Source: Escherichia coli | GTDB lineage: Bacteria; Pseudomonadota; Gammaproteobacteria; Enterobacterales; Enterobacteriaceae | Assembly: GCF_965641715.1 (NCBI RefSeq) | Contig: NZ_OZ282453.1 | Direction: 5' to 3' (one strand) | Length of the DNA: 64,000 nucleotides | In this document: in pieces, positions 1-64,000 of the stretch | Numbering within the stretch: the first letter of the stretch is position 1 | Layout of the letters: every line of letters starts with the position of its first letter | The notes under the pieces: generated by a model | Told to the model about the DNA's origin: nothing | The model's input: only the letters and a program-made list of their open reading frames with translations | Databases searched by the model: none | Made by a program: the position numbers and the translations under genes

Positions 1-393
1 CACGTAAAAATCGATGTCGCCAGGCTGTTTTCCCGCCAGCGGGCAGGGAACGCCAGGAAAGAGACGAACCGGGCGCAGGTTGACGTACTGGTCGAATTCA
101 CGACGAAATTTCAGCAGCGAACCCCACAACGAAATATGGTCCGGAACGGTGTCCGGCCAGCCGACGGCACCAAAATAGATGGCGTCGAAACGGCTAAGTT
201 GCTCATGCCAGTCGTCCGGCATCATTTTACCGTGATGGCTGTAATACTCGCAGCTCGCCCACTCCATTTGCTCAAAACTCAAGGCGAAGCCCCAGCGCTC
301 AGCGGCAGCCTGTAACACGCGAATCCCTTCAGGAAGGACTTCTTTGCCAATCCCGTCTCCCGGGATCGCAGCAATACGCATCGTTTTCATCAT
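1..393 (-). CDS. dmlA: D-malate dehydrogenase (decarboxylating), 5' portion only; gene runs off the window start
   Basis: Reverse complement of 361-393 translates MMKTMRIAAIP, the DmlA N-terminus; divergent from the LysR regulator gene downstream. Not in the ORF track because it is truncated. Confidence 0.8.
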   Translation of the reverse strand, partial: MMKTMRIAAIPGDGIGKEVLPEGIRVLQAAAERWGFALSFEQMEWASCEYYSHHGKMMPDDWHEQLSRFDAIYFGAVGWPDTVPDHISLWGSLLKFRREFDQYVNLRPVRLFPGVPCPLAGKQPGDIDFYV

Positions 394-495
394 TGGGTTC
401 TCACTTCCTGACCATCAAAATTGACAACATCACCATCCTATAATTGACTGAAAAGGAATTAATCCCTGTAACTGGTGAAACATAAAACACGAATC

Positions 496-1419
496 ATGAA
501 TAATTTACCGCTGCTGAATGATTTGCGCGTCTTTATGCTGGTGGCTCGCCGGGCTGGTTTTGCCGCCGTGGCGGAAGAACTGGGCGTTTCACCGGCGTTC
601 GTCAGCAAGCGCATCGCCTTGCTGGAGCAAACGCTAAACGTGGTGTTGTTACACCGCACCACCCGCCGCGTCACCATTACCGAAGAAGGAGAGCGGATTT
701 ATGAATGGGCGCAGCGGATTTTGCAGGATGTCGGTCAGATGATGGACGAACTTTCTGACGTGCGTCAGGTGCCACAGGGGATGCTGCGTATTATCAGCAG
801 CTTTGGTTTTGGACGACAGGTGGTGGCTCCGGCGTTATCAGCGCTGGCGAAGGCGTATCCGCAACTGGAATTACGTTTTGATGTGGAAGACCGGCTGGTC
901 GATTTGGTCAATGAAGGTGTCGATCTCGATATTCGCATTGGCGATGACATCGCCCCTAATTTAATCGCCCGCAAACTGGCGACCAATTACCGCATTCTCT
1001 GCGCGTCGCCGGAATTTATTGCGCAACATGGCACGCCGAAACATTTAACCGATCTTTCTGCATTGCCGTGCCTGGTCATTAAAGAGCGCGATCATCCTTT
1101 TGGTGTCTGGCAATTACGCAATAAAGAAGGCCACCATGCGATTAAAGTCACCGGCCCACTGTCGTCTAATCATGGAGAAATTGTCCATCAGTGGTGTCTC
1201 GATGGGCAGGGGATTGCTCTGCGTTCCTGGTGGGATGTTAGCGAAAACATTGCCAGTGGTCATTTAGTGCAAGTGCTACCGGAATATTACCAGCCAGCGA
1301 ACGTCTGGGCCGTTTATGTTTCAAGGCTGGCGACGTCAGCGAAAGTGCGGATAACGGTAGAATTTTTACGCCAGTATTTTGCCGAGCACTACCCGAATTT
1401 TTCACTGGAGCATGCCTGA
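496..1419 (+). CDS. dmlR: LysR-family transcriptional regulator of dmlA
   Basis: ORF 475-1419; internal ATG at 496 gives a 307-aa product starting MNNLPLLNDLRVF, with an HTH LysR N-terminus; divergent from dmlA. Confidence 0.9.
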   Translation: MNNLPLLNDLRVFMLVARRAGFAAVAEELGVSPAFVSKRIALLEQTLNVVLLHRTTRRVTITEEGERIYEWAQRILQDVGQMMDELSDVRQVPQGMLRIISSFGFGRQVVAPALSALAKAYPQLELRFDVEDRLVDLVNEGVDLDIRIGDDIAPNLIARKLATNYRILCASPEFIAQHGTPKHLTDLSALPCLVIKERDHPFGVWQLRNKEGHHAIKVTGPLSSNHGEIVHQWCLDGQGIALRSWWDVSENIASGHLVQVLPEYYQPANVWAVYVSRLATSAKVRITVEFLRQYFAEHYPNFSLEHA

Positions 1420-1476
1420 TTAATGATTCAATTATCGGGTTGATATCAGGTTAAAACCTGATTTTCTCCTTTCTAA

Positions 1477-2184
<708 letters not shown>

Positions 2185-2267
2185 TGCTTTCAGCCCGCGT
2201 TGTCGCGGGCTTCCCATCTATAATCCTCCCTGATTCTTCTCTGATATGGTGCTAAAAAGTAACCAAT

Positions 2268-2290
2268 AAATGGTATTTAAAATGCAAATT
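2268..2290 (+). promoter_or_regulatory. Candidate NsrR-type operator in the yeaR promoter region
   Basis: AT-rich imperfect dyad aaatggtatttaaaatgcaaatt about 70 bp upstream of the yeaR ATG; yeaR-yoaG is a known NsrR/NarL-controlled operon. The match to the NsrR consensus is only partial. Confidence 0.3.
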
Positions 2291-2468
2291 ATCAGGCGTA
2301 CCCTGAAACGGCTGGAATAAACCGTTTTCAGCGCATTCACCGAAGGAGGGAAAAGGATGCTTCAAATCCCACAGAATTATATTCATACGCGCTCAACGCC
2401 TTTCTGGAATAAACAAACTGCACCTGCTGGAATATTCGAACGTCATCTTGATAAAGGAACGCGCCCGG

Positions 2469-2478
2469 GGGTTTACCC
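2469..2478. repeat. Left copy of the IS186 target-site duplication (gggtttaccc)
   Basis: Identical 10-mer directly abuts both IS ends; GC-rich target, typical for IS186. Confidence 0.7.
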
Positions 2479-3817
2479 CATAAGCGCTAACTTAAGGGTT
2501 GTGGTATTACGCCTGATATGATTTAACGTGCCGATGAATTACTCTCACGATAACTGGTCAGCAATTCTGGCCCATATTGGTAAGCCCGAAGAACTGGATA
2601 CTTCGGCACGTAATGCCGGGGCTCTAACCCGCCGCCGCGAAATTCGTGATGCTGCAACTCTGCTACGTCTGGGGCTGGCTTACGGCCCCGGGGGGATGTC
2701 ATTACGTGAAGTCACTGCATGGGCTCAGCTCCATGACGTTGCAACATTATCTGACGTGGCTCTCCTGAAGCGGCTGCGGAATGCCGCCGACTGGTTTGGC
2801 ATACTTGCCGCACAAACACTTGCTGTACGCGCCGCAGTTACGGGTTGTACAAGCGGAAAGAGATTGCGTCTTGTCGATGGAACAGCAATCAGTGCGCCCG
2901 GGGGCGGCAGCGCTGAATGGCGACTACATATGGGATATGATCCTCATACCTGTCAGTTCACTGATTTTGAGCTAACCGACAGCAGAGACGCTGAACGGCT
3001 GGACCGATTTGCGCAAACGGCAGACGAGATACGCATTGCTGACCGGGGATTCGGTTCGCGTCCCGAATGTATCCGCTCACTTGCTTTTGGAGAAGCTGAT
3101 TATATCGTCCGGGTTCACTGGCGAGGATTGCGCTGGTTAACTGCAGAAGGAATGCGCTTTGACATGATGGGTTTTCTGCGCGGGCTGGATTGCGGTAAGA
3201 ACGGTGAAACCACTGTAATGATAGGCAATTCAGGTAATAAAAAAGCCGGAGCTCCCTTTCCGGCACGTCTCATTGCCGTATCACTTCCTCCCGAAAAAGC
3301 ATTAATCAGTAAAACCCGACTGCTCAGCGAGAATCGTCGAAAAGGACGAGTAGTTCAGGCGGAAACGCTGGAAGCAGCGGGCCATGTGCTATTGCTAACA
3401 TCATTACCGGAAGATGAATATTCAGCAGAGCAAGTGGCTGATTGTTACCGTCTGCGATGGCAAATTGAACTGGCTTTTAAGCGGCTCAAAAGTTTGCTGC
3501 ACCTGGATGCTTTGCGTGCAAAGGAACCTGAACTCGCGAAAGCGTGGATATTTGCTAATCTACTCGCCGCATTTTTAATTGACGACATAATCCAGCCATC
3601 GCTGGATTTCCCCCCCAGAAGTGCCGGATCCGAAAAGAAGAACTAACTCGTTGTGGAGAATAACAAAAATGGTCATCTGGAGCTTACAGGTGGCCATTCG
3701 TGGGACAGTATCCCTGACAGCCTACAAAACGCAATTGAAGAACGCGAGGCATCGTCTTAACGAGGCACCGAGGCGTCGCATTCTTCAGATGGTTCAACCC
3801 TTAAGTTAGCGCTTATG
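2479..3817 (+). mobile_element. IS186 insertion sequence (IS4 family), about 1.34 kb
   Basis: Terminal inverted repeats cataagcgctaacttaagggttg (2479-2501) and its reverse complement (3795-3817); single transposase ORF inside; flanked by a 10-bp direct duplication. Confidence 0.9.
2534..3646 (+). CDS. insL: IS186 transposase InsL
   Basis: ORF 2528-3646; internal ATG at 2534 gives 370 aa, MNYSHDNWSAILAHIG...; lies inside the inverted-repeat-bounded element. Confidence 0.9.
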   Translation: MNYSHDNWSAILAHIGKPEELDTSARNAGALTRRREIRDAATLLRLGLAYGPGGMSLREVTAWAQLHDVATLSDVALLKRLRNAADWFGILAAQTLAVRAAVTGCTSGKRLRLVDGTAISAPGGGSAEWRLHMGYDPHTCQFTDFELTDSRDAERLDRFAQTADEIRIADRGFGSRPECIRSLAFGEADYIVRVHWRGLRWLTAEGMRFDMMGFLRGLDCGKNGETTVMIGNSGNKKAGAPFPARLIAVSLPPEKALISKTRLLSENRRKGRVVQAETLEAAGHVLLLTSLPEDEYSAEQVADCYRLRWQIELAFKRLKSLLHLDALRAKEPELAKAWIFANLLAAFLIDDIIQPSLDFPPRSAGSEKKN

Positions 3818-3827
3818 GGGTTTACCC
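3818..3827. repeat. Right copy of the IS186 target-site duplication (gggtttaccc)
   Basis: Direct repeat of 2469-2478 immediately after the right inverted repeat. Confidence 0.7.
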
Positions 3828-4068
3828 ACGCCTTTCCGTTATGCATGGGGCGGTCAAATATCTCGGCTACGCTGATGAACACAGTGCAGAGCCTGATCAG
3901 GTGATCCTTATCGAAGCGGGGCAGTTTGCGGTGTTCCCTCCAGAAAAGTGGCACAACATTGAAGCCATGACTGACGATACTTATTTCAACATTGACTTCT
4001 TCGTGGCTCCTGAAATCCTGATGGAAGGTGCGCAACAACGGAAAGTCATTCATAACGGGAAATGAATC

Positions 4069-4251
4069 ATGGGCAAAGCAACGTATACCGTGACCGTCAC
4101 CAATAACAGCAATGGCGTTTCTGTCGATTATGAAACAGAGACGCCGATGACTTTGCTGGTGCCAGAAGTGGCGGCTGAAGTGATAAAAGATCTGGTGAAT
4201 ACCGTGCGTTCTTATGACACGGAAAACGAACATGATGTTTGTGGTTGGTAA
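4069..4251 (+). CDS. yoaG: DUF1869 small protein, second gene of the yeaR-yoaG operon
   Basis: 60-aa ORF MGKATYTVTVTNNSNG... directly downstream of yeaR. Confidence 0.85.
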   Translation: MGKATYTVTVTNNSNGVSVDYETETPMTLLVPEVAAEVIKDLVNTVRSYDTENEHDVCGW

Positions 4252-4398
4252 TTATCACTGATCGTTGATGGCGCAATTTCTGCGCCATCGCAAAATAATC
4301 CTCCGTGATGCTCGTCACAAATCTTGCCCTCCCGATGTTGTGCTATGCTTTTTATCAGCGACTAACCCGCTAATGCAAAACAGATAAGTGAGGAAACA

Positions 4399-4647
4399 AT
4401 GGGCATTCTGTCATGGATTATTTTTGGGCTTATTGCCGGTATTCTGGCGAAGTGGATCATGCCAGGTAAAGATGGTGGTGGATTCTTTATGACTATCCTG
4501 CTGGGGATAGTCGGTGCCGTAGTCGGCGGATGGATCAGCACGCTGTTTGGCTTTGGTAAAGTTGATGGCTTCAATTTTGGCAGCTTCGTGGTTGCCGTTA
4601 TTGGTGCGATTGTCGTGCTATTTATCTACAGGAAGATTAAAAGTTAA
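4399..4647 (+). CDS. yeaQ: GlsB/YeaQ/YmgE-family small membrane protein
   Basis: 82-aa glycine-rich two-TM ORF; good RBS (gaggaaaca) upstream. Confidence 0.85.
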   Translation: MGILSWIIFGLIAGILAKWIMPGKDGGGFFMTILLGIVGAVVGGWISTLFGFGKVDGFNFGSFVVAVIGAIVVLFIYRKIKS

Positions 4648-4661
4648 CGCTTAAATTGCAC

Positions 4662-4696
4662 AAAGGCTGCACACAGGCAGCCTTTGCTATTTTTTA
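4662..4696 (+). terminator. Rho-independent terminator after yeaQ
   Basis: Hairpin aaaggctgc / gcagccttt followed by a T-run. Confidence 0.6.
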
Positions 4697-4705
4697 GAGG
4701 TGACG

Positions 4706-4780
4706 TTACCACCATCCCAGCTCAGTGCCGAGTACGACAATAATCGCCACACCCATCATAATAATCGTTGTTTTTTTCAT
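4706..4780 (-). CDS. yoaJ: Small hydrophobic protein (24 aa)
   Basis: Reverse-strand ORF MKKTTIIMMGVAIIVVLGTELGWW; below the ORF-track size cut-off, read by hand. Confidence 0.5.
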   Translation of the reverse strand: MKKTTIIMMGVAIIVVLGTELGWW

Positions 4781-4782
4781 CT

Positions 4783-4881
4783 TTATGCTCCCGGGGCAGC
4801 ATAGCCGCCAATAAAAAACCATGCTAAAAATACGACCGCTGTAATGAAGATTACAACCGGAAAAATAATACCGATTCGCAT
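4783..4881 (-). CDS. yoaK: Small hydrophobic protein (32 aa)
   Basis: Reverse-strand ORF MRIGIIFPVVIFITAVVFLAWFFIGGYAAPGA; read by hand. Confidence 0.5.
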   Translation of the reverse strand: MRIGIIFPVVIFITAVVFLAWFFIGGYAAPGA

Positions 4882-4913
4882 GTTATCACCAATCAAAAGG
4901 ATGTGAATACGCC

Positions 4914-5939
4914 TCAGGAATGTAGCGCTGGATGCGTGACAAAAGGTGTTTTCTGTTTGTGTTTTTTCTCCTGATACATCGCGATATCGGCAGCATGCAG
5001 GGCACTGTCTGCATCGGTCGTTTCAGGATCGACTTCTACTATGCCAAGACTGGCACCGGGATAATACAAATCAACATCACCTAAGTGATATTCTCCACGT
5101 ATTTGCTGTTGAATACGTTCTCGCAGCGACGAAATATCCGCATTCTCGTTGTTTAGTGAAACAACCAAAAACTCATCACCACCGAGACGACCAATAACTT
5201 CGCCATTTTGCTGGAGCGTATTAAGGCGCTCGCCAACCTGAATGAGAAACAGATCGCCACTATTATGACCAAAACGATCATTGATTAATTTGAAGTTATC
5301 CAGATCGATAAACGCGATCATTATCTTATGGTTAAGATGCCGGGCGAGGGAAAACAGCGTCGTCAGATTTTCAAAAATCGCCCGCCGATTCGGTAGCCCG
5401 GTTAACGAGTCGGTATACGATTGCGCAATCAGCGCAGCATTGGCTTCGCGCAGCTGTTCAACCAGTGCCTCTTTTTGAATATATTGTGCAATCAGTCCGG
5501 CGAATAACTGTAAAACCTGTTCCGCGCGTTCACTCCACTGGCGCTTCTCACTGCTGGCGGCGCAAAGCGTGCCATAGAATGATCCATCCGGTAAGTGAAT
5601 TGGCGTGCTCAGAAATGTGGTGATGCCAAGATTGCGTGCCGCAATACAGTCGCCCCAACGGTCAGGGACTTCATCGCTGAAAAAGCAGTTTTCATCAATG
5701 GCGCGTTTGCATAACGAGTAATCCCACGAGACGGTAAAATTCTCCGGGATGTGCATTTTCTGGCTGTTACGGGCAAACATAATATGCTGCAGGCGCGCTT
5801 CGACATCCACTTTGGTCAGGTAGGTTGATTCCATATCAGTGACCATTTCCAGCATCTCCAGAAGCTGTCGGACCAGACTTTCCAGTGACTGTTCTTTGGC
5901 AAGGGATTGCGAGACGCGGGCGATAATCTGATCTGACAC
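4914..5939 (-). CDS. dgcP: Diguanylate cyclase with GAF-like N-domain and GGDEF domain
   Basis: ORF 4914-6068 trimmed to the GTG at 5939 (341 aa, MSDQIIARV...); RLGGDEF motif present. Confidence 0.9.
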   Translation of the reverse strand: MSDQIIARVSQSLAKEQSLESLVRQLLEMLEMVTDMESTYLTKVDVEARLQHIMFARNSQKMHIPENFTVSWDYSLCKRAIDENCFFSDEVPDRWGDCIAARNLGITTFLSTPIHLPDGSFYGTLCAASSEKRQWSERAEQVLQLFAGLIAQYIQKEALVEQLREANAALIAQSYTDSLTGLPNRRAIFENLTTLFSLARHLNHKIMIAFIDLDNFKLINDRFGHNSGDLFLIQVGERLNTLQQNGEVIGRLGGDEFLVVSLNNENADISSLRERIQQQIRGEYHLGDVDLYYPGASLGIVEVDPETTDADSALHAADIAMYQEKKHKQKTPFVTHPALHS

Positions 5940-6121
5940 GGAACAACTCCAGGATACGGCGGGTAAATGCTGATTATTTAATCTTTGCAGGCATGATAAA
6001 ACATCATCAACAAAGATGAAACAAGACGTAATATGTTTTGAGTGAATGTAATAAAAATAGTGCTGCAAAACAAAACGATACCGCGATACTCTAAGCTTGG
6101 ATACATATGTGAGATCAATAA

Positions 6122-6376
6122 ATGAAAATTATCAGTTTTGTTCTGCCTTGCTTGCTGATCCTAGCTGGTTGTTCAACCCGTTCTCAGCCAGAAGCACCTA
6201 AACCGCCGCAGATTGGTATGGCAAATCCGGCGTCGGTCTATTGCCAGCAGAAGGGCGGGACGCTCATTCCAGTGCAGACAGCGCAAGGGGTCAGCAACAA
6301 TTGCAAATTACCGGGTGGTGAAACGATTGATGAATGGGCATTGTGGCGACGGGACCATCCGGCTGGTGAAAAATAA
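6122..6376 (+). CDS. yoaF: DUF333 lipoprotein
   Basis: 84-aa ORF with a lipobox signal peptide (LLILAGCSTRS). Confidence 0.85.
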   Translation: MKIISFVLPCLLILAGCSTRSQPEAPKPPQIGMANPASVYCQQKGGTLIPVQTAQGVSNNCKLPGGETIDEWALWRRDHPAGEK

Positions 6377-6397
6377 CCGCCGGATGCCGTACTAAAA

Positions 6398-6745
6398 TCA
6401 CAAGCTACGTAGCCAGTCGGCCAGCACCAGCGCATGGTTCTGCGTGGCGTTTTTTGCTGAGTAGAGCAGGGTCAGCGGCTGTTTTTTGGCGATGTCCGCT
6501 AGCCGCTTTCCTTCTTGCTCGTGTTGCGCCAGTTCTGCAAGATATTGCTCGCGAAAGGTTGCAAAATCGACGACTTCGCCGTGAAAGGCTTTGCGCAGTT
6601 CCGTTGACGGCGTGATTTCTTTATCCCACTCATCAAGGGCTAAATCGGTTTTTTTGATACCGCGCGGCCAGAGGCGGTCGACCAGTATGCGATAACCATC
6701 GCTCTGTTCTGCCGGATCATAAACGCGTTTGCACTGAATATTCAT
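6398..6745 (-). CDS. yeaO: DUF488 protein
   Basis: ORF 6398-6766 trimmed to the internal ATG (115 aa, MNIQCKRVYD...). Confidence 0.85.
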   Translation of the reverse strand: MNIQCKRVYDPAEQSDGYRILVDRLWPRGIKKTDLALDEWDKEITPSTELRKAFHGEVVDFATFREQYLAELAQHEQEGKRLADIAKKQPLTLLYSAKNATQNHALVLADWLRSL

Positions 6746-6799
6746 CGTGTTTGTTCTCCCTTTCACGCATGATTTGTCACGTCACTATAGCACCGGATA

Positions 6800-7981
6800 T
6801 TAGCGAATTTCTTTGTCTCTTCCGGCGCAAAGTCCGAAAATCGCCATCAGTAGTGAAAGTATTGCAACACCCATCAGTGGTACGGACCAGTCACCGTTAG
6901 CATCGTGCATTTTACCCATCAGCGGCGGCCCACAGGCTGCCAGCAAATACCCGACGGATTGTGCCATCCCCGAGAGTGCCGCCGCCTGATGCGCAGAACT
7001 TGCCCGAAGACCAATGAACGTCAACCCCAGTATCATTGTTGCGCCGGAACCAAAACCGAAAAGCAGAGTCCAGGTGATCGCATGCGCTGGCATAAAGCAG
7101 AGCCCAACCGCGCCCACTGCGCACATCAAGGCAACGAACGCTGCAATACCACGCTGATCTTTCACATGATGTAAGAAAAGTGGGATCAGCAAACCGGGCG
7201 CTGCTGTGGCTAGTTGCAGCAAACCATGCAGTGAACCCGCCTGTGCTTCGCTATAGCCGTGACTGATGAGGATCGCCGGAAGCCAGCCAATAATCACGTA
7301 ATAGATCAGTGAGTTGATCCCAAGAAACAATGTTACCTGCCAGGCAAGCGGCGAACGCCAGATACCCCGAGTATGTAAGGCGCGCGAGGTACTCAAATTT
7401 GCATGTTGTTGGCTTCGCCACTGTGGCAGCCATAAAAAAAGAGCCAGCAGAGGAAAACACATCAGCATGAGCAACGCGCCTTGCCAGCCAAAACCGTTCA
7501 AAGCCAGCGGCACTACCATAGCCGATCCCAGAGCCGCCGCAGCTCCCATTGTCAGGGAATATGCGCCGGTAAGTCTGGCGACGGAATGAGGGAAATCGCG
7601 TTTAATTAATCCTGGCAGTAAGACATTACCTAATGCAATCCCACCGCCAATGACCGCTGTACCGCCAAATAATAAGTAAGGCGAAGGGAGAGAGCGAATT
7701 GCGATACCTGCACAGATCAAAAGTAACGCGGCAAACAGGCTACGTTCCATACCAAAACGTCGCGCCACCGGGGCAGCCAGAGGTGAGATTAGCGCAAAGG
7801 CCAATAATGGCAGGGTGGTCAATAAGCCGGTTTGCGCAGTCGTCAGCGAGTAAGCGGAACGAATCGTATCGAGTAACGGTGCTGCGCCGGTGAAGGTGAC
7901 GCGTAATGTAGTGGCAATCATCAGAATGCCAGCGATAAGGACAATCCTGTTTTTGCCGCTTAATGAAGTTGAACAGGTCAT
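6800..7981 (-). CDS. yeaN: MFS transporter (2-nitroimidazole exporter NimT)
   Basis: 393-aa, 12-TM-like ORF; divergent from the AraC regulator yeaM. Confidence 0.85.
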   Translation of the reverse strand: MTCSTSLSGKNRIVLIAGILMIATTLRVTFTGAAPLLDTIRSAYSLTTAQTGLLTTLPLLAFALISPLAAPVARRFGMERSLFAALLLICAGIAIRSLPSPYLLFGGTAVIGGGIALGNVLLPGLIKRDFPHSVARLTGAYSLTMGAAAALGSAMVVPLALNGFGWQGALLMLMCFPLLALFLWLPQWRSQQHANLSTSRALHTRGIWRSPLAWQVTLFLGINSLIYYVIIGWLPAILISHGYSEAQAGSLHGLLQLATAAPGLLIPLFLHHVKDQRGIAAFVALMCAVGAVGLCFMPAHAITWTLLFGFGSGATMILGLTFIGLRASSAHQAAALSGMAQSVGYLLAACGPPLMGKMHDANGDWSVPLMGVAILSLLMAIFGLCAGRDKEIR

Positions 7982-8077
7982 ATGCTTCTCATTGTTACAA
8001 ACGAGGCTGTACCTTACCGTTTTTATTGTTATGTTGAATCAAGCTAAAATGACAAATTATCGCTAAATTCGGACAAA

Positions 8078-8899
8078 ATGATGCACAGGTTGAATCTCAA
8101 TGGCTATGAACCCGACCGACACCATGAAGCCGCGGTCGCATTTTGTATTCACGCCGGAACGGATGAGTTAACCAGTCCTGTACATCAGCACCGCAAAGGA
8201 CAGCTGATACTGGCGCTACATGGTGCAATTACCTGTACGGTGGAAAATGCTTTGTGGATGGTGCCGCCACAATATGCGGTTTGGATACCGGGCGGGGTGG
8301 AACATAGCAATCAAGTGACAGCTAACGCTGAACTCTGTTTTCTGTTTATCGAACCCAGCGCAGTGACAATGCCGACAACATGTTGCACATTGAAAATATC
8401 GCCCTTATGCCGGGAATTGATTTTAACCCTGGCAAACAGGACGACGACTCAGCGTGCTGAGCCGATGACCCGCAGATTAATTCAGGTCCTGTTTGATGAA
8501 CTCCCTCAGCAGCCACAACAACAGCTGCACCTGCCCGTTTCTTCTCATCCTAAAATCCGCACGATGGTGGAGATGATGGCGAAAGGGCCCGTCGAGTGGG
8601 GGTCATTGGGGCAATGGGCTGGCTTTTTTGCGATGAGTGAACGCAATCTTGCCCGACTGATAGTAAAAGAGACGGGGTTGAGTTTTCGCCAGTGGCGTCA
8701 GCAGTTACAGCTGATTATGGCGCTTCAGGGATTAGTGAAAGGCGATACTGTACAGAAAGTTGCTCATACGCTGGGGTATGATTCAACAACGGCCTTTATT
8801 ACTATGTTTAAGAAAGGCCTGGGGCAAACGCCAGGCCGATATATTGCGGGATTAACTACTGTTTCCCCACAATCAGCGAAACCAGACCCGCGGCAATAA
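8078..8899 (+). CDS. yeaM: AraC-family transcriptional regulator (NimR)
   Basis: 273-aa ORF with a cupin-like N-domain and AraC HTH C-terminus. Confidence 0.85.
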
Positions 8900-9302
8900 G
8901 CGGGCCAACCGGTACGCCGCGAAACAGCGCCACGCCTAAAACAGTGCCCACCAGCAGCCCGGCGACCAGTTGCGGCTGGCTGCCCATTAACGTCACGCCG
9001 CGCCCACCCAGCCAGGAGACAATAACGCCTACTGCAATTGCCACCAGCGATTTCCAGTTCAGAAACGAGTGAATCAGGGTTGAGGGTGGTAGCGTCCCGC
9101 TGGCGATGGGGGCCATAACGCCAATCGTCAGAATGATTATCCCGATACTTAGCCCCTGTTTTTCAATCCACGGGAAAAAGGTGCTTAACGGTGTGACGCG
9201 GACAATGATCAACACCAGAATTGAAACGGCGACAGTGGTGTTATGACTGATAAAGCCCAGCGCAGCTAACCCGAGCAGGATCAGCAAAGTGACATCAAAC
9301 AT
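8856..9302 (-). CDS. yeaL: DUF441 inner-membrane protein
   Basis: 148-aa hydrophobic ORF; its 3' end overlaps the yeaM 3' end by about 44 bp. Confidence 0.85.
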
Positions 9303-9471
9303 CGTGGTTTCCTTGCCAAAAAATAATAAGCCTGCTTACTTTACGCTTGCTGCAGGAAGGAAGTAGAAAATCTTTACGTTTTTTGCATAAAAAATCAGGC
9401 GAACTGTCATCAAACTGCCATTTGTGCACGCTAACAATAACGTGAAAACAGCTATCTCCCGGGGGCATACT

Positions 9472-9576
9472 ATGAACGATCAAATGTTCGTCGAGACACT
9501 GATTATCACGTCATCGTTTTTTGCCATTGCGGTTGTGCTGGTTTTGTCCGTTCTGCTTATTGAACGGACAGGCTAG
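9472..9576 (+). CDS. yoaI: Small membrane protein (34 aa)
   Basis: [37 protein letters not shown], read by hand; abuts the yeaK stop. Confidence 0.5.
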
Positions 9577-10080
9577 TTACGCAGTGCGGCGGAAATTGAT
9601 CAGTTCTGGTTGCGCAATGCGCAAATAATCCGCGGTTTTCAAAATAACGGATTTATCCAGCATCCCTGCATTGAAGGCGATTTCATCAAATCGTTCGAAG
9701 AGTAGGGGGTCGGCAACCAGTTTGAGTTTTGGATGGAAGCTGAAAGGGGGGATCGCGCCGAAGACACAGCCTGTGAGTTCATCGACTTCCGCCGGGCTGG
9801 CCAACGAAGCGCGTAATCCGCCTATATGGCTGGCGAGTTGGCTCAGATCGGCCTGTTGATCGGCAGCGAGGATCGCCAGAACATGTTGATTTACGCCATT
9901 GCCTTTGACTTTACATACCAGTGCCTTAGCACCCTGGCCTAGAGCGGTGCCACGAATTTCTGACACCGCTTCACATTTACCTACCGCTTCATGGGTAACG
10001 ACGCGGAAATCAGCACCTTCTTGTGATAATAAAGCGATTAACCGCTGATGCGTCACGCTTCCTTTAGCCATTTCAGTCAT
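9577..10080 (-). CDS. yeaK: YbaK/ProX-type aminoacyl-tRNA deacylase
   Basis: 167-aa ORF; synteny. Confidence 0.85.
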   Translation of the reverse strand: MTEMAKGSVTHQRLIALLSQEGADFRVVTHEAVGKCEAVSEIRGTALGQGAKALVCKVKGNGVNQHVLAILAADQQADLSQLASHIGGLRASLASPAEVDELTGCVFGAIPPFSFHPKLKLVADPLLFERFDEIAFNAGMLDKSVILKTADYLRIAQPELINFRRTA

Positions 10081-10122
10081 TTCACGCTCCTGAGATTACA
10101 AGCAAACAACCACAGAAGGTTA

Positions 10123-11613
10123 TCATGAACGGCTGTTTTTGTTCTGCTTATTGACATATAAACGCTCATCGGAAGCTTTATACGCATCATGTAACGTATC
10201 GTTTTCTTTCATCGCGTAAATACCGGAAGAGAAGCCGATCTCTTTCTGCGGCGCGATATGTTGCAGACGTTTTTCGATACGTTCAGGCAGTTGTGCTGCA
10301 ATTTGCGGCGTCGAATCGACAAGAATGATGCAGAATTCATCGCCACCGAGTCGGATGGCATAATCACTTTTACGAATCGATTGTTTAATCGCCTGAGCTA
10401 ACAACGTAATCGCTAAATCCCCTTCCTGATGACCGAGGGTGTCATTTATTAGCTTTAACTTGTCCATGTCAATTGCAATAAACATCACCGAAGAACCGGA
10501 TTGCACCAGTTTCTGCAACCGCTGCTCCAGTTCAGGGGTTAAAATTTTGCGATTATACAGTCCAATCATCGCATCACTAATATTTTCTCGCGACACATTT
10601 TGGTATAAACGGAAGTGCATCCGGACCATATTCAGCAAAATTAACGCCGTCAAAATCCAGAACAGAACGCTTTTCCACGAAGACGTGATAAAGTAAAGAA
10701 TATCAATGGATAACGAGACACGAATGCCGCCCGGTAAGTCATGGACGTAACTGACATACTGGAACAGATTATCTTCGCTCTGGTTGATGATAATGTCGCG
10801 CCCCGAATCTGTATCGGTTAGCGTGACATTGAGAAAACGCCAGAGGAGAGGGCGGTCATGAGTGTAAAAGATATTCCGCAGATTGTTTTTGTTAATATCC
10901 AGCAGCACAATCCCTTTTAGCTGCCCTGCAACATACACCGGCGTCAGCAAACTCATCACGTTCTGTTTAGTACGCTGATCCTGGTAAATGCTCGACAATA
11001 CGGTACGCCCGGTAAATACCTTTTCAATATCTTTGCGATCGATGCCAATACTTCCTGACTGCAGGAAGGACCAGTTATTCATCGCAAAGTATTCAACATT
11101 AACCGGCTCATAAAAATAGACATAGCGGTCATTGAGATCGAGATAATAGTGAAATTTCTCTTCGGCCATCCCAAGACCTGAACCGTAATCATCCTGGTGG
11201 CGGTTGCCTTCCACTGCCTGATCAAAAGCGGGTAATAGTGCTGCAGCTTCCACAATTGTGTCGCAGTCAGTGGATGCGGTTTGTAGTGTGCCGCGTAAGC
11301 CCGGGTATTTATGGGCAGTCAGGTTTAAGCCATGGGTATTATTGGCAGACTCAAAAGCCTCGCAGATGGCGCGCCGCTGTTCTGGCGACACTTCCGACTG
11401 CTCAGCAGCGAGAGCGCGCATCACATGCGCGGCAATACTCTGATTCTGATACTTATCATAAAGAAAGGAGGAGTCTGCTTTCTGCACGATATAGCGCAGA
11501 TAGGCACTCATTGCTCTGTCGCTGGCGACAAGTTCAAAAATAAGGAAGGAAGATGTCAGCACAATGACACTTGCGGCGATAAAATGCCGGAGCATTCTAT
11601 GGTGCAATTTCAT
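10123..11613 (-). CDS. dgcJ: Membrane diguanylate cyclase with periplasmic sensor domain and GGDEF domain
   Basis: ORF 10123-11793 trimmed to the ATG at 11613 (496 aa, MKLHHRMLRHF...); RLGGDEF motif. Confidence 0.9.
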   Translation of the reverse strand: MKLHHRMLRHFIAASVIVLTSSFLIFELVASDRAMSAYLRYIVQKADSSFLYDKYQNQSIAAHVMRALAAEQSEVSPEQRRAICEAFESANNTHGLNLTAHKYPGLRGTLQTASTDCDTIVEAAALLPAFDQAVEGNRHQDDYGSGLGMAEEKFHYYLDLNDRYVYFYEPVNVEYFAMNNWSFLQSGSIGIDRKDIEKVFTGRTVLSSIYQDQRTKQNVMSLLTPVYVAGQLKGIVLLDINKNNLRNIFYTHDRPLLWRFLNVTLTDTDSGRDIIINQSEDNLFQYVSYVHDLPGGIRVSLSIDILYFITSSWKSVLFWILTALILLNMVRMHFRLYQNVSRENISDAMIGLYNRKILTPELEQRLQKLVQSGSSVMFIAIDMDKLKLINDTLGHQEGDLAITLLAQAIKQSIRKSDYAIRLGGDEFCIILVDSTPQIAAQLPERIEKRLQHIAPQKEIGFSSGIYAMKENDTLHDAYKASDERLYVNKQNKNSRS

Positions 11614-11793
11614 GATAAATGGCACTCCTTCGGTTAGTGAAACGAGAAAACCAGATAAAGTTCGATTGCGGCCTGGCACAGGGGCGCTAATTATACTCAT
11701 CTCTGCGCCGCTGGGGAGGGGAAATTTAGGGGTAATAGTAATAAATTGTATGCAAAAGCCACGCAAAAAGCATGGCTCTGAATATTTTTGCAC

Positions 11794-13269
11794 TTAAATA
11801 TGATGAATAATCACTTTGTTGCCCCCCTCGCTTTTCGCTTCGCGTAAGGCTTTATCTGCTTCCGTCATGACAAGCGAGATATTACGCGTGTCACCCGTTG
11901 AAAAAACCGTGCCAATACTGATGGTCATTTGTTCAGGAACATCATATCTGTTACTAAAGCCGGTCAGGAGTTCGACATTTTTACGCATACGTTCCGCAAT
12001 GATTTTTGCCTGGGCACTATTGAGTTCGGTAAATAGCAAGCCAAACACCTCACCCTCCAGTCGCGCTAAAATATCATCGGGGCGGATGCTTTGCTGGATA
12101 ATATCGACAATTGAAACCAGCACTTTATCACCCACACGATGTCCCCATTGGGCATTGATGCGTTTGAACTGATTAATATCAACCAGCATGACACAGAAGT
12201 CCTTAACAACAGGTCGCGACAATAATGACTCTACGCTGTTGAAAAAGTAGCGCCGATTGTAAATATTGGTCAGCACATCATGAACTGCCAGTTTGCTGGA
12301 GAGTTGCAGCTCCTGAAAAATGTTATAAATCAGAAAAGACACAACAAACAGTTTACTGGAGACTTCAATCCCGCGACTGATATACCAGATGGTATAATTA
12401 TACTCATCCAGAGTCAGTAGAAGTAAGTTGCAGCATAGCGATGCCAGACATAATAATGCTATTAACGGCCATAGTTCGCTGGCTAATCGTGTACGCATGA
12501 TAATAAAGAACAGTAAAAATGCCCACAGACAAACCAATATTTTTGTATAGTTGATTCCCCAGGTCGCAGTATGGTTGTCCGGACAGTAATCGACGACATA
12601 CAAAGAATAGTCAGCGTTATAACTGCTCAGATTGTGTGCCAGAAGGGGAAAAACTAAAAAAGGAATCAGCGCCAGCAACAGAATGCCAGTTTTTTTCTTA
12701 TTGTTGTCAAGGATGTTGTCTTTTCCATAACAAAAGAGCGCCAGCGAGGTTAAACAAATAAAACTGAGTTGGCGGAAAATATAGAAAATAGAAACATCAT
12801 TCGACTTTGTCTGGATCAGTGTACTGCCGTTAATTGGTTTATGGATAATTACAATGGTTTCAACTAAATAGATAAGGCCACTTAAAAATGCAAGGCTTAA
12901 AATGAGTGTTGGTAAAATTTGTTTGTTAGTGAAATATTTCATTAACATGAAAAGAAAAATGACGGCGTTAAGGAAAAACAAAGCCACAACAACCATCAGG
13001 TAATTCATCTGTGGGATGAGTTTTACATTTGTGTTTTCGTTATATAAGGTAGTAATGCAAAATAAAATTAACGTCAGCAATAAACTGAAAATAAAAAAGC
13101 TTTGAGCTTTTAATTTTTGTGTACCCATAGAAACCATAAAAAGGAGAGCAATGTGAGTGCTGGATTTTATTGATGGCAGAGATATATGGTTTTGACCAGG
13201 ATCAATTTTCGTTAACGATAAAAAATATTTAAAGAATAACCCCATGGAAATACGTGTTGACTGAATCAT
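11794..13269 (-). CDS. cdgI: Membrane protein with degenerate GGDEF domain (c-di-GMP binding, CdgI)
   Basis: 491-aa ORF; multi-TM N-terminal half; C-terminal GGDEF fold whose motif reads EGEVF instead of GGDEF; AT-rich. Confidence 0.85.
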   Translation of the reverse strand: MIQSTRISMGLFFKYFLSLTKIDPGQNHISLPSIKSSTHIALLFMVSMGTQKLKAQSFFIFSLLLTLILFCITTLYNENTNVKLIPQMNYLMVVVALFFLNAVIFLFMLMKYFTNKQILPTLILSLAFLSGLIYLVETIVIIHKPINGSTLIQTKSNDVSIFYIFRQLSFICLTSLALFCYGKDNILDNNKKKTGILLLALIPFLVFPLLAHNLSSYNADYSLYVVDYCPDNHTATWGINYTKILVCLWAFLLFFIIMRTRLASELWPLIALLCLASLCCNLLLLTLDEYNYTIWYISRGIEVSSKLFVVSFLIYNIFQELQLSSKLAVHDVLTNIYNRRYFFNSVESLLSRPVVKDFCVMLVDINQFKRINAQWGHRVGDKVLVSIVDIIQQSIRPDDILARLEGEVFGLLFTELNSAQAKIIAERMRKNVELLTGFSNRYDVPEQMTISIGTVFSTGDTRNISLVMTEADKALREAKSEGGNKVIIHHI

Positions 13270-13415
13270 TTTTCCGAATGATTGTTTTCTGGAACTAAAT
13301 TATGTAAAGGTTATGCTGTCATATTTAAAGCGATTGTAAGCTAATGTATGTAATAAATGAGATAATTTACAGTAAGCTAAAAATCAGCCAGGCGATAATG
13401 ACCCGGCTGATAGTT

Positions 13416-14711
<1,296 letters not shown>

Positions 14712-14811
14712 CTACATTTGCCAACTGTATGCTACGCCTGTGTTGCCGCTTCTCAGGCCCACGGTTCGCTGTCGTTGTAGGCCCGGTAGCATGTGTACCG
14801 GGCCAGGGTTG

Positions 14812-16746
14812 TTAAGACGATTTACGTACGCGCAAATACCATTCGCACAGTAAACGCACCTGTTTACGGGTGTAGCCTTTTTCCATCATACGGTCGACAA
14901 AGTCGTCGTGTTTCTTCTGCTCGTCGGTTGACGTTTTGGCGTTAAACGAGATAACCGGCAACAGCTCCTCGGTATTGGAGAACATTTTCTTCTCGATAAC
15001 CGTGCGCAGTTTTTCATAGCTGGTCCAGTTCGGATTGCGTCCGCTGTTATTCGCTCTGGCGCGCAGTACGAAGTTAACAATCTCGTTGCGGAAATCTTTT
15101 GGATTACTGATCCCCGCCGGTTTCTCGATTTTCTCCAGCTCGGCGTTAAGAGACTCGCGGTCAAACAGCTGCCCGGTATCCGGATCGCGATACTCCTGAT
15201 CCTGAATCCAGAAATCCGCGTAGGTAACATAACGGTCGAAAATGTTTTGCCCATATTCGGAATAGGATTCAAGGTAGGCCGTCTGGATCTCTTTGCCAAT
15301 AAACTCGGCATATTTCGGGATCAGATAACCTTTCAGGAACTCCAGATAGCGTTCTGCCTGCTCTTGTGGGAACTGCTCGCGCTCGATCTGCTGTTCCAGG
15401 ACGTAGAACAGATGGACCGGGTTTGCCGCCACTTCTACATGATCGAAGTTGAACACGCGGGAGAGGATCTTAAACGCAAAACGCGTCGACAGACCGTTCA
15501 TCCCTTCATCGACACCGGCGTAGTCACGATATTCCTGATACGACTTGGCTTTGGGATCGGTGTCTTTCAGACTTTCGCCATCATAAACCCGCATCTTTGA
15601 ATAAATGCTGGAGTTTTCTGGCTCTTTCAGGCGCGAAAGAATGGAAAAACGTGACAGTGTTTCGAGCGTGCCAGGGGCGCATGGGGCGTGAGTCAATTCA
15701 CTGTGATTAAGCAATTTCTCGTAGATTTTGATCTCTTCGGAAATGCGCAAGCAATACGGCACCTTCACGATGTAAACACGATCGAGGAAGGCTTCGTTGT
15801 TTTTGTTATTACGGAAAGTGACCCATTCGGACTCGTTCGAGTGGGCAAGAATAATCCCGTTGAACGGCAGGGCGGAGATACCTTCCGTCCCGTTGTAGTT
15901 ACCTTCCTGAGTGGCGGTTAACAAGGGATGCAGCACTTTAATCGGTGCTTTAAACATCTCAACGAATTCCATGATCCCCTGGTTGGCGCGGCACAGTGCG
16001 CCGGAATAGCCATAGGCGTCTGGGTCATTCTGCGCGTAGTGTTCGAGTTTACGAATATCCACTTTCCCTACCAGCGCGGAGATGTCCTGGTTGTTCTCAT
16101 CACCGGGCTCTGTTTTGGCGATGGCAATTTGTTGCAGAATTGACGGCCAGACCTTCACTACCCGGAACTTAGTGATATCGCCACCAAATTCATGCAGGCG
16201 TTTTGCCGCCCACGGCGACATGATGGTGCCGAGATAACGGCGAGGAATGCCATACTCTTTTTCCAGAATCTGCGCATCTTCCTGCGGATTGAAAAGACAG
16301 AACGGATGATCGTTGACCGGGCTACGCTCACCGTTGGCGCTCAATACATAAATCGGTACGAGCTGCATTAATGATTTCAGTCGCTCAGCAAGCGATGATT
16401 TACCCCCACCCACAGGCCCCAGCAGATACAGGATTTGTTTCTTCTCTTCCAGCCCCTGAGCCGCGTGTTTCAGATAAGAGACAATCTGTTCAATCGCGTC
16501 TTCCATGCCGTAAAACTCTTCAAACGCCGGATAACGTGCAATGACCCGGTTAGAAAAGAGTCGAGAAAGTCTGGGTTCCTGGGCTGTATCGACCATGACA
16601 GGCTCACCGATAGCCATCAATAGCCGCTCAGCCGCGTTGGCATAAGCACTGCGATCTTGCCGACAAGTGGTAAGAAACTCCTGCAGTGTGAACTCTTCGT
16701 CCTTGGCAGCTTCATATCGCTGGCGATAGTGATCGAATATATTCAT
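14812..16746 (-). CDS. yeaG: PrkA-family serine protein kinase
   Basis: 644-aa ORF with a P-loop GPVGGGKSS. Confidence 0.9.
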   Translation of the reverse strand: MNIFDHYRQRYEAAKDEEFTLQEFLTTCRQDRSAYANAAERLLMAIGEPVMVDTAQEPRLSRLFSNRVIARYPAFEEFYGMEDAIEQIVSYLKHAAQGLEEKKQILYLLGPVGGGKSSLAERLKSLMQLVPIYVLSANGERSPVNDHPFCLFNPQEDAQILEKEYGIPRRYLGTIMSPWAAKRLHEFGGDITKFRVVKVWPSILQQIAIAKTEPGDENNQDISALVGKVDIRKLEHYAQNDPDAYGYSGALCRANQGIMEFVEMFKAPIKVLHPLLTATQEGNYNGTEGISALPFNGIILAHSNESEWVTFRNNKNNEAFLDRVYIVKVPYCLRISEEIKIYEKLLNHSELTHAPCAPGTLETLSRFSILSRLKEPENSSIYSKMRVYDGESLKDTDPKAKSYQEYRDYAGVDEGMNGLSTRFAFKILSRVFNFDHVEVAANPVHLFYVLEQQIEREQFPQEQAERYLEFLKGYLIPKYAEFIGKEIQTAYLESYSEYGQNIFDRYVTYADFWIQDQEYRDPDTGQLFDRESLNAELEKIEKPAGISNPKDFRNEIVNFVLRARANNSGRNPNWTSYEKLRTVIEKKMFSNTEELLPVISFNAKTSTDEQKKHDDFVDRMMEKGYTRKQVRLLCEWYLRVRKSS

Positions 16747-17181
16747 GGTATGCCGTCCTTTCGTTTTTTAGCACAGGTTAAGAGCCGTTCATATGAATAG
16801 TAGAGGCTCCCGGAAGAGGTAAACTGAACGACGTCTCTTGCTAAAACACAGCAACTCTCATGCCATTTTATCGACGATGAGAACAACGTGCCCGGTGATA
16901 CACCTTCAAAATTAAGCGTAGATGGCAAATGGAAAACTTGCCTACACGGCTTTCTTAATTTCAATGGCATATCAACAACTCATCCATACATTTTGCATAA
17001 TTAATGTAAAGACTAGGCTCGCCAGTAACGCTAAATTCATTTGGCTGTAAGCGCGGTGTCATCCGCGTCAGGAAAATTAAACAGTTACTTTAAAAAATGA
17101 AAACGTAAAAAGGTTGGGTTTCGATGTATTGACGGGTAAACTTTGTCGCCCGCTAAACATTTGTTTAAGGAATGATTAATT

Positions 17182-17928
17182 GTGACCAAACTCAAACTTC
17201 TGGCACTTGGAGTGCTTATCGCAACGTCTGCAGGCGTAGCGCACGCTGAAGGTAAATTTTCCCTGGGCGCAGGCGTAGGTGTCGTTGAACACCCATATAA
17301 AGATTACGATACCGATGTTTACCCAGTACCGGTAATCAACTATGAAGGCGATAACTTCTGGTTCCGTGGCTTAGGTGGTGGTTACTACCTGTGGAATGAC
17401 GCAACGGATAAACTTTCAATTACCGCTTACTGGTCGCCGCTTTACTTCAAAGCTAAAGACAGTGGCGATCACCAAATGCGTCACCTGGATGACCGTAAGA
17501 GCACCATGATGGCTGGTCTGTCTTATGCTCACTTTACCCAGTACGGTTACCTGCGTACCACCCTGGCTGGCGATACCCTGGATAACAGCAACGGCATCGT
17601 CTGGGATATGGCCTGGTTGTATCGTTACACCAACGGTGGCCTGACCGTGACTCCGGGTATTGGTGTGCAGTGGAACAGCGAAAACCAGAACGAATACTAT
17701 TATGGCGTATCGCGCAAAGAGTCCGCTCGCAGCGGTCTGCGTGGCTATAATCCGAACGACAGCTGGAGCCCTTACCTGGAGCTGAGCGCCAGCTACAACT
17801 TCCTCGGCGACTGGAGTGTTTACGGTACCGCGCGCTATACCCGTCTGTCTGATGAAGTTACTGACAGCCCGATGGTGGATAAATCCTGGACTGGCCTGAT
17901 TTCTACCGGGATCACCTACAAATTCTGA
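17182..17928 (+). CDS. mipA: Outer-membrane MltA-interacting scaffold protein
   Basis: 248-aa ORF with a GTG start and signal peptide; beta-barrel-like aromatic C-terminus (ITYKF). Confidence 0.9.
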   Translation: MTKLKLLALGVLIATSAGVAHAEGKFSLGAGVGVVEHPYKDYDTDVYPVPVINYEGDNFWFRGLGGGYYLWNDATDKLSITAYWSPLYFKAKDSGDHQMRHLDDRKSTMMAGLSYAHFTQYGYLRTTLAGDTLDNSNGIVWDMAWLYRYTNGGLTVTPGIGVQWNSENQNEYYYGVSRKESARSGLRGYNPNDSWSPYLELSASYNFLGDWSVYGTARYTRLSDEVTDSPMVDKSWTGLISTGITYKF

Positions 17929-17959
17929 TAATGCATCTTTCCAGGGCATTTTGTGCATA

Positions 17960-17985
17960 AAAACAGGGCGTCACGCCCTGTTTTG
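17960..17985 (+). terminator. Rho-independent terminator after mipA
   Basis: Hairpin cagggcg-tca-cgccctg followed by tttt. Confidence 0.6.
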
Positions 17986-18017
17986 CATTACGGTGGTGCA
18001 ATACCTGGGAGGAAACA

Positions 18018-18872
18018 ATGCAACAAAAAATGATTCAATTTAGTGGCGATGTCTCACTGCCAGCCATAGGGCAGGGAACATGGTATATGGGCGAAGATGC
18101 CAGTAAGTGTAAAACAGAAGTTGCTGCACTACGCGCGGGCATTGAGCTCGGTTTAACCCTCATTGATACCGCCGAAATGTATGCCGATGGTGGTGCCGAA
18201 AAGGTGGTTGGGGAAGCATTAACCGGTCTGCGTGATAACGTCTTTCTCGTCTCTAAAGTCTATCCGTGGAATGCTGGCGGGCAAAAAGCGATAAATGCAT
18301 GCGAAGCCAGTTTACGCCGTCTCAATACTGATTATCTCGATCTCTACTTATTACACTGGTCTGGCAGTTTCGCTTTTGAAGAGACTGTCGCAGCGATGGA
18401 AAAATTGATCGCCCAGGGAAAAATCCGCCGCTGGGGCGTTTCGAACCTTGATTATGCTGATATGCAGGAACTCTGGCAGCTGCCGGGGGGAAATCAGTGT
18501 GCCACTAATCAGGTGCTTTACCATCTCGGTTCACGAGGGATTGAGTACGATCTACTCCCCTGGTGCCAGCAACAGCAGATGCCGGTGATGGCTTACAGTC
18601 CGTTAGCCCAGGCCGGGCGGTTGCGCAATGGACTGTTAAAAAACGCGGTAGTCAACGAAATTGCACATGCTCACAATATCAGCGCGGCACAAGTATTGTT
18701 GGCGTGGGTAATCAGCCATCAGGGTGTGATGGCGATTCCAAAAGCGGCCACGATTGCCCATGTCCAACAGAATGCGGCTGTGCTTGAGGTCGAACTTTCG
18801 TCAGCGGAATTAGCCATGCTGGATAAAGCGTATCCGGCACCAAAAGGAAAAACTGCGCTGGATATGGTGTGA
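18018..18872 (+). CDS. yeaE: Aldo-keto reductase (methylglyoxal reductase)
   Basis: 284-aa AKR-family ORF. Confidence 0.9.
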   Translation: MQQKMIQFSGDVSLPAIGQGTWYMGEDASKCKTEVAALRAGIELGLTLIDTAEMYADGGAEKVVGEALTGLRDNVFLVSKVYPWNAGGQKAINACEASLRRLNTDYLDLYLLHWSGSFAFEETVAAMEKLIAQGKIRRWGVSNLDYADMQELWQLPGGNQCATNQVLYHLGSRGIEYDLLPWCQQQQMPVMAYSPLAQAGRLRNGLLKNAVVNEIAHAHNISAAQVLLAWVISHQGVMAIPKAATIAHVQQNAAVLEVELSSAELAMLDKAYPAPKGKTALDMV

Positions 18873-18915
18873 TGTTGATACGTGCCGGATGCATCGCACC
18901 CGGCACACAACATTA
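18873..18915. repeat. REP-like palindrome between yeaE and yeaD
   Basis: gtgccggatgcatcgcacccggcac dyad in the convergent intergenic region. Confidence 0.35.
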
Positions 18916-18922
18916 ACGCAAA

Positions 18923-19807
18923 TTAACGTTTCGCAACGCGAATGGATTGCGCCAGATGTGCAGGTTTCTCTTTGGTCACTTTTTGCGTTTCTGAAGCGTA
19001 AGCCGTTTCTACACAAACAAATGTTTTGTAGCCATCATCCGGCATATCGCCCATGCTAACTGAAAGCGCCGGTCCCGGGTTCCAGCCTACAACGTTCAGA
19101 TGATGCTGGTGGCCTACGGCGATAATACGATTCAGCGCTTCATCATTAATCACGCTGCAATCTTGCGGATTCAGATACACGCGATCGGTACGGTCAGGGA
19201 AGGTCTGAATACCGTCGGTCAGTACATCTTCTTTCGCGTCATTTACTTTATCAATGAAGCGATAGCCCAGCCCACTGACGCTTACCTTAGCGATATCACC
19301 CACGTTAAAGTAGGTATGCAGGGCAGAGGTGGTTTCAAATTCGCCATGTGATTCAAGATCGATTTCACAGGTTTTACCCACGCGGAAATGCGCTAACAGC
19401 GTAAAGTCGTGCGGCCAGAATTTTTTCGTCTCTTCGCTTTGTGTCAATTCAAAAGTCAGCGCTACGCCATCAGCATCTTCATGATGTGATTTCAGCGTCC
19501 ACGGCAGGTTGCGGGCAAAACCGTGCGCAGGCAGACCTTGTTGTGCAGCCGGACCAAACCACGGCCAGCAAACCGGTACGCCACCGCGAATAGCGACGCC
19601 ATTTTTGAACGGTGTGTTGTTGCTCAACCACAGAACTTCTTCTTCACCCGCAGGTTTCCACGAGAGAAGGTGTGCGCCCTGTAATGCAAAAGAGGCTTTT
19701 ACCTGGGGATGATCGACCACAATGAGGTCCAGTTCATCCAGTTTACGACGGGAGAGGACAGGGGAGATTTGTTCGATGACCGGAAGGGCAAAAATTTTCT
19801 TAATCAT
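18923..19807 (-). CDS. yeaD: Glucose-6-phosphate 1-epimerase (hexose-6-phosphate mutarotase)
   Basis: ORF 18923-19828 trimmed to the internal ATG at 19807 (294 aa, MIKKIFALP...). Confidence 0.9.
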   Translation of the reverse strand: MIKKIFALPVIEQISPVLSRRKLDELDLIVVDHPQVKASFALQGAHLLSWKPAGEEEVLWLSNNTPFKNGVAIRGGVPVCWPWFGPAAQQGLPAHGFARNLPWTLKSHHEDADGVALTFELTQSEETKKFWPHDFTLLAHFRVGKTCEIDLESHGEFETTSALHTYFNVGDIAKVSVSGLGYRFIDKVNDAKEDVLTDGIQTFPDRTDRVYLNPQDCSVINDEALNRIIAVGHQHHLNVVGWNPGPALSVSMGDMPDDGYKTFVCVETAYASETQKVTKEKPAHLAQSIRVAKR

Positions 19808-19837
19808 GACGCAGTCCTTTAACTTCATTTTATCAGG

Positions 19838-19870
19838 TAAAAAAAAGAGCGACCGAAGTCGCTCTTTTTA
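19838..19870 (-). terminator. Rho-independent terminator after gapA (sequence-symmetric)
   Basis: Hairpin aagagcgac-cgaa-gtcgctctt flanked by an A-run and a T-run. Confidence 0.75.
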
Positions 19871-19890
19871 GATCACAGTGTCATCTCAAC

Positions 19891-20898
<1,008 letters not shown>

Positions 20899-21227
20899 CT
20901 ATTTGTTAGTGAATAAAAGGTTGCCTGTAAAATTACAAAAACCTTACGCAGCGTCAAGCGGAATCGTGTCAATCATTGCGACAAATCAATCCTGTGCCTA
21001 AGCATTACGCGACTGACTCGCCTCACTCTTCCTTTGGGCTTGAGACCACATGGGGTCGGCGCCCCGAATTTTAAAGGGCAATTACGATAAAAATGTGATT
21101 TTCATCACGATTTAGGTGCAGCCATTTCGTCGAGATCAAGTTTAGGACAAAATTTTGCCAGTTGGTGTTAATGTTTTGTTAGAATCAGTCACGTAATGTG
21201 AGCACGATTAAAGTGAGATGTGAGCAA

Positions 21228-21641
21228 ATGGCTAATAAACCTTCGGCAGAAGAACTGAAAAAAAATTTGTCCGAGATGCAGTTTTACGTGACGCAGAATC
21301 ATGGGACAGAGCCGCCATTTACGGGTCGTTTACTGCATAACAAGCGTGACGGCGTATATCACTGTTTGATCTGCGATGCCCCGCTGTTTCATTCCCAAAC
21401 CAAGTATGATTCCGGCTGTGGCTGGCCCAGTTTCTACGAACCGGTAAGTGAAGAATCCATTCGTTATATCAAAGACTTGTCACATGGAATGCAGCGCATA
21501 GAAATTCGTTGCGGTAACTGTGATGCCCATCTGGGGCATGTCTTCCCTGATGGGCCGCAGCCAACGGGCGAACGTTATTGTGTTAACTCTGCCTCTTTAC
21601 GCTTTACCGATGGCGAAAACGGCGAAGAAATCAACGGTTGA
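21228..21641 (+). CDS. msrB: Methionine-(R)-sulfoxide reductase
   Basis: ORF 21198-21641 trimmed to the ATG at 21228 (137 aa, [10 protein letters not shown]...); zinc-binding CxxC pairs. Confidence 0.9.
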
Positions 21642-21682
21642 AAAAACGATTCAGCAACTTATTCCACAGGAGCGGAAAAATT

Positions 21683-21955
21683 ATGAATCTTGATGACATT
21701 ATCAACAGCATGACGCCTGAGGTATACCAGCGTTTGTCGACCGCCGTTGAACTGGGGAAATGGCCTGATGGCGTTGCGTTGACCGAGGAACAAAAAGAGA
21801 ACTGCCTGCAACTGGTGATGCTATGGCAAGCCCGCCATAATACCGAAGCACAGCATATGACAATTGACACAAATGGTCAGATGGTCATGAAGAGCAAACA
21901 GCAGTTAAAAGAAGATTTTGGTATCTCAGCAAAGCCTATTGCTATGTTTAAGTAA
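21683..21955 (+). CDS. yeaC: DUF1315 protein
   Basis: ORF 21638-21955 trimmed to the ATG at 21683 (90 aa, MNLDDIINSM...). Confidence 0.85.
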   Translation: MNLDDIINSMTPEVYQRLSTAVELGKWPDGVALTEEQKENCLQLVMLWQARHNTEAQHMTIDTNGQMVMKSKQQLKEDFGISAKPIAMFK

Positions 21956-22214
21956 GTGGTTTATCCCCTTTTTGCCGCGGCTATGAAGGGGATAGCCAAC
22001 AATGACCCCACGACTCATCTCAATTATCTCGCCATGACCTGGCTAAGTCCCAGTCCGATCTCTTGCCGTCGCGTTCACGCCTGAATGACTTCTCCTGAAC
22101 TTAAGTCTCAGACCTATTTGGCCGGTAATCCCTCTCAAATTTGCTCATTTTGCGTTCCGCCTTCCATCAACCTGTAACAGAACCAGCCATTTTCTGCGTA
22201 ATTGTGATCTGAGT

Positions 22215-22246
22215 TGTAAAACGCAGATCATTATCTGTGTTTTACA
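22215..22246. promoter_or_regulatory. Candidate operator palindrome upstream of ydjL
   Basis: Perfect 8-bp inverted repeat tgtaaaac-N16-gttttaca about 80-110 bp upstream of the ydjL start. Confidence 0.3.
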
Positions 22247-22324
22247 GATTTAATGTTGACCTCAAAAATCATGTGGGTAAGTATGATGACCATCTAAGCA
22301 AAACAAAACACAGAGGATGACGCA

Positions 22325-23401
22325 ATGAAAGCACTGGCTCGGTTTGGCAAAGCCTTTGGCGGCTACAAGATGATCGATGTGCCACAACCCATTTGTGGCC
22401 CGGAAGATGTAGTGATTGAAATTAAAGCCGCGGCAATCTGCGGCGCAGACATGAAGCACTACAATGTCGATAGCGGTTCTGATGAGTTTAACTCTATCCG
22501 CGGCCATGAGTTCGCAGGTTGTATTGCGCAGGTTGGTGAAAAAGTCAAAGACTGGAAAGTGGGGCAACGCGTCGTGTCGGATAACAGCGGTCACGTCTGC
22601 GGTGTTTGTCCGGCCTGTGAACAAGGTGATTTTCTGTGTTGTACAGAAAAAGTAAACCTTGGTCTGGATAACAATACCTGGGGCGGTGGTTTTTCCAAAT
22701 ATTGTCTGGTTCCTGGTGAAATTCTCAAAATTCATCGTCATGCGTTGTGGGAAATCCCTGATGGTGTTGATTATGAGGACGCAGCCGTACTTGACCCTAT
22801 CTGTAATGCCTACAAATCCATCGCGCAGCAATCGAAATTCCTTCCTGGTCAGGATGTGGTCGTCATCGGCACTGGCCCACTCGGGCTGTTCTCCGTACAA
22901 ATGGCGCGGATTATGGGGGCGGTAAATATCGTTGTCGTTGGTCTGCAAGAAGATGTGGCGGTCCGCTTCCCGGTTGCAAAAGAACTGGGTGCGACGGCAG
23001 TAGTAAATGGTTCTACCGAAGATGTGGTGGCGCGCTGCCAGCAAATTTGTGGCAAAGACAATCTGGGACTGGTGATTGAATGCTCCGGTGCCAATATCGC
23101 ACTTAAACAAGCCATCGAAATGCTCCGCCCAAACGGGGAAGTGGTACGCGTTGGAATGGGCTTCAAACCTCTTGATTTCTCGATTAATGACATTACCGCC
23201 TGGAACAAAAGCATCATTGGGCATATGGCCTATGACTCAACCTCATGGCGTAACGCTATCAGGCTATTAGCCAGCGGCGCTATCAAAGTCAAACCGATGA
23301 TCACGCATCGTATCGGCCTGTCGCAATGGCGCGAAGGGTTTGATGCGATGGTCGATAAAACCGCAATCAAAGTGATCATGACTTACGACTTTGATGAATA
23401 A
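22325..23401 (+). CDS. ydjL: Zinc-dependent alcohol/polyol dehydrogenase (MDR family)
   Basis: 358-aa ORF with GHE and Cys zinc ligands. Confidence 0.9.
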   Translation: MKALARFGKAFGGYKMIDVPQPICGPEDVVIEIKAAAICGADMKHYNVDSGSDEFNSIRGHEFAGCIAQVGEKVKDWKVGQRVVSDNSGHVCGVCPACEQGDFLCCTEKVNLGLDNNTWGGGFSKYCLVPGEILKIHRHALWEIPDGVDYEDAAVLDPICNAYKSIAQQSKFLPGQDVVVIGTGPLGLFSVQMARIMGAVNIVVVGLQEDVAVRFPVAKELGATAVVNGSTEDVVARCQQICGKDNLGLVIECSGANIALKQAIEMLRPNGEVVRVGMGFKPLDFSINDITAWNKSIIGHMAYDSTSWRNAIRLLASGAIKVKPMITHRIGLSQWREGFDAMVDKTAIKVIMTYDFDE

Positions 23402-23427
23402 CAACTTTCCTGAAGGAACGTTATCGC

Positions 23428-24807
23428 ATGGAACAGATAACAAAACCGCATTGTGGTGCACGGCTGGATCGCTTACCGGATTGCCGCTGGCATTCGTCAA
23501 TGTTTGCCATCGTCGCGTTTGGCTTGCTTGTCTGCTGGAGTAATGCCGTTGGTGGCTTGATCCTCGCGCAGCTGAAAGCGTTGGGCTGGACAGATAATTC
23601 CACCACAGCCACATTCTCAGCAATCACGACCGCCGGAATGTTTCTCGGTGCGCTGGTGGGCGGCATCATTGGCGACAAAACCGGTCGCAGAAATGCGTTC
23701 ATCCTCTATGAGGCCATTCATATTGCCTCGATGGTTGTCGGTGCTTTCTCACCGAATATGGATTTCCTTATTGCCTGCCGTTTTGTGATGGGAGTTGGGC
23801 TGGGAGCTTTACTGGTTACGCTGTTTGCTGGTTTCACCGAATATATGCCCGGTAGAAATCGTGGAACGTGGTCAAGTCGGGTTTCCTTTATTGGCAACTG
23901 GTCATATCCGCTCTGTTCATTGATAGCGATGGGACTCACGCCGCTGATTAGTGCAGAGTGGAACTGGCGGGTACAACTGCTTATCCCTGCAATATTGTCG
24001 CTTATCGCTACGGCGCTGGCCTGGCGCTACTTTCCTGAATCCCCGCGCTGGCTGGAATCGCGCGGACGGTATCAGGAAGCCGAGAAAGTCATGCGGAGTA
24101 TAGAAGAAGGCGTCATACACCAGACGGGTAAACCTTTGCCGCCCGTGGTTATTGCTGATGACGGTAAAACGCCACAAGCGGTGCCGTATTCAGCCTTACT
24201 GACAGGAGTATTACTGAAACGCGTGATATTAGGCTCTTGTGTGCTGATTGCCATGAACGTTGTGCAGTACACACTAATTAACTGGTTGCCAACGATATTC
24301 ATGACCCAGGGGATTAATTTAAAAGACTCGATTGTTTTAAATACCATGAGTATGTTTGGCGCGCCATTTGGCATTTTTATTGCCATGCTGGTGATGGATA
24401 AAATTCCGCGTAAAACAATGGGTGTGGGGCTATTAATCCTGATTGCGGTGCTCGGATATATCTATTCACTGCAAACCAGTATGTTGCTCATAACGTTGAT
24501 TGGTTTCTTCCTGATTACTTTTGTCTATATGTACGTTTGCTATGCCTCGGCAGTGTATGTCCCTGAGATCTGGCCGACAGAGGCCAAACTCCGTGGCTCC
24601 GGTCTGGCGAATGCGGTAGGGCGAATCAGTGGTATTGCCGCACCTTATGCCGTTGCAGTGCTGCTCAGTAGTTATGGCGTTACGGGAGTCTTTATTCTTC
24701 TGGGGGCGGTTTCAATTATTGTCGCAATTGCTATCGCCACTATTGGAATCGAAACCAAAGGTGTCTCCGTTGAAAGTTTAAGTATTGATGCAGTAGCCAA
24801 TAAATAA
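23428..24807 (+). CDS. ydjK: MFS sugar transporter
   Basis: 459-aa 12-TM ORF. Confidence 0.9.
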   Translation: MEQITKPHCGARLDRLPDCRWHSSMFAIVAFGLLVCWSNAVGGLILAQLKALGWTDNSTTATFSAITTAGMFLGALVGGIIGDKTGRRNAFILYEAIHIASMVVGAFSPNMDFLIACRFVMGVGLGALLVTLFAGFTEYMPGRNRGTWSSRVSFIGNWSYPLCSLIAMGLTPLISAEWNWRVQLLIPAILSLIATALAWRYFPESPRWLESRGRYQEAEKVMRSIEEGVIHQTGKPLPPVVIADDGKTPQAVPYSALLTGVLLKRVILGSCVLIAMNVVQYTLINWLPTIFMTQGINLKDSIVLNTMSMFGAPFGIFIAMLVMDKIPRKTMGVGLLILIAVLGYIYSLQTSMLLITLIGFFLITFVYMYVCYASAVYVPEIWPTEAKLRGSGLANAVGRISGIAAPYAVAVLLSSYGVTGVFILLGAVSIIVAIAIATIGIETKGVSVESLSIDAVANK

Positions 24808-24822
24808 TACGGTGGATTCAAA

Positions 24823-25866
24823 ATGAAAAATTCAAAAGCAATATTGCAGGTGCCGGGCACAATGAAAATTATTTCAGCAGAAATACCAGTGCCTAAAGAA
24901 GATGAAGTTTTGATTAAAGTAGAATATGTCGGTATTTGTGGTTCAGATGTACATGGTTTTGAATCAGGTCCGTTTATTCCGCCTAAAGACCCAAATCAAG
25001 AAATTGGCCTGGGTCATGAATGCGCCGGGACGGTTGTGGCTGTGGGAAGCCGCGTGCGCAAATTTAAACCGGGGGATCGGGTAAATATCGAACCTGGCGT
25101 TCCTTGCGGTCACTGTCGTTACTGTCTGGAAGGCAAATATAACATCTGCCCGGACGTTGATTTTATGGCGACACAACCCAACTACCGCGGCGCATTAACG
25201 CACTATCTGTGTCATCCGGAGAGCTTTACTTACAAACTGCCCGACAATATGGACACGATGGAAGGGGCGCTGGTGGAGCCTGCCGCAGTCGGGATGCATG
25301 CCGCGATGCTGGCAGATGTTAAACCGGGTAAGAAGATAATTATTCTGGGAGCAGGTTGTATTGGTTTGATGACGTTGCAAGCGTGCAAATGCCTGGGAGC
25401 AACGGAAATTGCCGTCGTTGATGTGCTGGAAAAACGTCTGGCAATGGCGGAACAGCTTGGTGCGACAGTGGTTATTAACGGCGCAAAAGAAGACACTATT
25501 GCACGCTGTCAGCAATTTACCGAAGACATGGGCGCAGATATTGTTTTCGAAACAGCGGGTTCTGCGGTCACCGTTAAACAGGCACCTTATCTGGTAATGC
25601 GCGGCGGTAAAATTATGATTGTTGGTACTGTACCCGGCGATTCGGCAATCAATTTCCTCAAAATAAATCGCGAAGTTACTATCCAGACGGTATTCCGCTA
25701 CGCCAATCGTTATCCGGTCACGATTGAAGCTATTTCTTCAGGGCGATTCGATGTGAAATCGATGGTGACGCATATTTACGATTATCGGGATGTACAACAG
25801 GCATTTGAAGAGTCAGTTAACAATAAACGCGACATTATTAAAGGCGTTATTAAGATTAGCGATTAA
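24823..25866 (+). CDS. ydjJ: Zinc-dependent dehydrogenase (MDR family)
   Basis: 347-aa ORF with GICGSDVH and GHE motifs. Confidence 0.9.
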   Translation: MKNSKAILQVPGTMKIISAEIPVPKEDEVLIKVEYVGICGSDVHGFESGPFIPPKDPNQEIGLGHECAGTVVAVGSRVRKFKPGDRVNIEPGVPCGHCRYCLEGKYNICPDVDFMATQPNYRGALTHYLCHPESFTYKLPDNMDTMEGALVEPAAVGMHAAMLADVKPGKKIIILGAGCIGLMTLQACKCLGATEIAVVDVLEKRLAMAEQLGATVVINGAKEDTIARCQQFTEDMGADIVFETAGSAVTVKQAPYLVMRGGKIMIVGTVPGDSAINFLKINREVTIQTVFRYANRYPVTIEAISSGRFDVKSMVTHIYDYRDVQQAFEESVNNKRDIIKGVIKISD

Positions 25867-25886
25867 TTAATACGGGAGAACAGAAC

Positions 25887-26723
25887 ATGCTCGCAGATAT
25901 CAGATATTGGGAAAACGATGCCACAAATAAACGTTATGCTATTGCCCATTTTAATGTATGGAATGCAGAAATGTTGATGGGCGTTATCGACGCAGCCGAA
26001 GAAGCGAAATCACCGGTTATTATTTCTTTTGGCACAGGTTTTGTCGGCAACACCTCATTTGAAGATTTCTCTCACATGATGGTATCAATGGCACAAAAAG
26101 CAACGGTGCCGGTAATAACTCATTGGGATCATGGTCGGAGTATGGAGATTATTCATAACGCCTGGACTCATGGGATGAATTCATTAATGCGTGATGCTTC
26201 CGCATTTGATTTCGAAGAAAATATTCGTTTAACCAAAGAGGCTGTTGATTTTTTCCATCCGCTGGGTATTCCGGTAGAGGCGGAATTAGGGCATGTCGGT
26301 AATGAAACCGTTTATGAGGAAGCTCTGGCGGGCTATCACTATACCGATCCTGACCAGGCGGCTGAATTTGTTGAACGTACGGGCTGTGACTCATTGGCTG
26401 TCGCCATCGGCAACCAGCATGGGGTTTATACGTCAGAGCCACAATTGAACTTTGAGGTCGTCAAACGCGTACGCGATGCCGTGTCTGTTCCGCTGGTTTT
26501 GCATGGCGCATCGGGGATCAGTGATGCCGACATTAAAACTGCAATTTCGTTGGGTATCGCGAAAATCAACATCCATACGGAGCTCTGTCAGGCCGCAATG
26601 GTCGCAGTGAAAGAAAACCAGGATCAGCCTTTCCTGCATTTAGAACGTGAAGTACGTAAAGCTGTAAAAGAACGGGCATTGGAAAAAATTAAACTGTTCG
26701 GTTCTGATGGCAAAGCGGAATAA
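25887..26723 (+). CDS. ydjI: Class II (metal-dependent) aldolase
   Basis: 278-aa ORF, fructose-bisphosphate/tagatose-bisphosphate aldolase-like. Confidence 0.9.
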   Translation: MLADIRYWENDATNKRYAIAHFNVWNAEMLMGVIDAAEEAKSPVIISFGTGFVGNTSFEDFSHMMVSMAQKATVPVITHWDHGRSMEIIHNAWTHGMNSLMRDASAFDFEENIRLTKEAVDFFHPLGIPVEAELGHVGNETVYEEALAGYHYTDPDQAAEFVERTGCDSLAVAIGNQHGVYTSEPQLNFEVVKRVRDAVSVPLVLHGASGISDADIKTAISLGIAKINIHTELCQAAMVAVKENQDQPFLHLEREVRKAVKERALEKIKLFGSDGKAE

Positions 26724-26727
26724 TGAT

Positions 26728-27675
26728 ATGGATAATCTCGACGTTATTTGTATAGGTGCCGCTATTGTTGATATTCCATTGCAACCGGTCAGTAAAAATA
26801 TCTTTGATGTGGATTCTTATCCTCTTGAAAGAATCGCAATGACCACCGGGGGTGATGCAATAAATGAAGCAACAATTATTTCTCGTCTGGGCCATCGCAC
26901 AGCATTAATGAGTCGTGTTGGTAAAGATGCCGCAGGGCAGTTTATTCTCGACCATTGCCGCAAAGAGAATATTGATATTCAAAGCCTGAAACAGGACGTC
27001 AACATAGATACCTCTATTAACGTAGGACTGGTGACGGAGGATGGCGAGCGGACGTTTGTCACAAACCGTAACGGCAGTCTGTGGAAATTGAATATTGACG
27101 ATGTTGATTTTGCGCGGTTTTCTCAGGCGAAATTATTATCACTGGCCAGTATTTTCAACAGTCCACTATTAGATGGTAAAGCGCTAACAGAAATTTTTAC
27201 GCAAGCTAAAGCCCGGCAGATGATTATCTGTGCCGATATGATCAAACCGCGGTTGAATGAAACGCTGGATGATATTTGCGAAGCATTGAGTTATGTCGAT
27301 TATCTGTTTCCTAATTATGCCGAGGCAAAATTACTCACCGGGAAAGAGACACTGGATGAAATTGCTGACTGCTTTCTTGCGTGCGGCGTAAAAACGGTGG
27401 TGATTAAAACGGGTAAAGACGGCTGCTTTATCAAGCGTGGTGACATGACGATGAAGGTGCCGGCGGTCGCAGGAATAACCGCCATCGACACCATTGGCGC
27501 GGGCGATAACTTTGCTTCAGGTTTTATTGCGGCACTGTTAGAAGGCAAAAATCTGCGTGAATGCGCACGCTTTGCCAATGCAACGGCGGCTATCTCGGTT
27601 CTAAGCGTCGGTGCCACCACCGGCGTAAAAAACAGAAAGCTGGTCGAACAATTGCTGGAAGAATACGAAGGATAA
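26728..27675 (+). CDS. ydjH: PfkB-family sugar kinase
   Basis: ORF 26707-27675 trimmed to the ATG at 26728 (315 aa, MDNLDVICIG...); GAGDNF motif. Confidence 0.9.
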   Translation: MDNLDVICIGAAIVDIPLQPVSKNIFDVDSYPLERIAMTTGGDAINEATIISRLGHRTALMSRVGKDAAGQFILDHCRKENIDIQSLKQDVNIDTSINVGLVTEDGERTFVTNRNGSLWKLNIDDVDFARFSQAKLLSLASIFNSPLLDGKALTEIFTQAKARQMIICADMIKPRLNETLDDICEALSYVDYLFPNYAEAKLLTGKETLDEIADCFLACGVKTVVIKTGKDGCFIKRGDMTMKVPAVAGITAIDTIGAGDNFASGFIAALLEGKNLRECARFANATAAISVLSVGATTGVKNRKLVEQLLEEYEG

Positions 27676-27684
27676 TGAAGGCAA

Positions 27685-28665
27685 ATGAAAAAGATACCTT
27701 TAGGCACAACGGATATAACGCTTTCGCGAATGGGTTTGGGGACATGGGCCATTGGCGGCGGTCCTGCATGGAATGGCGATCTCGATCGGCAAATATGTAT
27801 TGATACGATTCTTGAAGCCCATCGTTGCGGCATTAATCTGATTGATACTGCGCCAGGATATAACTTTGGCAATAGTGAAGTTATCGTCGGTCAGGCGTTA
27901 AAAAAACTGCCCCGTGAACAGGTTGTAGTAGAAACCAAATGCGGCATTGTCTGGGAACGAAAAGGGAGTTTATTCAACAAAGTTGGCGATCGGCAGTTGT
28001 ATAAAAACCTTTCCCCGGAATCTATCCGCGAAGAGGTAGAAGCCAGCTTGCAACGTCTGGGTATTGATTACATCGATATCTACATGACGCACTGGCAGTC
28101 GGTGCCGCCATTTTATACGCCGATCGCTGAAACTGTCGCAGTGCTTAATGAGTTAAAGGCTGAAGGGAAAATTCGCGCTATAGGCGCTGCTAACGTCGAT
28201 GCTGACCATATCCGCGAGTATCTGCAATATGGTGAACTGGATATTATTCAGGCGAAATACAGTATCCTCGACCGGGCAATGGAAAACGAACTGCTGCCGC
28301 TATGTCGTGATAATGGCATTGTGGTTCAGGTTTATTCCCCGCTAGAGCAGGGATTGTTGACCGGCACCATCACTCGTGATTACGTTCCGGGCGGCGCTCG
28401 GGCAAATAAAGTCTGGTTCCAGCGTGAAAACATGCTGAAAGTGATTGATATGCTTGAACAGTGGCAGCCACTTTGTGCTCGTTATCAGTGCACAATTCCC
28501 ACTCTGGCACTGGCGTGGATATTAAAACAGAGTGATTTAATCTCCATTCTTAGTGGGGCTACTGCACCGGAACAGGTACGCGAAAATGTCGCGGCACTGA
28601 ATATCAACTTATCGGATGCAGACGCAACATTGATGAGGGAAATGGCAGAGGCCCTGGAGCGTTAA
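27685..28665 (+). CDS. ydjG: Aldo-keto reductase
   Basis: 326-aa AKR-family ORF. Confidence 0.9.
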   Translation: MKKIPLGTTDITLSRMGLGTWAIGGGPAWNGDLDRQICIDTILEAHRCGINLIDTAPGYNFGNSEVIVGQALKKLPREQVVVETKCGIVWERKGSLFNKVGDRQLYKNLSPESIREEVEASLQRLGIDYIDIYMTHWQSVPPFYTPIAETVAVLNELKAEGKIRAIGAANVDADHIREYLQYGELDIIQAKYSILDRAMENELLPLCRDNGIVVQVYSPLEQGLLTGTITRDYVPGGARANKVWFQRENMLKVIDMLEQWQPLCARYQCTIPTLALAWILKQSDLISILSGATAPEQVRENVAALNINLSDADATLMREMAEALER

Positions 28666-28801
28666 ATACTCAACACGATTCACCTCTGTTTCTGTGAAAA
28701 CTGTGATGAAAATCTGTGATTCAAACAGGTTATTTTGAAAGTAAACATCGGTTATGCGATAATCGTGCTAATGTGATGTAAAAAGATACAGGGGTGTAAT
28801 C

Positions 28802-29560
28802 GTGGCGGCAAAAGACAGGATTCAGGCAATTAAGCAAATGGTTGCCAACGATAAAAAGGTGACAGTCTCAAATTTGAGTGGGATTTTTCAGGTAACCGAA
28901 GAAACCATTCGCCGCGATCTTGAGAAGCTGGAAGATGAAGGCTTTTTGACCAGAACTTATGGTGGTGCTGTTTTAAATACAGCGATGTTGACGGAGAATA
29001 TTCATTTTTATAAGCGCGCTTCATCGTTTTATGAAGAGAAGCAGCTTATTGCACGCAAGGCACTACCCTTTATCGACAATAAAACCACCATGGCAGCCGA
29101 TTCCAGTAGTACCGTAATGGAATTGCTCAAATTGTTACAGGACCGTAGTGACCTGACGTTGCTAACCAACTCGGCGGAAGCGATTCATGTTCTGGCTCAG
29201 TCAGAAATTAAAGTCGTTTCAACGGGTGGGGAACTAAACAAAAATACACTTTCACTGCAAGGAAGAATTACTAAAGAGATCATCAGCCGCTATCATGTCG
29301 ATATCATGGTAATGAGTTGTAAAGGTCTTGATATTAACAGCGGCGCGCTGGACTCTAATGAAGCGGAAGCTGAAATCAAAAAGACAATGATCCGTCAGGC
29401 GACAGAAGTTGCGTTATTGGTTGATCACTCTAAGTTTGATCGCAAAGCTTTTGTCCAGTTAGCTGACTTTAGTCATATTAATTACATAATAACTGATAAA
29501 TCACCGGGTGCAGAGTGGATAGCATTTTGCAAAGACAATAATATCCAGCTGGTGTGGTAA
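28802..29560 (+). CDS. ydjF: DeoR-family transcriptional regulator
   Basis: 252-aa ORF with a GTG start; N-terminal HTH and DeoR C-domain. Confidence 0.9.
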   Translation: MAAKDRIQAIKQMVANDKKVTVSNLSGIFQVTEETIRRDLEKLEDEGFLTRTYGGAVLNTAMLTENIHFYKRASSFYEEKQLIARKALPFIDNKTTMAADSSSTVMELLKLLQDRSDLTLLTNSAEAIHVLAQSEIKVVSTGGELNKNTLSLQGRITKEIISRYHVDIMVMSCKGLDINSGALDSNEAEAEIKKTMIRQATEVALLVDHSKFDRKAFVQLADFSHINYIITDKSPGAEWIAFCKDNNIQLVW

Positions 29561-29677
29561 TTTAAGCACACGTTGTCAATATTATTTGTTCCTGCGCCTG
29601 GAAATAAAATGATGATAAAGATGCGGCAAGTGAATTTGCCGCAATTGCTACCTTTTTTAGCAAATCCGAGGCACCCA

Positions 29678-31036
29678 ATGGAACAATATGATCAAATTGG
29701 CGCAAGACTGGACCGCTTGCCTTTGGCCCGGTTTCATTATCGTATATTTGGTATTATAAGCTTTAGTCTGTTATTAACAGGGTTTTTGAGTTACTCCGGT
29801 AATGTCGTCTTAGCAAAGCTGGTAAGCAATGGATGGTCAAATAATTTCCTCAATGCCGCCTTTACCTCGGCATTAATGTTTGGTTATTTCATCGGCTCTC
29901 TTACCGGTGGGTTCATCGGTGATTACTTTGGGCGGCGCAGGGCGTTTCGCATAAATCTTCTCATCGTCGGTATTGCTGCAACAGGGGCCGCTTTTGTCCC
30001 TGATATGTACTGGCTCATCTTCTTTCGCTTCCTGATGGGAACAGGAATGGGGGCGCTGATTATGGTTGGCTATGCCTCATTTACGGAGTTTATCCCCGCG
30101 ACGGTGCGTGGAAAATGGTCCGCGCGGCTCTCATTTGTTGGTAACTGGTCGCCCATGCTGTCTGCGGCGATAGGTGTGGTGGTTATCGCTTTTTTTAGTT
30201 GGCGGATAATGTTTCTGTTGGGTGGTATTGGCATACTGTTAGCCTGGTTTCTCTCAGGTAAATACTTTATCGAGTCGCCACGATGGCTGGCAGGGAAAGG
30301 GCAAATCGCAGGTGCAGAATGCCAACTTCGTGAAGTAGAGCAGCAAATTGAAAGAGAGAAGAGTATTCGTTTACCCCCGCTTACTTCGTATCAGAGCAAC
30401 AGCAAGGTTAACGTAATCAAGGGTACTTTCTGGCTCCTGTTTAAAGGTGAAATGTTACGACGTACATTAGTCGCGATTACTGTTTTAATTGCAATGAACA
30501 TTTCGCTTTATACCATCACCGTATGGATACCGACCATATTTGTTAACTCCGGCATTGATGTCGATAAATCAATATTAATGACCGCTGTTATTATGATTGG
30601 CGCTCCGGTAGGAATATTTATTGCGGCATTAATTATTGATCATTTTCCTCGTCGGTTATTTGGCTCCACCTTACTTATTATTATTGCCGTGTTAGGCTAT
30701 ATCTATTCAATTCAGACTACAGAGTGGGCGATTTTAATCTATGGCCTGGTGATGATCTTCTTTTTATACATGTATGTTTGCTTCGCGTCGGCGGTTTATA
30801 TCCCGGAGCTTTGGCCAACGCATTTACGCCTGCGCGGTTCGGGTTTCGTTAATGCCGTCGGACGGATCGTCGCAGTCTTCACGCCCTATGGCGTTGCGGC
30901 ATTATTAACACATTATGGGTCGATCACGGTGTTTATGGTGCTTGGTGTTATGTTAGTGCTCTGTGCGCTGGTTCTCTCTATTTTTGGCATCGAAACGCGG
31001 AAGGTGTCGTTGGAAGAGATTTCTGAGGTGAATTAA
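29678..31036 (+). CDS. ydjE: MFS transporter
   Basis: ORF 29573-31036 trimmed to the ATG at 29678 (452 aa, MEQYDQIGARL...); paralogous to ydjK. Confidence 0.9.
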   Translation: MEQYDQIGARLDRLPLARFHYRIFGIISFSLLLTGFLSYSGNVVLAKLVSNGWSNNFLNAAFTSALMFGYFIGSLTGGFIGDYFGRRRAFRINLLIVGIAATGAAFVPDMYWLIFFRFLMGTGMGALIMVGYASFTEFIPATVRGKWSARLSFVGNWSPMLSAAIGVVVIAFFSWRIMFLLGGIGILLAWFLSGKYFIESPRWLAGKGQIAGAECQLREVEQQIEREKSIRLPPLTSYQSNSKVNVIKGTFWLLFKGEMLRRTLVAITVLIAMNISLYTITVWIPTIFVNSGIDVDKSILMTAVIMIGAPVGIFIAALIIDHFPRRLFGSTLLIIIAVLGYIYSIQTTEWAILIYGLVMIFFLYMYVCFASAVYIPELWPTHLRLRGSGFVNAVGRIVAVFTPYGVAALLTHYGSITVFMVLGVMLVLCALVLSIFGIETRKVSLEEISEVN

Positions 31037-31088
31037 ATCTTTCGTTGATGGCATCAATTGCCAGATGTGCCACTGACGTGTTTTATTT

Positions 31089-31119
31089 GGCCTACAATGC
31101 CAGTACAGAATTGTAGGCC
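31089..31119. repeat. Palindromic REP-like element between ydjE and pncA
   Basis: ggcctacaat...attgtaggcc perfect 10-bp arms. Confidence 0.35.
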
Positions 31120-31128
31120 AGCGTAAAA

Positions 31129-31770
31129 TTACCCCTGCGTCTCTTCCCAGTCTGCCAGCGTATATAGCGTTGCCCCAGCTGCTGACATCTCCATAAACGC
31201 GTGCGCACTGTCCTGTGGCTGAATATTCACGCCACGACAACCATCGGTAATCACGTTCACCTTATAACCTAACTGTAACGCATCCAGCACGGTAAACTTC
31301 ACGCAATAGTCAGTAGCCAGGCCCATAACGATCAATTCATCGATTTCATGATCGCGTAACCAGTCATCGAGCGTGGTTTTCTGCCGACGGCCGTTATCAA
31401 AAAAGGCACTGTAACTGTCAACTAAAGGATTTTCGCCTTTATGGAACACCGCTGCGATCGCTTTTTGGTTCAGTAACGGATGTAATTGTGCGCCTTCACT
31501 GTTCTGCACACAGTGATCTGGCCAGAAGGTTTGTGGCAAACCGTCGAGTTGACCTGGCGTATAAGGCTCGACACTGTGCTGACTGGCAAAACTGCCGTGA
31601 TTCGCCGGGTGCCAGTCCTGACTGGCGATAACCGCTTCACCGCGCGACTGGCACCAGTCAATCAGGCGGTTAGCGACATCCACCGTACTGTCACCTTCCG
31701 GCACGGCGAGCGCGCCACCAGCACAGAAATCATTTTGTAAATCGACCAGTAACAGGGCGCGAGGGGGCAT
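31129..31770 (-). CDS. pncA: Nicotinamidase/pyrazinamidase
   Basis: ORF trimmed to the ATG at 31770 (213 aa, MPPRALLLVDLQNDF...). Confidence 0.9.
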   Translation of the reverse strand: MPPRALLLVDLQNDFCAGGALAVPEGDSTVDVANRLIDWCQSRGEAVIASQDWHPANHGSFASQHSVEPYTPGQLDGLPQTFWPDHCVQNSEGAQLHPLLNQKAIAAVFHKGENPLVDSYSAFFDNGRRQKTTLDDWLRDHEIDELIVMGLATDYCVKFTVLDALQLGYKVNVITDGCRGVNIQPQDSAHAFMEMSAAGATLYTLADWEETQG

Positions 31771-31780
31771 TGCAGTCTCC

Positions 31781-32797
31781 TTAATCATCCGGCGTCAGTT
31801 CGCCGCGCAGGTTTTGGCTCATGGCCTTGCGAATGGTTTCAGTATCCAGTTCCTGGCTAAGCAGGTAATGCAGTTTGGTTAGCGTGGCTTCTACAGTCAT
31901 ATCTGCACCGCCAATAACGCCAGCATGGGCGAGGGCGTTACCGGTGGCATAACCACCCATATTCACTTTACCGGACATACATTGTGTCAGGTTGACCACC
32001 ACAATACCGCGATCGCTGGCTTCTTGTAATTCCTGCAGGAAGGCTTTGTTTTGTGGCGCATTACCCACGCCATAGGAGCGCAGAATCAATGCTTTCACCG
32101 GTTGGCGCAGAAAATTGCGCACGACGTCAGCAGAAATCCCTGGATAAATCGTCACTACGCCAATTGGTTGTGGGGTGATTGGATGTACGATCAATTCCCC
32201 TTCACCGTGCGGGGCGGGTGGCGTATTCAAACGACGAATATGGATACCTGCTTCCAGTAACGGAGGAAGGTTTGGAGAGGCAAACGCATCAAAACCATCG
32301 GCATGGGCTTTGGTAGTGCGGTTGCCGCGATACAGTCGGTTATTAAAAAAGAGTGTTACTTCGTTGATCGGATAATTCGCCGCAACGTACAACGCATTCA
32401 GCAGATTAATTTGTCCGTCAGAGCGTAACTCAGCCAGCGGGATTTGTGACCCTGTCACAATGACCGGTTTACCGAGATTTTCGAGCATGAACGACAGCGC
32501 AGAGGCGGTATATGCCATCGTATCGGTGCCGTGCAGAATGACAAAACCATCATAGTCGTCATAGTGCGCTTTAATATCTTCAGCAATATGCTGCCAGTCT
32601 TCCGGCGTCATATCTGAAGAATCCATCAGCGGCGTATATTCATGAATGGTGAAATCTGGCATCTCCGGGCGATGGAATTCCGGCATCAGCGCCAGTTGGC
32701 GTTGTAGATGACCTGACACCGGTATATAACCCTGCTCGGAACGCTGCATCCCGATGGTCCCGCCCGTGTAGGCGACGTAAATTGATTTCTTTTGCAT
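31781..32797 (-). CDS. ansA: Cytoplasmic L-asparaginase I
   Basis: ORF 31781-32938 trimmed to the internal Met (338 aa, MQKKSIYVAYTGGTIGM...); start may be off by 1 bp. Confidence 0.9.
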   Translation of the reverse strand: MQKKSIYVAYTGGTIGMQRSEQGYIPVSGHLQRQLALMPEFHRPEMPDFTIHEYTPLMDSSDMTPEDWQHIAEDIKAHYDDYDGFVILHGTDTMAYTASALSFMLENLGKPVIVTGSQIPLAELRSDGQINLLNALYVAANYPINEVTLFFNNRLYRGNRTTKAHADGFDAFASPNLPPLLEAGIHIRRLNTPPAPHGEGELIVHPITPQPIGVVTIYPGISADVVRNFLRQPVKALILRSYGVGNAPQNKAFLQELQEASDRGIVVVNLTQCMSGKVNMGGYATGNALAHAGVIGGADMTVEATLTKLHYLLSQELDTETIRKAMSQNLRGELTPDD

Positions 32798-32950
32798 GAT
32801 ATTGATATGAATGATATCGAAAGAGCAAAAGTATATACGTGAGGCAGGGGGAGCGCACCTGATACTATGCGGATAAGGAAATATGGGGCGAGACAGCGGG
32901 AAGAGGATTAAAAATATGGCCGACGATCTGTCGGCCACTCAGTACAAGAC

Positions 32951-34807
32951 TTAACGCACGTTGGCGCAGGTCAGGCAAAACGCATAACGGTTTTGTGGGT
33001 CGTTAAACGCCGCCAGCTTGTCGCTTTCACTTTTAACGGTAGAGGCTACCGAGGCCAGCGGTGCAGGTAACATGGCCTGGAACGCATCTGGCAACATTGC
33101 CCGGACAGAACCAGACATGTTGTCCATCACTTTGTCGAAGAAGGTCGGTTCATCAACGTAGTATTCCAGATGCCACTGTTTCACTTTTGCCAGCTCTGCT
33201 GCTTTGGCAACCGCATCATCGAAATCCCCGAGACTATCGACCAGCCCGTTAGCTTTTGCATCCTGACCGGTCCAGACGTGGCCCTGGGCGATTTTATCAA
33301 TTTGCTCCGGCGTCGAATGACGCGCATCAGCAACCAGCGTGATAAAGCGTTTATAGCCATTCTCAATGCTTAACTGCATCATCTGCTGCGCTTCCGGCGG
33401 CAGTGCCCTGGTGATAGAAACATCTGCCAGCGGTGAAGTTGAGACACCATCAGTATGAACACCAATCGAATCCAGACTATTTTCTACGGTGGTGATCACG
33501 CCGAAGATACCGATAGAACCGGTCAGGGTGCTGGGGTTAGCCACAATGTAATTAGCTGGCGTGGAAATCCAGTAACCACCAGATGCCGCCATGCCGCCCA
33601 TCGATACAACCACAGGCTTACCCGCTGCCCGGGCTGCTGCCAGTTCAGCGCGAATCACTTCAGACGCGGTAACGCTGCCGCCTGGGCTATTAACACGCAG
33701 GACAATCGCTTTCACTTTCGGGTCAAGGCGAGCGTCGCGGATTTGTGCCGCAGTGGTATCACCGCCAACATTCCCCTGAGTTTCCTCGCCATCCATAATT
33801 GCGCCATTAGCGAAGACGACACCGATGCTGTCACCGGTATCTGCCGGCGTTTTCAATGCGTAATCGTAATAACTGATGGCGCGATAATTTTTATCAGTCT
33901 TACTCCAGCCGAACTCTTTGGTCAGTGCTTTTTCGATTTCCGCACTCGATGCCAGTGCATCGACCAGCTTGTTTTCCAGTGCATATTTCGCGGTATCGCC
34001 ACCGGTTTTGGTTAAACCCTCAAGCAACCCTTGCGCGCCAGGGAATACCTGCTGAGCAGGGATCTGCCGGTTAGCGGCAACAGTATTCAGATAGTTTTGC
34101 CACAGCTCACCAATCCAGCGGCTGTCAGCTTCGCGGGCTGCCGGTGACATGTCATCACGAATAAACGGTTCAACGGCAGATTTATACGTACCCACGCGGA
34201 ACACATGGGTGGAAACTTTCAGCTTATCCAGCAACGATTTGTAGTACAGACCGTTGGTAGCAAAACCGTGCAAATCCACCACGCCTTGCGGTGACAGCCA
34301 AATTTTATTGGCGAAACTGGCGAGATAATATTGCCCCTGGCTGTAGTTCTCGCCTACGGCATAAACCGGTTTCCCGCTGTCACGAAACTCTTTCAGGGCT
34401 TTGCCGATGTACTGCATAGACGGCTGGTCGCCGCCTGCGAAGTTTTTCAGATCCATCACGATACCGGTGATATTGCGGTCATCCTTCGCCTGGCGAATGG
34501 TGTTGACGATATCAAACAGTGAGTTTTCCTGCAGACGATCGGAACTGGCACCAAGTAGTTGGCGGCTTAATTTACTAAACCGCTGAGAACTGTCGGGTTT
34601 ATCGACGATCACACCAGAAATGTCCAGCAGCAGTGCACCACGACTGGCCGTTTCTTTCGAATCACTACCACTGACCTGCATCCAGATCCCCACACCAACC
34701 AGCACGAGAAAAATAAAGAACAGGTTAAGTACCATTTCACGGACGAAATTCAGCAGACGCCACGTCCATTTAAAAAATCCGGCAATAAATCGCCAAAGGG
34801 TTCGCAT
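32951..34807 (-). CDS. sppA: Signal peptide peptidase A (protease IV)
   Basis: ORF 32951-34951 trimmed to the internal Met (618 aa, [12 protein letters not shown]...); tandem S49 peptidase domains. Confidence 0.9.
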
Positions 34808-34967
34808 GTATTCTCCCAACTTAAGGTCACACCTGTCACAGGCGCAATAGATGTGGTTATCGTAATGACCCAACCGGCACTTGTCAGCAGGAATTGCGGA
34901 CTGTGCTGTAACAAAATCCACTCTCGTGTTAATTTTGTGAATAAATATCATGACAGGAGTTAATCAA

Positions 34968-35519
34968 ATGGATGCACTCGAACTATTGATCAATCGCCGT
35001 AGCGCCTCCCGCCTGGCTGAACCCGCGCCAACGGGTGAACAACTGCAAAACATCCTGCGTGCGGGTATGCGTGCGCCGGACCATAAGTCCATGCAACCGT
35101 GGCATTTTTTTGTGATTGAAGGGGAAGGGCGCGAGCGTTTCAGCGCCGTACTGGAACAGGGGGCGATTGCTGCCGGTAGTGATGACAAAGCTATCGACAA
35201 AGCCCGTAATGCGCCGTTCCGCGCACCGCTCATCATCACGGTGGTGGCGAAATGCGAAGAAAATCATAAAGTCCCGCGATGGGAACAGGAAATGTCTGCC
35301 GGATGCGCGGTCATGGCGATGCAAATGGCAGCCGTTGCCCAGGGGTTTGGCGGCATCTGGCGCAGTGGCGCATTAACTGAAAGTCCGGTAGTGCGTGAAG
35401 CATTCGGTTGCCGTGAGCAGGATAAAATTGTCGGTTTTCTCTACCTCGGTACGCCGCAGCTGAAAGCATCTACGTCGATTAACGTCCCGGACCCGACGCC
35501 GTTTGTAACTTATTTCTGA
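34968..35519 (+). CDS. ydjA: NAD(P)H nitroreductase
   Basis: ORF trimmed to the ATG at 34968 (183 aa, [12 protein letters not shown]...). Confidence 0.9.
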
Positions 35520-35635
35520 TAATTGTCGCGAAACTGTCTGGATTGTGAGCAAAGGCGCAGGAATTCAGACACTCTCACTTATCACTTCACGGAATGAGGG
35601 TTACCATACCCGGATTGCATTGACAGGAGATGTCC

Positions 35636-36679
35636 ATGAGCGAGAACTCGATTCGTTTGACCCAATACAGCCACGGAGCTGGTTGCGGCTGTAAAATTTC
35701 CCCAAAAGTGTTGGAAACCATCCTGCACAGTGAGCAGGCGAAGTTTGTTGATCCGAATTTGCTTGTGGGTAATGAAACCCGCGACGATGCGGCGGTGTAC
35801 GATCTGGGCAATGGCACCAGCGTTATCAGTACCACCGACTTCTTTATGCCGATCGTTGATAATCCTTTCGATTTTGGCCGCATTGCGGCGACTAACGCCA
35901 TCAGCGATATCTTCGCGATGGGTGGCAAACCGATTATGGCGATTGCGATCCTCGGCTGGCCGATTAATAAACTTTCCCCGGAAATTGCCCGCGAAGTGAC
36001 CGAAGGTGGACGCTATGCATGTCGTCAGGCGGGTATTGCGCTGGCTGGCGGTCACTCCATCGATGCGCCGGAGCCGATTTTTGGTTTGGCGGTGACGGGG
36101 ATCGTACCGACCGAGCGGGTGAAGAAAAACAGTACCGCACAAGCCGGATGTAAACTGTTCCTGACGAAACCGCTGGGGATCGGCGTTCTTACCACGGCTG
36201 AGAAAAAATCACTGCTGAAACCAGAACATCAGGGACTGGCGACGGAAGTGATGTGCCGGATGAACATCGCAGGCGCGTCCTTTGCCAACATTGAAGGCGT
36301 AAAAGCGATGACCGACGTAACGGGCTTTGGTCTGCTGGGCCATTTGAGCGAAATGTGTCAGGGCGCAGGTGTGCAGGCGCGTGTTGACTATGACGCGATC
36401 CCGAAATTGCCGGGGGTTGAAGAGTACATTAAGTTGGGTGCAGTGCCTGGCGGCACCGAACGTAACTTTGCCAGCTACGGTCATCTGATGGGTGAAATGC
36501 CGCGTGAAGTGCGCGATTTGCTGTGCGATCCGCAAACTTCTGGCGGTTTGCTGCTGGCGGTCATGCCGGAAGCAGAAAATGAGGTTAAAGCTACAGCCGC
36601 CGAGTTTGGCATTGAACTGACGGCGATTGGCGAACTGGTGCCAGCGCGCGGCGGTCGTGCCATGGTTGAGATCCGTTAA
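35636..36679 (+). CDS. selD: Selenide, water dikinase (selenophosphate synthetase)
   Basis: 347 aa, [20 protein letters not shown]...; AIR-synthase-like fold. Confidence 0.9.
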
Positions 36680-36683
36680 TTCA

Positions 36684-38645
36684 ATGCGGTTGTTTATTGC
36701 CGAAAAACCGAGTCTGGCGCGCGCCATTGCTGATGTCCTGCCCAAACCGCACCGTAAAGGCGATGGCTTTATCGAGTGCGGTAATGGTCAGGTGGTGACC
36801 TGGTGTATCGGTCACCTGCTTGAGCAGGCGCAGCCAGACGCCTACGACAGCCGCTATGCGCGCTGGAATCTTGCGGATTTGCCGATTGTCCCGGAAAAGT
36901 GGCAATTACAGCCCCGACCCTCCGTGACCAAACAACTTAACGTCATCAAACGCTTCCTGCATGAAGCCAGCGAAATCGTTCACGCCGGGGACCCGGATCG
37001 TGAAGGGCAATTGCTGGTGGATGAAGTGCTGGACTATCTGCAACTGGCACCGGAAAAGCGCCAGCAGGTGCAGCGTTGCTTGATAAACGACCTGAACCCG
37101 CAGGCGGTTGAGCGGGCGATCGACCGTCTTCGTTCCAACAGTGAGTTTGTGCCATTGTGCGTTTCTGCGCTGGCGCGAGCGCGTGCCGACTGGCTGTACG
37201 GCATCAATATGACCCGTGCGTATACCATTCTCGGTCGCAATGCCGGTTATCAGGGCGTACTTTCCGTGGGACGCGTGCAGACACCCGTGCTCGGGCTGGT
37301 GGTGCGCCGCGATGAAGAGATTGAAAACTTCGTGGCGAAAGACTTCTTTGAAGTCAAAGCGCATATCGTGACACCTGCCGATGAGCGGTTTACCGCTATC
37401 TGGCAACCGAGCGAAGCGTGTGAACCGTACCAGGATGAAGAAGGGCGCTTGTTACATCGTCCACTGGCGGAGCATGTGGTTAACCGCATTAGTGGTCAAC
37501 CGGCTATTGTCACCAGCTATAACGATAAACGGGAATCAGAATCCGCGCCGCTGCCGTTTTCGCTTTCGGCGTTGCAGATTGAAGCGGCAAAACGCTTTGG
37601 TCTGAGCGCGCAGAACGTGCTTGATATCTGCCAGAAGCTGTACGAAACGCACAAGCTAATCACTTATCCGCGTTCCGATTGTCGCTATTTGCCAGAAGAA
37701 CATTTTGCCGGACGCCACGCGGTGATGAATGCCATCAGCGTTCATGCACCAGATCTGTTGCCGCAGCCAGTGGTAGATCCAGATATACGCAACCGCTGTT
37801 GGGATGACAAAAAGGTCGATGCGCACCACGCCATCATCCCGACCGCACGGAGTTCTGCGATCAACCTGACGGAGAACGAAGCGAAGGTCTATAACCTTAT
37901 TGCCCGTCAGTACTTGATGCAGTTCTGCCCGGATGCGGTGTTCCGCAAGTGTGTTATCGAACTGGACATTGCCAAAGGCAAATTTGTCGCTAAAGCGCGT
38001 TTTCTTGCTGAAGCAGGTTGGCGCGCGCTGTTAGGCAGCAAAGAGCGCGATGAAGAAAACGACGGCACGCCACTGCCTGTGGTGGCGAAAGGCGATGAGT
38101 TGCTGTGTGAAAAAGGTGAAGTGGTAGAGCGGCAAACCCAGCCGCCTCGCCATTTTACCGATGCAACACTGCTTTCGGCGATGACCGGGATCGCGCGCTT
38201 TGTGCAGGACAAAGATCTGAAAAAGATCCTTCGTGCGACCGATGGCCTGGGGACAGAAGCAACGCGTGCCGGGATTATTGAACTGTTGTTCAAGCGTGGT
38301 TTCCTGACCAAAAAAGGGCGCTATATCCACTCTACCGACGCCGGAAAAGCGCTATTCCATTCGCTGCCGGAGATGGCTACGCGACCGGACATGACCGCGC
38401 ACTGGGAATCAGTGCTGACGCAAATCAGCGAAAAGCAGTGTCGCTATCAGGACTTTATGCAGCCGCTGGTGGGGACGCTATATCAGCTTATTGATCAAGC
38501 CAAACGTACTCCGGTGCGGCAGTTTCGCGGCATTGTGGCTCCGGGCAGTGGTGGCAGTGCTGATAAGAAAAAGGCTGCACCGCGTAAACGTAGTGCGAAA
38601 AAAAGTCCGCCAGCAGATGAAGCCGGAAGCGGGGCGATAGCGTAA
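36684..38645 (+). CDS. topB: DNA topoisomerase III
   Basis: ORF 36627-38645 trimmed to the ATG at 36684 (653 aa, [19 protein letters not shown]...); starts 5 bp after the selD stop. Confidence 0.9.
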
Positions 38646-38684
38646 GCGAGCGAATCTTTCGTGCTATTCGAGTCATATTCTGAA

Positions 38685-38723
38685 ATATCCAGCGGATCAA
38701 GAAAATTCGTTGGATATTTTTTT
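38685..38723 (+). terminator. Candidate rho-independent terminator after topB
   Basis: Imperfect hairpin atatccagcg...cgttggatat followed by a 7-T run. Confidence 0.45.
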
Positions 38724-38771
38724 GCATGGATAAAATTATCGCCTCTAAAGTATGTAATAACAGGGAATGTG

Positions 38772-39812
38772 ATGAAAAAAGTTTTATTACAAAACCATCC
38801 TGGGAGCGAGAAGTATTCTTTTAATGGCTGGGAAATATTTAATAGTAATTTTGAACGGATGATTAAAGAAAATAAGGCCATGCTGCTTTGTAAGTGGGGA
38901 GGTTATTTAACATGTGTTGTCGCTGTAATGTTTGTATTCGCAGCGATAACATCCAACGGTTTGAATGAAAGAGGCCTGATTACTGCGGGATGCTCTTTTC
39001 TTTATCTATTAATTATGATGGGGCTTATTGTTCGGGCCGGTTTTAAAGCAAAAAAAGAACAACTGCATTATTATCAGGCTAAAGGTATTGAGCCGCTCAG
39101 TATCGAGAAGTTACAGGCGCTACAATTGATCGCACCTTATCGATTCTATCATAAGCAATGGTCTGAAACGCTGGAGTTCTGGCCGCGAAAGCCTGAACCT
39201 GGCAAAGATACCTTCCAATATCATGTGCTTCCTTTTGACTCGATCAATATCATTAGTAAAAGACGCGAGTCTTTAGAGGATCAATGGGGTATCGAAGATA
39301 GCGAAAGTTATTGTGCCTTAATGGAGCATTTTCTTTCTGGCGACCATGGAGCCAATACCTTTAAAGCAAACATGGAGGAAGCCCCAGAGCAGGTTATCGC
39401 CTTGTTGAATAAATTTGCTGTTTTTCCCTCAGATTATATCTCTGATTGCGCTAATAATCGCTCCGGTAAATCCTCGGCGAAGCTAATATGGGCGGCGGAA
39501 TTATCATGGATGATCTCGATATCAAGCACAGCTTTTCAAAACGGGACAATTGAAGAAGAACTGGCCTGGCATTATATAATGCTTGCTTCTCGAAAGGCGC
39601 ACGAGTTGTTCGAAAGCGAAGAAGATGATCAAAAAAATAGTCTAATGGGATTTCTTTACTGGCATATCTGCTGCTATCGCAGAAAGTTAACGGATGCTGA
39701 ACTTGAAGCGTGTTATCGTTACGACAAGCAGTTTTGGGAGCACTACAGTAAGAAATGCCGTTGGCCCATAAGAAATGTTCCCTGGGGAGCATCATCCGTT
39801 AAATACTCATAA
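38772..39812 (+). CDS. ynjI: DUF1266 inner-membrane protein
   Basis: ORF 38661-39812 trimmed to the ATG at 38772 (346 aa, MKKVLLQNHPG...); AT-rich. Confidence 0.8.
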   Translation: MKKVLLQNHPGSEKYSFNGWEIFNSNFERMIKENKAMLLCKWGGYLTCVVAVMFVFAAITSNGLNERGLITAGCSFLYLLIMMGLIVRAGFKAKKEQLHYYQAKGIEPLSIEKLQALQLIAPYRFYHKQWSETLEFWPRKPEPGKDTFQYHVLPFDSINIISKRRESLEDQWGIEDSESYCALMEHFLSGDHGANTFKANMEEAPEQVIALLNKFAVFPSDYISDCANNRSGKSSAKLIWAAELSWMISISSTAFQNGTIEEELAWHYIMLASRKAHELFESEEDDQKNSLMGFLYWHICCYRRKLTDAELEACYRYDKQFWEHYSKKCRWPIRNVPWGASSVKYS

Positions 39813-39826
39813 ACGCCTGAAATTTT

Positions 39827-39920
39827 GCCGGGGGCGCTGCGCTTGCCCGGCCTACATTAGAGCGTAACTGCAATGAATTGTGCCCATTTGTAGGCCTGAT
39901 AAGCGTAGCGCCATCAGGCA
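39827..39920. repeat. REP element pair between ynjI and gdhA
   Basis: gcccggcctaca and tgtaggcctgataagcgtagcgccatcaggca, typical REP units in convergent intergenic DNA. Confidence 0.6.
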
Positions 39921-39928
39921 TTTACAAC

Positions 39929-41272
39929 TTAAATCACACCCTGCGCCAGCATCGCATCGGCAACCTTCACAAAACCGGCAATGTTCGCGCCCTGCACGTA
40001 GTTGGTTTGCTCACCTTCACCACCATGCTCAACACAGGCATGGTGGATATCCAGCATGATGTGATGCAAACGTGCGTCAACTTTCTCGGCTTTCCAGCCC
40101 AGGCGCGCAGCGTTTTGCGCCATTTCAAGGCCTGACGTTGCTACACCGCCAGCATTAGCCGCTTTACCCGGTGCAAACAGTACGCCTGCCTGCTGGAACA
40201 GTTCAGTCGCTTCGATGGTGGTTGGCATATTTGCCCCTTCAGCGACGGCTTTAACGCCATTGGCGATAAGCTGATGCGCGGCGTCAACATCCAGTTCATT
40301 CTGGGTGGCGCAAGGCAGGGCGATATCAACCGGTACAGACCACGGCTGTTGGCCTTCGAGATAGACCAGACCAAATTCTTTGGCGTAATCTGCCACTCGA
40401 CCATCGCGGCTGGCTTTGATTTCGATAAGACGTGCCAGTTTCTCTTTCGTGAATCCGCTTTCATCAACTACAGTGCCGCTGGAGTCTGACGCAGTGATCA
40501 CACGAGCACCAAATTCCATCGCTTTTTCGATAGCGTACTGGGCGACGTTGCCGGAGCCAGAAACGGAAACGCGCATTCCTTCAAAACCCATACCGTGGCG
40601 TTTTAGCATTGCTTCTGTGAAATAAACCAGACCGTAGCCGGTAGCTTCCGGGCGAATAAGACTGCCGCCAAATGAAAGGCCCTTACCGGTGAAGACGCAG
40701 GCGGTATTGTTGGAGAGCTTTTTCATCATCCCCGCCATAAAGCCGACTTCACGACCACCAACCCCGATATCACCTGCCGGAACGTCGGTATCCGCGCCCA
40801 GGTGGCGATACAGTTCAGTCATCAGCGCCTGGCAAAAACGCATCACTTCACCTTCGCTTTTTCCTTTCGGATCGAAATCGCTGCCGCCTTTACCACCGCC
40901 CATCGGCAGAGTAGTCAGGGCATTTTTGAAGGTTTGTTCGAAGCCGAGGAATTTGAGAATGGAGAGGTTAACTGACGGATGGAAGCGCATACCGCCTTTG
41001 TACGGGCCGATGGCAGAGCTGAACTGCACACGCCATGCACGGTTGACCTGTACCTGATTGCGATCATCAACCCATACCACGCGAAACTGGATCACGCGCT
41101 CCGGTTCAACCAGACGCTCCAGTAATGACATCTGGCGATATTTTGGATTTTGTTCAAGAAAAGGCCAGAGTGTGGTCATTACTTCACGAACGGCTTGCGC
41201 GAACTCGGTTTGATTCGGGTCGCGCTTTTGGACATGGTTGAGGAATGACTCCAGAGAATATGTCTGATCCAT
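39929..41272 (-). CDS. gdhA: NADP-specific glutamate dehydrogenase
   Basis: 447-aa ORF, MDQTYSLESFLNHVQKRDP... Confidence 0.95.
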   Translation of the reverse strand: MDQTYSLESFLNHVQKRDPNQTEFAQAVREVMTTLWPFLEQNPKYRQMSLLERLVEPERVIQFRVVWVDDRNQVQVNRAWRVQFSSAIGPYKGGMRFHPSVNLSILKFLGFEQTFKNALTTLPMGGGKGGSDFDPKGKSEGEVMRFCQALMTELYRHLGADTDVPAGDIGVGGREVGFMAGMMKKLSNNTACVFTGKGLSFGGSLIRPEATGYGLVYFTEAMLKRHGMGFEGMRVSVSGSGNVAQYAIEKAMEFGARVITASDSSGTVVDESGFTKEKLARLIEIKASRDGRVADYAKEFGLVYLEGQQPWSVPVDIALPCATQNELDVDAAHQLIANGVKAVAEGANMPTTIEATELFQQAGVLFAPGKAANAGGVATSGLEMAQNAARLGWKAEKVDARLHHIMLDIHHACVEHGGEGEQTNYVQGANIAGFVKVADAMLAQGVI

Positions 41273-41507
41273 AGATATAAAACCCTTATATATTAATACG
41301 ATTGTGCTTATGTTGTTTATGTCATGTGCTTTTGCAGTTTTCGACTATACCATCAAGAATGTGACGGTAAGCAAGAAAAAAATGACCCAGGAAAGCAAAT
41401 TAATAACGAGAGTAATCTCATAACCAAATGCGATAACTCAGACGCTAAAGTTTTGCCACCCGGCTACCGTTATCAGTAGCAGAGACAATAACGTTAAGGA
41501 GTTCCCT

Positions 41508-41780
41508 GTGAGTCGAGCATTGTTCGCCGTAGTATTAGCATTTCCATTAATTGCACTGGCTAACCCGCATTATCGTCCGGACGTGGAGGTTAACGTACCG
41601 CCAGAAGTGTTCAGTTCAGGCGGGCAGTCAGCGCAGCCCTGTACTCAGTGCTGCGTTTATCAGGATAAAAATTATTCTGAAGGGGCGGTAATTAAAGCCG
41701 AAGGAATACTGCTGCAATGCCAGCGGGATGACAAAACCCTTAGCACTAATCCGCTGGTCTGGCGGCGCGTAAAGCCATAA
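41508..41780 (+). CDS. ynjH: DUF1496 secreted small protein
   Basis: 90-aa ORF with a GTG start and signal peptide; its 3' end overlaps the nudG 3' end. Confidence 0.8.
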   Translation: MSRALFAVVLAFPLIALANPHYRPDVEVNVPPEVFSSGGQSAQPCTQCCVYQDKNYSEGAVIKAEGILLQCQRDDKTLSTNPLVWRRVKP

Positions 41781-42153
41781 ACGCCTCTAATAATGGAATG
41801 TCAGCAGGGGCCAGCGGATATTGCAGCGCCTCTTCAGGTGAGCACCAGACCAGCGCCTGATGTTCATGTGCCTGTAACGTCCCGTGGAAGTCGGGTACGT
41901 GCCAGGCATGAAGATGGATAATCCGCCCCGAAACTTCTCGCTGATGGCTGGCTACATACTCACCCACAGTTGCTTCGATGCCCAATTCTTCGTTTAACTC
42001 ACGCACCAGCGCCTGCTGCTGGCTTTCATCCAGCTCGACTTTACCACCGGCAAACTCCCATAATCCCGCCTGATCGCTCTGGGCGGGGCGTTGCGCGAGT
42101 AAAATTTTGCCATCACGTTCAATGATGGCGGCAACAACTTCAATCATTTTCAT
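41746..42153 (-). CDS. nudG: Nudix hydrolase (CTP/5-methyl-dCTP pyrophosphohydrolase)
   Basis: 135-aa ORF with a Nudix box (GGKVELDESQQQALVRELNEELG). Confidence 0.9.
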   Translation of the reverse strand: MKMIEVVAAIIERDGKILLAQRPAQSDQAGLWEFAGGKVELDESQQQALVRELNEELGIEATVGEYVASHQREVSGRIIHLHAWHVPDFHGTLQAHEHQALVWCSPEEALQYPLAPADIPLLEAFMALRAARPAD

Positions 42154-42239
42154 AAATTACACACGGGCAGATAAGCGAAAAATGCCATAATATCCGCACT
42201 GTTGCTCAATCAGAAAGGCTTTATATTTAAGGAGTGCCT

Positions 42240-42860
42240 GTGCTAGACCGCCATCTTCATCCCCGGATTAAACCGTTGTTGCATCAGTGCGTGCGGGTTC
42301 TTGATAAACCGGGCATTACGCCAGATGGTTTAACATTAGTGGGATTTGCCATCGGCGTGCTGGCTCTGCCGTTTCTGGCGCTGGGCTGGTATCTGGCGGC
42401 GCTAGTCGTCATTTTGTTGAACAGGCTGCTTGATGGTCTGGACGGTGCGCTGGCGCGGCGCAGAGGGCTTACTGACGCGGGCGGCTTTCTTGATATTTCT
42501 CTCGATTTTCTTTTTTACGCGCTGGTGCCTTTTGGGTTTATCCTCGCCGCACCGCAGCAAAACGCCCTGGCAGGCGGCTGGCTGCTGTTTGCGTTTATCG
42601 GCACGGGTAGCAGTTTTCTAGCTTTTGCTGCGCTGGCGGCGAAACATCAGATTGATAATCCCGGTTATGCGCATAAATCGTTTTATTATCTGGGGGGATT
42701 AACCGAAGGCACAGAAACGATCTTACTGTTTGTTCTGGGATGTTTATTCCCTGCATGGTTTGCGTGGTTTGCGTGGATCTTCGGTGCGTTGTGCTGGATG
42801 ACGACCTTTACGCGGGTGTGGAGTGGGTATCTGACGCTGAAGTCGCTTCAGCGTCAGTAA
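42240..42860 (+). CDS. ynjF: CDP-alcohol phosphatidyltransferase-family membrane protein
   Basis: ORF 42234-42860; GTG at 42240 sits 6 bp after an aggag RBS (206 aa); DG...AR...G...D motif region. Confidence 0.85.
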   Translation: MLDRHLHPRIKPLLHQCVRVLDKPGITPDGLTLVGFAIGVLALPFLALGWYLAALVVILLNRLLDGLDGALARRRGLTDAGGFLDISLDFLFYALVPFGFILAAPQQNALAGGWLLFAFIGTGSSFLAFAALAAKHQIDNPGYAHKSFYYLGGLTEGTETILLFVLGCLFPAWFAWFAWIFGALCWMTTFTRVWSGYLTLKSLQRQ

Positions 42861-42868
42861 TTGCAATG

Positions 42869-44176
42869 TTATTTGCTGCTGTCCGGGCCGCGTTCACCGG
42901 TTGCTACCGGATTTTTTGGATCGCTGCTCCATTCGTACCAGCCGCCGTCGTAAACGGAGACGTTATTCCAGCCCATTGCTCGTGCGTACATAAAGGTTTC
43001 GGACGCGCGCCAGCCGGTGCCGCAGTAGAATGAAACTTGCTGATCTGGTTTGATATTCCATGCTTTCCACATAGCGGTAATATCATCGGCGCTACGCATG
43101 GTGCCATCCGGGTTATGGAAATCTTCCATATGCGTCGAGTCGCTACCAGCGTGTCCCCAACGTGCTCCGGCTATTTCACCTTTTGGTTTAATATAGCTGT
43201 AACCGCTGGTCGTACCGATAAATTCTGGCCACGAACGAATGCTCACCAGCGATGCATCCTGGCGATGCAGCAGTCCACGGGCCTGTTCCATATCGAGCAT
43301 CAACTGCGGTTGCGCCGGGATCTTCACGCCGAAATCCGGTTCCGCTTTCACTTTCGGTGGCGTACCGCGCTCAACGGGCAGACCCGCGTCGGACCAGGTT
43401 TGCCAGCCGCCATCCAGCAGGCGCACATCTTTCACGCCTGCATACAGCATAATCTGCGCCACACGCGCTGCAGCGTATACGTCACGCCCGTACAGAATGA
43501 CCGTGGTGTCATGGCGAATGTCGTGTTTTGCCAGCATCGCTTTTAGTTGTTCATCAGAAACTTTGTTCCACAGCGGTTCGCTTTCCACTTCGTTGGTATC
43601 GATGTAGTCAGCGCCAGGAATATGGCTGATAAGGTAAAGCTTAGGAGCGCCCCAGGCTGCTTCAATGACTTTCCAGTCACCGGCAGGTTTCGCCGTAACC
43701 TCTTTACCTTGTTGCAGGTCGTGCAGCCATTGCGGATAAACCAGCTGCTCAAAGTGCGGCAGTTTTTGTAGACGGGAAGGTTCGCTTAGCGCGTCACTCA
43801 GAATGGAGATATGCGTAAAACCTGCTTTTTGCAGTCGCGTTTTGACGGCGTCGACATCTTTGCCATTACCGTACAGCGCCACCGGGGCATCGGCTTTCAG
43901 GTTATGTTGCTTGATCCACGCGTTTAGCTGTTCGGTGCTCATTTTGTCAAGCCAGCTGGCAGAGAGGTTTAAGGCGGCAGGTTCATGACCAGAAGGGCCA
44001 TTTAAGGTTTGTGGCCAGCCGTTATAAAACGCGCTGGGGCGAGTATCTATCGCTTTGCCATTTTGTTGTTGAAGCTGGTCAAGTGTAAGAGGCTTCGCCA
44101 GTTCAGCGGCCCACGAAGAAGCGCAAGCCAGCCCTAAAGCCATTGCCAGCGCGGTCATTTGAGAAACACGTTTCAT
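42869..44176 (-). CDS. ynjE: Periplasmic three-domain rhodanese (thiosulfate sulfurtransferase)
   Basis: ORF trimmed to the Met at 44176 (435 aa, MKRVSQMTALAMALGLA...); signal peptide; active-site Cys in the C-terminal rhodanese domain (YCGTGWR). Confidence 0.9.
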   Translation of the reverse strand: MKRVSQMTALAMALGLACASSWAAELAKPLTLDQLQQQNGKAIDTRPSAFYNGWPQTLNGPSGHEPAALNLSASWLDKMSTEQLNAWIKQHNLKADAPVALYGNGKDVDAVKTRLQKAGFTHISILSDALSEPSRLQKLPHFEQLVYPQWLHDLQQGKEVTAKPAGDWKVIEAAWGAPKLYLISHIPGADYIDTNEVESEPLWNKVSDEQLKAMLAKHDIRHDTTVILYGRDVYAAARVAQIMLYAGVKDVRLLDGGWQTWSDAGLPVERGTPPKVKAEPDFGVKIPAQPQLMLDMEQARGLLHRQDASLVSIRSWPEFIGTTSGYSYIKPKGEIAGARWGHAGSDSTHMEDFHNPDGTMRSADDITAMWKAWNIKPDQQVSFYCGTGWRASETFMYARAMGWNNVSVYDGGWYEWSSDPKNPVATGERGPDSSK

Positions 44177-44242
44177 CGAAAATCCCGACATTGTAGTTTT
44201 GAGTGCGCCATTCTGAACTGACGCATTGGGAAAAACTTTGCG

Positions 44243-44896
44243 TTATCGCAGTTTGTTGTAATTTTCTGACCACTGAGCTATATCCAGAACAGAACTATCA
44301 GCAGGAACATCCTGGAGATCGTGCGTTACCTGAACGACGGGGATCGCCAGGGCGCGAACTTCGCTGAACACCCACTGGCGAAAATTATCGCGCAGAGCCA
44401 CATCAAGACGGCTGAATGGCTCATCCAGTAGCAACGCTTTTGGCTGAGCGAGAAGGGCGCGAAGCAGAGCAACGCGCGCTCGCTGACCGCCAGACAAAGT
44501 GGCAGGATCCTGATGGAAAGCTCCGTCAAGGCCTGAACGCTCAAGTGCATCATTCACGGCATTACGTCGGGCATTCCCCTTAAGTGTCGCCGGTAGCGCC
44601 AGCAGTAAATTTTGCCCGACACTGAACTGGTCAAATAACAGTGCATCCTGAAAAAGAATGCCAATCTGACGCTGTGCGGTGGGTAGCATGTCAATCCGTT
44701 GCTCATTGAGCCATAGCTCACCTGTACAAGAAAACTGTCCGGCCAGTGCACCAATCATCCATGAAAACAGAGTGGATTTTCCACAGCCAGACGGCCCCAT
44801 TAACGTGACAATGTCACCTTTATCCACCGTAAAGTTAACGTTTGTCAGCAAGCAACTTTCTGGTAAACGTAGCGAAACATTTTTCACGCAGAGCAT
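44243..44896 (-). CDS. ynjD: ABC transporter ATP-binding protein
   Basis: ORF 44243-44983 trimmed to the Met at 44896 (217 aa); Walker A GPSGCGKST and signature LSGGQ. Confidence 0.85.
   Translation of the reverse strand: MLCVKNVSLRLPESCLLTNVNFTVDKGDIVTLMGPSGCGKSTLFSWMIGALAGQFSCTGELWLNEQRIDMLPTAQRQIGILFQDALLFDQFSVGQNLLLALPATLKGNARRNAVNDALERSGLDGAFHQDPATLSGGQRARVALLRALLAQPKALLLDEPFSRLDVALRDNFRQWVFSEVRALAIPVVQVTHDLQDVPADSSVLDIAQWSENYNKLR

Positions 44897-64000: not shown

Follow-up and report, generated by a model that had tools for sequence, protein, structure and literature searches.

In the window (the whole 64,000-nucleotide stretch of Escherichia coli DNA analysed here), the yeaR gene is split by a full-length IS186 element. 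This arrangement very probably reflects a routine and recent transposition into a preferred target within yeaR, the regulatory link between the yeaR promoter and the transposase gene being incidental. The original prediction, that IS186 divides yeaR and carries insL on the same strand as yeaR, agrees with the analysis in every feature (Table 1). Judged from the sequence, the element in yeaR is proved to be a genuine insertion and not a product of chance by its perfect 23-bp terminal inverted repeats (CATAAGCGCTAACTTAAGGGTTG at 2479–2501 and its reverse complement at 3795–3817), by the duplication of 10/11 bp of target DNA, and by a yeaR frame that can be restored: excision of the IS together with one copy of the duplication gives back a YeaR of 119 aa with a DUF1971 match. 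The junctions are the same in all 12 IS-bearing sequences compared, and nine of the 11 other strains compared have a yeaR copy with 100% identity to the window IS186. Its DNA is also identical to copies annotated with WP_001300563.1, and the coordinates of insL agree with those assigned by PGAP at the identical locus of strain 2014EL-1345-2 and with insL1 of MG1655. The element belongs to the IS4 family, has a single DDE transposase ORF and carries two annotation names, IS186 and IS421.

Table 1. Features of the yeaR–IS186–yoaG region, with positions in the window.
Feature	Position	Strand	Basis
NarL 7-2-7 activator site, yeaR promoter	2260–2275	+	exact match; centred at −43.5
NsrR 11-1-11 operator, overlapping the NarL site and the −35 region	2268–2290	+	exact match; centre 2279, i.e. 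−32 relative to the inferred start 2311
Core promoter, inferred	2276–2311	+	−35 TTTAAA 2276–2281; 17-bp spacer; −10 TACCCT 2299–2304; start ~2311
yeaR′ fusion ORF, 54 aa (41 YeaR codons + 13 IS-encoded)	2357–2521	+	reading frames; AGGAGG upstream; UGA 2519–2521
Target-site duplication, left copy, GGG(G)TTTACCC	2468/9–2478		repeat search and strain comparison
IS186 (also IS421), 1339 bp, intact	2479–3817	+	99.8% identity to MG1655 IS186A, full length
insL transposase gene, 370 aa, intact	2534–3646	+	Pfam DDE_Tnp_1 PF01609, 93.7 bits, E = 1.6e-26
Terminator-like hairpin and T-run inside IS186	3245–3264	−	terminator prediction
Target-site duplication, right copy, GGG(G)TTTACCC	3817/8–3827		repeat search and strain comparison
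yeaR 3′ fragment, codons 42–119, without an SD-led start of its own	3828–4065	+	reconstructed YeaR
yoaG, DUF1869, intact	4069–4251	+	ORF and domain match; ATG 3 nt after the yeaR stop

The loss of yeaR function that had been proposed for this locus is borne out, because IS186 cuts YeaR after residue 41 of 119 (counted from the ATG at 2357), and yeaR is null in the window strain. In other strains, PGAP annotates the corresponding 3′ part as a pseudogene. The significance of the finding is mainly one of annotation: yeaR is a pseudogene in the window strain, as in about one in 12 complete E. coli genomes.

The target preference of IS186 is GGGG(N6/7)CCCC, with insertion in either orientation and site-specific hot spots (PMC5009759). 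The empty yeaR site, GGGGGTTTACCCA, reads CCC-GGGGG-TTTA-CCC-ACG and is thus near-consensus, with three Cs, not four; aligned as GGGG-N6-CCCC, it has two mismatches in the 3′ tract. The transposase favours a G-run, a short core and a C-run, and the element inserts either way round with duplication of 10–11 bp. In these respects, yeaR resembles the IS186 hot spots in the lon promoter of E. coli B and in fimA and menC of K-12, the latter two described in K-12 mutation-accumulation lines: all share the G-run/core/C-run target, the 10–11-bp duplication, insertion in both directions, and numerous independent hits on the same base pair (PMC5009759). Unlike these sites, the yeaR target is near-consensus and not perfect, and it is situated in a non-essential gene without a known function; this location probably accounts for the survival of the insertion in 8% of natural genomes.

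Among 5426 complete RefSeq E. coli genomes, the sense junction is present in 194, an antisense junction at the same base pair in 251, and the empty site in 4963, the orientation ratio being only indicative since genomes are not equivalent to independent events. The yeaR site is occupied in 445 of the 5426 (about 8%), which corresponds to 20% of the 2209 IS186-carrying genomes and to 5.2% of the 8515 IS186 copies. These counts show a hot spot at which both orientations are equally open to IS186, the window carrying one of them; the co-orientation of insL with yeaR is therefore a coin-flip outcome of recurrent, target-driven insertion in both orientations and not a selected trait. No functional consequence is evident: the sense orientation is not over-represented, and genomes of the two orientations do not differ in IS186 copy number (median 5 vs 5, p = 0.85, in a crude comparison confounded by phylogeny).

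The recurrence of the event is best seen in K-12, where MG1655 (empty), CV601 (sense) and ET12567 (antisense) are identical over about 3.6 kb of flank. Judging from these flanks, it is evident that K-12 laboratory derivatives gained yeaR::IS186 independently and in both orientations. A single or double ancestral event for the 445 occupied genomes is contradicted by this trio. Sense copies lie on at least four distinct flank haplotypes, and the flanks in the window are 18–30 substitutions away from all others compared, with an IS identical to theirs.

IS hits in yeaR are already known from two laboratory-evolution studies, one of them explicitly with IS186. Insertions of IS186 that disrupt the yeaR reading frame, as in the window, arose in antibiotic-evolution lines (PMC6307192), and yeaR is likewise among the IS-disrupted genes in a trimethoprim megaplate experiment (bioRxiv 10.1101/527788). 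Both studies concern K-12 laboratory lines, whereas the window represents a different lineage, no complete RefSeq E. coli exceeding 99.4% identity to its flanks (best 99.3–99.4% over 9–20 kb). Orientation and read-in transcription are treated in neither report.

These experiments bring forward another explanation, namely that the loss of yeaR, or of yeaR together with yoaG, is advantageous, for example under antibiotics or in the animal gut, with IS186 acting as the most available mutagen. The recurrence of yeaR::IS186 in enrofloxacin and amoxicillin lines was regarded by the authors as non-random and attributed to selection (PMC6307192), and both the trimethoprim megaplate hit (bioRxiv 10.1101/527788) and the 8% prevalence among natural and clinical genomes point in the same direction. 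However, no resistance phenotype has been reported for YeaR or YoaG, whose function is not known (PMC6307192), the same event is found in K-12 cloning and donor strains that had experienced no such selection (CV601, ET12567 and a Dam/Dcm strain), and many-hit IS186 hot spots appear in mutation-accumulation lines free of selection (PMC5009759), so that selection as the main cause is improbable. Some contribution of factors beyond the target motif is indicated by a perfect-motif site at 21052, 17 kb away, which is occupied in 0 of 5425 genomes; hence, the motif alone does not explain the 8% occupancy of yeaR, and this occupancy may owe something to tolerance of yeaR loss or to mild selection for it. 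The site at 21052 lies in a highly conserved intergenic region, and insertions there may simply be purged.

The promoter upstream of the split yeaR is intact. The published sequences of its NarL site (TAACCAATAAATGGTA, positioned at −43.5; PMC10853779) and its NsrR site (AAATGGTATTTAAAATGCAAATT; PMC5320621) were searched in the window, and each gave an exact match. The −43.5 position of the NarL site puts the yeaR transcription start at about 2311. Relative to this start, the NsrR operator occupies the −32 position at which Lin et al. in 2007 reportedly centred it. The promoter had been described in the original prediction as NsrR-repressed and NarL/NarP-activated; the exact published sites uphold this for NsrR and NarL, while no support was found for NarP. 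The core promoter was missed by a simple sigma-70 consensus scan, an expected outcome since the promoter is activator-dependent. In CFT073, RNA-seq has revealed an approximately 160-fold nitrate induction of yeaR and yoaG (PMC5320621).

The yeaR promoter, the truncated yeaR and insL are all on the + strand, just as the sense-direction geometry had been envisaged, and read-in transcription into insL is plausible on this layout. When NO inactivates NsrR and nitrate activates NarL, transcripts from the yeaR promoter would enter IS186 in the sense direction. The stretch from the start at about 2311 to the insL ATG at 2534 has no predicted intrinsic terminator. The Shine–Dalgarno (SD) sequence of yeaR is strong (AGGAGG, 8–9 nt before the yeaR ATG), so yeaR′ would be translated up to its UGA, with some extra transposase mRNA, and possibly protein, coming from the yeaR copy. 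This UGA (2519–2521), a GUG at 2528 and the insL AUG at 2534 share one frame, the UGA being 12 nt before the AUG, which has no obvious SD; such a layout would favour translational coupling or re-initiation at insL. The SD and the in-frame UGA close to the insL AUG make the read-in case somewhat stronger than originally thought. At the same time, stops are present in all three frames ahead of insL (TAA 2481, TAA 2488 and TGA 2519), and yeaR–insL fusion proteins are thereby prevented.

It might be supposed from this layout that the sense insertion puts the transposase under nitrate/NO control, re-initiation at insL leading to more InsL and to more IS186 transposition. The intact NarL and NsrR promoter elements, the roughly 160-fold nitrate induction in CFT073 (PMC5320621), the lack of a predicted terminator between 2311 and 2534, and the strong yeaR SD followed by a yeaR′ frame that ends 12 nt before the SD-poor insL AUG are all consistent with such control, as is RNA folding, in which no significant structure specifically blocks the read-in transcripts. 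Against it are the populations, where the sense orientation is not favoured (194 vs 251) and IS186 copies are no more numerous in sense genomes (the same crude, phylogeny-confounded medians), and the three-frame stops that bar fusion proteins. Moreover, read-in transcription across the ends of IS1, IS10 and IS50 inhibits rather than stimulates transposition. Control of transposition by nitrate or NO is therefore an unlikely explanation for this insertion. Its extension to sense strains in general, where nitrate or NO (e.g., in the inflamed gut) would couple insL synthesis to stress and provoke bursts of IS186 transposition, is very doubtful.

The same precedents allow for the opposite effect, in which read-in from the yeaR promoter would silence this IS186 copy: RNA polymerase crossing the left inverted repeat would keep the transposase from binding there or the ends from synapsing, and the copy would be relatively immobile as long as the promoter is active. 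This repeat follows a strongly inducible promoter at a distance of 168 nt without an intervening predicted terminator, and an analogy is offered by IS1, IS50 and IS10, whose ends are inhibited by external transcription (in Tn10 with “two levels of protection”). The precedent is not specific to IS186, however, and NsrR represses the promoter under most laboratory conditions, which would make any effect conditional; by this analogy, silencing has a low probability.

The comparison with IS10/Tn10 and IS50 may be extended to the RNA. Like these elements, IS186 has three-frame stops before the transposase start. In contrast to them, no significant fold-back specific for read-in RNA was found for IS186 (z = −1.6 to +0.1), and its in-frame stop, being only 12 nt ahead of the insL AUG, would help re-initiation instead of hindering it. 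In the predicted folds, which covered read-in and IS-internal 5′ regions, read-in RNAs pair 2496–2511 with 2609–2625, and shorter RNAs pair 2526–2534 with 2603–2611; no IS10-like fold that would hide the insL start only in the read-in RNA was found above shuffled controls (z −1.57, −0.36 and +0.12). A perfect 11-nt complementarity between 2290–2300 and 2508–2518 was rejected, since 2290–2300 precedes the inferred start at 2311 and chance alone would give about 0.5 such matches in 2.1 kb. An Rfam scan of the region gave no match, and literature searches brought up no relevant paper on insL together with NsrR or on IS186 read-through. A preprint that ties IS186 to a large terminator family was set aside as not relevant to the yeaR locus, the family having 135 homologues in E. 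coli, far above the typical IS186 copy number.

With routine transposition into a preferred target as the favoured reading, read-in into insL is most reasonably taken for an incidental by-product and not for an evolved regulatory link. In other words, yeaR is knocked out here by insertion at a known hot spot, and the regulatory by-product is speculative. If the link between promoter and transposase were true, it would make a tidy case of environmentally regulated transposition but no new principle. If coupling to stress were true, 3.6% of genomes (194/5426) would have a stress-inducible mutator layout, while in the 4.6% with the antisense layout the copy would possibly be self-silencing.

The insertion has a further effect on the distal gene. 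The yoaG ATG follows the inferred start by 1758 nt, as compared with 409 nt in the intact operon (a shift of 1349 bp), in agreement with the “about 1.8 kb” separation from the promoter claimed before. As a result, yoaG would be deprived of translational coupling to yeaR and of most of its induced transcription, and its induced expression is likely to be lost or reduced. This is reminiscent of the classical polar IS1 and IS2 insertions in gal or lac, where an IS in a promoter-proximal gene likewise cuts the distal gene off from its promoter and removes translational coupling to it. In contrast to those insertions, the window has neither a predicted + strand terminator nor rut-like composition between insL and yoaG. 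Prediction of intrinsic terminators on the + strand gave none in the 422 nt that separate the insL stop from yoaG, and the sole + strand candidate in IS186 is a weak 5-bp hairpin inside insL (3534–3547). A check of C/G composition revealed no C-rich, G-poor (rut-like) stretch in the same interval, and no claim of Rho-dependent polarity on yoaG is made. Some induced read-through past IS186 to yoaG may therefore persist. An outward promoter at the right end of the IS that might drive yoaG was found neither by the consensus sigma-70 scan nor by the relaxed scan; the single 8/12 match of the outward search, at 3564, falls within insL.

In practical terms, yoaG is probably poorly induced in the window strain, which bears on the use of yeaR and yoaG as nitrate/NO reporters and on comparison of the NsrR regulon across strains. 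Switching or silencing of an IS copy by a host promoter is cheaply testable at this locus because a natural isogenic K-12 set exists, comprising MG1655 (empty), CV601 (sense), and ET12567 and the Dam/Dcm strain (antisense). As for the opposite orientation, the minus-strand hairpin within IS186 would act only on transcripts that enter the element from its right end.

Insertion of one complete IS186 has inactivated yeaR, leaving the transposase gene insL on the same strand as yeaR and yoaG displaced downstream of the element (see the table). The structural part of the original prediction was entirely correct: the promoter, the split yeaR, the co-oriented insL, and the displaced yoaG are all confirmed in the sequence. 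IS186 is flanked on both sides by the direct duplication GGG(G)TTTACCC and shares 99.8% identity with IS186A of MG1655; when it is taken out in silico together with one duplication copy, a 119-aa DUF1971 protein (yeaR) is recovered. The gene order around the operon is that of K-12.

Features of the interrupted yeaR-yoaG locus and its surroundings (window coordinates)
Feature	Position	Strand	Remarks
dmlR	496-1419		upstream of yeaR
leuE	1546-2184		upstream of yeaR
region with the yeaR-yoaG operon	2230-4251		interrupted by one complete insertion sequence
NarL 7-2-7 site	2260-2275		TAACCAATAAATGGTA; published sequence found in window
NsrR 11-1-11 site	2268-2290		AAATGGTATTTAAAATGCAAATT; published sequence found in window
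-35 (inferred)	2276-2281		TTTAAA
-10 (inferred)	2299-2304		TACCCT
yeaR start	2357		strong AGGAGG Shine-Dalgarno ahead
IS186	2479-3817		after yeaR codon 41; perfect 23-bp inverted repeats
insL	2534-3646	+	intact transposase ORF, 370 aa; DDE_Tnp_1 domain
yoaG	4069-4251		intact; DUF1869 match
yeaQ, yoaJ, yoaK, dgcP			downstream of yoaG

Judged by its sequence elements, the yeaR promoter has survived intact. A cryo-EM study of the NarL activation complex (PMC10853779) centres the NarL site at -43.5, which puts the transcription start at about 2311, and the NsrR site is that given for yeaR in PMC5320621. With the start so set, the NsrR site is centred at -32. This agrees with the position reportedly assigned to the operator by Lin et al. 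in 2007. Few E. coli promoters are induced by nitrate as strongly, yeaR and yoaG rising about 160-fold in CFT073 (PMC5320621). Two bases in or near the locus differ from K-12, T2240 (G in K-12), which precedes the NarL site by 20 nt, and T2428 (C in every best-matching genome), synonymous in yeaR; both fall outside known regulatory elements. Directly 3′ of leuE lies a GC-rich hairpin, CAGCCCGCG-TTGT-CGCGGGCT (2193-2213), which lacks a T-run and was therefore not called by the terminator scan; with no terminator called there, leuE transcripts might also read towards yeaR.

The insertion as such is already known. IS186 inserts, either way round, at GGGG(N6/7)CCCC-type sites, some of them struck many times independently (PMC5009759), and disruption of yeaR has been reported both by IS186 in antibiotic-evolved K-12 lines (PMC6307192) and by an IS insertion in a trimethoprim megaplate experiment (bioRxiv 10.1101/527788). 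Its prevalence comes from three 300-bp probes run against 5426 complete E. coli genomes, a match being counted from 80% probe coverage upwards. The window's own left junction, representing the sense orientation, matched 194 genomes, a synthetic antisense junction at the same base pair 251, and a reconstructed empty site 4963. There is thus no sense excess (194 vs 251), though these are counts of genomes and not of independent events, and a single K-12 laboratory family inflates the sense total by at least 19 clones; only a strong bias towards sense is excluded by them. IS186 is carried by 2209 genomes in 8515 copies altogether; one in five of these genomes has the yeaR copy, and this site alone holds about 5% of all copies.

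The window also has, in an intergenic stretch (21052-21065), a perfect GGGG(N6)CCCC motif, GGGGTCGGCGCCCC. None of the 5425 complete E. coli genomes matching the region has it filled, against 445 with the imperfect yeaR site occupied, so occupancy is not set by the motif alone. Selection for yeaR loss, suggested by the authors of PMC6307192, may contribute; however, the 300 bp around the empty motif show at least 99% identity across 5416 genomes, and insertions into so conserved a stretch may be purged. Laboratory cloning strains under no such selection have acquired the yeaR insertion too.

Repeated gain is evident from a comparison of twelve occupied and five empty loci, in which the junctions of all occupied loci are exactly alike. 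MG1655 (empty), CV601 (sense), and ET12567 (antisense) show zero differences over about 3.6 kb of flank, which implies at least two gains in K-12 laboratory lineages, one per orientation. Near-identical flanks are also found in natural isolates with sense (SCU-104, UMNK88) and antisense copies (ML35, UMNF18, RM10410, O157:H16), and clearly different flank haplotypes bear sense copies in O19:H7, O169:H41, PK8241, and the window. The window flanks are 18-30 substitutions from all other compared loci, while its IS186 is identical to copies in other strains, which points to a recent, separate insertion in this lineage. The window case is a real but ordinary IS186 at the yeaR hot spot, where both orientations are equally available. 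Outside IS186, window positions 1-24000 reach at most 99.3-99.4% identity to any of the 5426 RefSeq genomes, so the lineage has no representative among them; the differences from K-12 are a mixture of synonymous and non-synonymous ones, whereas its IS186 matches copies in other strains at 100% identity.

The original prediction had the yeaR promoter reading into insL. No intrinsic terminator is predicted between about 2311 and the insL ATG (2534), so transcripts should enter IS186 in sense orientation whenever the promoter is active. A GC hairpin and following T-run on the minus strand inside IS186 (3245-3264) resemble a terminator and would stop transcripts entering from the right end; host read-in is thus predicted to be blocked in the antisense orientation and open in that of the window. 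The truncated yeaR ORF (yeaR′) runs into IS186 in the same frame as insL and stops at UGA 2519-2521, with a GUG 6 nt further on and the annotated insL AUG 12 nt further on; four sense codons (TTT AAC GTG CCG) separate this stop from the AUG (2357-2536 region). Since insL starts in frame so shortly after the stop, ribosomes that finish the well-initiated yeaR′ ORF could start again at insL, a gene lacking any obvious Shine-Dalgarno sequence. Fusion proteins into insL would be precluded by stops that each of the three frames meets at the left end ahead of insL (TAA 2481, TAA 2488, TGA 2519). Predicted folds gave no evidence of a protective RNA structure of the IS10 type, neither those of read-in transcripts nor those of internal ones surpassing shuffled controls.

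Mechanistically, then, read-in is a reasonable idea and, on sequence grounds, slightly better supported than was realized at first. Stress-coupled transposase synthesis through translational re-initiation nevertheless appears quite unlikely, and nothing in the present evidence suggests that the promoter-to-transposase link is functional. In IS1, IS10, and IS50, transcription over an IS end tends to inhibit the use of that end, so the net effect of read-in on transposition could be negative, and by analogy read-in may silence this copy. If the sense arrangement gave more transposition, sense genomes might hold more IS186 copies; among the genomes listed, the median is 5 both in 42 non-clonal sense and in 60 antisense genomes (Mann-Whitney p = 0.85), a crude comparison confounded by phylogeny. 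The naturally available isogenic strains make the link easy to test.

The expected uncoupling of yoaG can be stated more narrowly. With yeaR uninterrupted, yoaG begins 3 nt past the yeaR stop codon, and its ATG is 409 nt from the inferred transcription start; in the window the latter distance is 1758 nt, and yoaG sits behind a poorly translated insL and 422 nt of RNA that is probably untranslated. Neither an outward-facing promoter-like site at the IS186 right end, nor a plus-strand terminator from the insL stop to yoaG, nor rut-like composition in the stretch between them was found; the sole plus-strand terminator candidate in IS186 is a weak 5-bp hairpin inside insL (3534-3547). The insertion probably weakens yoaG induction, which is likely to be reduced and altered though not necessarily lost completely.

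Other observations concern the compared loci and the rest of the window. The sense yeaR copy of UMNK88 (locus L005, 3150-4492) has four single-base insertions and bears a frameshift annotation; the insertions could be real decay or older-assembly errors. In strain 203740 (L013, 4117-4814), where the yeaR site is empty, IS1 interrupts the neighbouring dgcP and removes yoaK; this small yeaR/dgcP region collects more than one kind of IS insertion. The only Rfam match in the window at the gathering threshold is the ES036 (CssrF) sRNA (60235-60277, minus strand, 42.9 bits).

Follow-up and report, generated by a model that had tools for sequence, protein, structure and literature searches.

A complete IS186 inside yeaR of an Escherichia coli strain, at a site repeatedly hit in the species

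The interrupted yeaR gene and its surroundings

The window, i.e., the whole 64-kb stretch of DNA that was analysed here, displays the gene order leuE-yeaR-yoaG-yeaQ, then yoaJ/K and dgcP, which matches that of MG1655; within this succession, yeaR is interrupted by an insertion sequence (Table 1). The first-pass annotation of this DNA had described an otherwise intact frame of 119 codons, split after codon 40 and resuming exactly after a duplicated target. The interruption of a 119-codon frame holds, but the position of the break has to be corrected: the upstream part of yeaR counts 122 nt, i.e., 40 codons plus 2 nt, and the gene is, thus, cut after the second base of codon 41. When 2357-2478 is joined to 3828-4065, the frame does resume after the duplication and is open over 360 nt, or 119 codons; the rebuilt YeaR is identical to that of MG1655 at 118 of its 119 residues (I104 instead of V104), with one further synonymous difference at the nucleotide level. 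Read alone from 3828, the 3′ fragment is out of frame; only the join with the 5′ part restores its frame. In other genomes carrying the insertion, the 5′ stretch is labelled by PGAP as “DUF1971 domain-containing protein, missing C-terminus”.

Table 1. Coordinates of the features of the interrupted yeaR locus (positions in the window).
Feature	Position	Strand	Remarks
leuE (leucine exporter), upstream neighbour	1546..2184	+	212-aa ORF; leuE annotated at the same position in colinear loci
yeaR 5′ fragment	2357..2478	+	Codons 1-40 plus 2 nt of codon 41; translation MLQIPQ...TRPGVY
Chimeric 54-aa ORF	2357..2521	+	40 YeaR residues, Pro, 13 residues from the left end of the IS, stop inside the IS; MLQ...GVYPISANLRVVVLRLI, then stop
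Target-site duplication, left copy	2469..2478		GGGTTTACCC; direct repeat D4
IS186, complete	2479..3817	+	1339 bp when counted CATAAG...CTTATG
Left terminal inverted repeat, 23 bp	2479..2501	+	CATAAGCGCTAACTTAAGGGTTG
insL transposase gene	2534..3646	+	IS4 family, 370 aa; codirectional with yeaR
Right terminal inverted repeat, 23 bp	3795..3817	−	CATAAGCGCTAACTTAAGGGTTG
Target-site duplication, right copy	3818..3827		GGGTTTACCC; direct repeat D4 and junction strings
yeaR 3′ fragment	3828..4065	+	Last base of codon 41 to the stop codon
yoaG, downstream gene of the yeaR-yoaG operon	4069..4251	+	60-aa ORF; annotated yoaG in colinear loci

The identity of the element was established by nucleotide comparison with the MG1655 feature annotated “insertion sequence:IS186A”, to which 2479-3816 is 100% identical (1338 of 1338 positions). 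Its 23-bp terminal inverted repeats show no mismatch between the two ends; CATAAGCGCTAACTTAAGGGTTG is found at exactly two places in the 64-kb window, both of them IS186 ends, no further copy appears in the window when up to three mismatches are allowed, and none is expected in shuffled sequence (100 shuffles). The window, accordingly, holds a single IS186 copy. The sole long ORF within the element (2528-3646, + strand) encodes 372 aa from a GTG codon or 370 aa from the ATG at 2534, and it scores 133.3 bits against the IS4 family transposase model NF033592 of NCBIfam, for a cutoff of 115; the IS4 signature Y-x2-R-x3-E-x6-K can be read in it as YRLRWQIELAFKRLK, within ...CYRLRWQIELAFKRLK.... 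In other genomes, the identical gene carries the PGAP label “IS4-like element IS421 family transposase” (WP_001300563.1), and the names IS186 and IS421 are linked by the product line of insL1 in the MG1655 record, “IS186/IS421 family transposase”, which carries both. Judged from these comparisons, 2479-3817 is an IS186 of the IS4 family with InsL as its transposase, and nothing contradicts this identification; the first-pass annotation had already proposed the element, its 23-bp inverted repeats and its single 370-aa transposase ORF. The copy appears intact and, in view of its identity to active K-12 copies, is probably still active.

The insertion is flanked by direct repeats whose length depends on how the right junction is counted. 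The repeat finder returned an 11-nt direct repeat, GGGGTTTACCC, at 2468-2478 and 3817-3827 (start-to-start spacing of 1349), in which the last base of the right inverted repeat (..CTTATG) doubles as the first G of the right GGGGTTTACCC copy. Due to this shared G, the sequence is compatible both with an IS186 of 1339 bp generating a 10-bp duplication and with one of 1338 bp generating an 11-bp duplication; the 10-bp direct repeats initially reported are, therefore, present on both sides, and extend to 11 nt if the ambiguous G is counted. The empty MG1655 site holds a single copy of the duplicated sequence.

The window aligns colinearly over its entire length with the opposite strand of MG1655 (about 1,882,304 descending to about 1,819,642) at 98.2-99.4% identity, and IS186 is the only large difference over the 64 kb. 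Window segments 1-2478 and 3817-23657 abut on MG1655 with an 11-bp overlap, so that the alignment yields 1338 + 11 = 1349 extra bases, exactly the gap that had been predicted; yeaR is uninterrupted in MG1655, which thus provides the empty site and bears out the earlier view that the K-12 reference lacks IS186 there. On this alignment, we assign the window to a non-K-12 lineage and read the insertion in yeaR as a simple IS186 transposition event with an intact duplication, as was first thought. A rearrangement or a composite transposon was also considered and is ruled out by the single IS copy in the window and by flanks that are colinear with MG1655 on both sides. In mechanistic terms, a cut with a 10-bp stagger at a preferred target inside yeaR would have let IS186 transpose in, with GGGTTTACCC being duplicated in the process.

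A few smaller features of the window deserve a mention in their own right. A net deletion of 13 nt relative to MG1655 (CGTCGACGTA plus 3 further bases) lies in the sppA-ansA intergenic region, at about 32910-32917; the other indels are of 1-3 nt and intergenic, save that in ydjZ. This gene of the DedA family (235 aa in MG1655; 48128-48834, − strand) is present as two overlapping ORFs of 118 and 133 aa, owing to a frameshift near 48506 where 1 nt is deleted relative to MG1655 (GCGC-GCGCC against GCGCCGCGCC); either ydjZ is a pseudogene in this strain, or the missing base is a sequencing error within a run of G and C. Searches for Rfam families and tRNA genes gave no match in IS186 or its vicinity; the one Rfam match of the whole window was the ES036 (CssrF) sRNA at 60235-60277 (− strand; 42.9 bits for a gathering score of 37.6), placed by colinearity with MG1655 in the nadE-cho intergenic region.

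Occupancy and target motif of the yeaR site

The state of the yeaR site was counted in 5,426 complete E. coli genomes with three 300-nt queries taking 150 nt on each side of a junction, a design that limits a bare flank, or an IS copy at another locus, to roughly half of the query length. The site is empty in 4,963 genomes, carries IS186 inverted with respect to the window in 251, and carries it in the orientation of the window in 194, the latter count missing nested cases such as that of strain E41 (see below), which fall under the 80% coverage threshold of the junction query. IS186, thus, occupies this site in no fewer than 445 genomes out of 5,426, or about 8%. A whole-element query at ≥80% coverage had returned 604 carriers; this figure was discarded as inflated, since IS186 copies at other loci attain 80-81% coverage when their flanks are similarly GC-rich. 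Rough arithmetic on the left ends of IS186 (13,951 places, minus about 5,420 yeaR flanks, plus 194 joined) gives some 8,700 copies in complete genomes, of which about 5% would sit in yeaR, and the site may rank among those that IS186 occupies most often in E. coli. The 42-nt yeaR::IS186 junction is absent from the GTDB species-representative genomes.

These counts do not leave room for the first-pass view that the insertion is probably strain-specific: the allele occurs in both orientations, the K-12 derivatives CV601, ET12567 and a Dam/Dcm strain are among its carriers, and it has already been published. Indeed, the K-12 founder strain PFM2 was described with “an extra IS186 insertion ... inside the yeaR gene” (PMC5009759), and IS186 entered yeaR de novo in many independent lines of evolved MG1655, e.g., in 4/4, 3/3 and 4/4 lines of some series (PMC6307192). 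yeaR::IS186 is a documented recurrent hotspot allele.

The target itself lies inside the variation known for IS186 targets, although it deviates from the exact motif. From 59 new insertions, Lee et al. derived the motif 5′-GGGG(N6/N7)CCCC-3′, with one or two motif mismatches at 7 of the 59 sites; the motif being palindromic, IS186 inserts in either orientation (PMC5009759). The empty yeaR site reads CCC GGGG GTTTAC CCAC GCC, and our site scan places its target, GGGGGTTTACCCAC (GGGG-GTTTAC-CCAC), one mismatch away from GGGG(N6)CCCC, so that the resemblance of this GC-rich target to the IS186 preference, noticed at first sight, is upheld. The sole exact GGGG(N6)CCCC site of the window lies at 21052-21065 (GGGGTCGGCGCCCC), between msrB and gapA and about 17 kb from the yeaR site. 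No insertion occupies it in the window, and in 5,425 of 5,425 complete genomes it is likewise uninterrupted; the yeaR site with its one mismatch, on the other hand, is interrupted in 456 genomes. The simplest reading of this contrast combines purifying selection upstream of gapA with neutrality at yeaR. Should clonal inheritance, together with purifying selection elsewhere, not suffice, we regard as a tentative minority view that IS186 target choice has determinants beyond GGGG(N6/7)CCCC, or that losing yeaR-yoaG brings a slight advantage in the gut or under laboratory conditions; the run of five G, the AT-rich core, or local transcription from a promoter induced by NO and nitrate may be such extra determinants. 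An imperfect site that is often hit and a perfect one that is never hit constitute, together, a small test case of IS186 target choice versus selection.

The question of selection has to be asked for the allele as a whole. High occupancy could reflect selection for the loss of yeaR/yoaG, for example under fluoroquinolones or in the laboratory, rather than target preference alone, in which case the allele of the window would be adaptive. Hoeksema et al. proposed a link between yeaR insertions and enrofloxacin resistance, from data that are correlative (PMC6307192), and a site one mismatch off the motif is interrupted far more than the exact one, which would speak for such selection. One has to keep in mind, however, that the latter comparison takes as its control a site directly upstream of gapA, at which an insertion would probably be harmful, so that the contrast may reflect purifying selection there, and that it covers the interruption of yeaR at this one site. 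Moreover, the allele is found in PFM2, the founder of an unselected mutation-accumulation experiment (PMC5009759), and in assorted cloning and recipient strains, and its two orientations are roughly balanced (194:251), as the palindromic target motif predicts. We, thus, consider selection for loss an unlikely explanation of the occupancy; a hotspot explains the recurrence in the lines of Hoeksema et al. without selection.

Carriers, flanking haplotypes and recurrence

In order to compare individual insertions, 13 carrier loci were sampled. In all of them, and in both orientations, the insertion base and the duplication are identical, with the right junction alone displayed for E41. The flanks of these carriers fall into at least six haplotypes, separated by 13-42 differences per 4 kb, and the ten sampled full-length copies show 0-1 substitutions relative to the IS186 of the window (the copies of EC0026B and E41 stand outside these ten). 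Two K-12 derivatives are particularly informative: CV601 carries IS186 in the orientation of the window, ET12567 carries it inverted, and both have flanks with 0 differences from MG1655 over 4 kb; the K-12 Dam/Dcm strain is listed among the carriers of the inverted orientation. Since MG1655 is empty and derivatives with MG1655-identical flanks carry the element in one or the other direction, there were at least two separate yeaR insertions within laboratory K-12. The flanks of the window differ from those of every sampled carrier at 26-42 sites per 4 kb, and the best carrier match to window 1-8000 among complete genomes reaches 99.4%, which places the lineage of the window outside those sampled among complete carrier genomes. 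Taken together, the two orientations at one base, the K-12 carriers and the six or more haplotypes bearing a near-identical IS tell us that this exact site has been hit repeatedly in E. coli, laboratory K-12 lineages included.

A single old insertion, later inherited or spread by recombination, would account for part of this picture and would turn the allele into the marker of a lineage to which the window belongs, instead of a hotspot. Many carriers do have the flanks of a K-12-like haplotype in common, with 0-3 differences per 4 kb and the element in one or the other orientation, and part of the 194 + 251 carriers is surely due to clonal inheritance within phylogroup-A-like lineages. Such an origin is, nevertheless, improbable for the allele at large: it would have to produce both orientations at the identical base, including opposite ones in K-12 derivatives whose flanks are those of the empty MG1655, as well as haplotypes up to 1% apart bearing copies of such uniformity; it sits equally badly with the distance between the window and every sampled carrier and with the de novo insertions seen in laboratory evolution (PMC6307192). 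As for an assembly or sequencing artefact, in which a repeat would have been collapsed or misplaced at a GC-rich site, its probability is negligible: multi-copy IS elements commonly cause misassembly, but the duplication is perfect here, and the base-exact junctions are identical to those of the 13 sampled, independently assembled genomes and consistent with the 445 junction counts. Our overall explanation, to which we give a probability of about 95%, is a simple insertion of IS186 at a preferred target in yeaR, a site that is repeatedly hit.

Several individual genomes showed peculiarities in or around yeaR. In E41 (NZ_CP069707.1, locus L011, 3001-5486), an IS1A, as a second element, sits within the 5′ part of yeaR, some 70 bp upstream of the junction with IS186. 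In EC0026B_R3 (NZ_OX460323.1, locus L016, 4322-5433), a laboratory-derived isolate on the most divergent flank haplotype among those sampled, the inverted IS186 in yeaR is 1 nt shorter because of a 1-nt deletion, and the annotation marks its transposase as frameshifted; the copy at this same yeaR site is either decayed or mis-sequenced. In strain 203740 (NZ_CP025913.1, locus L017, 4029-5628), yeaR is empty and an IS1B truncates the neighbouring dgcP and yoaJ/K region, another IS polymorphism within the same 3-kb neighbourhood. Lastly, the T at position 2428 of the window is matched by no top hit.

Expected consequences and comparison with known systems

Several lines of reasoning on age and function can be drawn from the sequence. 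The IS bears no substitution relative to IS186A, the two halves of yeaR are otherwise undamaged, and the flanks are at about 0.9% from K-12, all of which suggests that the insertion in the window is evolutionarily recent; the “0 differences” are weak evidence in this respect, as gene conversion can also keep IS copies identical. With a product cut to 40 of 119 residues and extended by a 14-residue tail read from the IS, yeaR::IS186 is predicted to be a null allele. The insertion is also likely to be polar on yoaG, which starts 3 nt past the yeaR stop codon and for which our scan yielded no separate promoter-like site. The promoter scan of 2150-4400 returned 0 promoter-like sites and is uninformative on yoaG expression; the terminator scan of the same region returned 2 weak terminator-like sites, no more than in shuffled sequences. 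insL and yeaR point the same way, so that transcripts from the yeaR promoter, for which PMC6307192 cites induction by nitrate, nitrite and NO, could read into IS186. As widely used laboratory strains carry the same allele, it is unlikely to have a strong phenotype, and ordinary growth is expected to reveal no phenotype at all.

Taken for itself, yeaR::IS186 is a classic case of an IS that disrupts a small gene of unknown function at an already described hotspot, and its wider biological weight is small. Its practical weight is of another kind: as a common recurrent polymorphism found in either orientation, in K-12 stocks as well, it should be expected by annotators and variant callers; it makes a poor lineage marker and, in evolution experiments, is likely to be taken wrongly for a “parallel mutation”.

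The closest known relatives of the element are IS186A, IS186B and IS186C of MG1655 (IS186 = IS421; IS4 family; InsL), which have the same 23-bp inverted repeats and 370-aa transposase as the window copy. With respect to IS186A, location is the only difference, MG1655 having no copy in yeaR. The IS186A site of MG1655 reads GGGG-ATCACT-CCCC, with GGATCACTCC duplicated, and its duplication has the same geometry as that of the yeaR copy: 10 bp made of 2 G, the 6-nt core and 2 C.

Among known IS186 hotspots, the lon promoter of E. coli B (cited in PMC6307192), fimA and menC resemble yeaR in being recurrent, fixed, GC-flanked sites that are hit in either orientation, with the GGGG(N6/N7)CCCC target motif as the driving factor (PMC5009759), and they differ from it in that the yeaR site has CCAC instead of CCCC; at lon, the insertion shows a clear phenotype in the form of Lon deficiency, whereas none is established for yeaR. 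At the level of genomes, the CV601 allele has junctions and orientation identical to those of the window. The insertions published in PFM2 and in evolved MG1655 involve the same element and the same gene as the window, a comparison at the level of the gene since the text of these papers gives no base-level junctions. Those strains are K-12, whereas the flanks of the window, 98.2-99.4% identical to MG1655, are not, which makes the insertion described here an independent occurrence in another lineage.

Follow-up and report, generated by a model that had tools for sequence, protein, structure and literature searches.

The characterised small inner-membrane regulators of Escherichia coli include AcrZ, MgrB, MgtS, CydX and KdpF, whose partners are AcrB, PhoQ, MgtA, CydAB and KdpABC respectively. 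Small, hydrophobic, single-helix inner-membrane peptides are also found among the type I toxins (Hok, Ldr, Ibs, TisB and ShoB), which have a patchy, often multi-copy or mobile distribution. YoaK and YoaJ belong among those E. coli small membrane proteins that have been confirmed as proteins but have no known function.

YoaJ is termed a small membrane protein of unknown function in PMC4597795, where its type II topology (N-in/C-out) is given as confirmed experimentally by Fontaine et al. (2011), and where an HA-MBP-YoaJ fusion was found to be integrally membrane-associated and to co-precipitate with the intramembrane protease RseP. Both YoaJ and YoaK have been classed as weak, 'class II' RseP substrates; they were cut by purified RseP in vitro and inconsistently so in vivo (PMC10470546). 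Chromosomally tagged YoaK is visible by immunoblot in growing and in stationary cells; the protein was described as uncharacterised and as one of the more weakly expressed members of the original set of small proteins (Weaver et al., bioRxiv, 10.1101/511675). YoaJ is reported to be up-regulated by diamide (PMC12542507, citing Hemm 2010), and ribosome occupancy of yoaK drops with RyhB, for which it was put forward as a novel candidate without reported verification (PMC4666370). YoaJ has also been used as an N-terminal membrane-anchor fusion tag giving mg/L yields, again with an N-in/C-out orientation (PMC7558204). According to the published work, both proteins are made and YoaJ is inserted in the membrane; the function of yoaK and yoaJ was still listed as unknown in 2022 (PMC9769844) and up to 2025.

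The window analysed here is a stretch of 64,000 nucleotides of E. coli DNA, in which the initial annotation had placed, between yeaQ and dgcP, a tandem pair of genes whose very small hydrophobic products each form a single helix. It is virtually certain that these ORFs are E. coli yoaK and yoaJ (Table 1). The span originally proposed (4700–4885) brackets both ORFs (4706..4881), each with its own start; the hand translations of 24 and 32 amino acids and the 2-bp gap between them agree exactly with the minus-strand reading, and the two flanking genes are those that had been named. On this strand yoaK runs from its ATG at 4881–4879 to a TAA at 4785–4783, with the product MRIGIIFPVVIFITAVVFLAWFFIGGYAAPGA of 32 amino acids, and yoaJ runs from its ATG at 4780–4778 to a TAA at 4708–4706, with the product MKKTTIIMMGVAIIVVLGTELGWW of 24 amino acids; the separating nucleotides are AG (4782–4781).

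YoaK aligns over residues 1–32 with positions 1–32 of the NCBIfam model NF033821 (YoaK family small membrane protein), scoring 69.1 bits against a cut-off of 32, and YoaJ aligns over residues 1–24 with positions 1–24 of NF011343 (protein YoaJ), scoring 60.4 bits against a cut-off of 54. Both are curated equivalog models, and exact sequence matches were found with YoaK in UniRef and with YOAJ_ECOLI in UniProt. The precomputed Pfam label for the YoaK family is PF28021; a search with a Pfam set lacking a YoaK model gave noise-level matches only, and there was no match for YoaK among solved structures in the PDB. In a megablast search with positions 4380–5100 as the query, the locus was present in 5,418 of 5,426 complete E. 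coli genomes, as a single match covering at least 80% of the query in 5,402, with a median of one place per genome. The RefSeq features beneath the match are yeaQ, yoaJ ('protein YoaJ'), yoaK ('YoaK family small membrane protein') and dgcP, and in a 99.9%-identical locus the RefSeq coding sequences of yoaK and yoaJ are placed identically to those read here. The window thus represents the type locus, with identical protein sequences, full-length model alignments and the same genomic position as the described YoaK and YoaJ, and no difference from them. These genes are already named, annotated and experimentally confirmed; what was achieved from the raw sequence, by an initial annotation that did not identify them as yoaK and yoaJ, is a rediscovery, and nothing about the copy in the window is unusual.

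Table 1. Features of the yoaK–yoaJ locus in the window.
Feature	Position	Strand	Basis
yeaQ, convergent, GlsB/YeaQ/YmgE family membrane protein, 82 codons	4399..4647	+	ORF list and annotation
GC-rich hairpin between convergent yoaJ and yeaQ, likely shared terminator	4661..4686	.	Terminator scan
yoaJ CDS, 24 aa + TAA, single-helix N-in/C-out small membrane protein	4706..4780	-	RefSeq WP_001386836.1
A7 homopolymer right behind yoaJ ATG	4771..4777	-	Sequence reading
yoaK stop/yoaJ start junction, TAA + AG then ATG, probable translational-coupling site	4781..4785	-	Junction comparison
yoaK CDS, 32 aa + TAA, single-helix small membrane protein	4783..4881	-	RefSeq WP_001219350.1
Shine-Dalgarno-like GGGAG for yoaJ, 7-nt spacer, within yoaK codons Pro30-Gly31-Ala32	4788..4792	-	Sequence reading
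dgcP stop–yoaK start spacer, 32 nt	4882..4913	-	Sequence reading
Shine-Dalgarno-like GGTGAT, 5' of yoaK ATG	4885..4890	-	Direct sequence reading
dgcP (yeaP), diguanylate cyclase, 341-codon GGDEF gene, directly upstream of yoaK, probably co-transcribed	4914..5939	-	Annotation of 99.9%-identical locus

In YoaK the hydrophobic core is preceded by just two residues (Met-Arg) and followed by GGYAAPGA; in YoaJ it lies between an N-terminal MKKTT and a C-terminal G-T-x-L-G-W-W. The cores are uninterrupted in both proteins, with GRAVY values of 1.88 for YoaK and 1.22 for YoaJ. The N-terminal MKK and C-terminal GWW of YoaJ agree with its published topology, the MKKTT end being cytoplasmic and the GWW end periplasmic. 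With one transmembrane helix each and lengths of 32 and 24 amino acids, YoaK and YoaJ both fall within the size range of small membrane regulators (one transmembrane helix, 50 amino acids or fewer).

An ORF of the size of yoaK or yoaJ is not significant in itself, because 70 ORFs of at least 20 amino acids overlap the 3-kb neighbourhood. Conservation was assessed in 80 yeaQ-anchored loci, one per species, that were searched for both peptides. YoaK and YoaJ co-occurred in the same 30 of these loci, making 31 with the E. coli reference, and the carriers belonged to Escherichia, Citrobacter, Salmonella enterica subsp. arizonae, Enterobacter and Leclercia. The two genes were absent from 49 of the 80 loci, and nothing above noise was detected beside yeaQ in the other sampled genera, including Yersinia, Serratia, Pantoea, Erwinia, Tatumella and Klebsiella. 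An intact yoaK was present in all 31 loci and an intact yoaJ, starting with ATG or GTG, in 30 of the 31; variants of the yoaJ A-tract with six or eight adenines, which break the frame, were seen in three loci (L013, L084 and L085).

The presence of an open frame in relatives did not discriminate as a control, the +2 frame of yoaK being open in 28 of 28 sequences. Variable alignment columns at codon positions 1, 2 and 3 numbered 13, 7 and 30 for yoaK and 14, 9 and 21 for yoaJ, and the pooled pN/pS was 0.12 for yoaK (pN 0.08, pS 0.70) and 0.29 for yoaJ (pN 0.19, pS 0.65), with synonymous sites near saturation in both genes. This codon-position pattern, taken with the pN/pS values, indicates that both frames are coding and under purifying selection; the two ORFs are real, conserved protein-coding genes, found in Escherichia, Citrobacter, Salmonella, Enterobacter, Leclercia and Klebsiella. 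The initial annotation had given the lack of both translation and conservation as grounds for abandoning the two genes; both ORFs prove to be under purifying selection in these six genera, and detection of the proteins has been published, as have membrane insertion and topology (PMC4597795; 10.1101/511675; PMC10470546).

In YoaK, 17 of 32 positions do not vary, a count that takes in the plasmid and Klebsiella copies (M1, G4, I5, F7, P8, F12, I13, A15, F18, L19, W21, F22, G25, G26, Y27, P30 and G31). The invariant residues of YoaJ are M1, K3, T4, T5, A12, G18, G22 and W24; close to the periplasmic end, the spacing of G18 and G22 is GxxxG-like.

The order yoaK then yoaJ was retained wherever the pair occurred, and the distance between the two genes varied little. 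Escherichia, Citrobacter and Salmonella have a gap of +2 nt, Enterobacter and Leclercia have none (0 nt), and the genes overlap by one nucleotide (−1 nt, TAATG) in Klebsiella and one Citrobacter and by four (−4 nt, ATGA) in one metagenome contig. The GGGAG at 4792–4788 is the putative ribosome binding site of yoaJ, and as such it overlaps the near-invariant Pro-Gly-Ala codons at the C-terminus of YoaK; the equivalent site in orthologous loci was mostly CCGGGAGCA or CCGGGGGCA, with a few variants (CCGGGTGCA, CCAGGAGCA and CCTGGGGCA). GGTGA- or GGTGG-like motifs were found on the upstream side of yoaK at the equivalent position in most orthologous loci. A junction that never leaves the range from +2 to −4 nt, together with a yoaJ ribosome binding site contained in the final codons of yoaK, is classic for translational coupling, and translation of yoaJ is therefore probably coupled to that of yoaK. 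Such coupling would yield roughly matched amounts of the two proteins, and the arrangement suggests that the peptides are needed in such matched amounts.

The short spacer between dgcP and yoaK, in which a terminator scan found no minus-strand terminator (4882..4913), argues for co-transcription of dgcP, yoaK and yoaJ; an operon yeaP(dgcP)-yoaK-yoaJ has likewise been derived from RNA-seq (PMC4620388). The two small genes would then form the 3' end of the dgcP transcript, and transcription probably stops at the hairpin common to yoaJ and yeaQ. The T-run of this hairpin is strong on the yeaQ side and weak on the yoaJ side; folded as minus-strand RNA it has an energy of −23.3 kcal/mol (z = −2.5). 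Together, co-transcription with dgcP and coupling of yoaK to yoaJ are considered likely. A sigma-70 scan of the locus gave hits at or below chance, promoter-like sites on both strands included, and the one minus-strand hit, at 4907–4880, was rejected as a yoaK promoter, as its start would fall inside yoaK.

dgcP lies 30–60 nt upstream of yoaK in 29 of the 31 loci and is upstream in Klebsiella too, where the pair was located by tblastn against a plasmid collection. Several K. pneumoniae chromosomal records, filed as plasmids, show the order yoaF, diguanylate cyclase, yoaK (33 aa) and yoaJ, with yoaJ unannotated and yeaQ not nearby. Because the Klebsiella pair adjoins dgcP in the absence of yeaQ, the pair tracks dgcP rather than yeaQ. 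The exceptions are S. enterica subsp. arizonae (L008) and Citrobacter sedlakii (L013), which lack dgcP and keep the pair behind a region of about 190 nt that is divergent from yoaF. Co-transcription with dgcP is therefore not universal, and retention of the pair where dgcP has been lost indicates that the peptides are not dependent on DgcP. yeaQ was also considered as a functional partner and rejected, given that 49 of the 80 yeaQ loci are without the pair and the Klebsiella pair is without yeaQ.

Our overall explanation, which is very probably correct, is that the locus holds the known genes yoaK and yoaJ, which form the tail of the dgcP transcript, are translationally coupled and encode inner-membrane helices that perhaps modulate a larger protein. 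In this model the YoaK and YoaJ helices would act within the inner membrane, probably together, and they may bind a larger inner-membrane protein in its transmembrane region, as its accessory or regulatory subunits. This last, mechanistic part is a tentative proposal by analogy, and we rate it as possible rather than probable. YoaK and YoaJ are like AcrZ, MgrB, MgtS, CydX and KdpF in being 20–50 amino acids long with one transmembrane helix, in residing in the inner membrane and in having been found through the same combination of comparative genomics and tagging. They are unlike them in having no sequence similarity to these proteins and no known partner, in being encoded as a coupled pair, and in that dgcP, the large gene adjacent to yoaK, encodes no annotated membrane domain. 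The single helices, the invariant G18 and G22 of YoaJ and the invariant G25-G26 of YoaK count towards modulation of a membrane protein; against it counts that the literature holds no partner, phenotype or complex, the co-precipitation of HA-MBP-YoaJ with RseP being the only interaction reported. Copies of YoaK that lack a YoaJ partner are present on a plasmid, in phages and behind a MASE5-GGDEF gene, so that YoaK does not strictly need YoaJ. The initial annotation had suggested that peptides of this kind often modulate neighbouring membrane proteins; that the target is a neighbour is doubtful, because yeaQ is unlinked to the pair in Klebsiella and DgcP has no annotated membrane domain.

The genetic linkage to dgcP raises the alternative that YoaK, with YoaJ, is tied to c-di-GMP signalling and acts with or on the upstream cyclase, for example by affecting the place or the timing of signalling by DgcP-type cyclases at the membrane. 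The position of yoaK shortly downstream of dgcP in nearly all yeaQ-anchored loci, and in Klebsiella where yeaQ is elsewhere, is what would be expected of such a role, as are the published operon call (PMC4620388), a metagenome contig on which a GGDEF gene precedes yoaK-yoaJ, and a differently built MASE5-GGDEF gene that is followed, with an overlap at its end, by a solo YoaK gene. The pair is nevertheless retained under constraint in the Salmonella and C. sedlakii loci that are without dgcP, and the phage and plasmid copies of YoaK have no GGDEF neighbour; moreover, the predicted helices would expose only two to five residues to the cytoplasm, leaving little surface for a cyclase that lacks an annotated membrane domain. 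We consider a role in c-di-GMP signalling unlikely. Far less likely still is a reading in which the peptides themselves do nothing and the ORFs either arose by chance or act solely in cis, for example with their translation shielding or ending the 3' end of the dgcP mRNA. Very short ORFs are indeed abundant by chance in these 3 kb, and other frames are also open in relatives; the amino acids, however, are conserved despite saturated synonymous sites (pS about 0.65–0.70, pN 0.08–0.19), more than half of the YoaK residues are invariant out to the plasmid and Klebsiella copies, the YoaK family recurs in unrelated genomic contexts, and the proteins have been detected experimentally (PMC4597795; 10.1101/511675). 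As the constraint is at the level of the amino acids, this reading is effectively excluded.

A further alternative, offered as one option in the initial annotation, is that YoaK and YoaJ are membrane toxins akin to those of type I systems, in which case accumulated hydrophobic peptides would harm the inner membrane. They share with Hok, Ldr, Ibs, TisB and ShoB the form of a small, very hydrophobic single helix in the inner membrane, and with Hok a protease, since RseP, which degrades the toxin HokB, also cleaves YoaK and YoaJ in vitro (PMC10470546); phage paralogues of YoaK also adjoin HicAB or HipA-like toxin–antitoxin genes. The differences from type I toxins are more extensive. There is no sequence similarity, and an antisense RNA antitoxin was not detected: a search of 4200–5300 on both strands gave no match to an Rfam family at E values up to 1, a search that could miss an undescribed RNA, and the promoter-like site on the opposite strand is within chance expectation. 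Rather than being patchy, multi-copy or mobile, yoaK and yoaJ are single-copy, near-universal core genes at one place per genome in conserved synteny, under purifying selection across genera, with rare mobile paralogues in the case of YoaK. The native protein appears harmless, as tagged YoaK expressed from its own locus accumulates in growing and stationary cells (10.1101/511675); YoaJ fusions have been overproduced at mg/L levels (PMC7558204), and HA-MBP and FLAG fusions were expressed with toxicity not reported (PMC4597795; PMC10470546). The toxin reading is thus poorly supported and we regard it as very unlikely.

YoaK also occurs outside the chromosomal pair. When 1.84 billion representative proteins were searched with a profile built from 17 YoaK sequences, only 52 clusters came up at E values up to 0.001, and many of these are the same gene with a frameshift or a wrongly placed start. 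Genomic context was examined for seven divergent full-length members. Five of the seven lie immediately 3' of a gene for a CI-type prophage repressor (HTH with or without Peptidase_S24), which is itself divergent from cro/cII or ydaS/ydaT, and the cargo beyond the prophage YoaK varies (HicAB, a HipA-like kinase, a protease and unknowns); the remaining two are downstream of GGDEF genes. Copies from phages, plasmid and prophages score 55–68 bits on the NCBIfam YoaK model (cut-off 32). None of these solo copies has a YoaJ partner beside it, they match no PHROG or PADLOC model, and our literature search found no paper that mentions the phage YoaK ORFs.

The cultured lambdoid phages HK106, mEp234 and mEp506 carry a YoaK-family ORF of 32 codons (MRIGIVFPILVFIVAMGFMAWFIIDGYATPSG). 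In the GenBank records of HK106 and mEp234 this ORF is unannotated; it is flanked by cI and hicA and falls within the immunity operon that is annotated from pRM to Timm. In lambda, rexA and rexB are located downstream of cI in the immunity operon, and the HK106 and mEp234 ORFs resemble them in lying between cI and the Timm terminator; unlike RexA and RexB, to which it has no similarity, the phage YoaK is a single helix of 32 amino acids with no known exclusion or defence phenotype. From its position between cI and Timm, the phage ORF is expected to be expressed in lysogens.

These solo copies raise the idea that the YoaK helix is a portable module acting on a conserved inner-membrane component of the host, a target that would be common to the chromosomal and the solo phage and prophage copies; we think this improbable, and it leaves the identification of the genes in the window unaffected. 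Were it true, YoaK would be a lysogen-expressed membrane peptide that serves, for example, in superinfection exclusion, in defence or in altering host membrane physiology, and the core-genome yoaK would be a domesticated or ancestral version. The comparative facts collected here, namely the tight coupling of the pair, its linkage to GGDEF genes, its persistence without dgcP and the YoaK-only copies in a lysogen-expressed lambdoid operon, could be useful for choosing experiments.

Solo YoaK copies are also found on an IncFIB conjugative plasmid of K. variicola and in the Klebsiella phage ST974-OXA48phi18.2, where the record labels it 'CI transcriptional regulator'. Few E. coli genomes (6 of 5,426) carry the HK106-type copy, which PGAP there names YoaK family.

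A 32-codon ORF of the YoaK family, left unannotated in the phage record, was found in the immunity region of the lambdoid phage HK106, where it lies between cI and hicA within the pRM-Timm immunity operon, at the place occupied by rexAB in lambda. The ORF scored 54.9 bits with the NCBIfam YoaK model (cut-off 32), no match to it was found among the PHROG and PADLOC models, and tblastn showed the same 32-codon ORF to be present in mEp234 and mEp506. The Klebsiella phage CDS scored 62 bits with the same YoaK model and in fact encodes a small membrane protein of the YoaK family; the name 'CI transcriptional regulator' that it carries in its record looks like a mis-annotation. In all five of the further divergent members a CI-like prophage repressor gene is located 0–15 nt upstream of the YoaK ORF, with variable cargo following (HicAB, a HipA-like gene, an SDH-type protease and unknowns). 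For two ORFs of this set, L094 and L095, a standard start codon is apparently missing, and both may be undergoing decay.

The plasmid paralog has a strong AAGGAGG ribosome binding site, no accompanying yoaJ, and hypothetical genes and IS elements as neighbours. A GGAAGCATGGGTAGACAG motif is situated directly downstream of this plasmid copy and directly upstream of the phage ORFs in HK106 and in L088 (one of the five divergent members). At L093, a solo YoaK overlaps the preceding MASE5-GGDEF gene and is followed by a terminator, with a second, convergent GGDEF gene also present; in this GGDEF-YoaK adjacency the cyclase architecture is unlike that of DgcP.

The C-terminal Pro-Gly-Ala of YoaK is near-invariant and overlaps the yoaJ Shine-Dalgarno sequence, whereas the tail has diverged (TPSG, TPGT, NPGS and IPDGRG) in the solo copies of phage or plasmid, where yoaJ is absent. 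Given this divergence, the sequences fit a dual constraint on the chromosomal tail, for coding and for ribosome binding.

Features of the window and of the comparison loci (L handles; positions within each locus)
Feature	Position	Strand	Source
yeaR with inserted IS4-family element (transposase ORF 2528-3646, +)	window about 2357-4065		
YoaK C-terminus codons overlapping yoaJ Shine-Dalgarno sequence	window 4783-4792	-	
A7 tract directly after yoaJ ATG	window 4771-4777	-	
YoaK-family ORF, 32 codons, MRIGIVFPILVFIVAMGFMAWFIIDGYATPSG	L092 1562-1660		phage HK106 immunity region, EF120461
ORF MRIGIVFPILVFIVAMGFMAWFIIDGYATPSG, second record	L090 2501-2599		NC_019768
YoaK-family CDS, 39 aa, MRIGIAFPASVFIIAVAFLAWFILGGYATPGT	L091 2480-2599		Klebsiella phage ST974-OXA48phi18.2, MK448237
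Five more divergent YoaK-family members	L087 3001-3105; L088 3001-3099; L094 2501-2611; L095-L097 2501-2602; L098 2501-2650		
Solo YoaK paralog	L082 4001-4099		K. variicola IncFIB conjugative plasmid NZ_CP103421
MASE5-GGDEF gene, then solo YoaK MKIGVLFPIAIIVAAIVFITWFIVGGYATQAS	L093 1383-2635		
Intact yoaJ, 24 codons, MKKSTIIMLVVAIVAVAGTQLGWW	L083 4001-4072; also L084		chromosomal records of K. pneumoniae kept in plasmid collection

The intact Klebsiella yoaJ (64.9 bits), unannotated in both K. pneumoniae records, has a start codon that overlaps the yoaK stop as TAATG. Several PLSDB records of multi-megabase size or chromosome content carry a plasmid label.

Variants of the yoaJ homopolymer tract were located at about 3875 in L013 and at about 4105 in both L084 and L085. 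The frame is shifted by A6 in place of A7 in C. sedlakii NBRC 105722 and K. pneumoniae strain 176, and by A8 in one C. freundii record; these variants may be homopolymer sequencing errors or else real slippage or phase variation.

The IS4-family element, named IS421 in the annotation of matching genomes, interrupts yeaR, whose 5' part now lies at about 2357-2479 and whose 3' part lies at about 3817-4065, and leaves yoaJ and yoaK untouched; the same IS-yeaR junction is shared by 196 of 5,426 complete E. coli genomes.

Follow-up and report, generated by a model that had tools for sequence, protein, structure and literature searches.

The segment at positions 4914-13269 of the window (the whole 64,000-nucleotide stretch of Escherichia coli DNA that was analysed) corresponds, with a probability of about 0.9, to the known and already characterised core-genome stretch that runs from dgcP (yeaP) to cdgI (yeaI). 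As parts of the same explanation, CdgI is in all likelihood unable to make c-di-GMP and able to bind it, and the three GGDEF genes of the segment are very probably independently regulated members of the large GGDEF repertoire of E. coli, and not a demonstrated functional module. The genes of the segment, together with two tiny ORFs that follow dgcP, are listed below.

4706-4780, minus strand: yoaJ, a tiny ORF 100% identical to K-12 yoaJ (K-12 annotation)
4783-4881, minus strand: yoaK, a tiny ORF 100% identical to K-12 yoaK (K-12 annotation)
4914-5939, minus strand: dgcP (yeaP), a cytoplasmic GAF-GGDEF diguanylate cyclase of 341 aa with a GTG start, 98.9% identical to K-12 over its full length
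6122-6376, plus strand: yoaF, a DUF333 lipoprotein (Pfam DUF333, E=3.7e-21; K-12 annotation)
6398-6745, minus strand: yeaO, a DUF488 protein, not membrane (Pfam DUF488 and DUF488-N3i; K-12 match)
6800-7981, minus strand: nimT (yeaN), an MFS transporter annotated as a 2-nitroimidazole exporter (Pfam MFS_1; K-12 annotation)
8078-8899, plus strand: nimR (yeaM), an AraC-family regulator (Pfam HTH_18 and AraC_binding; K-12 annotation)
8856-9302, minus strand: yeaL, a DUF441 inner-membrane protein (Pfam DUF441, E=2.7e-44)
9472-9576, plus strand: yoaI, a small protein of 34 aa, 94.3% identical to K-12 yoaI (K-12 annotation)
9577-10080, minus strand: yeaK, an aminoacyl-tRNA editing-domain protein (Pfam tRNA_edit, E=3.3e-27; K-12 annotation)
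10123-11613, minus strand: dgcJ (yeaJ), a membrane diguanylate cyclase of 496 aa, 99.2% identical to K-12
11794-13269, minus strand: cdgI (yeaI), a MASE4-GGDEF inner-membrane protein (Pfam MASE4 and GGDEF)

The three GGDEF-family genes that an earlier note on this DNA had reported within about 8 kb were all present and intact, all on the minus strand, and the identities and domain types that it had assigned (GAF-GGDEF for dgcP and membrane sensor-GGDEF for dgcJ) agreed with the Pfam and K-12 matches. Nucleotide identity of cdgI, dgcJ and dgcP to their K-12 counterparts (b1785, b1786 and b1794, respectively) was 98.9-99.4%, and the proteins differed from those of K-12 by one residue in CdgI (Y28H), two in DgcJ and two in DgcP, none of them located in a motif. 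Gene by gene, identity to K-12 was 97.6-99.4% with no indels, the only exception being the 105-nt yoaI. The segment is inverted relative to K-12, a matter of orientation only, as the genes, their order and their relative orientation are the same. This order, cdgI-dgcJ-yeaK-yoaI-yeaL-nimR-nimT-yeaO-yoaF-dgcP, is that of a conserved E. coli chromosomal segment, and the 8.4 kb were found at a coverage of at least 80% in 5399 of the 5426 complete E. coli genomes; no complete RefSeq E. coli genome matched these 8.4 kb with 100% identity, and the highest value was 99.6%. An origin of the window from Shigella flexneri was rejected because cdgI is missing from that species. K-12 MG1655 differs in lacking the IS186/IS421-type insertion that the window carries in the nearby yeaR. 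Regarding the small features of the region, the yoaK/yoaJ pair (4706-4881) begins 32 nt past the end of dgcP, also on the minus strand, and yoaK was called downstream of dgcP also in E. albertii and Citrobacter. The gene nimR is divergent from nimT and overlaps yeaL by 44 nt at its 3' end, and yeaK, described in the K-12 annotation as a mischarged aminoacyl-tRNA deacylase, lies 42 nt past the end of dgcJ, likewise on the minus strand. Rfam searches at gathering thresholds gave no matches to non-coding RNA elements such as riboswitches in positions 1-20000 of the window.

The RLGGDEF motif previously noticed in DgcP and DgcJ was located at residues 251-257 and 421-427, respectively. In DgcP the A-site is intact (GGDEF, residues 253-257, nt 5169-5183) and the RxxD I-site is missing, with QNGE in its place (nt 5199-5210). 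Pfam matched GAF_2 (E=1.7e-10; GAF was also matched) and GGDEF (E=3.9e-41; PF00990, 140.9 bits against a cut-off of 23.8), TIGR00254 was also passed, and no hydrophobic segments were found in the protein. The mechanical ORF of this gene extends to 6068, as compared with the GTG start at 5939. Judged by its sequence, DgcP presents all the features of an active cyclase and no product-inhibition site. The S. flexneri DgcP increased c-di-GMP. According to published expression data DgcP is made in growing cells under the control of vegetative RpoD-RNAP, with lower levels in stationary phase; YeaP is listed as a verified diguanylate cyclase in PMC3484386.

DgcJ matched GAPES1 (E=7.9e-151, 501 bits) and GGDEF (E=1.5e-37; PF00990, 129.3 bits against a cut-off of 23.8; TIGR00254 also passed), as well as the NCBIfam equivalog diguan_DgcJ (NF040885), with 742 bits for a cut-off of 500. 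Both its A-site (GGDEF, residues 423-427, nt 10333-10347) and its I-site (RKSD, nt 10363-10374) are present, and two hydrophobic segments (residues 8-26 and 309-327) flank the GAPES1 domain, which is called periplasmic by Pfam and in PMC9637222. All the features from which an active cyclase is predicted are thus found in DgcJ together with an I-site, and YeaJ of both E. coli and Salmonella is referred to as an active cyclase in the literature. Salmonella YeaJ detects AI-2 via GAPES1, and AI-2-sensing homologues have been reported in E. coli (PMC9637222); the AI-2-binding residues of the Salmonella protein recur in the DgcJ of the window (Y at index 210 and D at index 239), a correspondence established by index and not by alignment. 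Upregulation in swarming cells has been reported for dgcJ along with dgcM and dgcO, and not for dgcP or cdgI.

CdgI matched MASE4 (PF17158, residues 88-319; E=1.4e-48, 165.8 bits against a cut-off of 28.4) and GGDEF (E=9.1e-45; PF00990, 152.7 bits against a cut-off of 23.8; TIGR00254 also passed), and contains about 7-8 hydrophobic 19-residue segments. The annotated start of the 491-aa protein (13269) is probably too far upstream, and the conserved start would be M45 or M48 (13137 or 13128, respectively); the upstream 44 codons are broken by stops in E. albertii and Citrobacter. The replacement of the GGDEF motif by EGEVF, also pointed out in the earlier note, was confirmed at residues 405-409 (nt 12043-12057). 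With phmmer, the CdgI stretch 'arlEGEVFgllf' aligned column for column with 'srfGGEEFvilf' of solved cyclases (6zxm and others), which places EGEVF in the active-site position and not outside it. The A-site is degenerate at two positions, with G to E at position 1 and E to V at position 4, and further changes with respect to GGEEF orthologues are DID to DIN, IND to INA and GRN to GGN. The I-site is intact (RPDD, residues 396-399, nt 12073-12084) and is followed by ILARL and then, five residues on, by EGEVF; in the alignment RPDD falls on the RKSD of 6zxm, and alanines take the place of both the R and the D of this motif in the related entries 6zxb and 6zxc. As the RxxD of the I-site is kept and the catalytic motif has decayed, CdgI should be able to bind c-di-GMP and not to make it. 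Purified CdgI, the I-site of which is intact in that study too, does bind c-di-GMP (PMC5635695, Fig. S4B). Both the sequence and the published binding support the proposal that CdgI is a c-di-GMP receptor rather than a cyclase, which is established annotation and not new. A text search of the literature for 'EGEVF' together with yeaI gave no match.

In CdgI, DgcT (YcdT) and DgcX a GGDEF domain follows the MASE4 membrane domain, and published work places DgcT and DgcX as the closest relatives of CdgI. However, these two are reported to be active cyclases with GGEEF, whereas CdgI has EGEVF. Caulobacter PopA and Pseudomonas PelD are examples of degenerate GGDEF proteins in which the I-site serves as a c-di-GMP receptor. 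The combination of a degenerate A-site and a conserved c-di-GMP-binding RxxD is common to this type and to CdgI, but the latter is anchored by MASE4 and the former by receiver or GAF-like domains.

In an alignment of 19 CdgI homologue sequences, the I-site residues R396 and D399 were invariant (19/19). The A-site read EGEVF, EGEEF, DGEVF, EGDVF, EGNVF or EGKRF in eight distinct orthologue sequences (at least 64% identity) and GGEEF in all 10 more distant homologues. GGEEF is retained by the syntenic Citrobacter-type cdgI orthologues and is present in the homologues P0028-P0034 (38-44% identical to CdgI). P0028 and P0029 were rejected as CdgI orthologues because their genomic contexts are unrelated, and they were taken as paralogues.

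These data bear on the possibility that CdgI, in spite of its EGEVF motif, retains weak or conditional diguanylate cyclase activity. The older literature counted YeaI among the proteins with 'verified diguanylate cyclase activity', and CdgI keeps the K, N, D and R that contact GTP ('KNAHDR' versus 'KNDHDR'; both in PMC3484386, where the positions are tabulated). However, two residues of GG[D/E]EF are replaced, as described above, and the orthologues show a motif that is free to vary, as far as EGNVF and EGKRF, unlike what is expected of a catalytic site. Complementation of the CFT073 yeaI deletion by the cyclase WspR points in both directions, since it was obtained in no-salt LB but not in glycerol medium, and a c-di-GMP-independent role of YeaI in glycerol medium was concluded for this strain (PMC3484386). 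Later work handles CdgI as catalytically inactive (PMC5635695, PMC10459773). We therefore consider residual cyclase activity of CdgI very unlikely.

The dN/dS of cdgI between E. coli and E. albertii was 0.073 (0.071 for the GGDEF part and 0.074 for the membrane part), values that are approximate because dS between both species is close to 1, and the gene is under purifying selection. At least 80% of cdgI was matched in 5408 of the 5426 complete E. coli genomes. These figures, the invariant I-site, the phenotypes reported for cdgI deletions and the reported control of its transcription by SrsR make it extremely improbable that the gene is a silent, decaying pseudogene without function, even though it is AT-rich (GC 0.39), the database includes truncated protein clusters with no GGDEF domain (P0013, P0019 and P0023), S. 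flexneri lacks it and its product is undetectable under standard laboratory conditions (PMC5635695). The drift of the A-site with an invariant I-site, together with purifying selection, argues that CdgI is a maintained regulator and not genetic debris, most likely kept for a regulatory role in c-di-GMP sensing and/or GGDEF-domain binding.

A MASE4-GGDEF gene was found between yeaH and a GAPES1-GGDEF gene in E. albertii, two metagenome lineages and two Citrobacter-type loci, with the upstream gene cut off in the shortest contig (L010), and a GAF-GGDEF gene lay downstream in every syntenic locus with a contig long enough. In all the orthologous loci examined DgcJ retains RKSD and GGDEF and DgcP retains GGDEF. 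In all six lineages examined cdgI and dgcJ were direct neighbours on one strand, with 167-190 nt between them. The three-gene order would accordingly predate the divergence of Escherichia and Citrobacter, and the cdgI orthologue very probably lost catalysis in the lineage including Escherichia and was then retained by selection.

In a post hoc simulation of 200,000 trials that scattered 19 GGDEF genes randomly over 4.64 Mb, about 0.9% of the trials brought three of them within 8.4 kb. Chance is thus a poor account of the clustering, but conserved synteny (inherited gene order) explains it. A recent tandem duplication was rejected as the origin of the cluster because the GGDEF domains of the three proteins share just 28-31% identity and their N-terminal regions show no relationship. 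Between dgcP and dgcJ lie seven genes, distributed over both strands, and a single transcript for dgcP, dgcJ and cdgI is thus not plausible. The description of the intervening genes as small membrane-protein genes and the nimR/nimT pair does not hold for all of them: yeaO and yeaK show no membrane signature, yoaF encodes a lipoprotein and no gene lies between cdgI and dgcJ, which are directly adjacent with a 180-nt spacer at 11614-11793. Consensus scans of this spacer revealed no convincing promoter and no terminator-like site, but the counts did not exceed the shuffled expectation and were uninformative. The adjacency conserved in every lineage sampled leaves room for co-transcription and functional coupling of cdgI and dgcJ.

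The earlier note had considered plausible a local c-di-GMP signalling hub with two synthases and one effector. In such a hub CdgI would be a dedicated effector for the c-di-GMP of DgcJ and/or DgcP, or a c-di-GMP-gated inhibitor acting through GGDEF heterodimers, and the clustering would reflect this partnership. The conserved cdgI-dgcJ pair, the lack of a terminator-like hairpin in its spacer and the low frequency of such clusters at random are in its favor, and so are the binding of c-di-GMP by CdgI and the strong heteromeric contacts of its GGDEF domain with several GGDEF domains in two-hybrid assays (PMC5635695). However, those partners are not tied to DgcJ or DgcP in the accessible text of that paper, and no link of CdgI to either protein was found in the published or computed evidence. 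The sensor domains of the three proteins are unrelated, and published protein levels differ strongly, CdgI being undetectable under conditions in which DgcP belongs to the cyclases with stronger expression. The proven local effector of DgcJ is NfrB, on which it acts by direct protein contact (PMC8669469). This module, a documented case of local DgcJ action, uses the dgcJ of the window, but NfrB is not among the genes of the segment and the known module therefore does without the neighbours cdgI and dgcP. Besides the distance of dgcP from the cdgI-dgcJ pair, the same order occurs in Citrobacter-type loci with a GGEEF orthologue, which makes the clustering older than the receptor role, and S. 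flexneri has kept an active dgcP without cdgI and with the GGDEF domain of dgcJ deleted. All these results make the hub improbable.

A particular version of the inhibitor idea, to which we give a similarly low likelihood, is that CdgI, after the loss of catalysis, became a c-di-GMP-gated 'anti-cyclase' whose GGDEF domain forms heterodimers with DgcJ or other cyclases and blocks them. CdgI would then be induced under some condition, and the conserved I-site would set the feedback. If this were true, the adjacent cdgI and dgcJ would be a sensor-inhibitor pair and the Citrobacter-type GGEEF orthologues would represent the ancestral three-cyclase state. The reading that we prefer is still that of three independently regulated genes, one of which encodes a non-catalytic c-di-GMP receptor.

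The locus, the EGEVF motif, the intact I-site and the binding of c-di-GMP by CdgI are all already published, which is why the genes bear systematic names, and the finding has little significance beyond confirming the annotation. The GGEEF Citrobacter-type orthologues, the drift of the A-site with a fixed I-site and the purifying selection on cdgI are new but minor additions, which could help in the search for the output of CdgI. The Citrobacter-type GGEEF protein and the degenerate CdgI constitute a natural pair of active and inactive orthologues for swap experiments.

The ORF list, per-gene BLAST against K-12 MG1655 and megablast agreed in identifying window 4914-13269 as the E. coli chromosomal segment from dgcP (yeaP) to cdgI (yeaI), which is inverted with respect to K-12 and contains the following genes:

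Genes of the dgcP-cdgI segment (window positions)
4914-5939, minus strand, dgcP (GTG start)
6122-6376, plus strand, yoaF
6398-6745, minus strand, yeaO
6800-7981, minus strand, nimT
8078-8899, plus strand, nimR
8856-9302, minus strand, yeaL
9472-9576, plus strand, yoaI
9577-10080, minus strand, yeaK
10123-11613, minus strand, dgcJ (yeaJ)
11794-13269, minus strand, cdgI

These genes share 97.6-99.4% identity with K-12, with the exception of yoaI (105 nt, 94.3%), and no indels were found in them by gene-by-gene BLAST. The proteins differ from those of K-12 by one residue in CdgI (Y28H), two in DgcJ (T350I and Q388L) and two in DgcP (Y63H and A335T), all outside the motifs. Of 5,426 complete E. 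coli genomes searched by megablast, 5,399 contain the entire 8.4-kb segment with at least 80% coverage, and it therefore belongs to the core genome.

Several features of the region were also recorded. The convergent yeaL and nimR share 44 nt where their 3' ends meet (window 8856-8899), as in K-12. The minus strand, which carries dgcP, also has two very short ORFs at window 4706-4881, yoaK (32 aa) and yoaJ (24 aa), which begin 32 nt beyond the 3' end of dgcP. A yoaK call follows dgcP in E. albertii and Citrobacter too, which suggests that dgcP and yoaK may form a conserved unit. An IS186/IS421-type (IS4 family) element of 1,338 bp (window 2479-3816) interrupts yeaR (flanks 2357-2478 and 3817-4065), and 11 bp of the target (yeaR nt 112-122) are duplicated, one copy on either side. 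This insertion is absent from K-12 MG1655, and its junction region was matched at 80% coverage or more in 157 of the 5,426 genomes.

The three GGDEF-family genes of the earlier note were confirmed by Pfam, in a locus that is already known: GAF_2 (E=1.7e-10) and GGDEF (E=3.9e-41) were found in DgcP, GAPES1 (E=7.9e-151) and GGDEF (E=1.5e-37) in DgcJ, and MASE4 (E=1.4e-48) and GGDEF (E=9.1e-45) in CdgI. The description of DgcP as a GAF-GGDEF and of DgcJ as a membrane sensor-GGDEF protein, each carrying RLGGDEF, matched these domains and the motif positions (GGDEF at residues 253-257 and 423-427, respectively). DgcJ also passes the NCBIfam DgcJ equivalog (742 bits, cut-off 500), and its GAPES1 domain is flanked by two hydrophobic segments; CdgI has about 7-8, and none were found in DgcP. 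As for the genes said to separate the three, nimR and nimT are present, but "small membrane-protein genes" was incomplete, given that yeaO (DUF488) and yeaK (tRNA-editing domain) lack a membrane-protein signature. Furthermore, the separation holds for dgcP but not for cdgI and dgcJ, which are directly adjacent.

At the catalytic A-site CdgI reads EGEVF (residues 405-409). That this is truly the active-site position was borne out by phmmer against solved cyclases, in which CdgI ARLEGEVFGLLF aligned gap-free with SRFGGEEFVILF of 6zxm and GRYGGEEFGIIL of 3ign. A published residue table agrees, giving KNAHDREGEVF for yeaI versus KNDHDRGGDEF for yeaJ and yeaP (PMC3484386). Five residues before EGEVF, CdgI RPDD aligns with RKSD of 6zxm and is consistent with a c-di-GMP-binding I-site (RxxD), because the related entries 6zxb and 6zxc have alanine in place of both the R and the D of this motif. 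DgcJ has RKSD at the same site, and DgcP lacks an RxxD motif, with QNGE there.

Nineteen CdgI homologues were aligned. The eight distinct sequences with at least 64% identity, which come from E. coli, divergent clusters labelled as E. coli, E. albertii and two metagenome lineages, have EGEVF, EGEEF, DGEVF, EGDVF, EGNVF or EGKRF at the A-site; DIN, INA and GGN predominate among their other catalytic-region motifs, and DID is kept in the two sequences that diverge most. The Citrobacter-type positional orthologues (clusters P0020, P0024 and P0025, 57-62% identical) have GGEEF with DID, IND and GRN, and the more distant homologues, two of which are paralogues by genomic context, have GGEEF with DID, IND and either GRN or GKN. 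R396 and D399 of the I-site were unchanged in 19/19. As the A-site wanders while the adjacent I-site is frozen, the alignment fits a CdgI that would have lost catalysis and retained nucleotide binding. Public data also contain three sizeable clusters of truncated CdgI (P0013, P0019 and P0023), each with 249-934 members, in which sequences of 281-345 aa have MASE4 alone; these may represent pseudogenes of particular lineages or artefacts of contig ends.

The receptor rather than cyclase role proposed in the earlier note is right and was previously published: CdgI has been described as a degenerate GGDEF protein whose A-site is degenerate and whose I-site is intact, and the purified protein binds c-di-GMP (Sarenko et al. 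2017, PMC5635695). It has also been grouped with DgcT and DgcX in the MASE4-GGDEF family and termed catalytically non-functional (Cimdins-Ahne et al. 2023, PMC10459773). However, YeaI has been listed with verified cyclase activity, and WspR complemented a yeaI deletion in one medium, although not in another (PMC3484386). Residual catalysis is nevertheless highly improbable, since the A-site motif drifts among orthologues.

The cdgI gene is not decaying; its dN/dS versus E. albertii is 0.073 (Nei-Gojobori; approximate, dS being about 1), with similarly approximate values of 0.071 for the GGDEF and 0.074 for the membrane domain. Those of dgcJ (0.034) and dgcP (0.046) are of the same order, and a match to at least 80% of cdgI was found in 5,408 of 5,426 complete genomes. 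The annotated 491-aa frame probably begins too far upstream: in E. albertii and Citrobacter, where orthologues are called at 445-448 aa from the equivalent of M45/M48, stop codons interrupt the equivalents of the first 44 codons (window 13138-13269, minus strand). Y28H falls within this doubtful extension. In addition, cdgI is AT-rich (GC 0.386, MASE4 part 0.360; window 0.498, neighbours 0.46-0.55), which may be related to its reported laboratory silence, for example through nucleoid-protein silencing; CdgI is undetectable under standard conditions and toxic when overexpressed (PMC5635695).

The clustering of these GGDEF genes is non-random and its cause is old. When the 19 GGDEF-domain genes of K-12 (PMC5635695) were placed at random on 4.64 Mb, three landed within 8.4 kb of one another in roughly 0.9% of the simulated placements, in a post hoc test. 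Recent duplication was ruled out, because the GGDEF domains are pairwise only 28-31% identical and the N-terminal halves unrelated. The order yeaH, MASE4-GGDEF, GAPES1-GGDEF, yeaK … GAF-GGDEF is shared by E. albertii, a metagenome lineage (L009) and two Citrobacter-type loci, and the MASE4-GGDEF/GAPES1-GGDEF pair is kept on a short contig of one further lineage. The yeaL-yeaO interval is variable (L002, E. albertii, 13834-14725; L009, 5508-7249; L004, Citrobacter-type, 16421-17128): nimR and nimT are both missing from E. albertii, L009 has the MFS gene and no called AraC-family gene, and the Citrobacter-type loci carry an additional glutamine-amidotransferase-domain gene after nimT.

The local c-di-GMP hub proposed for the three proteins is unsupported, no functional link among them having been found in the computed results or the literature consulted. 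Their sensor domains are unrelated and their published expression patterns differ. DgcP is among the more strongly expressed cyclases of growing cells, under vegetative RpoD-RNAP control (PMC5635695). The cdgI gene is reported under CsrA repression (PMC5635695) and as a target of the regulator SrsR. Seven genes on both strands lie between dgcP and the cdgI-dgcJ pair, and the gene order is older than the loss of catalysis in CdgI. DgcJ is an active cyclase whose documented local partner, the glycosyltransferase NfrB, specifically activated through direct contact (PMC8669469), is outside this segment's genes. Moreover, S. flexneri has a working dgcP, whose product increases c-di-GMP, yet lacks cdgI and has lost the dgcJ GGDEF domain by deletion. 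The Salmonella DgcJ orthologue senses autoinducer-2 via GAPES1, with Y210 and D239 reported critical and AI-2-sensing homologues reported in E. coli (PMC9637222); the window DgcJ has Y and D at these indices, matched by index alone and not by alignment.

That cdgI and dgcJ alone are functionally linked is unsupported and unlikely, although their adjacency is kept in every locus examined, a consensus scan of the 180-nt spacer found nothing resembling a terminator, and strong heteromeric contacts are reported between the GGDEF domain of CdgI and several further GGDEF domains (PMC5635695). The authors of that study speculated that CdgI may inhibit cyclases, modulated by c-di-GMP. The dgcJ frame is open across this whole spacer (window 11614-11793, minus strand), giving a mechanical ORF of 556 aa whose GTG directly follows the stop codon of cdgI; the start that is annotated and conserved is Met at 11613.

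To what was known of this locus these results make modest additions only, namely the GGEEF of the Citrobacter-type positional orthologues, the drift of the A-site versus the invariance of the I-site, and the estimate of selection on cdgI.

Follow-up and report, generated by a model that had tools for sequence, protein, structure and literature searches.

Classical targets of xenogeneic silencing by H-NS are bgl, proU, LEE and the SPI islands, and the 10-bp high-affinity H-NS motif is TCGATAAATT. In Escherichia coli, H-NS binding has also been catalogued for yeaI (b1785, cdgI), a gene located between yeaH and yeaJ (dgcJ). Higashi et al. 2016 (PMC4720273, S2 table and supplementary file 7) score yeaI as TRUE/TRUE/TRUE for H-NS with class L/N, and the yeaH-yeaI spacer as TRUE. 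The promoter-island catalogue of Shavkunov/Panyukov/Ozoline assigns the code 'A' to the island in yeaI, which stands for H-NS binding in all compiled ChIP studies, and lists the gene as predicted foreign by GIST, Nakamura and Lawrence (PMC3661553 Table 1). The same work mentions derepression for four unnamed promoter islands. The gene product CdgI has been described as a c-di-GMP-binding protein with a degenerate A-site and an intact I-site, which is undetectable in laboratory conditions and toxic when over-expressed; CsrA is mentioned in connection with cdgI expression (PMC5635695). In addition, RstA binds the yeaI promoter in EMSA (PMC6824119), SrsR (YgfI) shows a gSELEX peak between yeaH and cdgI and activates the gene (PMC9181523), and AppY has cdgI among its directly regulated genes (PMC10057817).

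Here, we analyse the composition, domain architecture, synteny, selection pattern and translation start of cdgI in a 64-kb stretch of E. coli DNA (the window), which is 99.17% identical to MG1655 without gaps, with 11794-13415 as the interval of interest; H-NS occupancy, absent expression and regulator binding are taken from the literature. AT-richness, foreign-gene prediction and H-NS occupancy of the locus are already known, and since AT-richness and H-NS binding have been published, their recovery here is correct and ordinary and adds little. Modestly new are the split of the composition into amino-acid and synonymous parts, its extent across the protein family, the neighbour-like synonymous divergence, and the non-coding evolution of annotated codons 1-44; as side results, these are of limited practical use. 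With a probability of roughly 0.7, we read cdgI as an AT-rich gene silenced by H-NS, which has the composition of its family, entered long ago and was inherited vertically thereafter.

Base composition of the cdgI locus

Genes were positioned by offset mapping of their coordinates, which placed 31 genes in the first 45 kb of the window; for K-12 coordinates, the window position equals 1883654 minus the U00096.3 coordinate. Codon usage was assessed by GC per codon position, amino-acid-expected GC and the fraction of rare codons, and cdgI was compared with a set of 25 further annotated genes with a length of 300 nt or more. The original prediction, that yeaI and its upstream region are AT-rich relative to their flanks, holds. 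The interval has a GC content of 0.380 against 0.498 for the window, the minimum among same-size stretches of the 64 kb, and the 0.5% of such stretches that are equally low all overlap the cdgI locus. The annotated coding sequence has a GC content of 0.386, which is unevenly distributed: the upstream region and the MASE4 half form an AT-rich core, which has the lowest GC of any 900-bp stretch in the 64 kb, whereas the GGDEF-coding 3′ part reaches about 44%, in line with dgcJ next door (45.8%). With 33.5% GC against 49.8% window-wide, this core has the AT-richness expected of an H-NS-silenced locus, and its density of A4/T4 tracts is 55.7 per kb, compared with 16.9 per kb in the window.

Further compositional claims fared differently. 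The 146-bp upstream region, described as almost entirely A/T, is 67.8% A+T. The supposed contrast to the adjacent genes is found for yeaH (GC 0.493) and only partly for dgcJ, which at 0.458 is itself below average and whose GGDEF part (0.436) is level with that of cdgI (0.445). An abundance of AAA/AAT/ATT/TTT codons was confirmed, as these account for 18.3% of cdgI codons compared with 11.7% (sd 2.8) on average, the maximum of the window, though ydjH follows with 17.5%.

Compared with the 25 other genes, cdgI deviates with z-scores of -3.4 for total GC, -3.5 for GC1 and -2.4 for GC2, and of only -1.5 for GC3, which is 0.44. The MASE4 part of the gene has 36.8% GC, with 57% of its residues being F, L, I, M, N, K or Y. 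Amino-acid composition alone predicts 41.8% GC and thereby covers about 70% of the GC deficit, leaving about 30% to synonymous sites; classical rare codons are ordinary (3.7% vs a mean of 3.6%), and GC2 lies between 0.29 and 0.34 in every member of the MASE4-GGDEF family. Such values could be taken to mean that AT-richness is purely a by-product of the protein, with the codons of the membrane domain driving it, H-NS binding being incidental and low expression having other causes, for instance a weak promoter or CsrA. We consider this unlikely, since other membrane-protein genes in the window (nimT, yeaL, ydjE, ydjK) have 45-56% GC and GC3 in the first 260 cdgI codons is 0.40 instead of the expected 0.52. 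Moreover, the probably non-coding leader described below, about 280 bp in length, is equally AT-rich (32.7% GC), likewise in all orthologues, and published H-NS occupancy extends to the spacer.

Spacer, leader and translation start

The features of the locus are compiled in Table 1. CdgI has the architecture of the MASE4-GGDEF proteins (CdgI/DgcT/DgcX), with an N-terminal MASE4 domain followed by a C-terminal GGDEF domain. In agreement with PMC5635695, the canonical GG(D/E)EF motif of an active diguanylate cyclase is absent; the window and every Escherichia allele carry the degenerate A-site EGEVF (12043-12057), with an RxxD I-site (RPDD) just upstream of it, while more distant orthologues have a GGEEF active site.

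Table 1. Coordinates of features at the cdgI locus, given as positions in the window.
Feature	Position	Strand	Basis or remark
cdgI (yeaI, b1785) as annotated, 491 aa	11794..13269	-	ORF list; RefSeq annotation of matching E. coli genomes and MG1655
Conserved cdgI coding sequence, 447 aa from Met45 (ATG 13137-13135)	11794..13137	-	relatives start at Met45 or Met48
GGDEF domain, aa 328-485	11815..12288	-	Pfam PF00990, E = 9.1e-45
MASE4 integral-membrane sensor domain, aa 88-319	12313..13008	-	Pfam PF17158, E = 1.4e-48
AppY ChIP-seq peak, inside cdgI	12425	.	U00096.3 coordinate 1871229, PMC10057817
AT-rich core: upstream region and 5′ cdgI to about codon 255	12500..13400	-	33.5% GC
Promoter island 1868534_304 inside yeaI	12839..13142	.	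PMC3661553 Table 1
Annotated codons 1-44, non-coding-like evolution	13138..13269	-	indels, substitution pattern, dN/dS
Small hairpin AAUCAUU-CGGAAA-AAUGAUU, GGA in loop	13264..13283	-	in MFE and centroid folds
Annotated yeaH-cdgI intergenic region, 146 bp	13270..13415	-	32.2% GC; H-NS-bound in PMC4720273 supplementary file 7
Sigma-70-like promoter candidate: TTTACA, 16 nt, AACAAT	13281..13308	-	9/12 positions match
SrsR (YgfI) box GCATAACCTTT	13306..13316	-	reverse complement of aaAGgTTaTGC; box sequence from PMC9181523
RstA-box-like TACATTAGCTTACA	13335..13348	-	12/14 positions match the assumed consensus
Terminator-like hairpin and T-run just past the yeaH stop	13383..13411	-	11-bp stem, 6 GC pairs, then TTTTTAGC

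The annotated start of cdgI is at odds with its evolution. Downstream of the conserved start, substitutions fall 28/2/62 on codon positions 1/2/3, with dN/dS values of 0.03-0.06. In annotated codons 1-44, they are uniformly distributed (45/48/40, p=0.69), dN/dS is 1.1-1.6, and 1-nt indels occur in three of the five other Escherichia lineages; GC3 is 0.28 over the first 60 annotated codons. The alternative start Met48 (ATG 13128-13126, 444 aa) is the sole start in frame in 6/6 Escherichia sequences. Judged by this pattern of substitutions and indels, annotated codons 1-44 are probably a 5′ leader and not protein. A start at Met45 or Met48 gives the AT-rich leader a length of about 280 bp. If true, it would affect how CdgI, a c-di-GMP effector that is still little understood, should be fused to reporters, tagged at its locus or cloned for expression.

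In the leader RNA, the small hairpin holds the annotated ATG in its 3′ arm and is kept only in the lineages nearest to E. coli; with its GGA loop, it is a candidate for CsrA binding, which we regard as a lead and not as a result. The leader fold has no unusual stability (z = +0.72), and a scan of 11400-13800 against Rfam at E <= 1 gave zero matches.

At the far end of the spacer, the terminator-like stem is kept across Escherichia and likely marks the end of the yeaGH transcript. The RstA-like box was scored against a consensus which we take to be TACATNTNGTTACA, and it may represent the site of RstA at the yeaI promoter. The TTTACA hexamer of the promoter candidate is invariant in 6 Escherichia sequences. 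A strict promoter scan showed no excess, finding 2 sites in the core and, over 8 kb, 11 vs 12.2 expected. Hexamers resembling a -10 box occur in the core at 15.3 per kb vs 6.0 in the window (2.5x), a number that stays below composition-matched shuffles (13 observed vs 21 +/- 5). The promoter island was placed by assuming that U00096.2 and U00096.3 are offset by about 1978 bp, and its position is therefore good to a few bases only.

Distribution, synteny and age of cdgI

The comparative set consisted of 80 retrieved loci, with Salmonella and E. fergusonii being absent from it. The gene was found in 5410 of 5426 complete E. coli genomes and also in E. albertii, E. whittamii and cryptic Escherichia lineages. 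In Citrobacter-like genomes, the slot between yeaH and dgcJ harbors cdgI orthologues with 57-77% identity, next to DgcJ with 63-67%. Most sampled species of Citrobacter, Kluyvera and Klebsiella have this junction without cdgI; their gaps hold unrelated genes differing by genus, and no cdgI remnants were found in them. The distribution across genera is thus patchy, yet cdgI is core in Escherichia and syntenic in the Citrobacter-like genomes. Within Escherichia, its dS is 0.54-0.71 against 0.32-0.78 for the neighbours, with dN/dS values of 0.08-0.10, and since synonymous divergence equals that of the neighbours, any transfer must be ancient.

A search for mobile-element signatures at cdgI revealed no integrase or transposase, no tRNA and no flanking repeats, and the insert is a single gene; the flanking direct-repeat search returned only short, chance-like pairs. 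Empty (Citrobacter) and occupied sites align only inside the coding sequences of yeaH and dgcJ, and the insertion boundaries are therefore unmappable. Separately, an allelic replacement was considered for 'E. coli E69' (L003), where CdgI is 89% and YeaH 100% identical; it was rejected because DNA identity is 85-95% over the entire region, L003 simply being a divergent lineage.

Relatives of cdgI occur in accessory surroundings. One MASE4-GGDEF gene (L089, possibly DgcX) lies beside lambdoid tail-fibre genes at 29% GC, and another (L091) has a plasmid-like context beside ParM/ParE genes at 30% GC. Together with the foreign label given by composition-based predictors and the cargo at the yeaH-dgcJ junction that varies by genus, they would suit a recent horizontal acquisition, in which a young foreign gene between yeaH and yeaJ still carries the unameliorated signature of an AT-rich donor. 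Presence in nearly all E. coli genomes and across Escherichia, cross-genus synteny, a dS like that of the neighbours and the lack of an integrase, tRNA or flanking repeats contradict this, and we regard it as very improbable. Horizontal acquisition, as originally proposed from the composition, hence survives in a weak and ancient sense only: predictors, patchy genera and the phage- and plasmid-associated relatives speak for it, while its recent form fails on the same-slot orthologues, the divergence data, the missing mobile-element signature and a deficit which is about 70% amino-acid-driven and common to dgcT. In this ancient sense, we infer a transfer. Most likely, cdgI would have entered long ago from an AT-rich pool into the ancestor of Escherichia and some Citrobacter lineages, and would since then have passed down vertically while purifying selection acted on it, its third codon positions moving part of the way to the host composition. 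Ancestral presence followed by multiple losses fits the data alike.

AT-richness would accordingly be a property of the MASE4-GGDEF family and no mark of recent arrival, owing about 70% to a protein rich in Phe, Leu, Ile, Asn, Lys and Tyr and about 30% to AT-biased synonymous sites. The family-wide pattern is an example of how composition-based "foreign gene" calls can pick out core genes that are old and vertically inherited, their composition being set mainly by the protein. The orthologues L083, L085 and L086 and the Escherichia sequences L003-L007 have 36-39% GC, and their spacers measure 278-296 bp with 30-40% GC, so that AT-richness and spacer length persist down to 57% protein identity. 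The separately located paralogue dgcT shows the same composition split, over-expression is toxic (PMC5635695), and several regulators bind the region. From this one could argue for a selected silencing module, in which AT-richness is kept by selection and a toxic protein remains under H-NS control until counter-silencers act, an adaptation and not a relic. Such persistence, however, is equally expected from protein constraint and slow amelioration. Across the family, GC3 varies from 0.26 to 0.58 and is highest in L090, whose flanking DNA has 56% GC, and this speaks against selection for one fixed AT level. As a full explanation, a selected module appears quite improbable to us.

A milder, joint reading is put forward tentatively, as possible though falling short of probable. 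It holds that the 491-aa annotation starts 44-47 codons early, with the true start at Met45 or Met48, and that the AT-richness of leader and MASE4 part is conserved and possibly selected, keeping a toxic MASE4-GGDEF protein under H-NS in Escherichia, in Citrobacter-like lineages and at dgcT. A resident core gene would then use the xenogeneic silencer as its normal off-switch, in place of being a relic of recent transfer.

Probable silencing by H-NS and comparison with described systems

According to our preferred reading of an old, family-typical gene, the stretch of about 0.9 kb at about 33% GC, running from the yeaH terminator through the leader of about 280 bp into the first 255 or so codons, would serve as a binding platform for H-NS. 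Filaments of H-NS over the promoter and the 5′ coding region would hold cdgI essentially silent in ordinary growth, and SrsR, AppY and RstA would be the specific regulators acting at the same region. H-NS-type silencing had been predicted from the composition together with a comparison to ChIP data; this comparison agrees, as both yeaI and the yeaH-yeaI spacer are H-NS-bound (PMC4720273, PMC3661553), and CdgI is undetectable (PMC5635695), the support for silencing being published data throughout. No published derepression test in an hns or hns stpA mutant specific to cdgI was found in the literature. Allowing two mismatches or fewer, the high-affinity motif (TCGATAAATT) has 1 match in 916 bp vs 1.8 per kb window-wide; in the absence of enrichment, it provides no evidence for a specific nucleation site. 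H-NS occupancy may well be the cause of the silence of cdgI; low expression could instead result from a weak promoter or from CsrA.

The closest precedent is the promoter-island catalogue, which covers the identical locus with an island inside the AT-rich core, H-NS-bound in all studies and predicted foreign. In contrast to the catalogue, which relies on the PlatProm algorithm and calls an island where promoter-like sites are unusually dense along 300 bp or more, simple consensus scans show no promoter excess beyond composition here, and the catalogued 304 bp amount to a third of the AT-rich tract.

The K-12 paralogue dgcT (ycdT) comes very close to cdgI in its composition, with 38.6% GC overall, 35.3% in MASE4, 44.0% in GGDEF and 34% in the upstream spacer, and its product is likewise undetectable in laboratory culture (PMC5635695). 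It differs in its canonical GGEEF active site, as opposed to EGEVF in CdgI, and in its chromosomal location adjoining pgaABCD and IS3. The phage-adjacent and plasmid-like relatives share the MASE4-GGDEF architecture at 38-42% identity and are even more AT-rich (GC3 0.26-0.27 against 0.44 in cdgI), but they have a canonical GGEEF and accessory contexts, whereas cdgI is core chromosomal.

With the classical targets of xenogeneic silencing, cdgI has in common a GC content about 12-16 points below that of the genome, H-NS over promoter and 5′ coding region, silence in the laboratory and dedicated regulators binding to the same region. Unlike these targets, it is a single core gene with neither an island nor mobility genes, vertically inherited with its neighbours across Escherichia.

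Composition of the cdgI region

We favour a three-part account, to which we give a probability of roughly 0.7. H-NS would be recruited by some 0.9 kb of AT-rich DNA covering the leader and 5' coding sequence of cdgI (formerly yeaI), and would keep CdgI, a c-di-GMP effector that is toxic and not normally expressed, silent until specific regulators come into play; the AT-richness would be a long-standing family property and no recent scar.

The original prediction that cdgI and its upstream region are AT-rich relative to their flanks was confirmed. The region 11794-13415 has a GC content of 38.0% vs 49.8% for the window, only 0.5% of same-size windows are equally low, each overlapping the cdgI locus, and the lowest 900-bp window in the 64 kb lies at cdgI (33.5% GC). 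Against 25 other annotated genes, the GC content of cdgI has z = -3.4, and AAA, AAT, ATT and TTT make up 18.3% of its codons (mean 11.7%), an enrichment likewise predicted. The AT-richness resides mostly in about 12500-13400, which takes in the sequence upstream of the gene and its N-terminal half with MASE4; the GGDEF third has 44% GC. The upstream 146 bp, thought to be almost entirely A/T, are 67.8% A+T, and the supposed contrast with both neighbours is sharp for yeaH only (49.3% GC); dgcJ (yeaJ), with 45.8% GC, is itself below average and its GGDEF part equals that of cdgI in GC content. The dgcJ coordinates used for that contrast were probably those of its longest ORF (10123-11793, GTG start, 556 aa), which reaches the cdgI stop codon; the RefSeq gene (10123-11613, 496 aa) leaves a 180-bp spacer of 45% GC.

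The GC deficit is most pronounced at the first (GC1 0.42, z = -3.5) and second (GC2 0.31, z = -2.4) codon positions and least so at the third (GC3 about 0.43-0.44, z = -1.5). Phe, Leu, Ile, Met, Asn, Lys and Tyr constitute 50% of the CdgI residues. Since CdgI re-coded with the average synonymous usage of the window still has only 41.8% GC, amino-acid composition accounts for about 70% of this shortfall and the choice among synonymous codons for about 30%. Membrane-protein status is insufficient as an explanation, because the membrane-protein genes nimT, yeaL, ydjE and ydjK have 45-56% GC. No over-use of classical rare codons was found in cdgI.

Elsewhere in the window, the second-lowest GC content (900-bp windows just under 40%) is found at 38661-39812 and coincides with a 383-aa plus-strand ORF, presumably ynjI by its position. 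The ydj sugar-utilisation cluster (ydjJ-ydjE, 24823-31036) is moderately AT-rich (42-47% GC, GC3 0.43-0.49), and the share of AAA, AAT, ATT and TTT codons in ydjH (17.5%) almost reaches that of cdgI.

Features of cdgI and its homologues (window positions unless stated otherwise; GC values given as gene, MASE4 part, GC3)
Feature	Position	Strand	Details
cdgI (b1785)	11794-13269	minus	as annotated
Spacer cdgI to yeaH stop codon	upstream of annotated cdgI		146 bp; belongs to region studied (11794-13415)
MASE4 membrane domain	aa 88-319		Pfam, E = 1.4e-48
GGDEF domain	aa 328-485		Pfam, E = 9.1e-45
Annotated codons 1-44	13138-13269		1-nt indels in 3/5 other lineages; substitutions at positions 1/2/3 = 45/48/40, uniform (p = 0.69)
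Codons 2-44			dN/dS 1.1-1.6
Downstream of Met45			substitutions at positions 1/2/3 = 28/2/62 (p = 1.5e-13)
Downstream of Met48			1-nt indels: none
Codons 48-106			dN/dS 0.03-0.06
Same-slot orthologues	yeaH-dgcJ slot		36-39%, 34-37%, 0.38-0.45
dgcT (ycdT; L088), E. coli paralogue	MG1655 1092876-1094234		38.6%, 35.3%, 0.41
L090, chromosomal, flanks 56% GC			47%, 44%, 0.58
L089, beside lambdoid tail-fibre genes	L089 5001-6332		29%, 28%, 0.26
L091, plasmid-like, beside ParM/ParE genes	L091 5001-6332		30%, 30%, 0.27

Reading frame and start codon

Of 5426 complete E. coli genomes, 5424 were matched by a 2.1-kb query around cdgI and 5410 contained most of it, with the annotation yeaH-cdgI-dgcJ every time; none of the complete RefSeq E. 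coli genomes was identical to the query (best 99.8%). MG1655 is colinear with the window without gaps and thus the coordinates interconvert (window position = 1883654 minus U00096.3 coordinate), while the identity of 99.17% over 9 kb indicates that the window derives from a non-K-12 strain.

All relatives outside the K-12-type allele (444-448 aa) start at the residue corresponding to Met45 or Met48, and the annotated 491-aa frame is therefore probably 44-47 codons longer than the gene itself. In an alignment of six Escherichia sequences, codons 1-44 evolve like non-coding DNA, and the 44 N-terminal residues are probably outside the conserved CdgI protein. A start at Met45 gives a spacer of 278 bp (278-296 bp in the orthologues) and, as read from alignments, an N-terminus resembling that of DgcT. 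Met48 (ATG 13128-13126) is the sole start that is in frame in all six sequences, L007 from Escherichia having a 1-nt insertion between Met45 and Met48. The annotated ATG is located within the 3' arm of a small GGA-loop hairpin (13264-13283), and only a few bases separate it from the top-scoring promoter-like site upstream (13281-13308), the TTTACA of which is invariant.

Within the MASE4 domain, the segment 12601-12900 (about aa 124-223, comprising loops and the helices next to them) shows 79-80% DNA identity to other Escherichia lineages with flanks of about 90%, and thus forms a local hypervariable patch.

H-NS binding and silence

With the coordinate conversion and an offset between U00096.2 and U00096.3 that we take to be about 1978 bp, the "promoter island" 1868534_304 maps to roughly 12839-13142, within the AT-rich core. 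Table 1 of PMC3661553 places this island within yeaI and records its overlap with a GIST island. Both Nakamura et al. and Lawrence and Ochman predicted it to be foreign, and every ChIP study in that compilation has it bound by H-NS. Higashi et al. 2016 (PMC4720273) likewise place yeaI among the horizontally transferred genes (class L/N) and among those bound by H-NS, with dN = 0.0012 and dS = 0.044 within E. coli, and score the yeaH-yeaI spacer as H-NS-bound (supplementary file 7). According to Sarenko et al. [quoted passage not shown] Of the predicted silencing by H-NS, both occupancy and silence are therefore on record, and we infer that the one causes the other; no cdgI-specific test in an hns mutant was found in the literature. 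Within the AT-rich core, neither enrichment of the specific high-affinity H-NS motif nor an excess of promoter-like hexamers over the composition expectation was detected.

Specific regulators have been described. SrsR is an activator of cdgI that binds in the interval between this gene and yeaH (PMC9181523), its published box mapping to 13306-13316; in EHEC, RstA causes a mobility shift of the yeaI promoter (PMC6824119), and an AppY ChIP peak lies within cdgI (PMC10057817; window position 12425). AT-richness, H-NS occupancy and the foreign prediction are already in the literature, to which the re-annotated start codon and the composition shared across the family add little.

Descent of cdgI and its family

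Among 80 species-representative loci anchored on YeaH, a full-length MASE4-GGDEF gene between yeaH and dgcJ was present only in Escherichia (L003-L007). In several Citrobacter and Kluyvera species dgcJ directly follows yeaH (gaps of 136-160 bp), other Citrobacter carry opposite-strand ORFs of 256 and 136 aa in this gap, and Klebsiella, Kluyvera and Pseudocitrobacter have other ORFs downstream of yeaH (loci L008-L082). These ORFs are putatively unrelated cargo, and the slot downstream of yeaH varies in content across Enterobacteriaceae. The yeaH-dgcJ gaps of other genera contained no remnants of cdgI, and empty and occupied sites align within the flanking genes only.

The order yeaH-cdgI-dgcJ-yeaK is shared by homologues of 57-77% identity, one named from Citrobacter sp. 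Awk 4. DgcJ in these genomes is 63-67% identical to that of the window, so the divergence of cdgI is similar to that of its neighbour. Among the Escherichia lineages, the dS of cdgI (0.54-0.71) matches that of yeaG, yeaH, dgcJ and yeaK (0.32-0.78), and its dN/dS of 0.08-0.10 indicates purifying selection that is 2-4x looser than on dgcJ and yeaK. The cdgI locus has neither mobility genes nor repeats at its flanks. Given this synteny, the neighbour-like dS and the lack of mobility signs, recent transfer is unsupported, and of the predicted horizontal acquisition only an ancient event stands; the data are compatible with an ancient gain or with ancestral presence and repeated loss. The active-site motif EGEVF (12043-12057, RxxD I-site directly upstream) is degenerate. 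In alignments, it or a variant occurs in the Escherichia alleles and the 64-77% relatives, whereas the 57-62% same-slot orthologues of Citrobacter-like genomes keep the canonical GGEEF, and thus the cyclase site apparently decayed on the way to Escherichia.

The MASE4-GGDEF family seems to travel with accessory or mobile DNA: L089, from an E. coli assembly, directly adjoins lambdoid phage tail-fibre and Lom genes, and both L089 and L091 have GGEEF sites. Across the family GC2 is fixed (0.29-0.34) and GC3 varies (0.26-0.58), with its maximum in the copy whose flanking DNA is richest in GC and an intermediate value in cdgI (0.44). This pattern fits AT-richness imposed by the protein together with partial amelioration, and is consistent with cdgI having been acquired long ago from a pool of AT-rich accessory genes. 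The upstream spacers of the same-slot orthologues (278-296 bp) have 30-40% GC. In dgcT, the GGDEF part has 44.0% GC and the upstream spacer 34%, and the composition of this paralogue is almost exactly like that of cdgI.

Follow-up and report, generated by a model that had tools for sequence, protein, structure and literature searches.

A conserved motif at the ydjL and ydjF promoters of Escherichia coli as a candidate operator for the DeoR-family regulator YdjF

The stretch of Escherichia coli DNA analysed here, in the following called the window, is 64 kb long and carries gapA (minus strand), msrB, yeaC, ydjL, ydjK, ydjJ, ydjI, ydjH, ydjG, ydjF and ydjE in this order. The ydjLKJIHG genes constitute an orphan sugar-acid pathway, and a fragment carrying the ydjL promoter is off in vitro (culture) and becomes reproducibly active in the mouse gut (PMC6561318). 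The features of the locus are collected in Table 1. A scan of one genome per species returned approx. 40 loci with a close YdjL ortholog. All full-length loci show the syntenic arrangement ydjL(K)JIHG together with a co-inherited YdjF ortholog (41-98% identity), and as YdjF is present in every one of them, they provide no natural negative control. The carriers among the Enterobacterales belong to Escherichia, Citrobacter, Klebsiella, Raoultella, Yokenella, Budvicia, Serratia, Enterobacillus and Symbiopectobacterium, and the cluster occupies differing neighbourhoods in differing genera. A second group of carriers consists of Firmicutes and one Atopobiaceae genome, with YdjL proteins 77-85% identical to that of E. 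coli. This identity is far above the expectation for vertical descent and suggests transfer of the cassette between phyla among gut bacteria. The Firmicute carriers comprise Lachnospiraceae, Eubacteriaceae, Enterococcus, Anaerococcus and Megamonas. Within E. coli, approx. 1,090 of 5,422 complete genomes match only the yeaC end of the segment 21900-22400 and do not carry the ydjL promoter region, which makes the ydj cluster an accessory locus of this species.

Table 1. Genes, promoter elements and candidate operator sites of the ydj locus (positions in the window).
Feature	Position	Strand	Remarks
Upstream box AATTGTGATCT	22200..22210		TGTGA (22203-22207) invariant in 25 genomes
Site A, weaker inverted copy, AGTTGTAAAACGCAGAT (10/14)	22212..22228		Centred 21 bp upstream of site B
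Dyad TGTAAAAC-N16-GTTTTACA	22215..22246		From the sequence; identical in MG1655
Site B, main operator candidate, ATCTGTGTTTTACAGAT(TT)	22233..22251		No other site in 64 kb reaches 13/14
-35 element TTGACC of the ydjL promoter (predicted)	22256..22261	+	TTGAC invariant in 25 Enterobacterales
-10 element AAGTAT of the ydjL promoter (predicted)	22279..22284	+	AAnTAT conserved, 17-nt spacer
Shine-Dalgarno sequence GAGGA of ydjL	22313..22317	+	
ydjL	22325..23401	+	Starts the ydjLKJIHG cluster
Like site at the ydjF promoter, AAATCTGTGATTCAAACAG (11/14)	28710..28728 (core 28712-28728)		ydjG-ydjF spacer
ydjF promoter TTGAAA-17-GATAAT	28735..28763	+	
ydjF, DeoR-family regulator	28802..29560	+	HTH_DeoR residues 6-60, DeoRC residues 77-233

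The original prediction had drawn attention to a perfect 8-bp inverted repeat in front of ydjL. Both arms, TGTAAAAC (22215-22222) and GTTTTACA (22239-22246), are present with 16 nt between them, the whole dyad reading TGTAAAAC GCAGATCATTATCTGT GTTTTACA, and the claimed distance from the gene is correct, as the dyad lies 79-110 nt upstream of the ydjL ATG. Beyond what was first noted, the repeat extends to two 14-nt arms (22215-22228 and 22233-22246) that are complementary at 13 of 14 positions around the 4-nt centre CATT. Inverted repeats with perfect 8-nt arms and 0-30 nt between them occur 71 times in the window, compared with 39 +/- 7 in dinucleotide shuffles, the exact dyad pattern with up to three mismatches is expected 0.33 times per window, and the 14-nt-arm version, although found only once, is expected 0.5 times by chance. 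The symmetry of the dyad is by itself not significant. What raises it above chance is its position and its conservation across species. Among the E. coli genomes carrying the dyad region, 4320 of 4329 show at least 95% conservation over 96 bp.

The upstream regions of ydjL from 25 Enterobacterales were aligned. Conservation begins abruptly at about position 22199 and continues to the ATG, and the sequences upstream of about 22199 are unalignable. Two short stretches are invariant throughout, TGTGA in the upstream box and TTGAC (22256-22260) in the -35 element. Conservation of the dyad in ydjL orthologs, proposed as a check in the original prediction, thus holds for the block that encloses it, but not for the 8-bp arms. 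The latter show 8/8 Watson-Crick complementarity only in E. coli and E. whittamii, read TGTGAAAT and GTTTTAAA with 5/8 complementarity in Citrobacter, Klebsiella and most other genera, and differ in some strains even within E. coli.

The conserved block probably contains a sigma-70 promoter, TTGACC-17-AAGTAT, with a predicted transcription start at approx. 22291, corresponding to approx. 1861366 on the minus strand of MG1655. Its spacing is kept in distant genera as TTGACT-17-AATTAT and TTGACT-17-AACTAT. The -10 hexamer AAGTAT matches the consensus at only three of six positions and is too weak to be detected in a consensus promoter scan. A mapped start site was sought in Cappable-seq supplements, which contain no entry at 18613xx-18618xx, and the ydjL promoter is predicted from conservation. 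The consensus scan proposed an alternative promoter, TTTACA (22241)-17-AAAAAT. It was rejected because, unlike TTGAC-17-AAnTAT, it is not conserved in Serratia, Enterobacillus and Symbiopectobacterium. On the minus strand, a promoter-like sequence directed away from ydjL, TCAACA-18-GATAAT (22259-22230), lies over the centre of the palindrome. It is probably due to chance, since its hexamers are not conserved in other genera.

The best-conserved element of the block is not the dyad but a 17-bp pseudo-palindrome of 7-3-7 architecture, here called site B, with the core ATCTGTGTTTTACAGAT at 22233-22249. In E. coli, it matches ATCTGTG-NNN-CACAGAT (ATCTGTGnnnCACAGAT) at 13 of 14 positions. At the same position, Serratia and Enterobacillus have a perfect match (14/14, ATCTGTG-TTT-CACAGAT), and 22 of the 25 Enterobacterales reach 11/14 or more. 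Self-complementarity of the two halves of the site is complete (7/7) in Serratia and Enterobacillus, 6/7 in E. coli and 5/7 in most others, and the centres of the halves are 10 bp apart. Site B is centred at about -50 with respect to the predicted transcription start and its 3′ end is located 6 bp before the conserved -35 element, which it adjoins without overlap. The only -35 element it overlaps is that of the poorly conserved alternative TTTACA-17-AAAAAT. A weaker inverted copy, site A, is centred at about -71. It is kept as AGTTGTGAAATGCAGAT in most Enterobacterales and always at a distance of 21 bp from site B. The right arm of the dyad falls within site B and the left arm belongs to site A. 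Hence, the 14-bp-arm repeat of E. coli arises because two units of the approximate form ATCTGTG-WWW-CACAGAT adjoin, with the spacers AAA and TTT, and judged from the sequence the dyad is best read as a composite of site B and the weaker inverted site A.

At its 5′ edge, the conserved block starts with the upstream box AATTGTGATCT, which might serve as an additional half-site for YdjF or represent an isolated CRP-like half-site. At its other end, the sequence AAAACACAG (22305-22313), preceding the ydjL Shine-Dalgarno sequence, is the reverse complement of CTGTGTTTT in site B. It is part of AAAACACAGAGGATGA (22305-22320), which extends across the Shine-Dalgarno sequence and is 88% complementary to 22228-22243. 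Its role could be that of a downstream half-site at about +18 or of a partner in RNA pairing. Two GATC (Dam) sites are found in the block at 22206-22209 and 22226-22229, 20 bp apart and embedded in TGTGATCT and CAGATCA, respectively. Both are kept in most Enterobacterales, and a protein bound at the block could leave them under-methylated.

The motif is concentrated at the two promoters of the cluster. Sites matching at 12 or more of 14 positions were counted in 528 kb of Enterobacterales loci, with 18 at PydjL, 11 at PydjF, five in the ydjL coding sequence and only three elsewhere. An unsupervised Gibbs sampler was run on 15 mutually non-aligning promoters, namely PydjL and PydjF of E. coli and Enterobacillus and 11 PydjL regions from Firmicutes and Actinobacteria. 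It recovered site B and its counterparts de novo as CTKTGWTTYAMAGATTT, a motif common to Enterobacterales, Firmicutes and the one Atopobiaceae genome. For cross-validation, a matrix was built exclusively from the 11 Firmicute/Actinobacterial sites and used to scan both strands of the window (approx. 128,000 positions). The segment 22235-22251 came out on top with 22.6 bits, followed by the PydjF site with 16.6 bits, and the best other position scored 15.1 bits. Site A matches this matrix weakly (3.8 bits, rank 362). Two to four repeats of the motif, spaced at 20-22 bp, are present in several Firmicute/Atopobiaceae loci, with the last copy over the -35 element, and such an array reaching the -35 fits a repressor array.

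Two further matches lie within ydjL, at 22436-22452 (+119) and 22632-22648 (+315). They match ATCTGTGnnnCACAGAT at 11 of 14 positions, read ATCTGCGGCGCAGACAT and TTCTGTGTTGTACAGAA, and recur in most orthologs including those of Firmicutes. Conservation of the encoded residues (ICGAD, FLCCTE) probably accounts for both matches, because synonymous positions, among them some relevant to the motif, vary freely. Codon constraint being a sufficient explanation, they were rejected as motif sites; auxiliary internal operators would be the other possibility. In Megamonas, the region upstream of ydjL (9900-10000 of locus L040) contains two differing 6-5-6 palindromes, ATGTTTACAACAAACAT and ATGTTTAAAATAAACAT. 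They are located downstream of a TTGACA...TATTAT promoter and replace the ATCTGTG motif, and the recognition helix of the Megamonas YdjF is unchanged. The palindromes may represent a diverged operator or the site of another regulator.

At the ydjF promoter, the arrangement resembles that at ydjL. The TGTG of the site is located 20 nt before the -35 element, the same distance as at ydjL, and 22 bp upstream of the site there is a half-site TTCTGTG (28690-28696). Other Enterobacterales keep this arrangement. The promoter itself is listed as a constitutive sigma-70 (RNAP-only) promoter (PMC3946193). That the cluster encodes a DeoR-family regulator, as had been assumed, is borne out by matches of YdjF to PF08220 (HTH_DeoR, 2.9e-17) and PF00455 (DeoRC, 2.4e-49). 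The closest named E. coli models are AgaR (152.8 bits, cut-off 260) and SrlR (138.1 bits, cut-off 350), the DeoR model gives 87.5 bits with a cut-off of 244, and YdjF is far below the cut-offs of GlpR-type NCBIfam models. YdjF thus falls under the cut-offs of all named DeoR-family equivalogs and belongs to a subfamily of its own. Its recognition helix VTEETIRRDL is invariant among the orthologs, and is uninformative on specificity because it is a family-wide motif. Few DeoR-family regulators of E. coli K-12 remain listed as uncharacterised, and YdjF is one of them (PMC4797297). Literature searches on YdjF and the ydj operon returned mentions in lists and screens and found no binding, ChIP, SELEX, regulon or knockout data.

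Taken together, we consider it fairly probable that the palindrome reflects a YdjF operator array of two sites, placed immediately upstream of the sigma-70 promoter of ydjLKJIHG. Among the candidate binders of the sites, YdjF is the most likely, and it probably acts as a repressor. The view that symmetry and position of the dyad suit a dimeric repressor stands insofar as the conserved block adjoins the ydjL promoter; a half-site spacing of 24 bp, however, is unsuited to a single HTH dimer. Likewise, the proposed link to the regulator of the cluster is strengthened by recurrence of the site B motif at the ydjF promoter and by the YdjF ortholog in full-length loci, but it does not extend to the 8-bp arms, which are not conserved units. 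As 21 bp equal two helical turns, sites A and B lie on one face of the DNA. In the absence of inducer, two YdjF dimers, possibly forming the tetramer typical of the family, would bind the strong and the weak site cooperatively. Given the weak matrix score of site A, this two-dimer picture draws on conservation in Enterobacterales and on the 21-bp phasing. Bound YdjF would hinder RNA polymerase at the adjacent -35/UP region and might extend onto the -35 element, which holds a third weak repeat (ATGTTGACC). Autoregulation would follow from the like arrangement at PydjF. Finally, we infer that a sugar phosphate made by the pathway would release YdjF, which would explain the inactivity of the promoter in culture and its activity in the mouse gut.

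Switches of this kind are familiar from other DeoR-family systems. GlpR, the sugar-phosphate-responsive repressor of the glp regulon, binds approx. 20-bp palindromic tandem operators in or near promoters as a cooperative tetramer. The ydj cluster likewise encodes its putative regulator, and its candidate sites would be tandem palindromes by the promoter. However, the GlpR half-site is TGTTCG-like and that of the ydj cluster is ATCTGTG, and ydjL has one strong and one weak candidate site ending 6 bp upstream of the -35 element. DeoR acts on the deo operon through the palindromic 16-17-bp operators O1, O2 and OE, several of which are used together by one oligomer. A palindromic 16-17-bp operator for a DeoR-type HTH is also what we propose for ydj, whereas the DeoR sites overlap -10 regions and loop over hundreds of base pairs, the ydj sites are 21 bp apart and upstream of the -35 element, and the operator sequences differ (TGTTAGAA/TTCTAACA). 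AgaR- and SrlR-type local repressors of sugar and sugar-alcohol operons have several sites at the promoter of the catabolic operon and also at that of their own gene, with autoregulation, as we propose for YdjF, but their operator sequences are unrelated to the ydj motif. The ydj motif is thus unlike the operators of GlpR, DeoR and AgaR and represents a predicted operator for an uncharacterised DeoR-family regulator. The type of switch is conventional for a sugar operon and is no surprise to a specialist.

The same sites and the same protein would also accommodate the opposite sign, namely a FucR-like, inducer-dependent activator acting from about -50 and -71 on a promoter with a weak -10 element. 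We regard this as unlikely. The two site centres are located upstream of the -35 element without overlap, and the -10 hexamer is the 3/6 match missed by the consensus scan. In support of activation, PydjL is not among the constitutive RNAP-only promoters and PydjF is (PMC3946193). YdjF scores equally on the models of the activator FucR and the repressor SrlR, both times below cut-off. Against it, to our knowledge almost all characterised DeoR-family members are repressors, and the Firmicute/Atopobiaceae repeats extend onto the -35 element in a repressor-like manner. Moreover, the same geometry is found at PydjF, which binds RNAP alone in vitro, so that activation is not needed there. In E. coli, a site B that ends 6 bp before the -35 element would suit an activator equally well, and in combination with the weak -10 it leaves room for an activating role.

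Another protein might act on the conserved block, either CRP at the invariant TGTGATCT box or a different regulator recognising the dyad, and this appears rather unlikely. The box AATTGTGATCT matches the left half-site consensus AAATGTGATCT at 10 of 11 positions, including the TGTGA found in all 25 genomes, and its centre at about -80.5 is near the class I position. Catabolite control is to be expected for a catabolic operon, and genomic SELEX for CRP returned ydjF among its targets; the list names ydjF, not ydjL (PMC3105977). Compared with a class I site, the likeness is confined to a left half at about -80, and the right half is missing, the sequence at N6 spacing being TTGTA/TTGTG in all genera with 1/5 matches to TCACA. 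We rejected a CRP site, as only the left half (22203-22207) is perfect and the dyad has no CRP-spaced halves. In addition, the box lies outside the dyad, the cross-phylum motif at PydjL and PydjF is spaced TGTG-N3-CACA and not by N8 as in CRP sites, and Firmicutes, which do not have CRP, nevertheless keep the motif.

A joint reading, which we hold to be quite improbable, goes further. The cluster may be a mobile Firmicute-Enterobacterales cassette, a gut-inducible, self-contained unit in which the promoter geometry and the operator motif are kept together with the regulator. E. coli would moreover have refined the two operator sites into an almost perfect palindrome of 32 bp serving dual control at the DNA and RNA level. 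As DNA it would bind YdjF, and as an RNA hairpin in read-through transcripts starting inside yeaC it would modulate silencing by Rho at +144 of ydjL.

That the palindrome functions as an RNA hairpin in a long 5′ UTR originating from yeaC, be it as terminator or insulator, as stability element or as pairing partner of the ydjL ribosome binding site, is very unlikely. The predicted hairpin (22214-22247) has a free energy of -17.4 kcal/mol (z = -6.1) and is terminator-like in a scan. A transcription start at approx. 21849 inside yeaC has been used as start of the ydjL 5′ UTR (PMC7815308; fusion of Adams et al.), and an RNA reading through from there crosses the palindrome. Across the 25 genomes, 84.6% of the cells in the hairpin alignment are paired when G-U is counted, but this fraction equals the shuffle mean (85.0%), and a single pair shows a double change. 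Pairing between 22228-22243 and the complementary 22305-22320 would involve the ribosome binding site; covariation between these two segments was looked for and none was found. A Rho-independent terminator was rejected on three counts. The stem is not G+C-rich (4 G-C pairs among 15), the tail ATTTAATGTT is not a U-tract, and none of the published Term-seq 3′ ends maps at ydjL. A strong Rho-dependent termination signal (20.7-fold) has been located at +144 in ydjL (MG1655 position 1861188, PMC7815308). Its position inside the gene indicates that RNA passes the hairpin and that Rho silences transcripts reading through from msrB-yeaC once they are inside ydjL. A structured leader or riboswitch was likewise rejected, as there is no supporting covariation and an Rfam search gave no match at E <= 1, i.e. 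no known RNA family. Since the conserved promoter is located downstream of the hairpin, the induced mRNA would not contain it, and in Firmicutes the motif forms direct repeats without hairpin potential.

The literal model of a single dimeric repressor contacting the arms TGTAAAAC and GTTTTACA across a 16-bp spacer seems highly improbable. It would account for the perfect (8/8) dyad of E. coli and E. whittamii, and both arms do lie within conserved sequence, but the arms drop to 5/8 in most other genera while the block is conserved. HTH dimers span roughly 10 bp, and half-site centres that are 24 bp apart are far beyond this distance. Furthermore, the motifs obtained de novo and across phyla are centred on 22241 and the axis of the dyad is at 22230.5. 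Finally, common as 8-bp inverted repeats are in the window and despite an expectation of 0.5 for the 14-nt version, the probability of a chance A+T-rich palindrome without function of its own is close to negligible, as the sequence is conserved across Enterobacterales where its flanks are not, and the motif, whose two highest scores in 64 kb fall on PydjL and PydjF, is shared across phyla.

A defined operator motif at both promoters would make the regulator and its inducer directly testable. It would explain the behaviour of the ydjL promoter as an in vivo biosensor and provide a handle on the natural substrate, and thus on de-orphaning the ydj pathway.

Two further repeats were noticed in the yeaC-ydjL spacer. 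A perfect 9-bp inverted repeat, TATCCCCTT-N15-AAGGGGATA (21962-21994), begins 7 nt past the yeaC stop codon and is not accompanied by a T-run on either strand. In the non-conserved part of the spacer, a 16-nt direct repeat is present at 22044-22059 and 22102-22117 (TAAGTCCCAGTCCGAT and TAAGTCTCAGACCTAT, 81% identical).

Follow-up and report, generated by a model that had tools for sequence, protein, structure and literature searches.

Which compound do the products of the ydjL-ydjE genes of Escherichia coli break down, and which signal turns the genes on? We addressed this question in a 64,000-nucleotide stretch of E. coli DNA (hereafter the window), combining the gene content of the locus, its regulatory sequences, its distribution among bacteria and the literature on its products.

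Identity and gene content of the cluster

Positions 22325-31036 of the window hold eight intact genes on the same (+) strand, in the order ydjL-K-J-I-H-G-F-E. All eight ORFs match the coordinates and the protein families given by the initial annotation, namely two Zn dehydrogenases, two MFS transporters, a class II aldolase, a PfkB kinase, an aldo-keto reductase and a DeoR regulator:

22325..23401, + strand: ydjL, Zn-dependent medium-chain dehydrogenase, 358 aa (ADH_N + ADH_zinc_N), 357/358 identical to K-12
23428..24807, + strand: ydjK, MFS transporter, 459 aa
24823..25866, + strand: ydjJ, sorbitol-dehydrogenase-like Zn dehydrogenase, 347 aa (ADH_N + ADH_zinc_N), identical to K-12
25887..26723, + strand: ydjI, class II DHAP-dependent aldolase, 278 aa (PF01116, 298 bits)
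26728..27675, + strand: ydjH, PfkB-family sugar kinase, 315 aa (PF00294, 249 bits; mechanical ORF start 26707)
27685..28665, + strand: ydjG, aldo-keto reductase, 326 aa
28802..29560, + strand: ydjF, DeoR-family regulator, 252 aa, GTG start (HTH_DeoR + DeoRC)
29678..31036, + strand: ydjE, second MFS transporter, 452 aa (mechanical ORF start TTG 29573)

The eight proteins are full length and 0-3 residues away from those of K-12 (99-100% identity), and the cluster DNA is 98.9% identical to K-12-derived strains (RR1, DH5alpha) and 99.6% to strain A30. Gene names in the RefSeq annotation agree between the best-matching genome and K-12, whose ydjLKJIHG-ydjF-ydjE cluster (b1776-b1769; PDB 5VM2 for YdjJ, 6OFU, entitled 'YdjI aldolase', and 3H49/3IN1 for YdjH) shares the gene order and the flanks (yeaC, pncA). 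The sole differences are the 0-3 amino-acid substitutions per protein, and the structure of the cluster is unchanged; this is the ydj gene set already described in E. coli, here in another strain.

The nearest solved homologue of YdjL is L-threonine 3-dehydrogenase (2DQ4), and the PDB relatives of YdjJ after its own structure are ketose reductase and sorbitol, L-arabinitol and xylitol dehydrogenases. YdjK and YdjE are paralogues, since they share 44% identity; the top NCBIfam subfamily match of YdjK is an aromatic-acid/H+ symporter, under its cut-off. YdjI scored 324 bits against TIGR00167 (cut-off 215.6), and in K-12 RefSeq ydjI and ydjH carry the product names L-glycero-L-galacto-octuluronate-1-phosphate aldolase and 'L-glycero-L-galacto-octuluronate kinase', respectively. 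YdjG, with B. subtilis YhdN and IolS as nearest solved homologues, scored 628.6 bits, above the cut-off of 550, on NF049922, the equivalog model of the NADH-dependent methylglyoxal reductase YdjG, and in the NCBIfam profile search YdjF fell below the cut-off for every named DeoR equivalog.

Promoters and a candidate YdjF operator

The regulatory features of the locus are listed below (unstranded unless marked +):

22200..22221: putative CRP-like site, AATTGTGATCTGAGTTGTAAAA, of which the left half is perfect and the right one poor, read from the sequence
22215..22246: palindrome TGTAAAACGCAGAT-catt-ATCTGTGTTTTACA, arms 22215-22228 and 22233-22246
22234..22248: candidate YdjF operator O1, TCTGTGTTTTACAGA, 7 nt 5' of the -35
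22256..22284, + strand: putative PydjL core promoter, -35 TTGACC (22256-22261), -10-like AAGTAT (22279-22284)
22633..22647: possible auxiliary operator within ydjL, TCTGTGTTGTACAGA
28713..28763, + strand: PydjF, with box TCTGTGATTCAAACA (28713-28727), 7 nt, -35 TTGAAA (28735-28740), 17 nt, TG-GATAAT (28758-28763)
29622..29643: hairpin TGCGGCAA-N6-TTGCCGCA between ydjF and ydjE
31088..31120: hairpin TGGCCTACAAT-N11-ATTGTAGGCCA between the convergent ydjE and pncA

The new element is a 15-bp box, TCTKTG-N3-CAMAGA, placed 7 nt 5' of the -35 at both PydjL and PydjF. Just three matches with ≤1 mismatch occur in the 64-kb window, all within the cluster, the third being the auxiliary box in ydjL. At the same tolerance 19/22 Enterobacterales and 24/55 loci from other phyla have the box upstream of ydjL, against a background of 0.021 per 260 nt over all fetched loci; the box keeps its position in Lachnospiraceae and precedes ydjL also in Blautia, Atopobiaceae, Erysipelotrichaceae and Parafannyhessea. 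Its placement and conservation suggest that the box is likely the YdjF operator. The box centre lies ~50 nt 5' of the inferred start site, a position equally fit for an activator, and FucR is a DeoR-family activator.

O1 sits within a ~125-bp block conserved in 17 Enterobacterales, across which the TTGAC of PydjL is invariant; this promoter was assigned by reading the sequence, as the consensus scan made no call there. PydjF was the top promoter-like match of the region in the same scan (10/12 positions), and the ydjG-ydjF intergenic block containing it is kept in 17 Enterobacterales. The palindrome upstream of ydjL noted in the initial annotation does exist, with two 14-nt arms that are 93% complementary, but both 8-mer arm ends survive only in E. 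whittamii, the core CAGAT-N5-ATCTG persisting elsewhere. O1 overlaps its right arm only, and the conserved regulatory element is the box. In the auxiliary box, which is absent from Firmicutes, the Leu, Cys and Thr codons are near-invariant in 22 Enterobacterales while flanking synonymous sites vary. Within the CRP-like site TTGTGATCT is conserved in the Enterobacterales alignment, and ydjLKJIHG is among the Crp-activated operons (PMC8085971). The stem of the ydjF-ydjE hairpin is kept in other Enterobacterales, with some paired changes, and may be a terminator or attenuator setting ydjE apart; the ydjE-pncA hairpin is found in the empty-site allele too.

Distribution and evolutionary origin

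Gut and anaerobe members of the Firmicutes, Actinobacteria and Synergistetes also carry the ydjL-J-I-H-G-F set, with protein identities of up to 87%, a value reached by YdjI in Lachnospiraceae, where YdjL orthologues are 82-85% identical. Across 80 species loci L-J-I-H-G travel together and F is present in ~70, and the transporters differ between loci: ABC systems stand in place of ydjK in some Firmicutes, a CUT1 sugar-type ABC transporter occurs in four clusters and a DctA/GltP-family carboxylate-type symporter is linked to the cluster in 29 loci. An AlsE-like D-allulose-6-phosphate 3-epimerase homologue (242.6 bits, just below the cut-off of 271) is encoded in 31 Firmicute-type clusters. ydjE adjoins the cluster in every Enterobacterales locus reaching that far, and lies beside it also in Veillonella, Clostridium puniceum and Gilliamella.

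The same yeaC|pncA site houses the cluster in Escherichia, Citrobacter and Klebsiella. The dS of the cluster to Citrobacter and Klebsiella is on a par with that of the flanking housekeeping genes, so that it diverged in step with its flanks and is not a recent island in E. coli; dN/dS against the same genera is 0.02-0.05, similar to msrB and ansA. The horizontal origin proposed initially was thus right as to transfer, attested by the recurrence across phyla at up to 87% identity, and wrong if taken as recent, since the transfer is ancient. These comparisons argue that the module is ancient, that gut and anaerobe bacteria from several phyla have shared it horizontally, and that its inheritance at yeaC|pncA is vertical in the three enterobacterial genera.

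The following segment varies in presence between E. coli genomes:

21956..31070, unstranded: 9.1 kb here, the empty allele having ~91 unrelated bp instead

A uniform empty site is carried by ~20% of complete E. coli genomes and is most simply explained by secondary loss; further genomes carry IS-disrupted or partly deleted ydj copies.

As for composition, the cluster has 46.4% GC against 50.3% for the remaining window and a mean GC3 of 0.466 against 0.540 (Mann-Whitney p=6e-4), which bears out the AT-richness first described, except for ydjL and ydjK, which are not AT-rich. The accompanying claim of a rare-codon bias was not borne out, the frequency of the eight rare codons counted being 4.5% in the cluster vs 4.0% (p=0.18). 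With 0% rare codons, gapA lies at the extreme as a reference gene.

A proposed ketose-1-phosphate pathway

YdjH (kinase) and YdjI (aldolase) were reportedly studied in vitro by Huddleston and Raushel in 2019, work which the initial annotation had left out. The best substrate, L-glycero-L-galacto-octuluronate, is not known as a natural product; it is said to be synthetic and to be used only modestly well by YdjH/YdjI, and the real substrate may therefore belong to another class. PMC9602453 describes this substrate as lacking natural abundance, the ydj enzyme functions as only partly determined, and both enzymes as favouring long-chain monosaccharides ending in carboxylate; the aldolase products are DHAP and L-arabinuronate, according to PMC11194214. 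YdjE is still listed as an orphan transporter, with a tentative link to the export of acetophenone and 3-phenyllactate rather than sugars (PMC10971958), and YdjF is classed with uncharacterised transcription factors (PMC4797297). In the full-text literature search no growth substrate or inducer was reported for the cluster, so the main claim of the initial annotation, that both are undefined, stands; nor did that search turn up YdjF-DNA binding or a ydj mutant phenotype. The sugar-acid or polyol catabolic architecture that had been read from the genes is supported by the enzyme families and by what YdjH and YdjI do in vitro.

We consider it fairly probable, short of firm confidence, that ydjLKJIHG, ydjF with its own promoter and ydjE form a self-contained ketose-1-phosphate pathway for an acidic, probably C7-C9, polyol or ketose. 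The unphosphorylated substrate would enter by an MFS symporter, YdjK and/or YdjE. Judging from their family, YdjJ and/or YdjL would oxidise the hydroxyl adjoining the terminal CH2OH, giving a 2-ketose with a carboxylate at its distal end (an 'uluronate'). The ketose would be phosphorylated by YdjH, as others found in vitro, at C1 as implied by the name of the aldolase substrate; YdjI would split the 1-phosphate into DHAP and an aldehydo-acid, L-arabinuronate in the case of the best substrate assayed by others. YdjG, for which methylglyoxal reduction alone has been shown, would reduce the reactive aldehyde product. In keeping with other DeoR proteins, YdjF is most likely a repressor of both PydjL and PydjF; it would bind the box abutting each -35 and let go of it in response to a phosphorylated intermediate, most probably the one that YdjH makes, with catabolite control probably added by CRP, as expression data from others indicate. 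The AlsE-like ketose-phosphate 3-epimerase of the 31 Firmicute-type clusters fits this C1-phosphate/carboxylate scheme poorly.

Likeness to known pathways

In the distal steps of B. subtilis myo-inositol catabolism the PfkB kinase IolC phosphorylates the CH2OH beside the keto group of an acid sugar, the class II aldolase IolJ yields DHAP and an aldehydo-acid, and IolS is an aldo-keto reductase. The ydj cluster shares this kinase-then-aldolase logic; IolC tops the NCBIfam matches of YdjH, IolS is among the nearest solved homologues of YdjG, and IolM-type dehydrogenase models rank among the top matches of YdjL and YdjJ. YdjH is not an IolC equivalog, however, as its 143 bits fall well under the cut-off of 300, the reported ydj substrates are C7-C9 and not C6, and cyclitols cannot be opened, because by family the eight products include no dehydratase and no ring-opening hydrolase (the roles of IolE, IolD and IolB).

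Galactitol and N-acetylgalactosamine are degraded through tagatose-bisphosphate pathways (GatD, GatY/KbaY, GatR/AgaR) that, like the ydj cluster, pair a Zn dehydrogenase with a class II aldolase of the ketose-bisphosphate family and have a DeoR repressor under CRP. YdjI is clearly paralogous to GatY, KbaY and AgaY and scored under the GatY and KbaY cut-offs (239.6 vs 383 and 186 vs 542). Those pathways import by PTS and cleave a 1,6-bisphosphate, whereas ydj would take up its substrate through an MFS carrier and, with its one kinase, form a ketose-1-phosphate whose carboxylate is distal. L-fucose and L-rhamnose are degraded from ketose to ketose-1-phosphate to DHAP and an aldehyde, which meets an oxidoreductase, and a DeoR-family regulator senses a phosphorylated intermediate; step order and DeoR-family control are similar to the proposed ydj route, and the differences are FGGY kinases, aldolases of the class II aldolase/adducin fold, the activator FucR and 6-deoxyhexose substrates. 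The aldonate 5-dehydrogenases IdnD (L-idonate) and LgoD/YjjN (L-galactonate) are Zn medium-chain enzymes that oxidise the penultimate aldonate carbon to give an uluronate-type keto-acid, the reaction proposed for YdjJ/YdjL, and the IdnD model matches YdjJ (E=1e-51; 175.8, below the equivalog cut-off of 469); downstream, their products are reduced or dehydrated and not phosphorylated and then cleaved by an aldolase.

Alternative readings and the natural substrate

The substrates might instead be neutral polyols or ketoses (heptitols/heptuloses, hexitols, allulose, tagatose), the carboxylate preference being an artefact of the compound library. The resemblance of YdjJ to sorbitol, xylitol and arabinitol dehydrogenases, the match of YdjK and YdjE to Pfam Sugar_tr, the TCDB placement of YdjE in the sugar-porter family, the AlsE-like homologue and the CUT1 transporters all point this way. 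We regard it as unlikely nonetheless, given that YdjH and YdjI are both reported to favour carboxylate termini in vitro (PMC9602453), that a DctA/GltP-family symporter is linked in 29 loci, that YdjK/YdjE score better on the aromatic-acid/H+ symporter model than on the sugar-porter model, and that a single kinase leaves a 1,6-bisphosphate route one step short.

The biosensor paper proposed aldehyde or methylglyoxal detoxification, because YdjG reduces methylglyoxal (PMC6561318), and the equivalog match of YdjG, as well as an association of ydj carriage with lactic-acid resistance in meat-plant isolates (PMC9602453), would suit an operon mainly for detoxification and stress. The layout is that of catabolism, with a transporter, a kinase, a DHAP aldolase, a pair of polyol-type dehydrogenases and DeoR regulation under CRP; the full gene set and not just ydjG is co-conserved over phyla, and E. 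coli can reduce methylglyoxal with other enzymes, one of them encoded by yeaE a few kb off. All this makes the detoxification reading highly improbable. Neither do we give much credit to a cryptic remnant being lost from E. coli, without current function: the ~20% of complete genomes without the cluster, the disrupted copies, carriage by just 30% of phylogroup B1 meat-plant isolates (PMC9602453), silence of PydjL in laboratory media pre-gavage (PMC6561318) and Rho-dependent termination in the ydjL leader/ORF are set against eight intact ORFs near-identical to K-12, the low dN/dS, conserved promoter/operator blocks and a promoter that fires in the gut.

A ketose-1-phosphate pathway for an acidic polyol or ketose is the reading that we prefer. 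As PydjL memory circuits switch on in mouse gut transit (PMC6561318), its natural substrate is evidently present in the mouse gut.

The Segment Is the E. coli ydj Gene Cluster

The ORF listing confirmed eight co-oriented genes on the + strand at 22325-31036, with the same outer limits as in the initial annotation, and the families proposed there were borne out by Pfam and NCBIfam: two Zn-dependent medium-chain dehydrogenases (YdjL, YdjJ), two MFS transporters (YdjK, YdjE), a class II aldolase (YdjI), a PfkB kinase (YdjH), an aldo-keto reductase (YdjG) and a DeoR-family regulator (YdjF). A megablast search of 5,426 complete E. coli genomes identified the segment as ydjL-K-J-I-H-G-F-E between yeaC and pncA, and K-12 is arranged identically, with the same order and flanks. 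None of the eight proteins encoded here is truncated, and each differs from its K-12 counterpart by 0-3 substitutions. By gene order, flanks and near-identical products, this is the E. coli ydj gene cluster. What is re-described here is an orphan cluster already well known; the initial observation is confirmed and its interpretation was essentially right. The features referred to in the text are:

21956-31070: segment polymorphic among E. coli genomes
22215-22228 and 22233-22246: arms of the palindrome upstream of ydjL
22234-22248: 15-bp box (TCTKTG-N3-CAMAGA) upstream of ydjL, candidate YdjF operator
22325-31036, + strand: ydjL-K-J-I-H-G-F-E, with ydjH starting at 26728 and ydjE at 29678
22633: intragenic match to the box
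28713-28727: copy of the box at the ydjF promoter, candidate YdjF operator
29622-29643: hairpin TGCGGCAA-N6-TTGCCGCA between ydjF and ydjE, kept across Enterobacterales with some paired substitutions

YdjG was the only product to reach a named-family equivalog threshold, that of the NADH-dependent methylglyoxal reductase (NF049922, 628.6 vs. 550), and its close solved homologues include IolS. YdjI passes as a class II ketose-bisphosphate aldolase (PF01116, 298.2 vs. a cut-off of 25.5; TIGR00167, 324.4 vs. 215.6) and lies below the equivalog cut-offs of GatY (239.6 vs. 383), KbaY (186.2 vs. 542) and FBA (TIGR01859, 246.6 vs. 343). YdjH passes PfkB (PF00294, 249 vs. 25.8); its top-scoring named kinase family is IolC (5-dehydro-2-deoxygluconokinase, TIGR04382), of which it is not a member (143.3 vs. 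300). The DeoR/GlpR domain test is passed by YdjF at both the N-terminus (HTH_DeoR, PF08220, 62.6) and the C-terminus (DeoRC, PF00455, 167.8), and the protein is under the cut-off of all the named equivalogs (GlpR, AgaR, SrlR, FucR, DeoR and UlaR). YdjL and YdjJ carry ADH_N and ADH_zinc_N by the Pfam test, and since the specific equivalogs (Tdh, IolM, IdnD, GatD) all score below cut-off, their substrate is not assignable from family; the nearest solved relatives of YdjJ are sorbitol, xylitol and arabinitol dehydrogenases and a ketose reductase. YdjK and YdjE pass the general Pfam models MFS_1 and Sugar_tr, and reach neither the MFS sugar-porter cut-off (TIGR00879, 61.6 and 73.8, respectively, vs. 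237.8) nor that of the aromatic-acid:H+ symporters (TIGR00895, 147.4 and 154.8 vs. 418.55). Structures have been solved for YdjI (6OFU), YdjH (3H49/3IN1) and YdjJ (5VM2).

Two annotated aldo-keto-reductase methylglyoxal reductases, yeaE (18018-18872) and ydjG (27685-28665), stand less than 10 kb apart in the window, and yeaE-like ORFs were recovered as YdjG homologues in most Enterobacterales loci.

Presence and Absence Within E. coli

ydjI was found in 4,242 of the 5,426 complete genomes (78%); a figure of about 80% of E. coli is reportedly given in an abstract by Raushel and colleagues. In 1,087-1,089 genomes (20%) pncA comes 160 bp after yeaC, and 978 of these junctions are mutually at least 99% identical, which points to essentially one event spread through descent and recombination. 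In a published survey, the loss falls mostly in phylogroup B1, with a prevalence of 30% vs. 97-100% in A, B2, D and E (PMC9602453). The two alleles part from the yeaC stop codon on and reunite about 50 bp before pncA, at a common hairpin (GGCCTACA...TGTAGGCC). In place of the cluster the empty allele holds about 91 bp (L003:8846-8936 and L004:8843-8933, in two fetched loci) for which neither the window nor any of the 80 fetched loci gave a match. This filler could be a deletion scar, or recombination may have brought in an old allele lacking the cluster; for the empty allele in E. coli, secondary loss is the simplest explanation. The yeaC stop codon also differs in the empty-site allele (TGA vs. 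TAA).

Composition and Origin of the Cluster

The AT-richness ascribed to several ydj genes holds: GC content is 46.4% in the cluster vs. 50.3% in the rest of the window, and mean GC3 is 0.466 vs. 0.540 (Mann-Whitney p = 6e-4), with ydjL and ydjK being of ordinary composition. The rare-codon bias claimed together with it was not found, as the eight rare codons considered account for 4.5% vs. 4.0% of codons (p = 0.18) and are not over-used; gapA, the neighbour used for comparison, contains zero rare codons and is unrepresentative. Two other genes of the window are far more AT-rich than the ydj genes, namely 11794-13269 (38.6% GC), at the position of cdgI in related genomes, and 38772-39812 (ynjI, 41.1% GC).

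A horizontal origin had been proposed on compositional grounds. Scanning one genome per GTDB species for YdjI gave 80 loci. A recent genomic island in E. coli was ruled out by synteny, with one site in six genera, and by dS values in step with the flanks. The msrB-yeaC / ydj / pncA-ansA site is common to Escherichia whittamii, Citrobacter, Klebsiella, Raoultella, Yokenella and Intestinirhabdus; with respect to Citrobacter and Klebsiella, dS is saturated for the ydj genes and likewise for the flanking msrB, pncA and ansA, and dN/dS is 0.02-0.05. It follows that the cluster is old at the yeaC-pncA site, where it has been passed down together with its flanks under strong purifying selection. The annotation at the cluster borders includes no integrase, IS or tRNA.

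The horizontal origin itself is well supported by the cross-phylum gene set and by the tree, and its timing is ancient. The gene set is also present in Lachnospiraceae, Clostridium, Blautia, Oscillospiraceae and Erysipelotrichaceae, as well as in Anaerococcus, Veillonella, Megamonas, Atopobiaceae, Synergistaceae and the bee-gut Gilliamella. Identity between Lachnospiraceae and E. coli is very high for a cross-phylum comparison, reaching 85-87% for YdjI, 82-85% for YdjL, 63-80% for YdjJ, about 68% for YdjH, 58-67% for YdjG, 51-54% for YdjF and 52-56% for YdjK. Neighbour joining on concatenated L+J+I+H+G (46 taxa, midpoint rooted, without bootstrap) places the Enterobacterales in a single clade inside Firmicutes diversity. 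The sister group of this clade comprises Veillonella, Megamonas, C. puniceum, Herbinix and Lachnotalea, all of which have the E. coli gene order. Budvicia falls amid Citrobacter and Klebsiella and carries its cluster at a different site, implying a further transfer within the order.

The surroundings of the cluster vary among relatives. Between yeaC and ydjL, Citrobacter and Klebsiella (L010, L012-L016, L019-L021 and L073 among the fetched loci) have a gene of about 427 aa that by eye is chitinase-like and a small opposite-strand YajD-like HNH gene; the 369-bp E. coli spacer contains neither gene nor remnants of them. In strain A30, the closest genome, ansA and sppA are separated by a SIMPL-domain gene (L001:16931-17641), which is absent from the window (ansA-sppA gap near 32800-32950) and from K-12.

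Candidate Regulatory Elements

The palindrome reported upstream of ydjL is real, with two arms of 14 nt each that are 93% complementary. As a conserved operator, however, the exact 14+14 palindrome was rejected, since E. whittamii alone keeps the two arm ends and the core conserved in the alignment is a different one. Phylogenetic footprinting on 17 Enterobacterales found nothing conserved upstream of about -125 from the ydjL ATG and then a tight block, comprising TTGTGATCT (a CRP-like left half-site), the core of the palindrome, and ATCTGTGTTTTA(C/A)AGAT, after which come 7 nt and a TTGAC(C) that is invariant. Conservation is just as high in the ydjG-ydjF spacer, which reads TCTGTGATTCAAACA, 7 nt and TTGAAA-17-TG-GATAAT, the latter being the best promoter-like match of the region. 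Lachnospiraceae ydjL leaders contain TCTTTGAAACACAGA at the same spacing to TTGACA as in Enterobacterales.

Allowing at most one mismatch, the 15-bp box TCTKTG-N3-CAMAGA, to which the palindrome gives only its right arm, was found upstream of ydjL in 19 of 22 Enterobacterales and in 24 of 55 other loci, over a background of 0.021 per 260 nt in all fetched loci. The 64-kb window has three matches only (22234, 22633 and 28713), all within the cluster. Because YdjF is the sole regulator travelling with the module, its operator is best sought in this box as judged from sequence, and the position of the box does not settle whether YdjF would act by repression or activation. At the intragenic match, absent in Firmicutes, the Leu, Cys and Thr codons are almost fixed across 22 Enterobacterales, unlike the synonymous sites nearby, which vary, and this copy may be an auxiliary operator.

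Rfam returned no family across 21000-32000. The terminator scan called the ydjF-ydjE hairpin on the minus strand only, where no gene ends. In Lachnospiraceae (L026-L045) the ydjL leader has a strongly conserved GC-rich palindrome, GTTTCCGGCCGGAAAC, between the putative promoter and ydjL, some 60-80 nt ahead of the gene. E. coli lacks a counterpart of this palindrome, which may form a hairpin in the leader or serve as a second site for a protein.

In published work, passage through the mouse gut turns on a ydjL promoter that is silent in culture (PMC6561318), a listing of Crp-activated genes includes the ydj operon (PMC8085971), and Rho-dependent termination is placed in the operon leader/ORF (bioRxiv 2020.07.18.207399). 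YdjF is listed as uncharacterised (PMC4797297), and the full-text literature searched reports neither binding nor an effector for it.

Module Composition and Proposed Pathway

Throughout the 80 loci the core L-J-I-H-G is invariant and ydjF is present in about 70, while transport is interchangeable between a YdjK-type MFS protein, a Liv-like (HAAT) ABC system and a CUT1 ABC system. An AlsE-like ketose-phosphate 3-epimerase gene (242.6 bits vs. the NF007266 cut-off of 271) stands between ydjL and ydjK in 31 loci, and a DctA/GltP-family carboxylate/amino-acid symporter gene is appended in 29. Since ydjE-like genes adjoin the cluster in Veillonella, C. puniceum and Gilliamella, and YdjE is 44% identical to YdjK, ydjE is part of the system. 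It is still an orphan transporter, with a tentative link to the export of 3-phenyllactate and acetophenone (PMC10971958).

In a Firmicute subset (L048, L049, L051, L053, L054, L064, L066, L070, L080, L082 and L084) further genes recur beside the core: by eye, 5-oxoprolinase-type subunits (PxpA/B/C), a D-2-hydroxyacid dehydrogenase and a LysR regulator, and, confirmed by NCBIfam, an aminotransferase and an RraA/HMG-aldolase-like protein. The 5-oxoprolinase-like, aminotransferase, RraA-like aldolase and LysR genes were set aside as pathway members; being present in only 4-8 loci, they probably belong to a separate, adjacent operon.

In K-12, the RefSeq products are "L-glycero-L-galacto-octuluronate kinase" for ydjH and "L-glycero-L-galacto-octuluronate-1-phosphate aldolase" for ydjI. 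In the summary that PMC9602453 gives of the two 2019 Biochemistry papers by Huddleston, Raushel and colleagues, YdjH and YdjI favour long-chain monosaccharides with carboxylate termini, their best substrate is without natural abundance and the operon functions are determined only in part; according to PMC11194214, the aldolase interconverts DHAP plus L-arabinuronate and octuluronate-1-phosphate. Together with these in vitro data, the most economical scheme has five steps. An acidic polyol or ketose would be imported and oxidized beside its terminal CH2OH to give a uluronate; YdjH would then phosphorylate the ketose, at C1 as implied by the name of the aldolase substrate, and a retro-aldol split would yield DHAP and an aldehydo-acid, both of these reactions having been demonstrated in vitro by others; finally, YdjG would reduce the aldehydo-acid. 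A parallel to such a scheme is offered by inositol catabolism at its IolC/IolJ end, and another by the logic of the fucose and rhamnose pathways.

The Substrate Question

The view that substrate and inducer are undefined stands: the open-access full texts searched contain incidental mentions only, with no growth substrate, inducer or YdjF regulon, and no carbon source that needs the cluster for growth and induces it via YdjF. The ydj operon is thus among the few complete-looking catabolic operons of K-12 still without a physiological substrate, despite three crystal structures and two proteins with detailed enzymology. The identity of 62-87% between the E. coli and Lachnospiraceae enzymes, the strong purifying selection and the firing of the promoter in the mouse gut suggest that a real, shared, as yet unnamed gut nutrient exists. 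Going tentatively further, we consider it possible, though somewhat short of probable, that ydj serves gut and anaerobe bacteria as a nutrient-niche pathway of ancient mobility, directed at a naturally occurring C7-C9 acidic sugar or aldonate that has yet to be recognised as a metabolite from diet, host or microbiota.

What remains of interest is the substrate question, which can be tested more directly given conservation across phyla, a deletion polymorphism that occurs naturally and a predicted operator. The handles supplied are this predicted operator at both promoters, natural knock-outs in about 20% of E. coli and, in other phyla, accessory genes that constrain the chemistry (the AlsE-like epimerase, the DctA-type symporter and the alternative ABC importers). 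If the C7-C9 acid reading is true, the pair of YdjF and its box, conserved across phyla, could be a ready-made biosensor for finding the compound.
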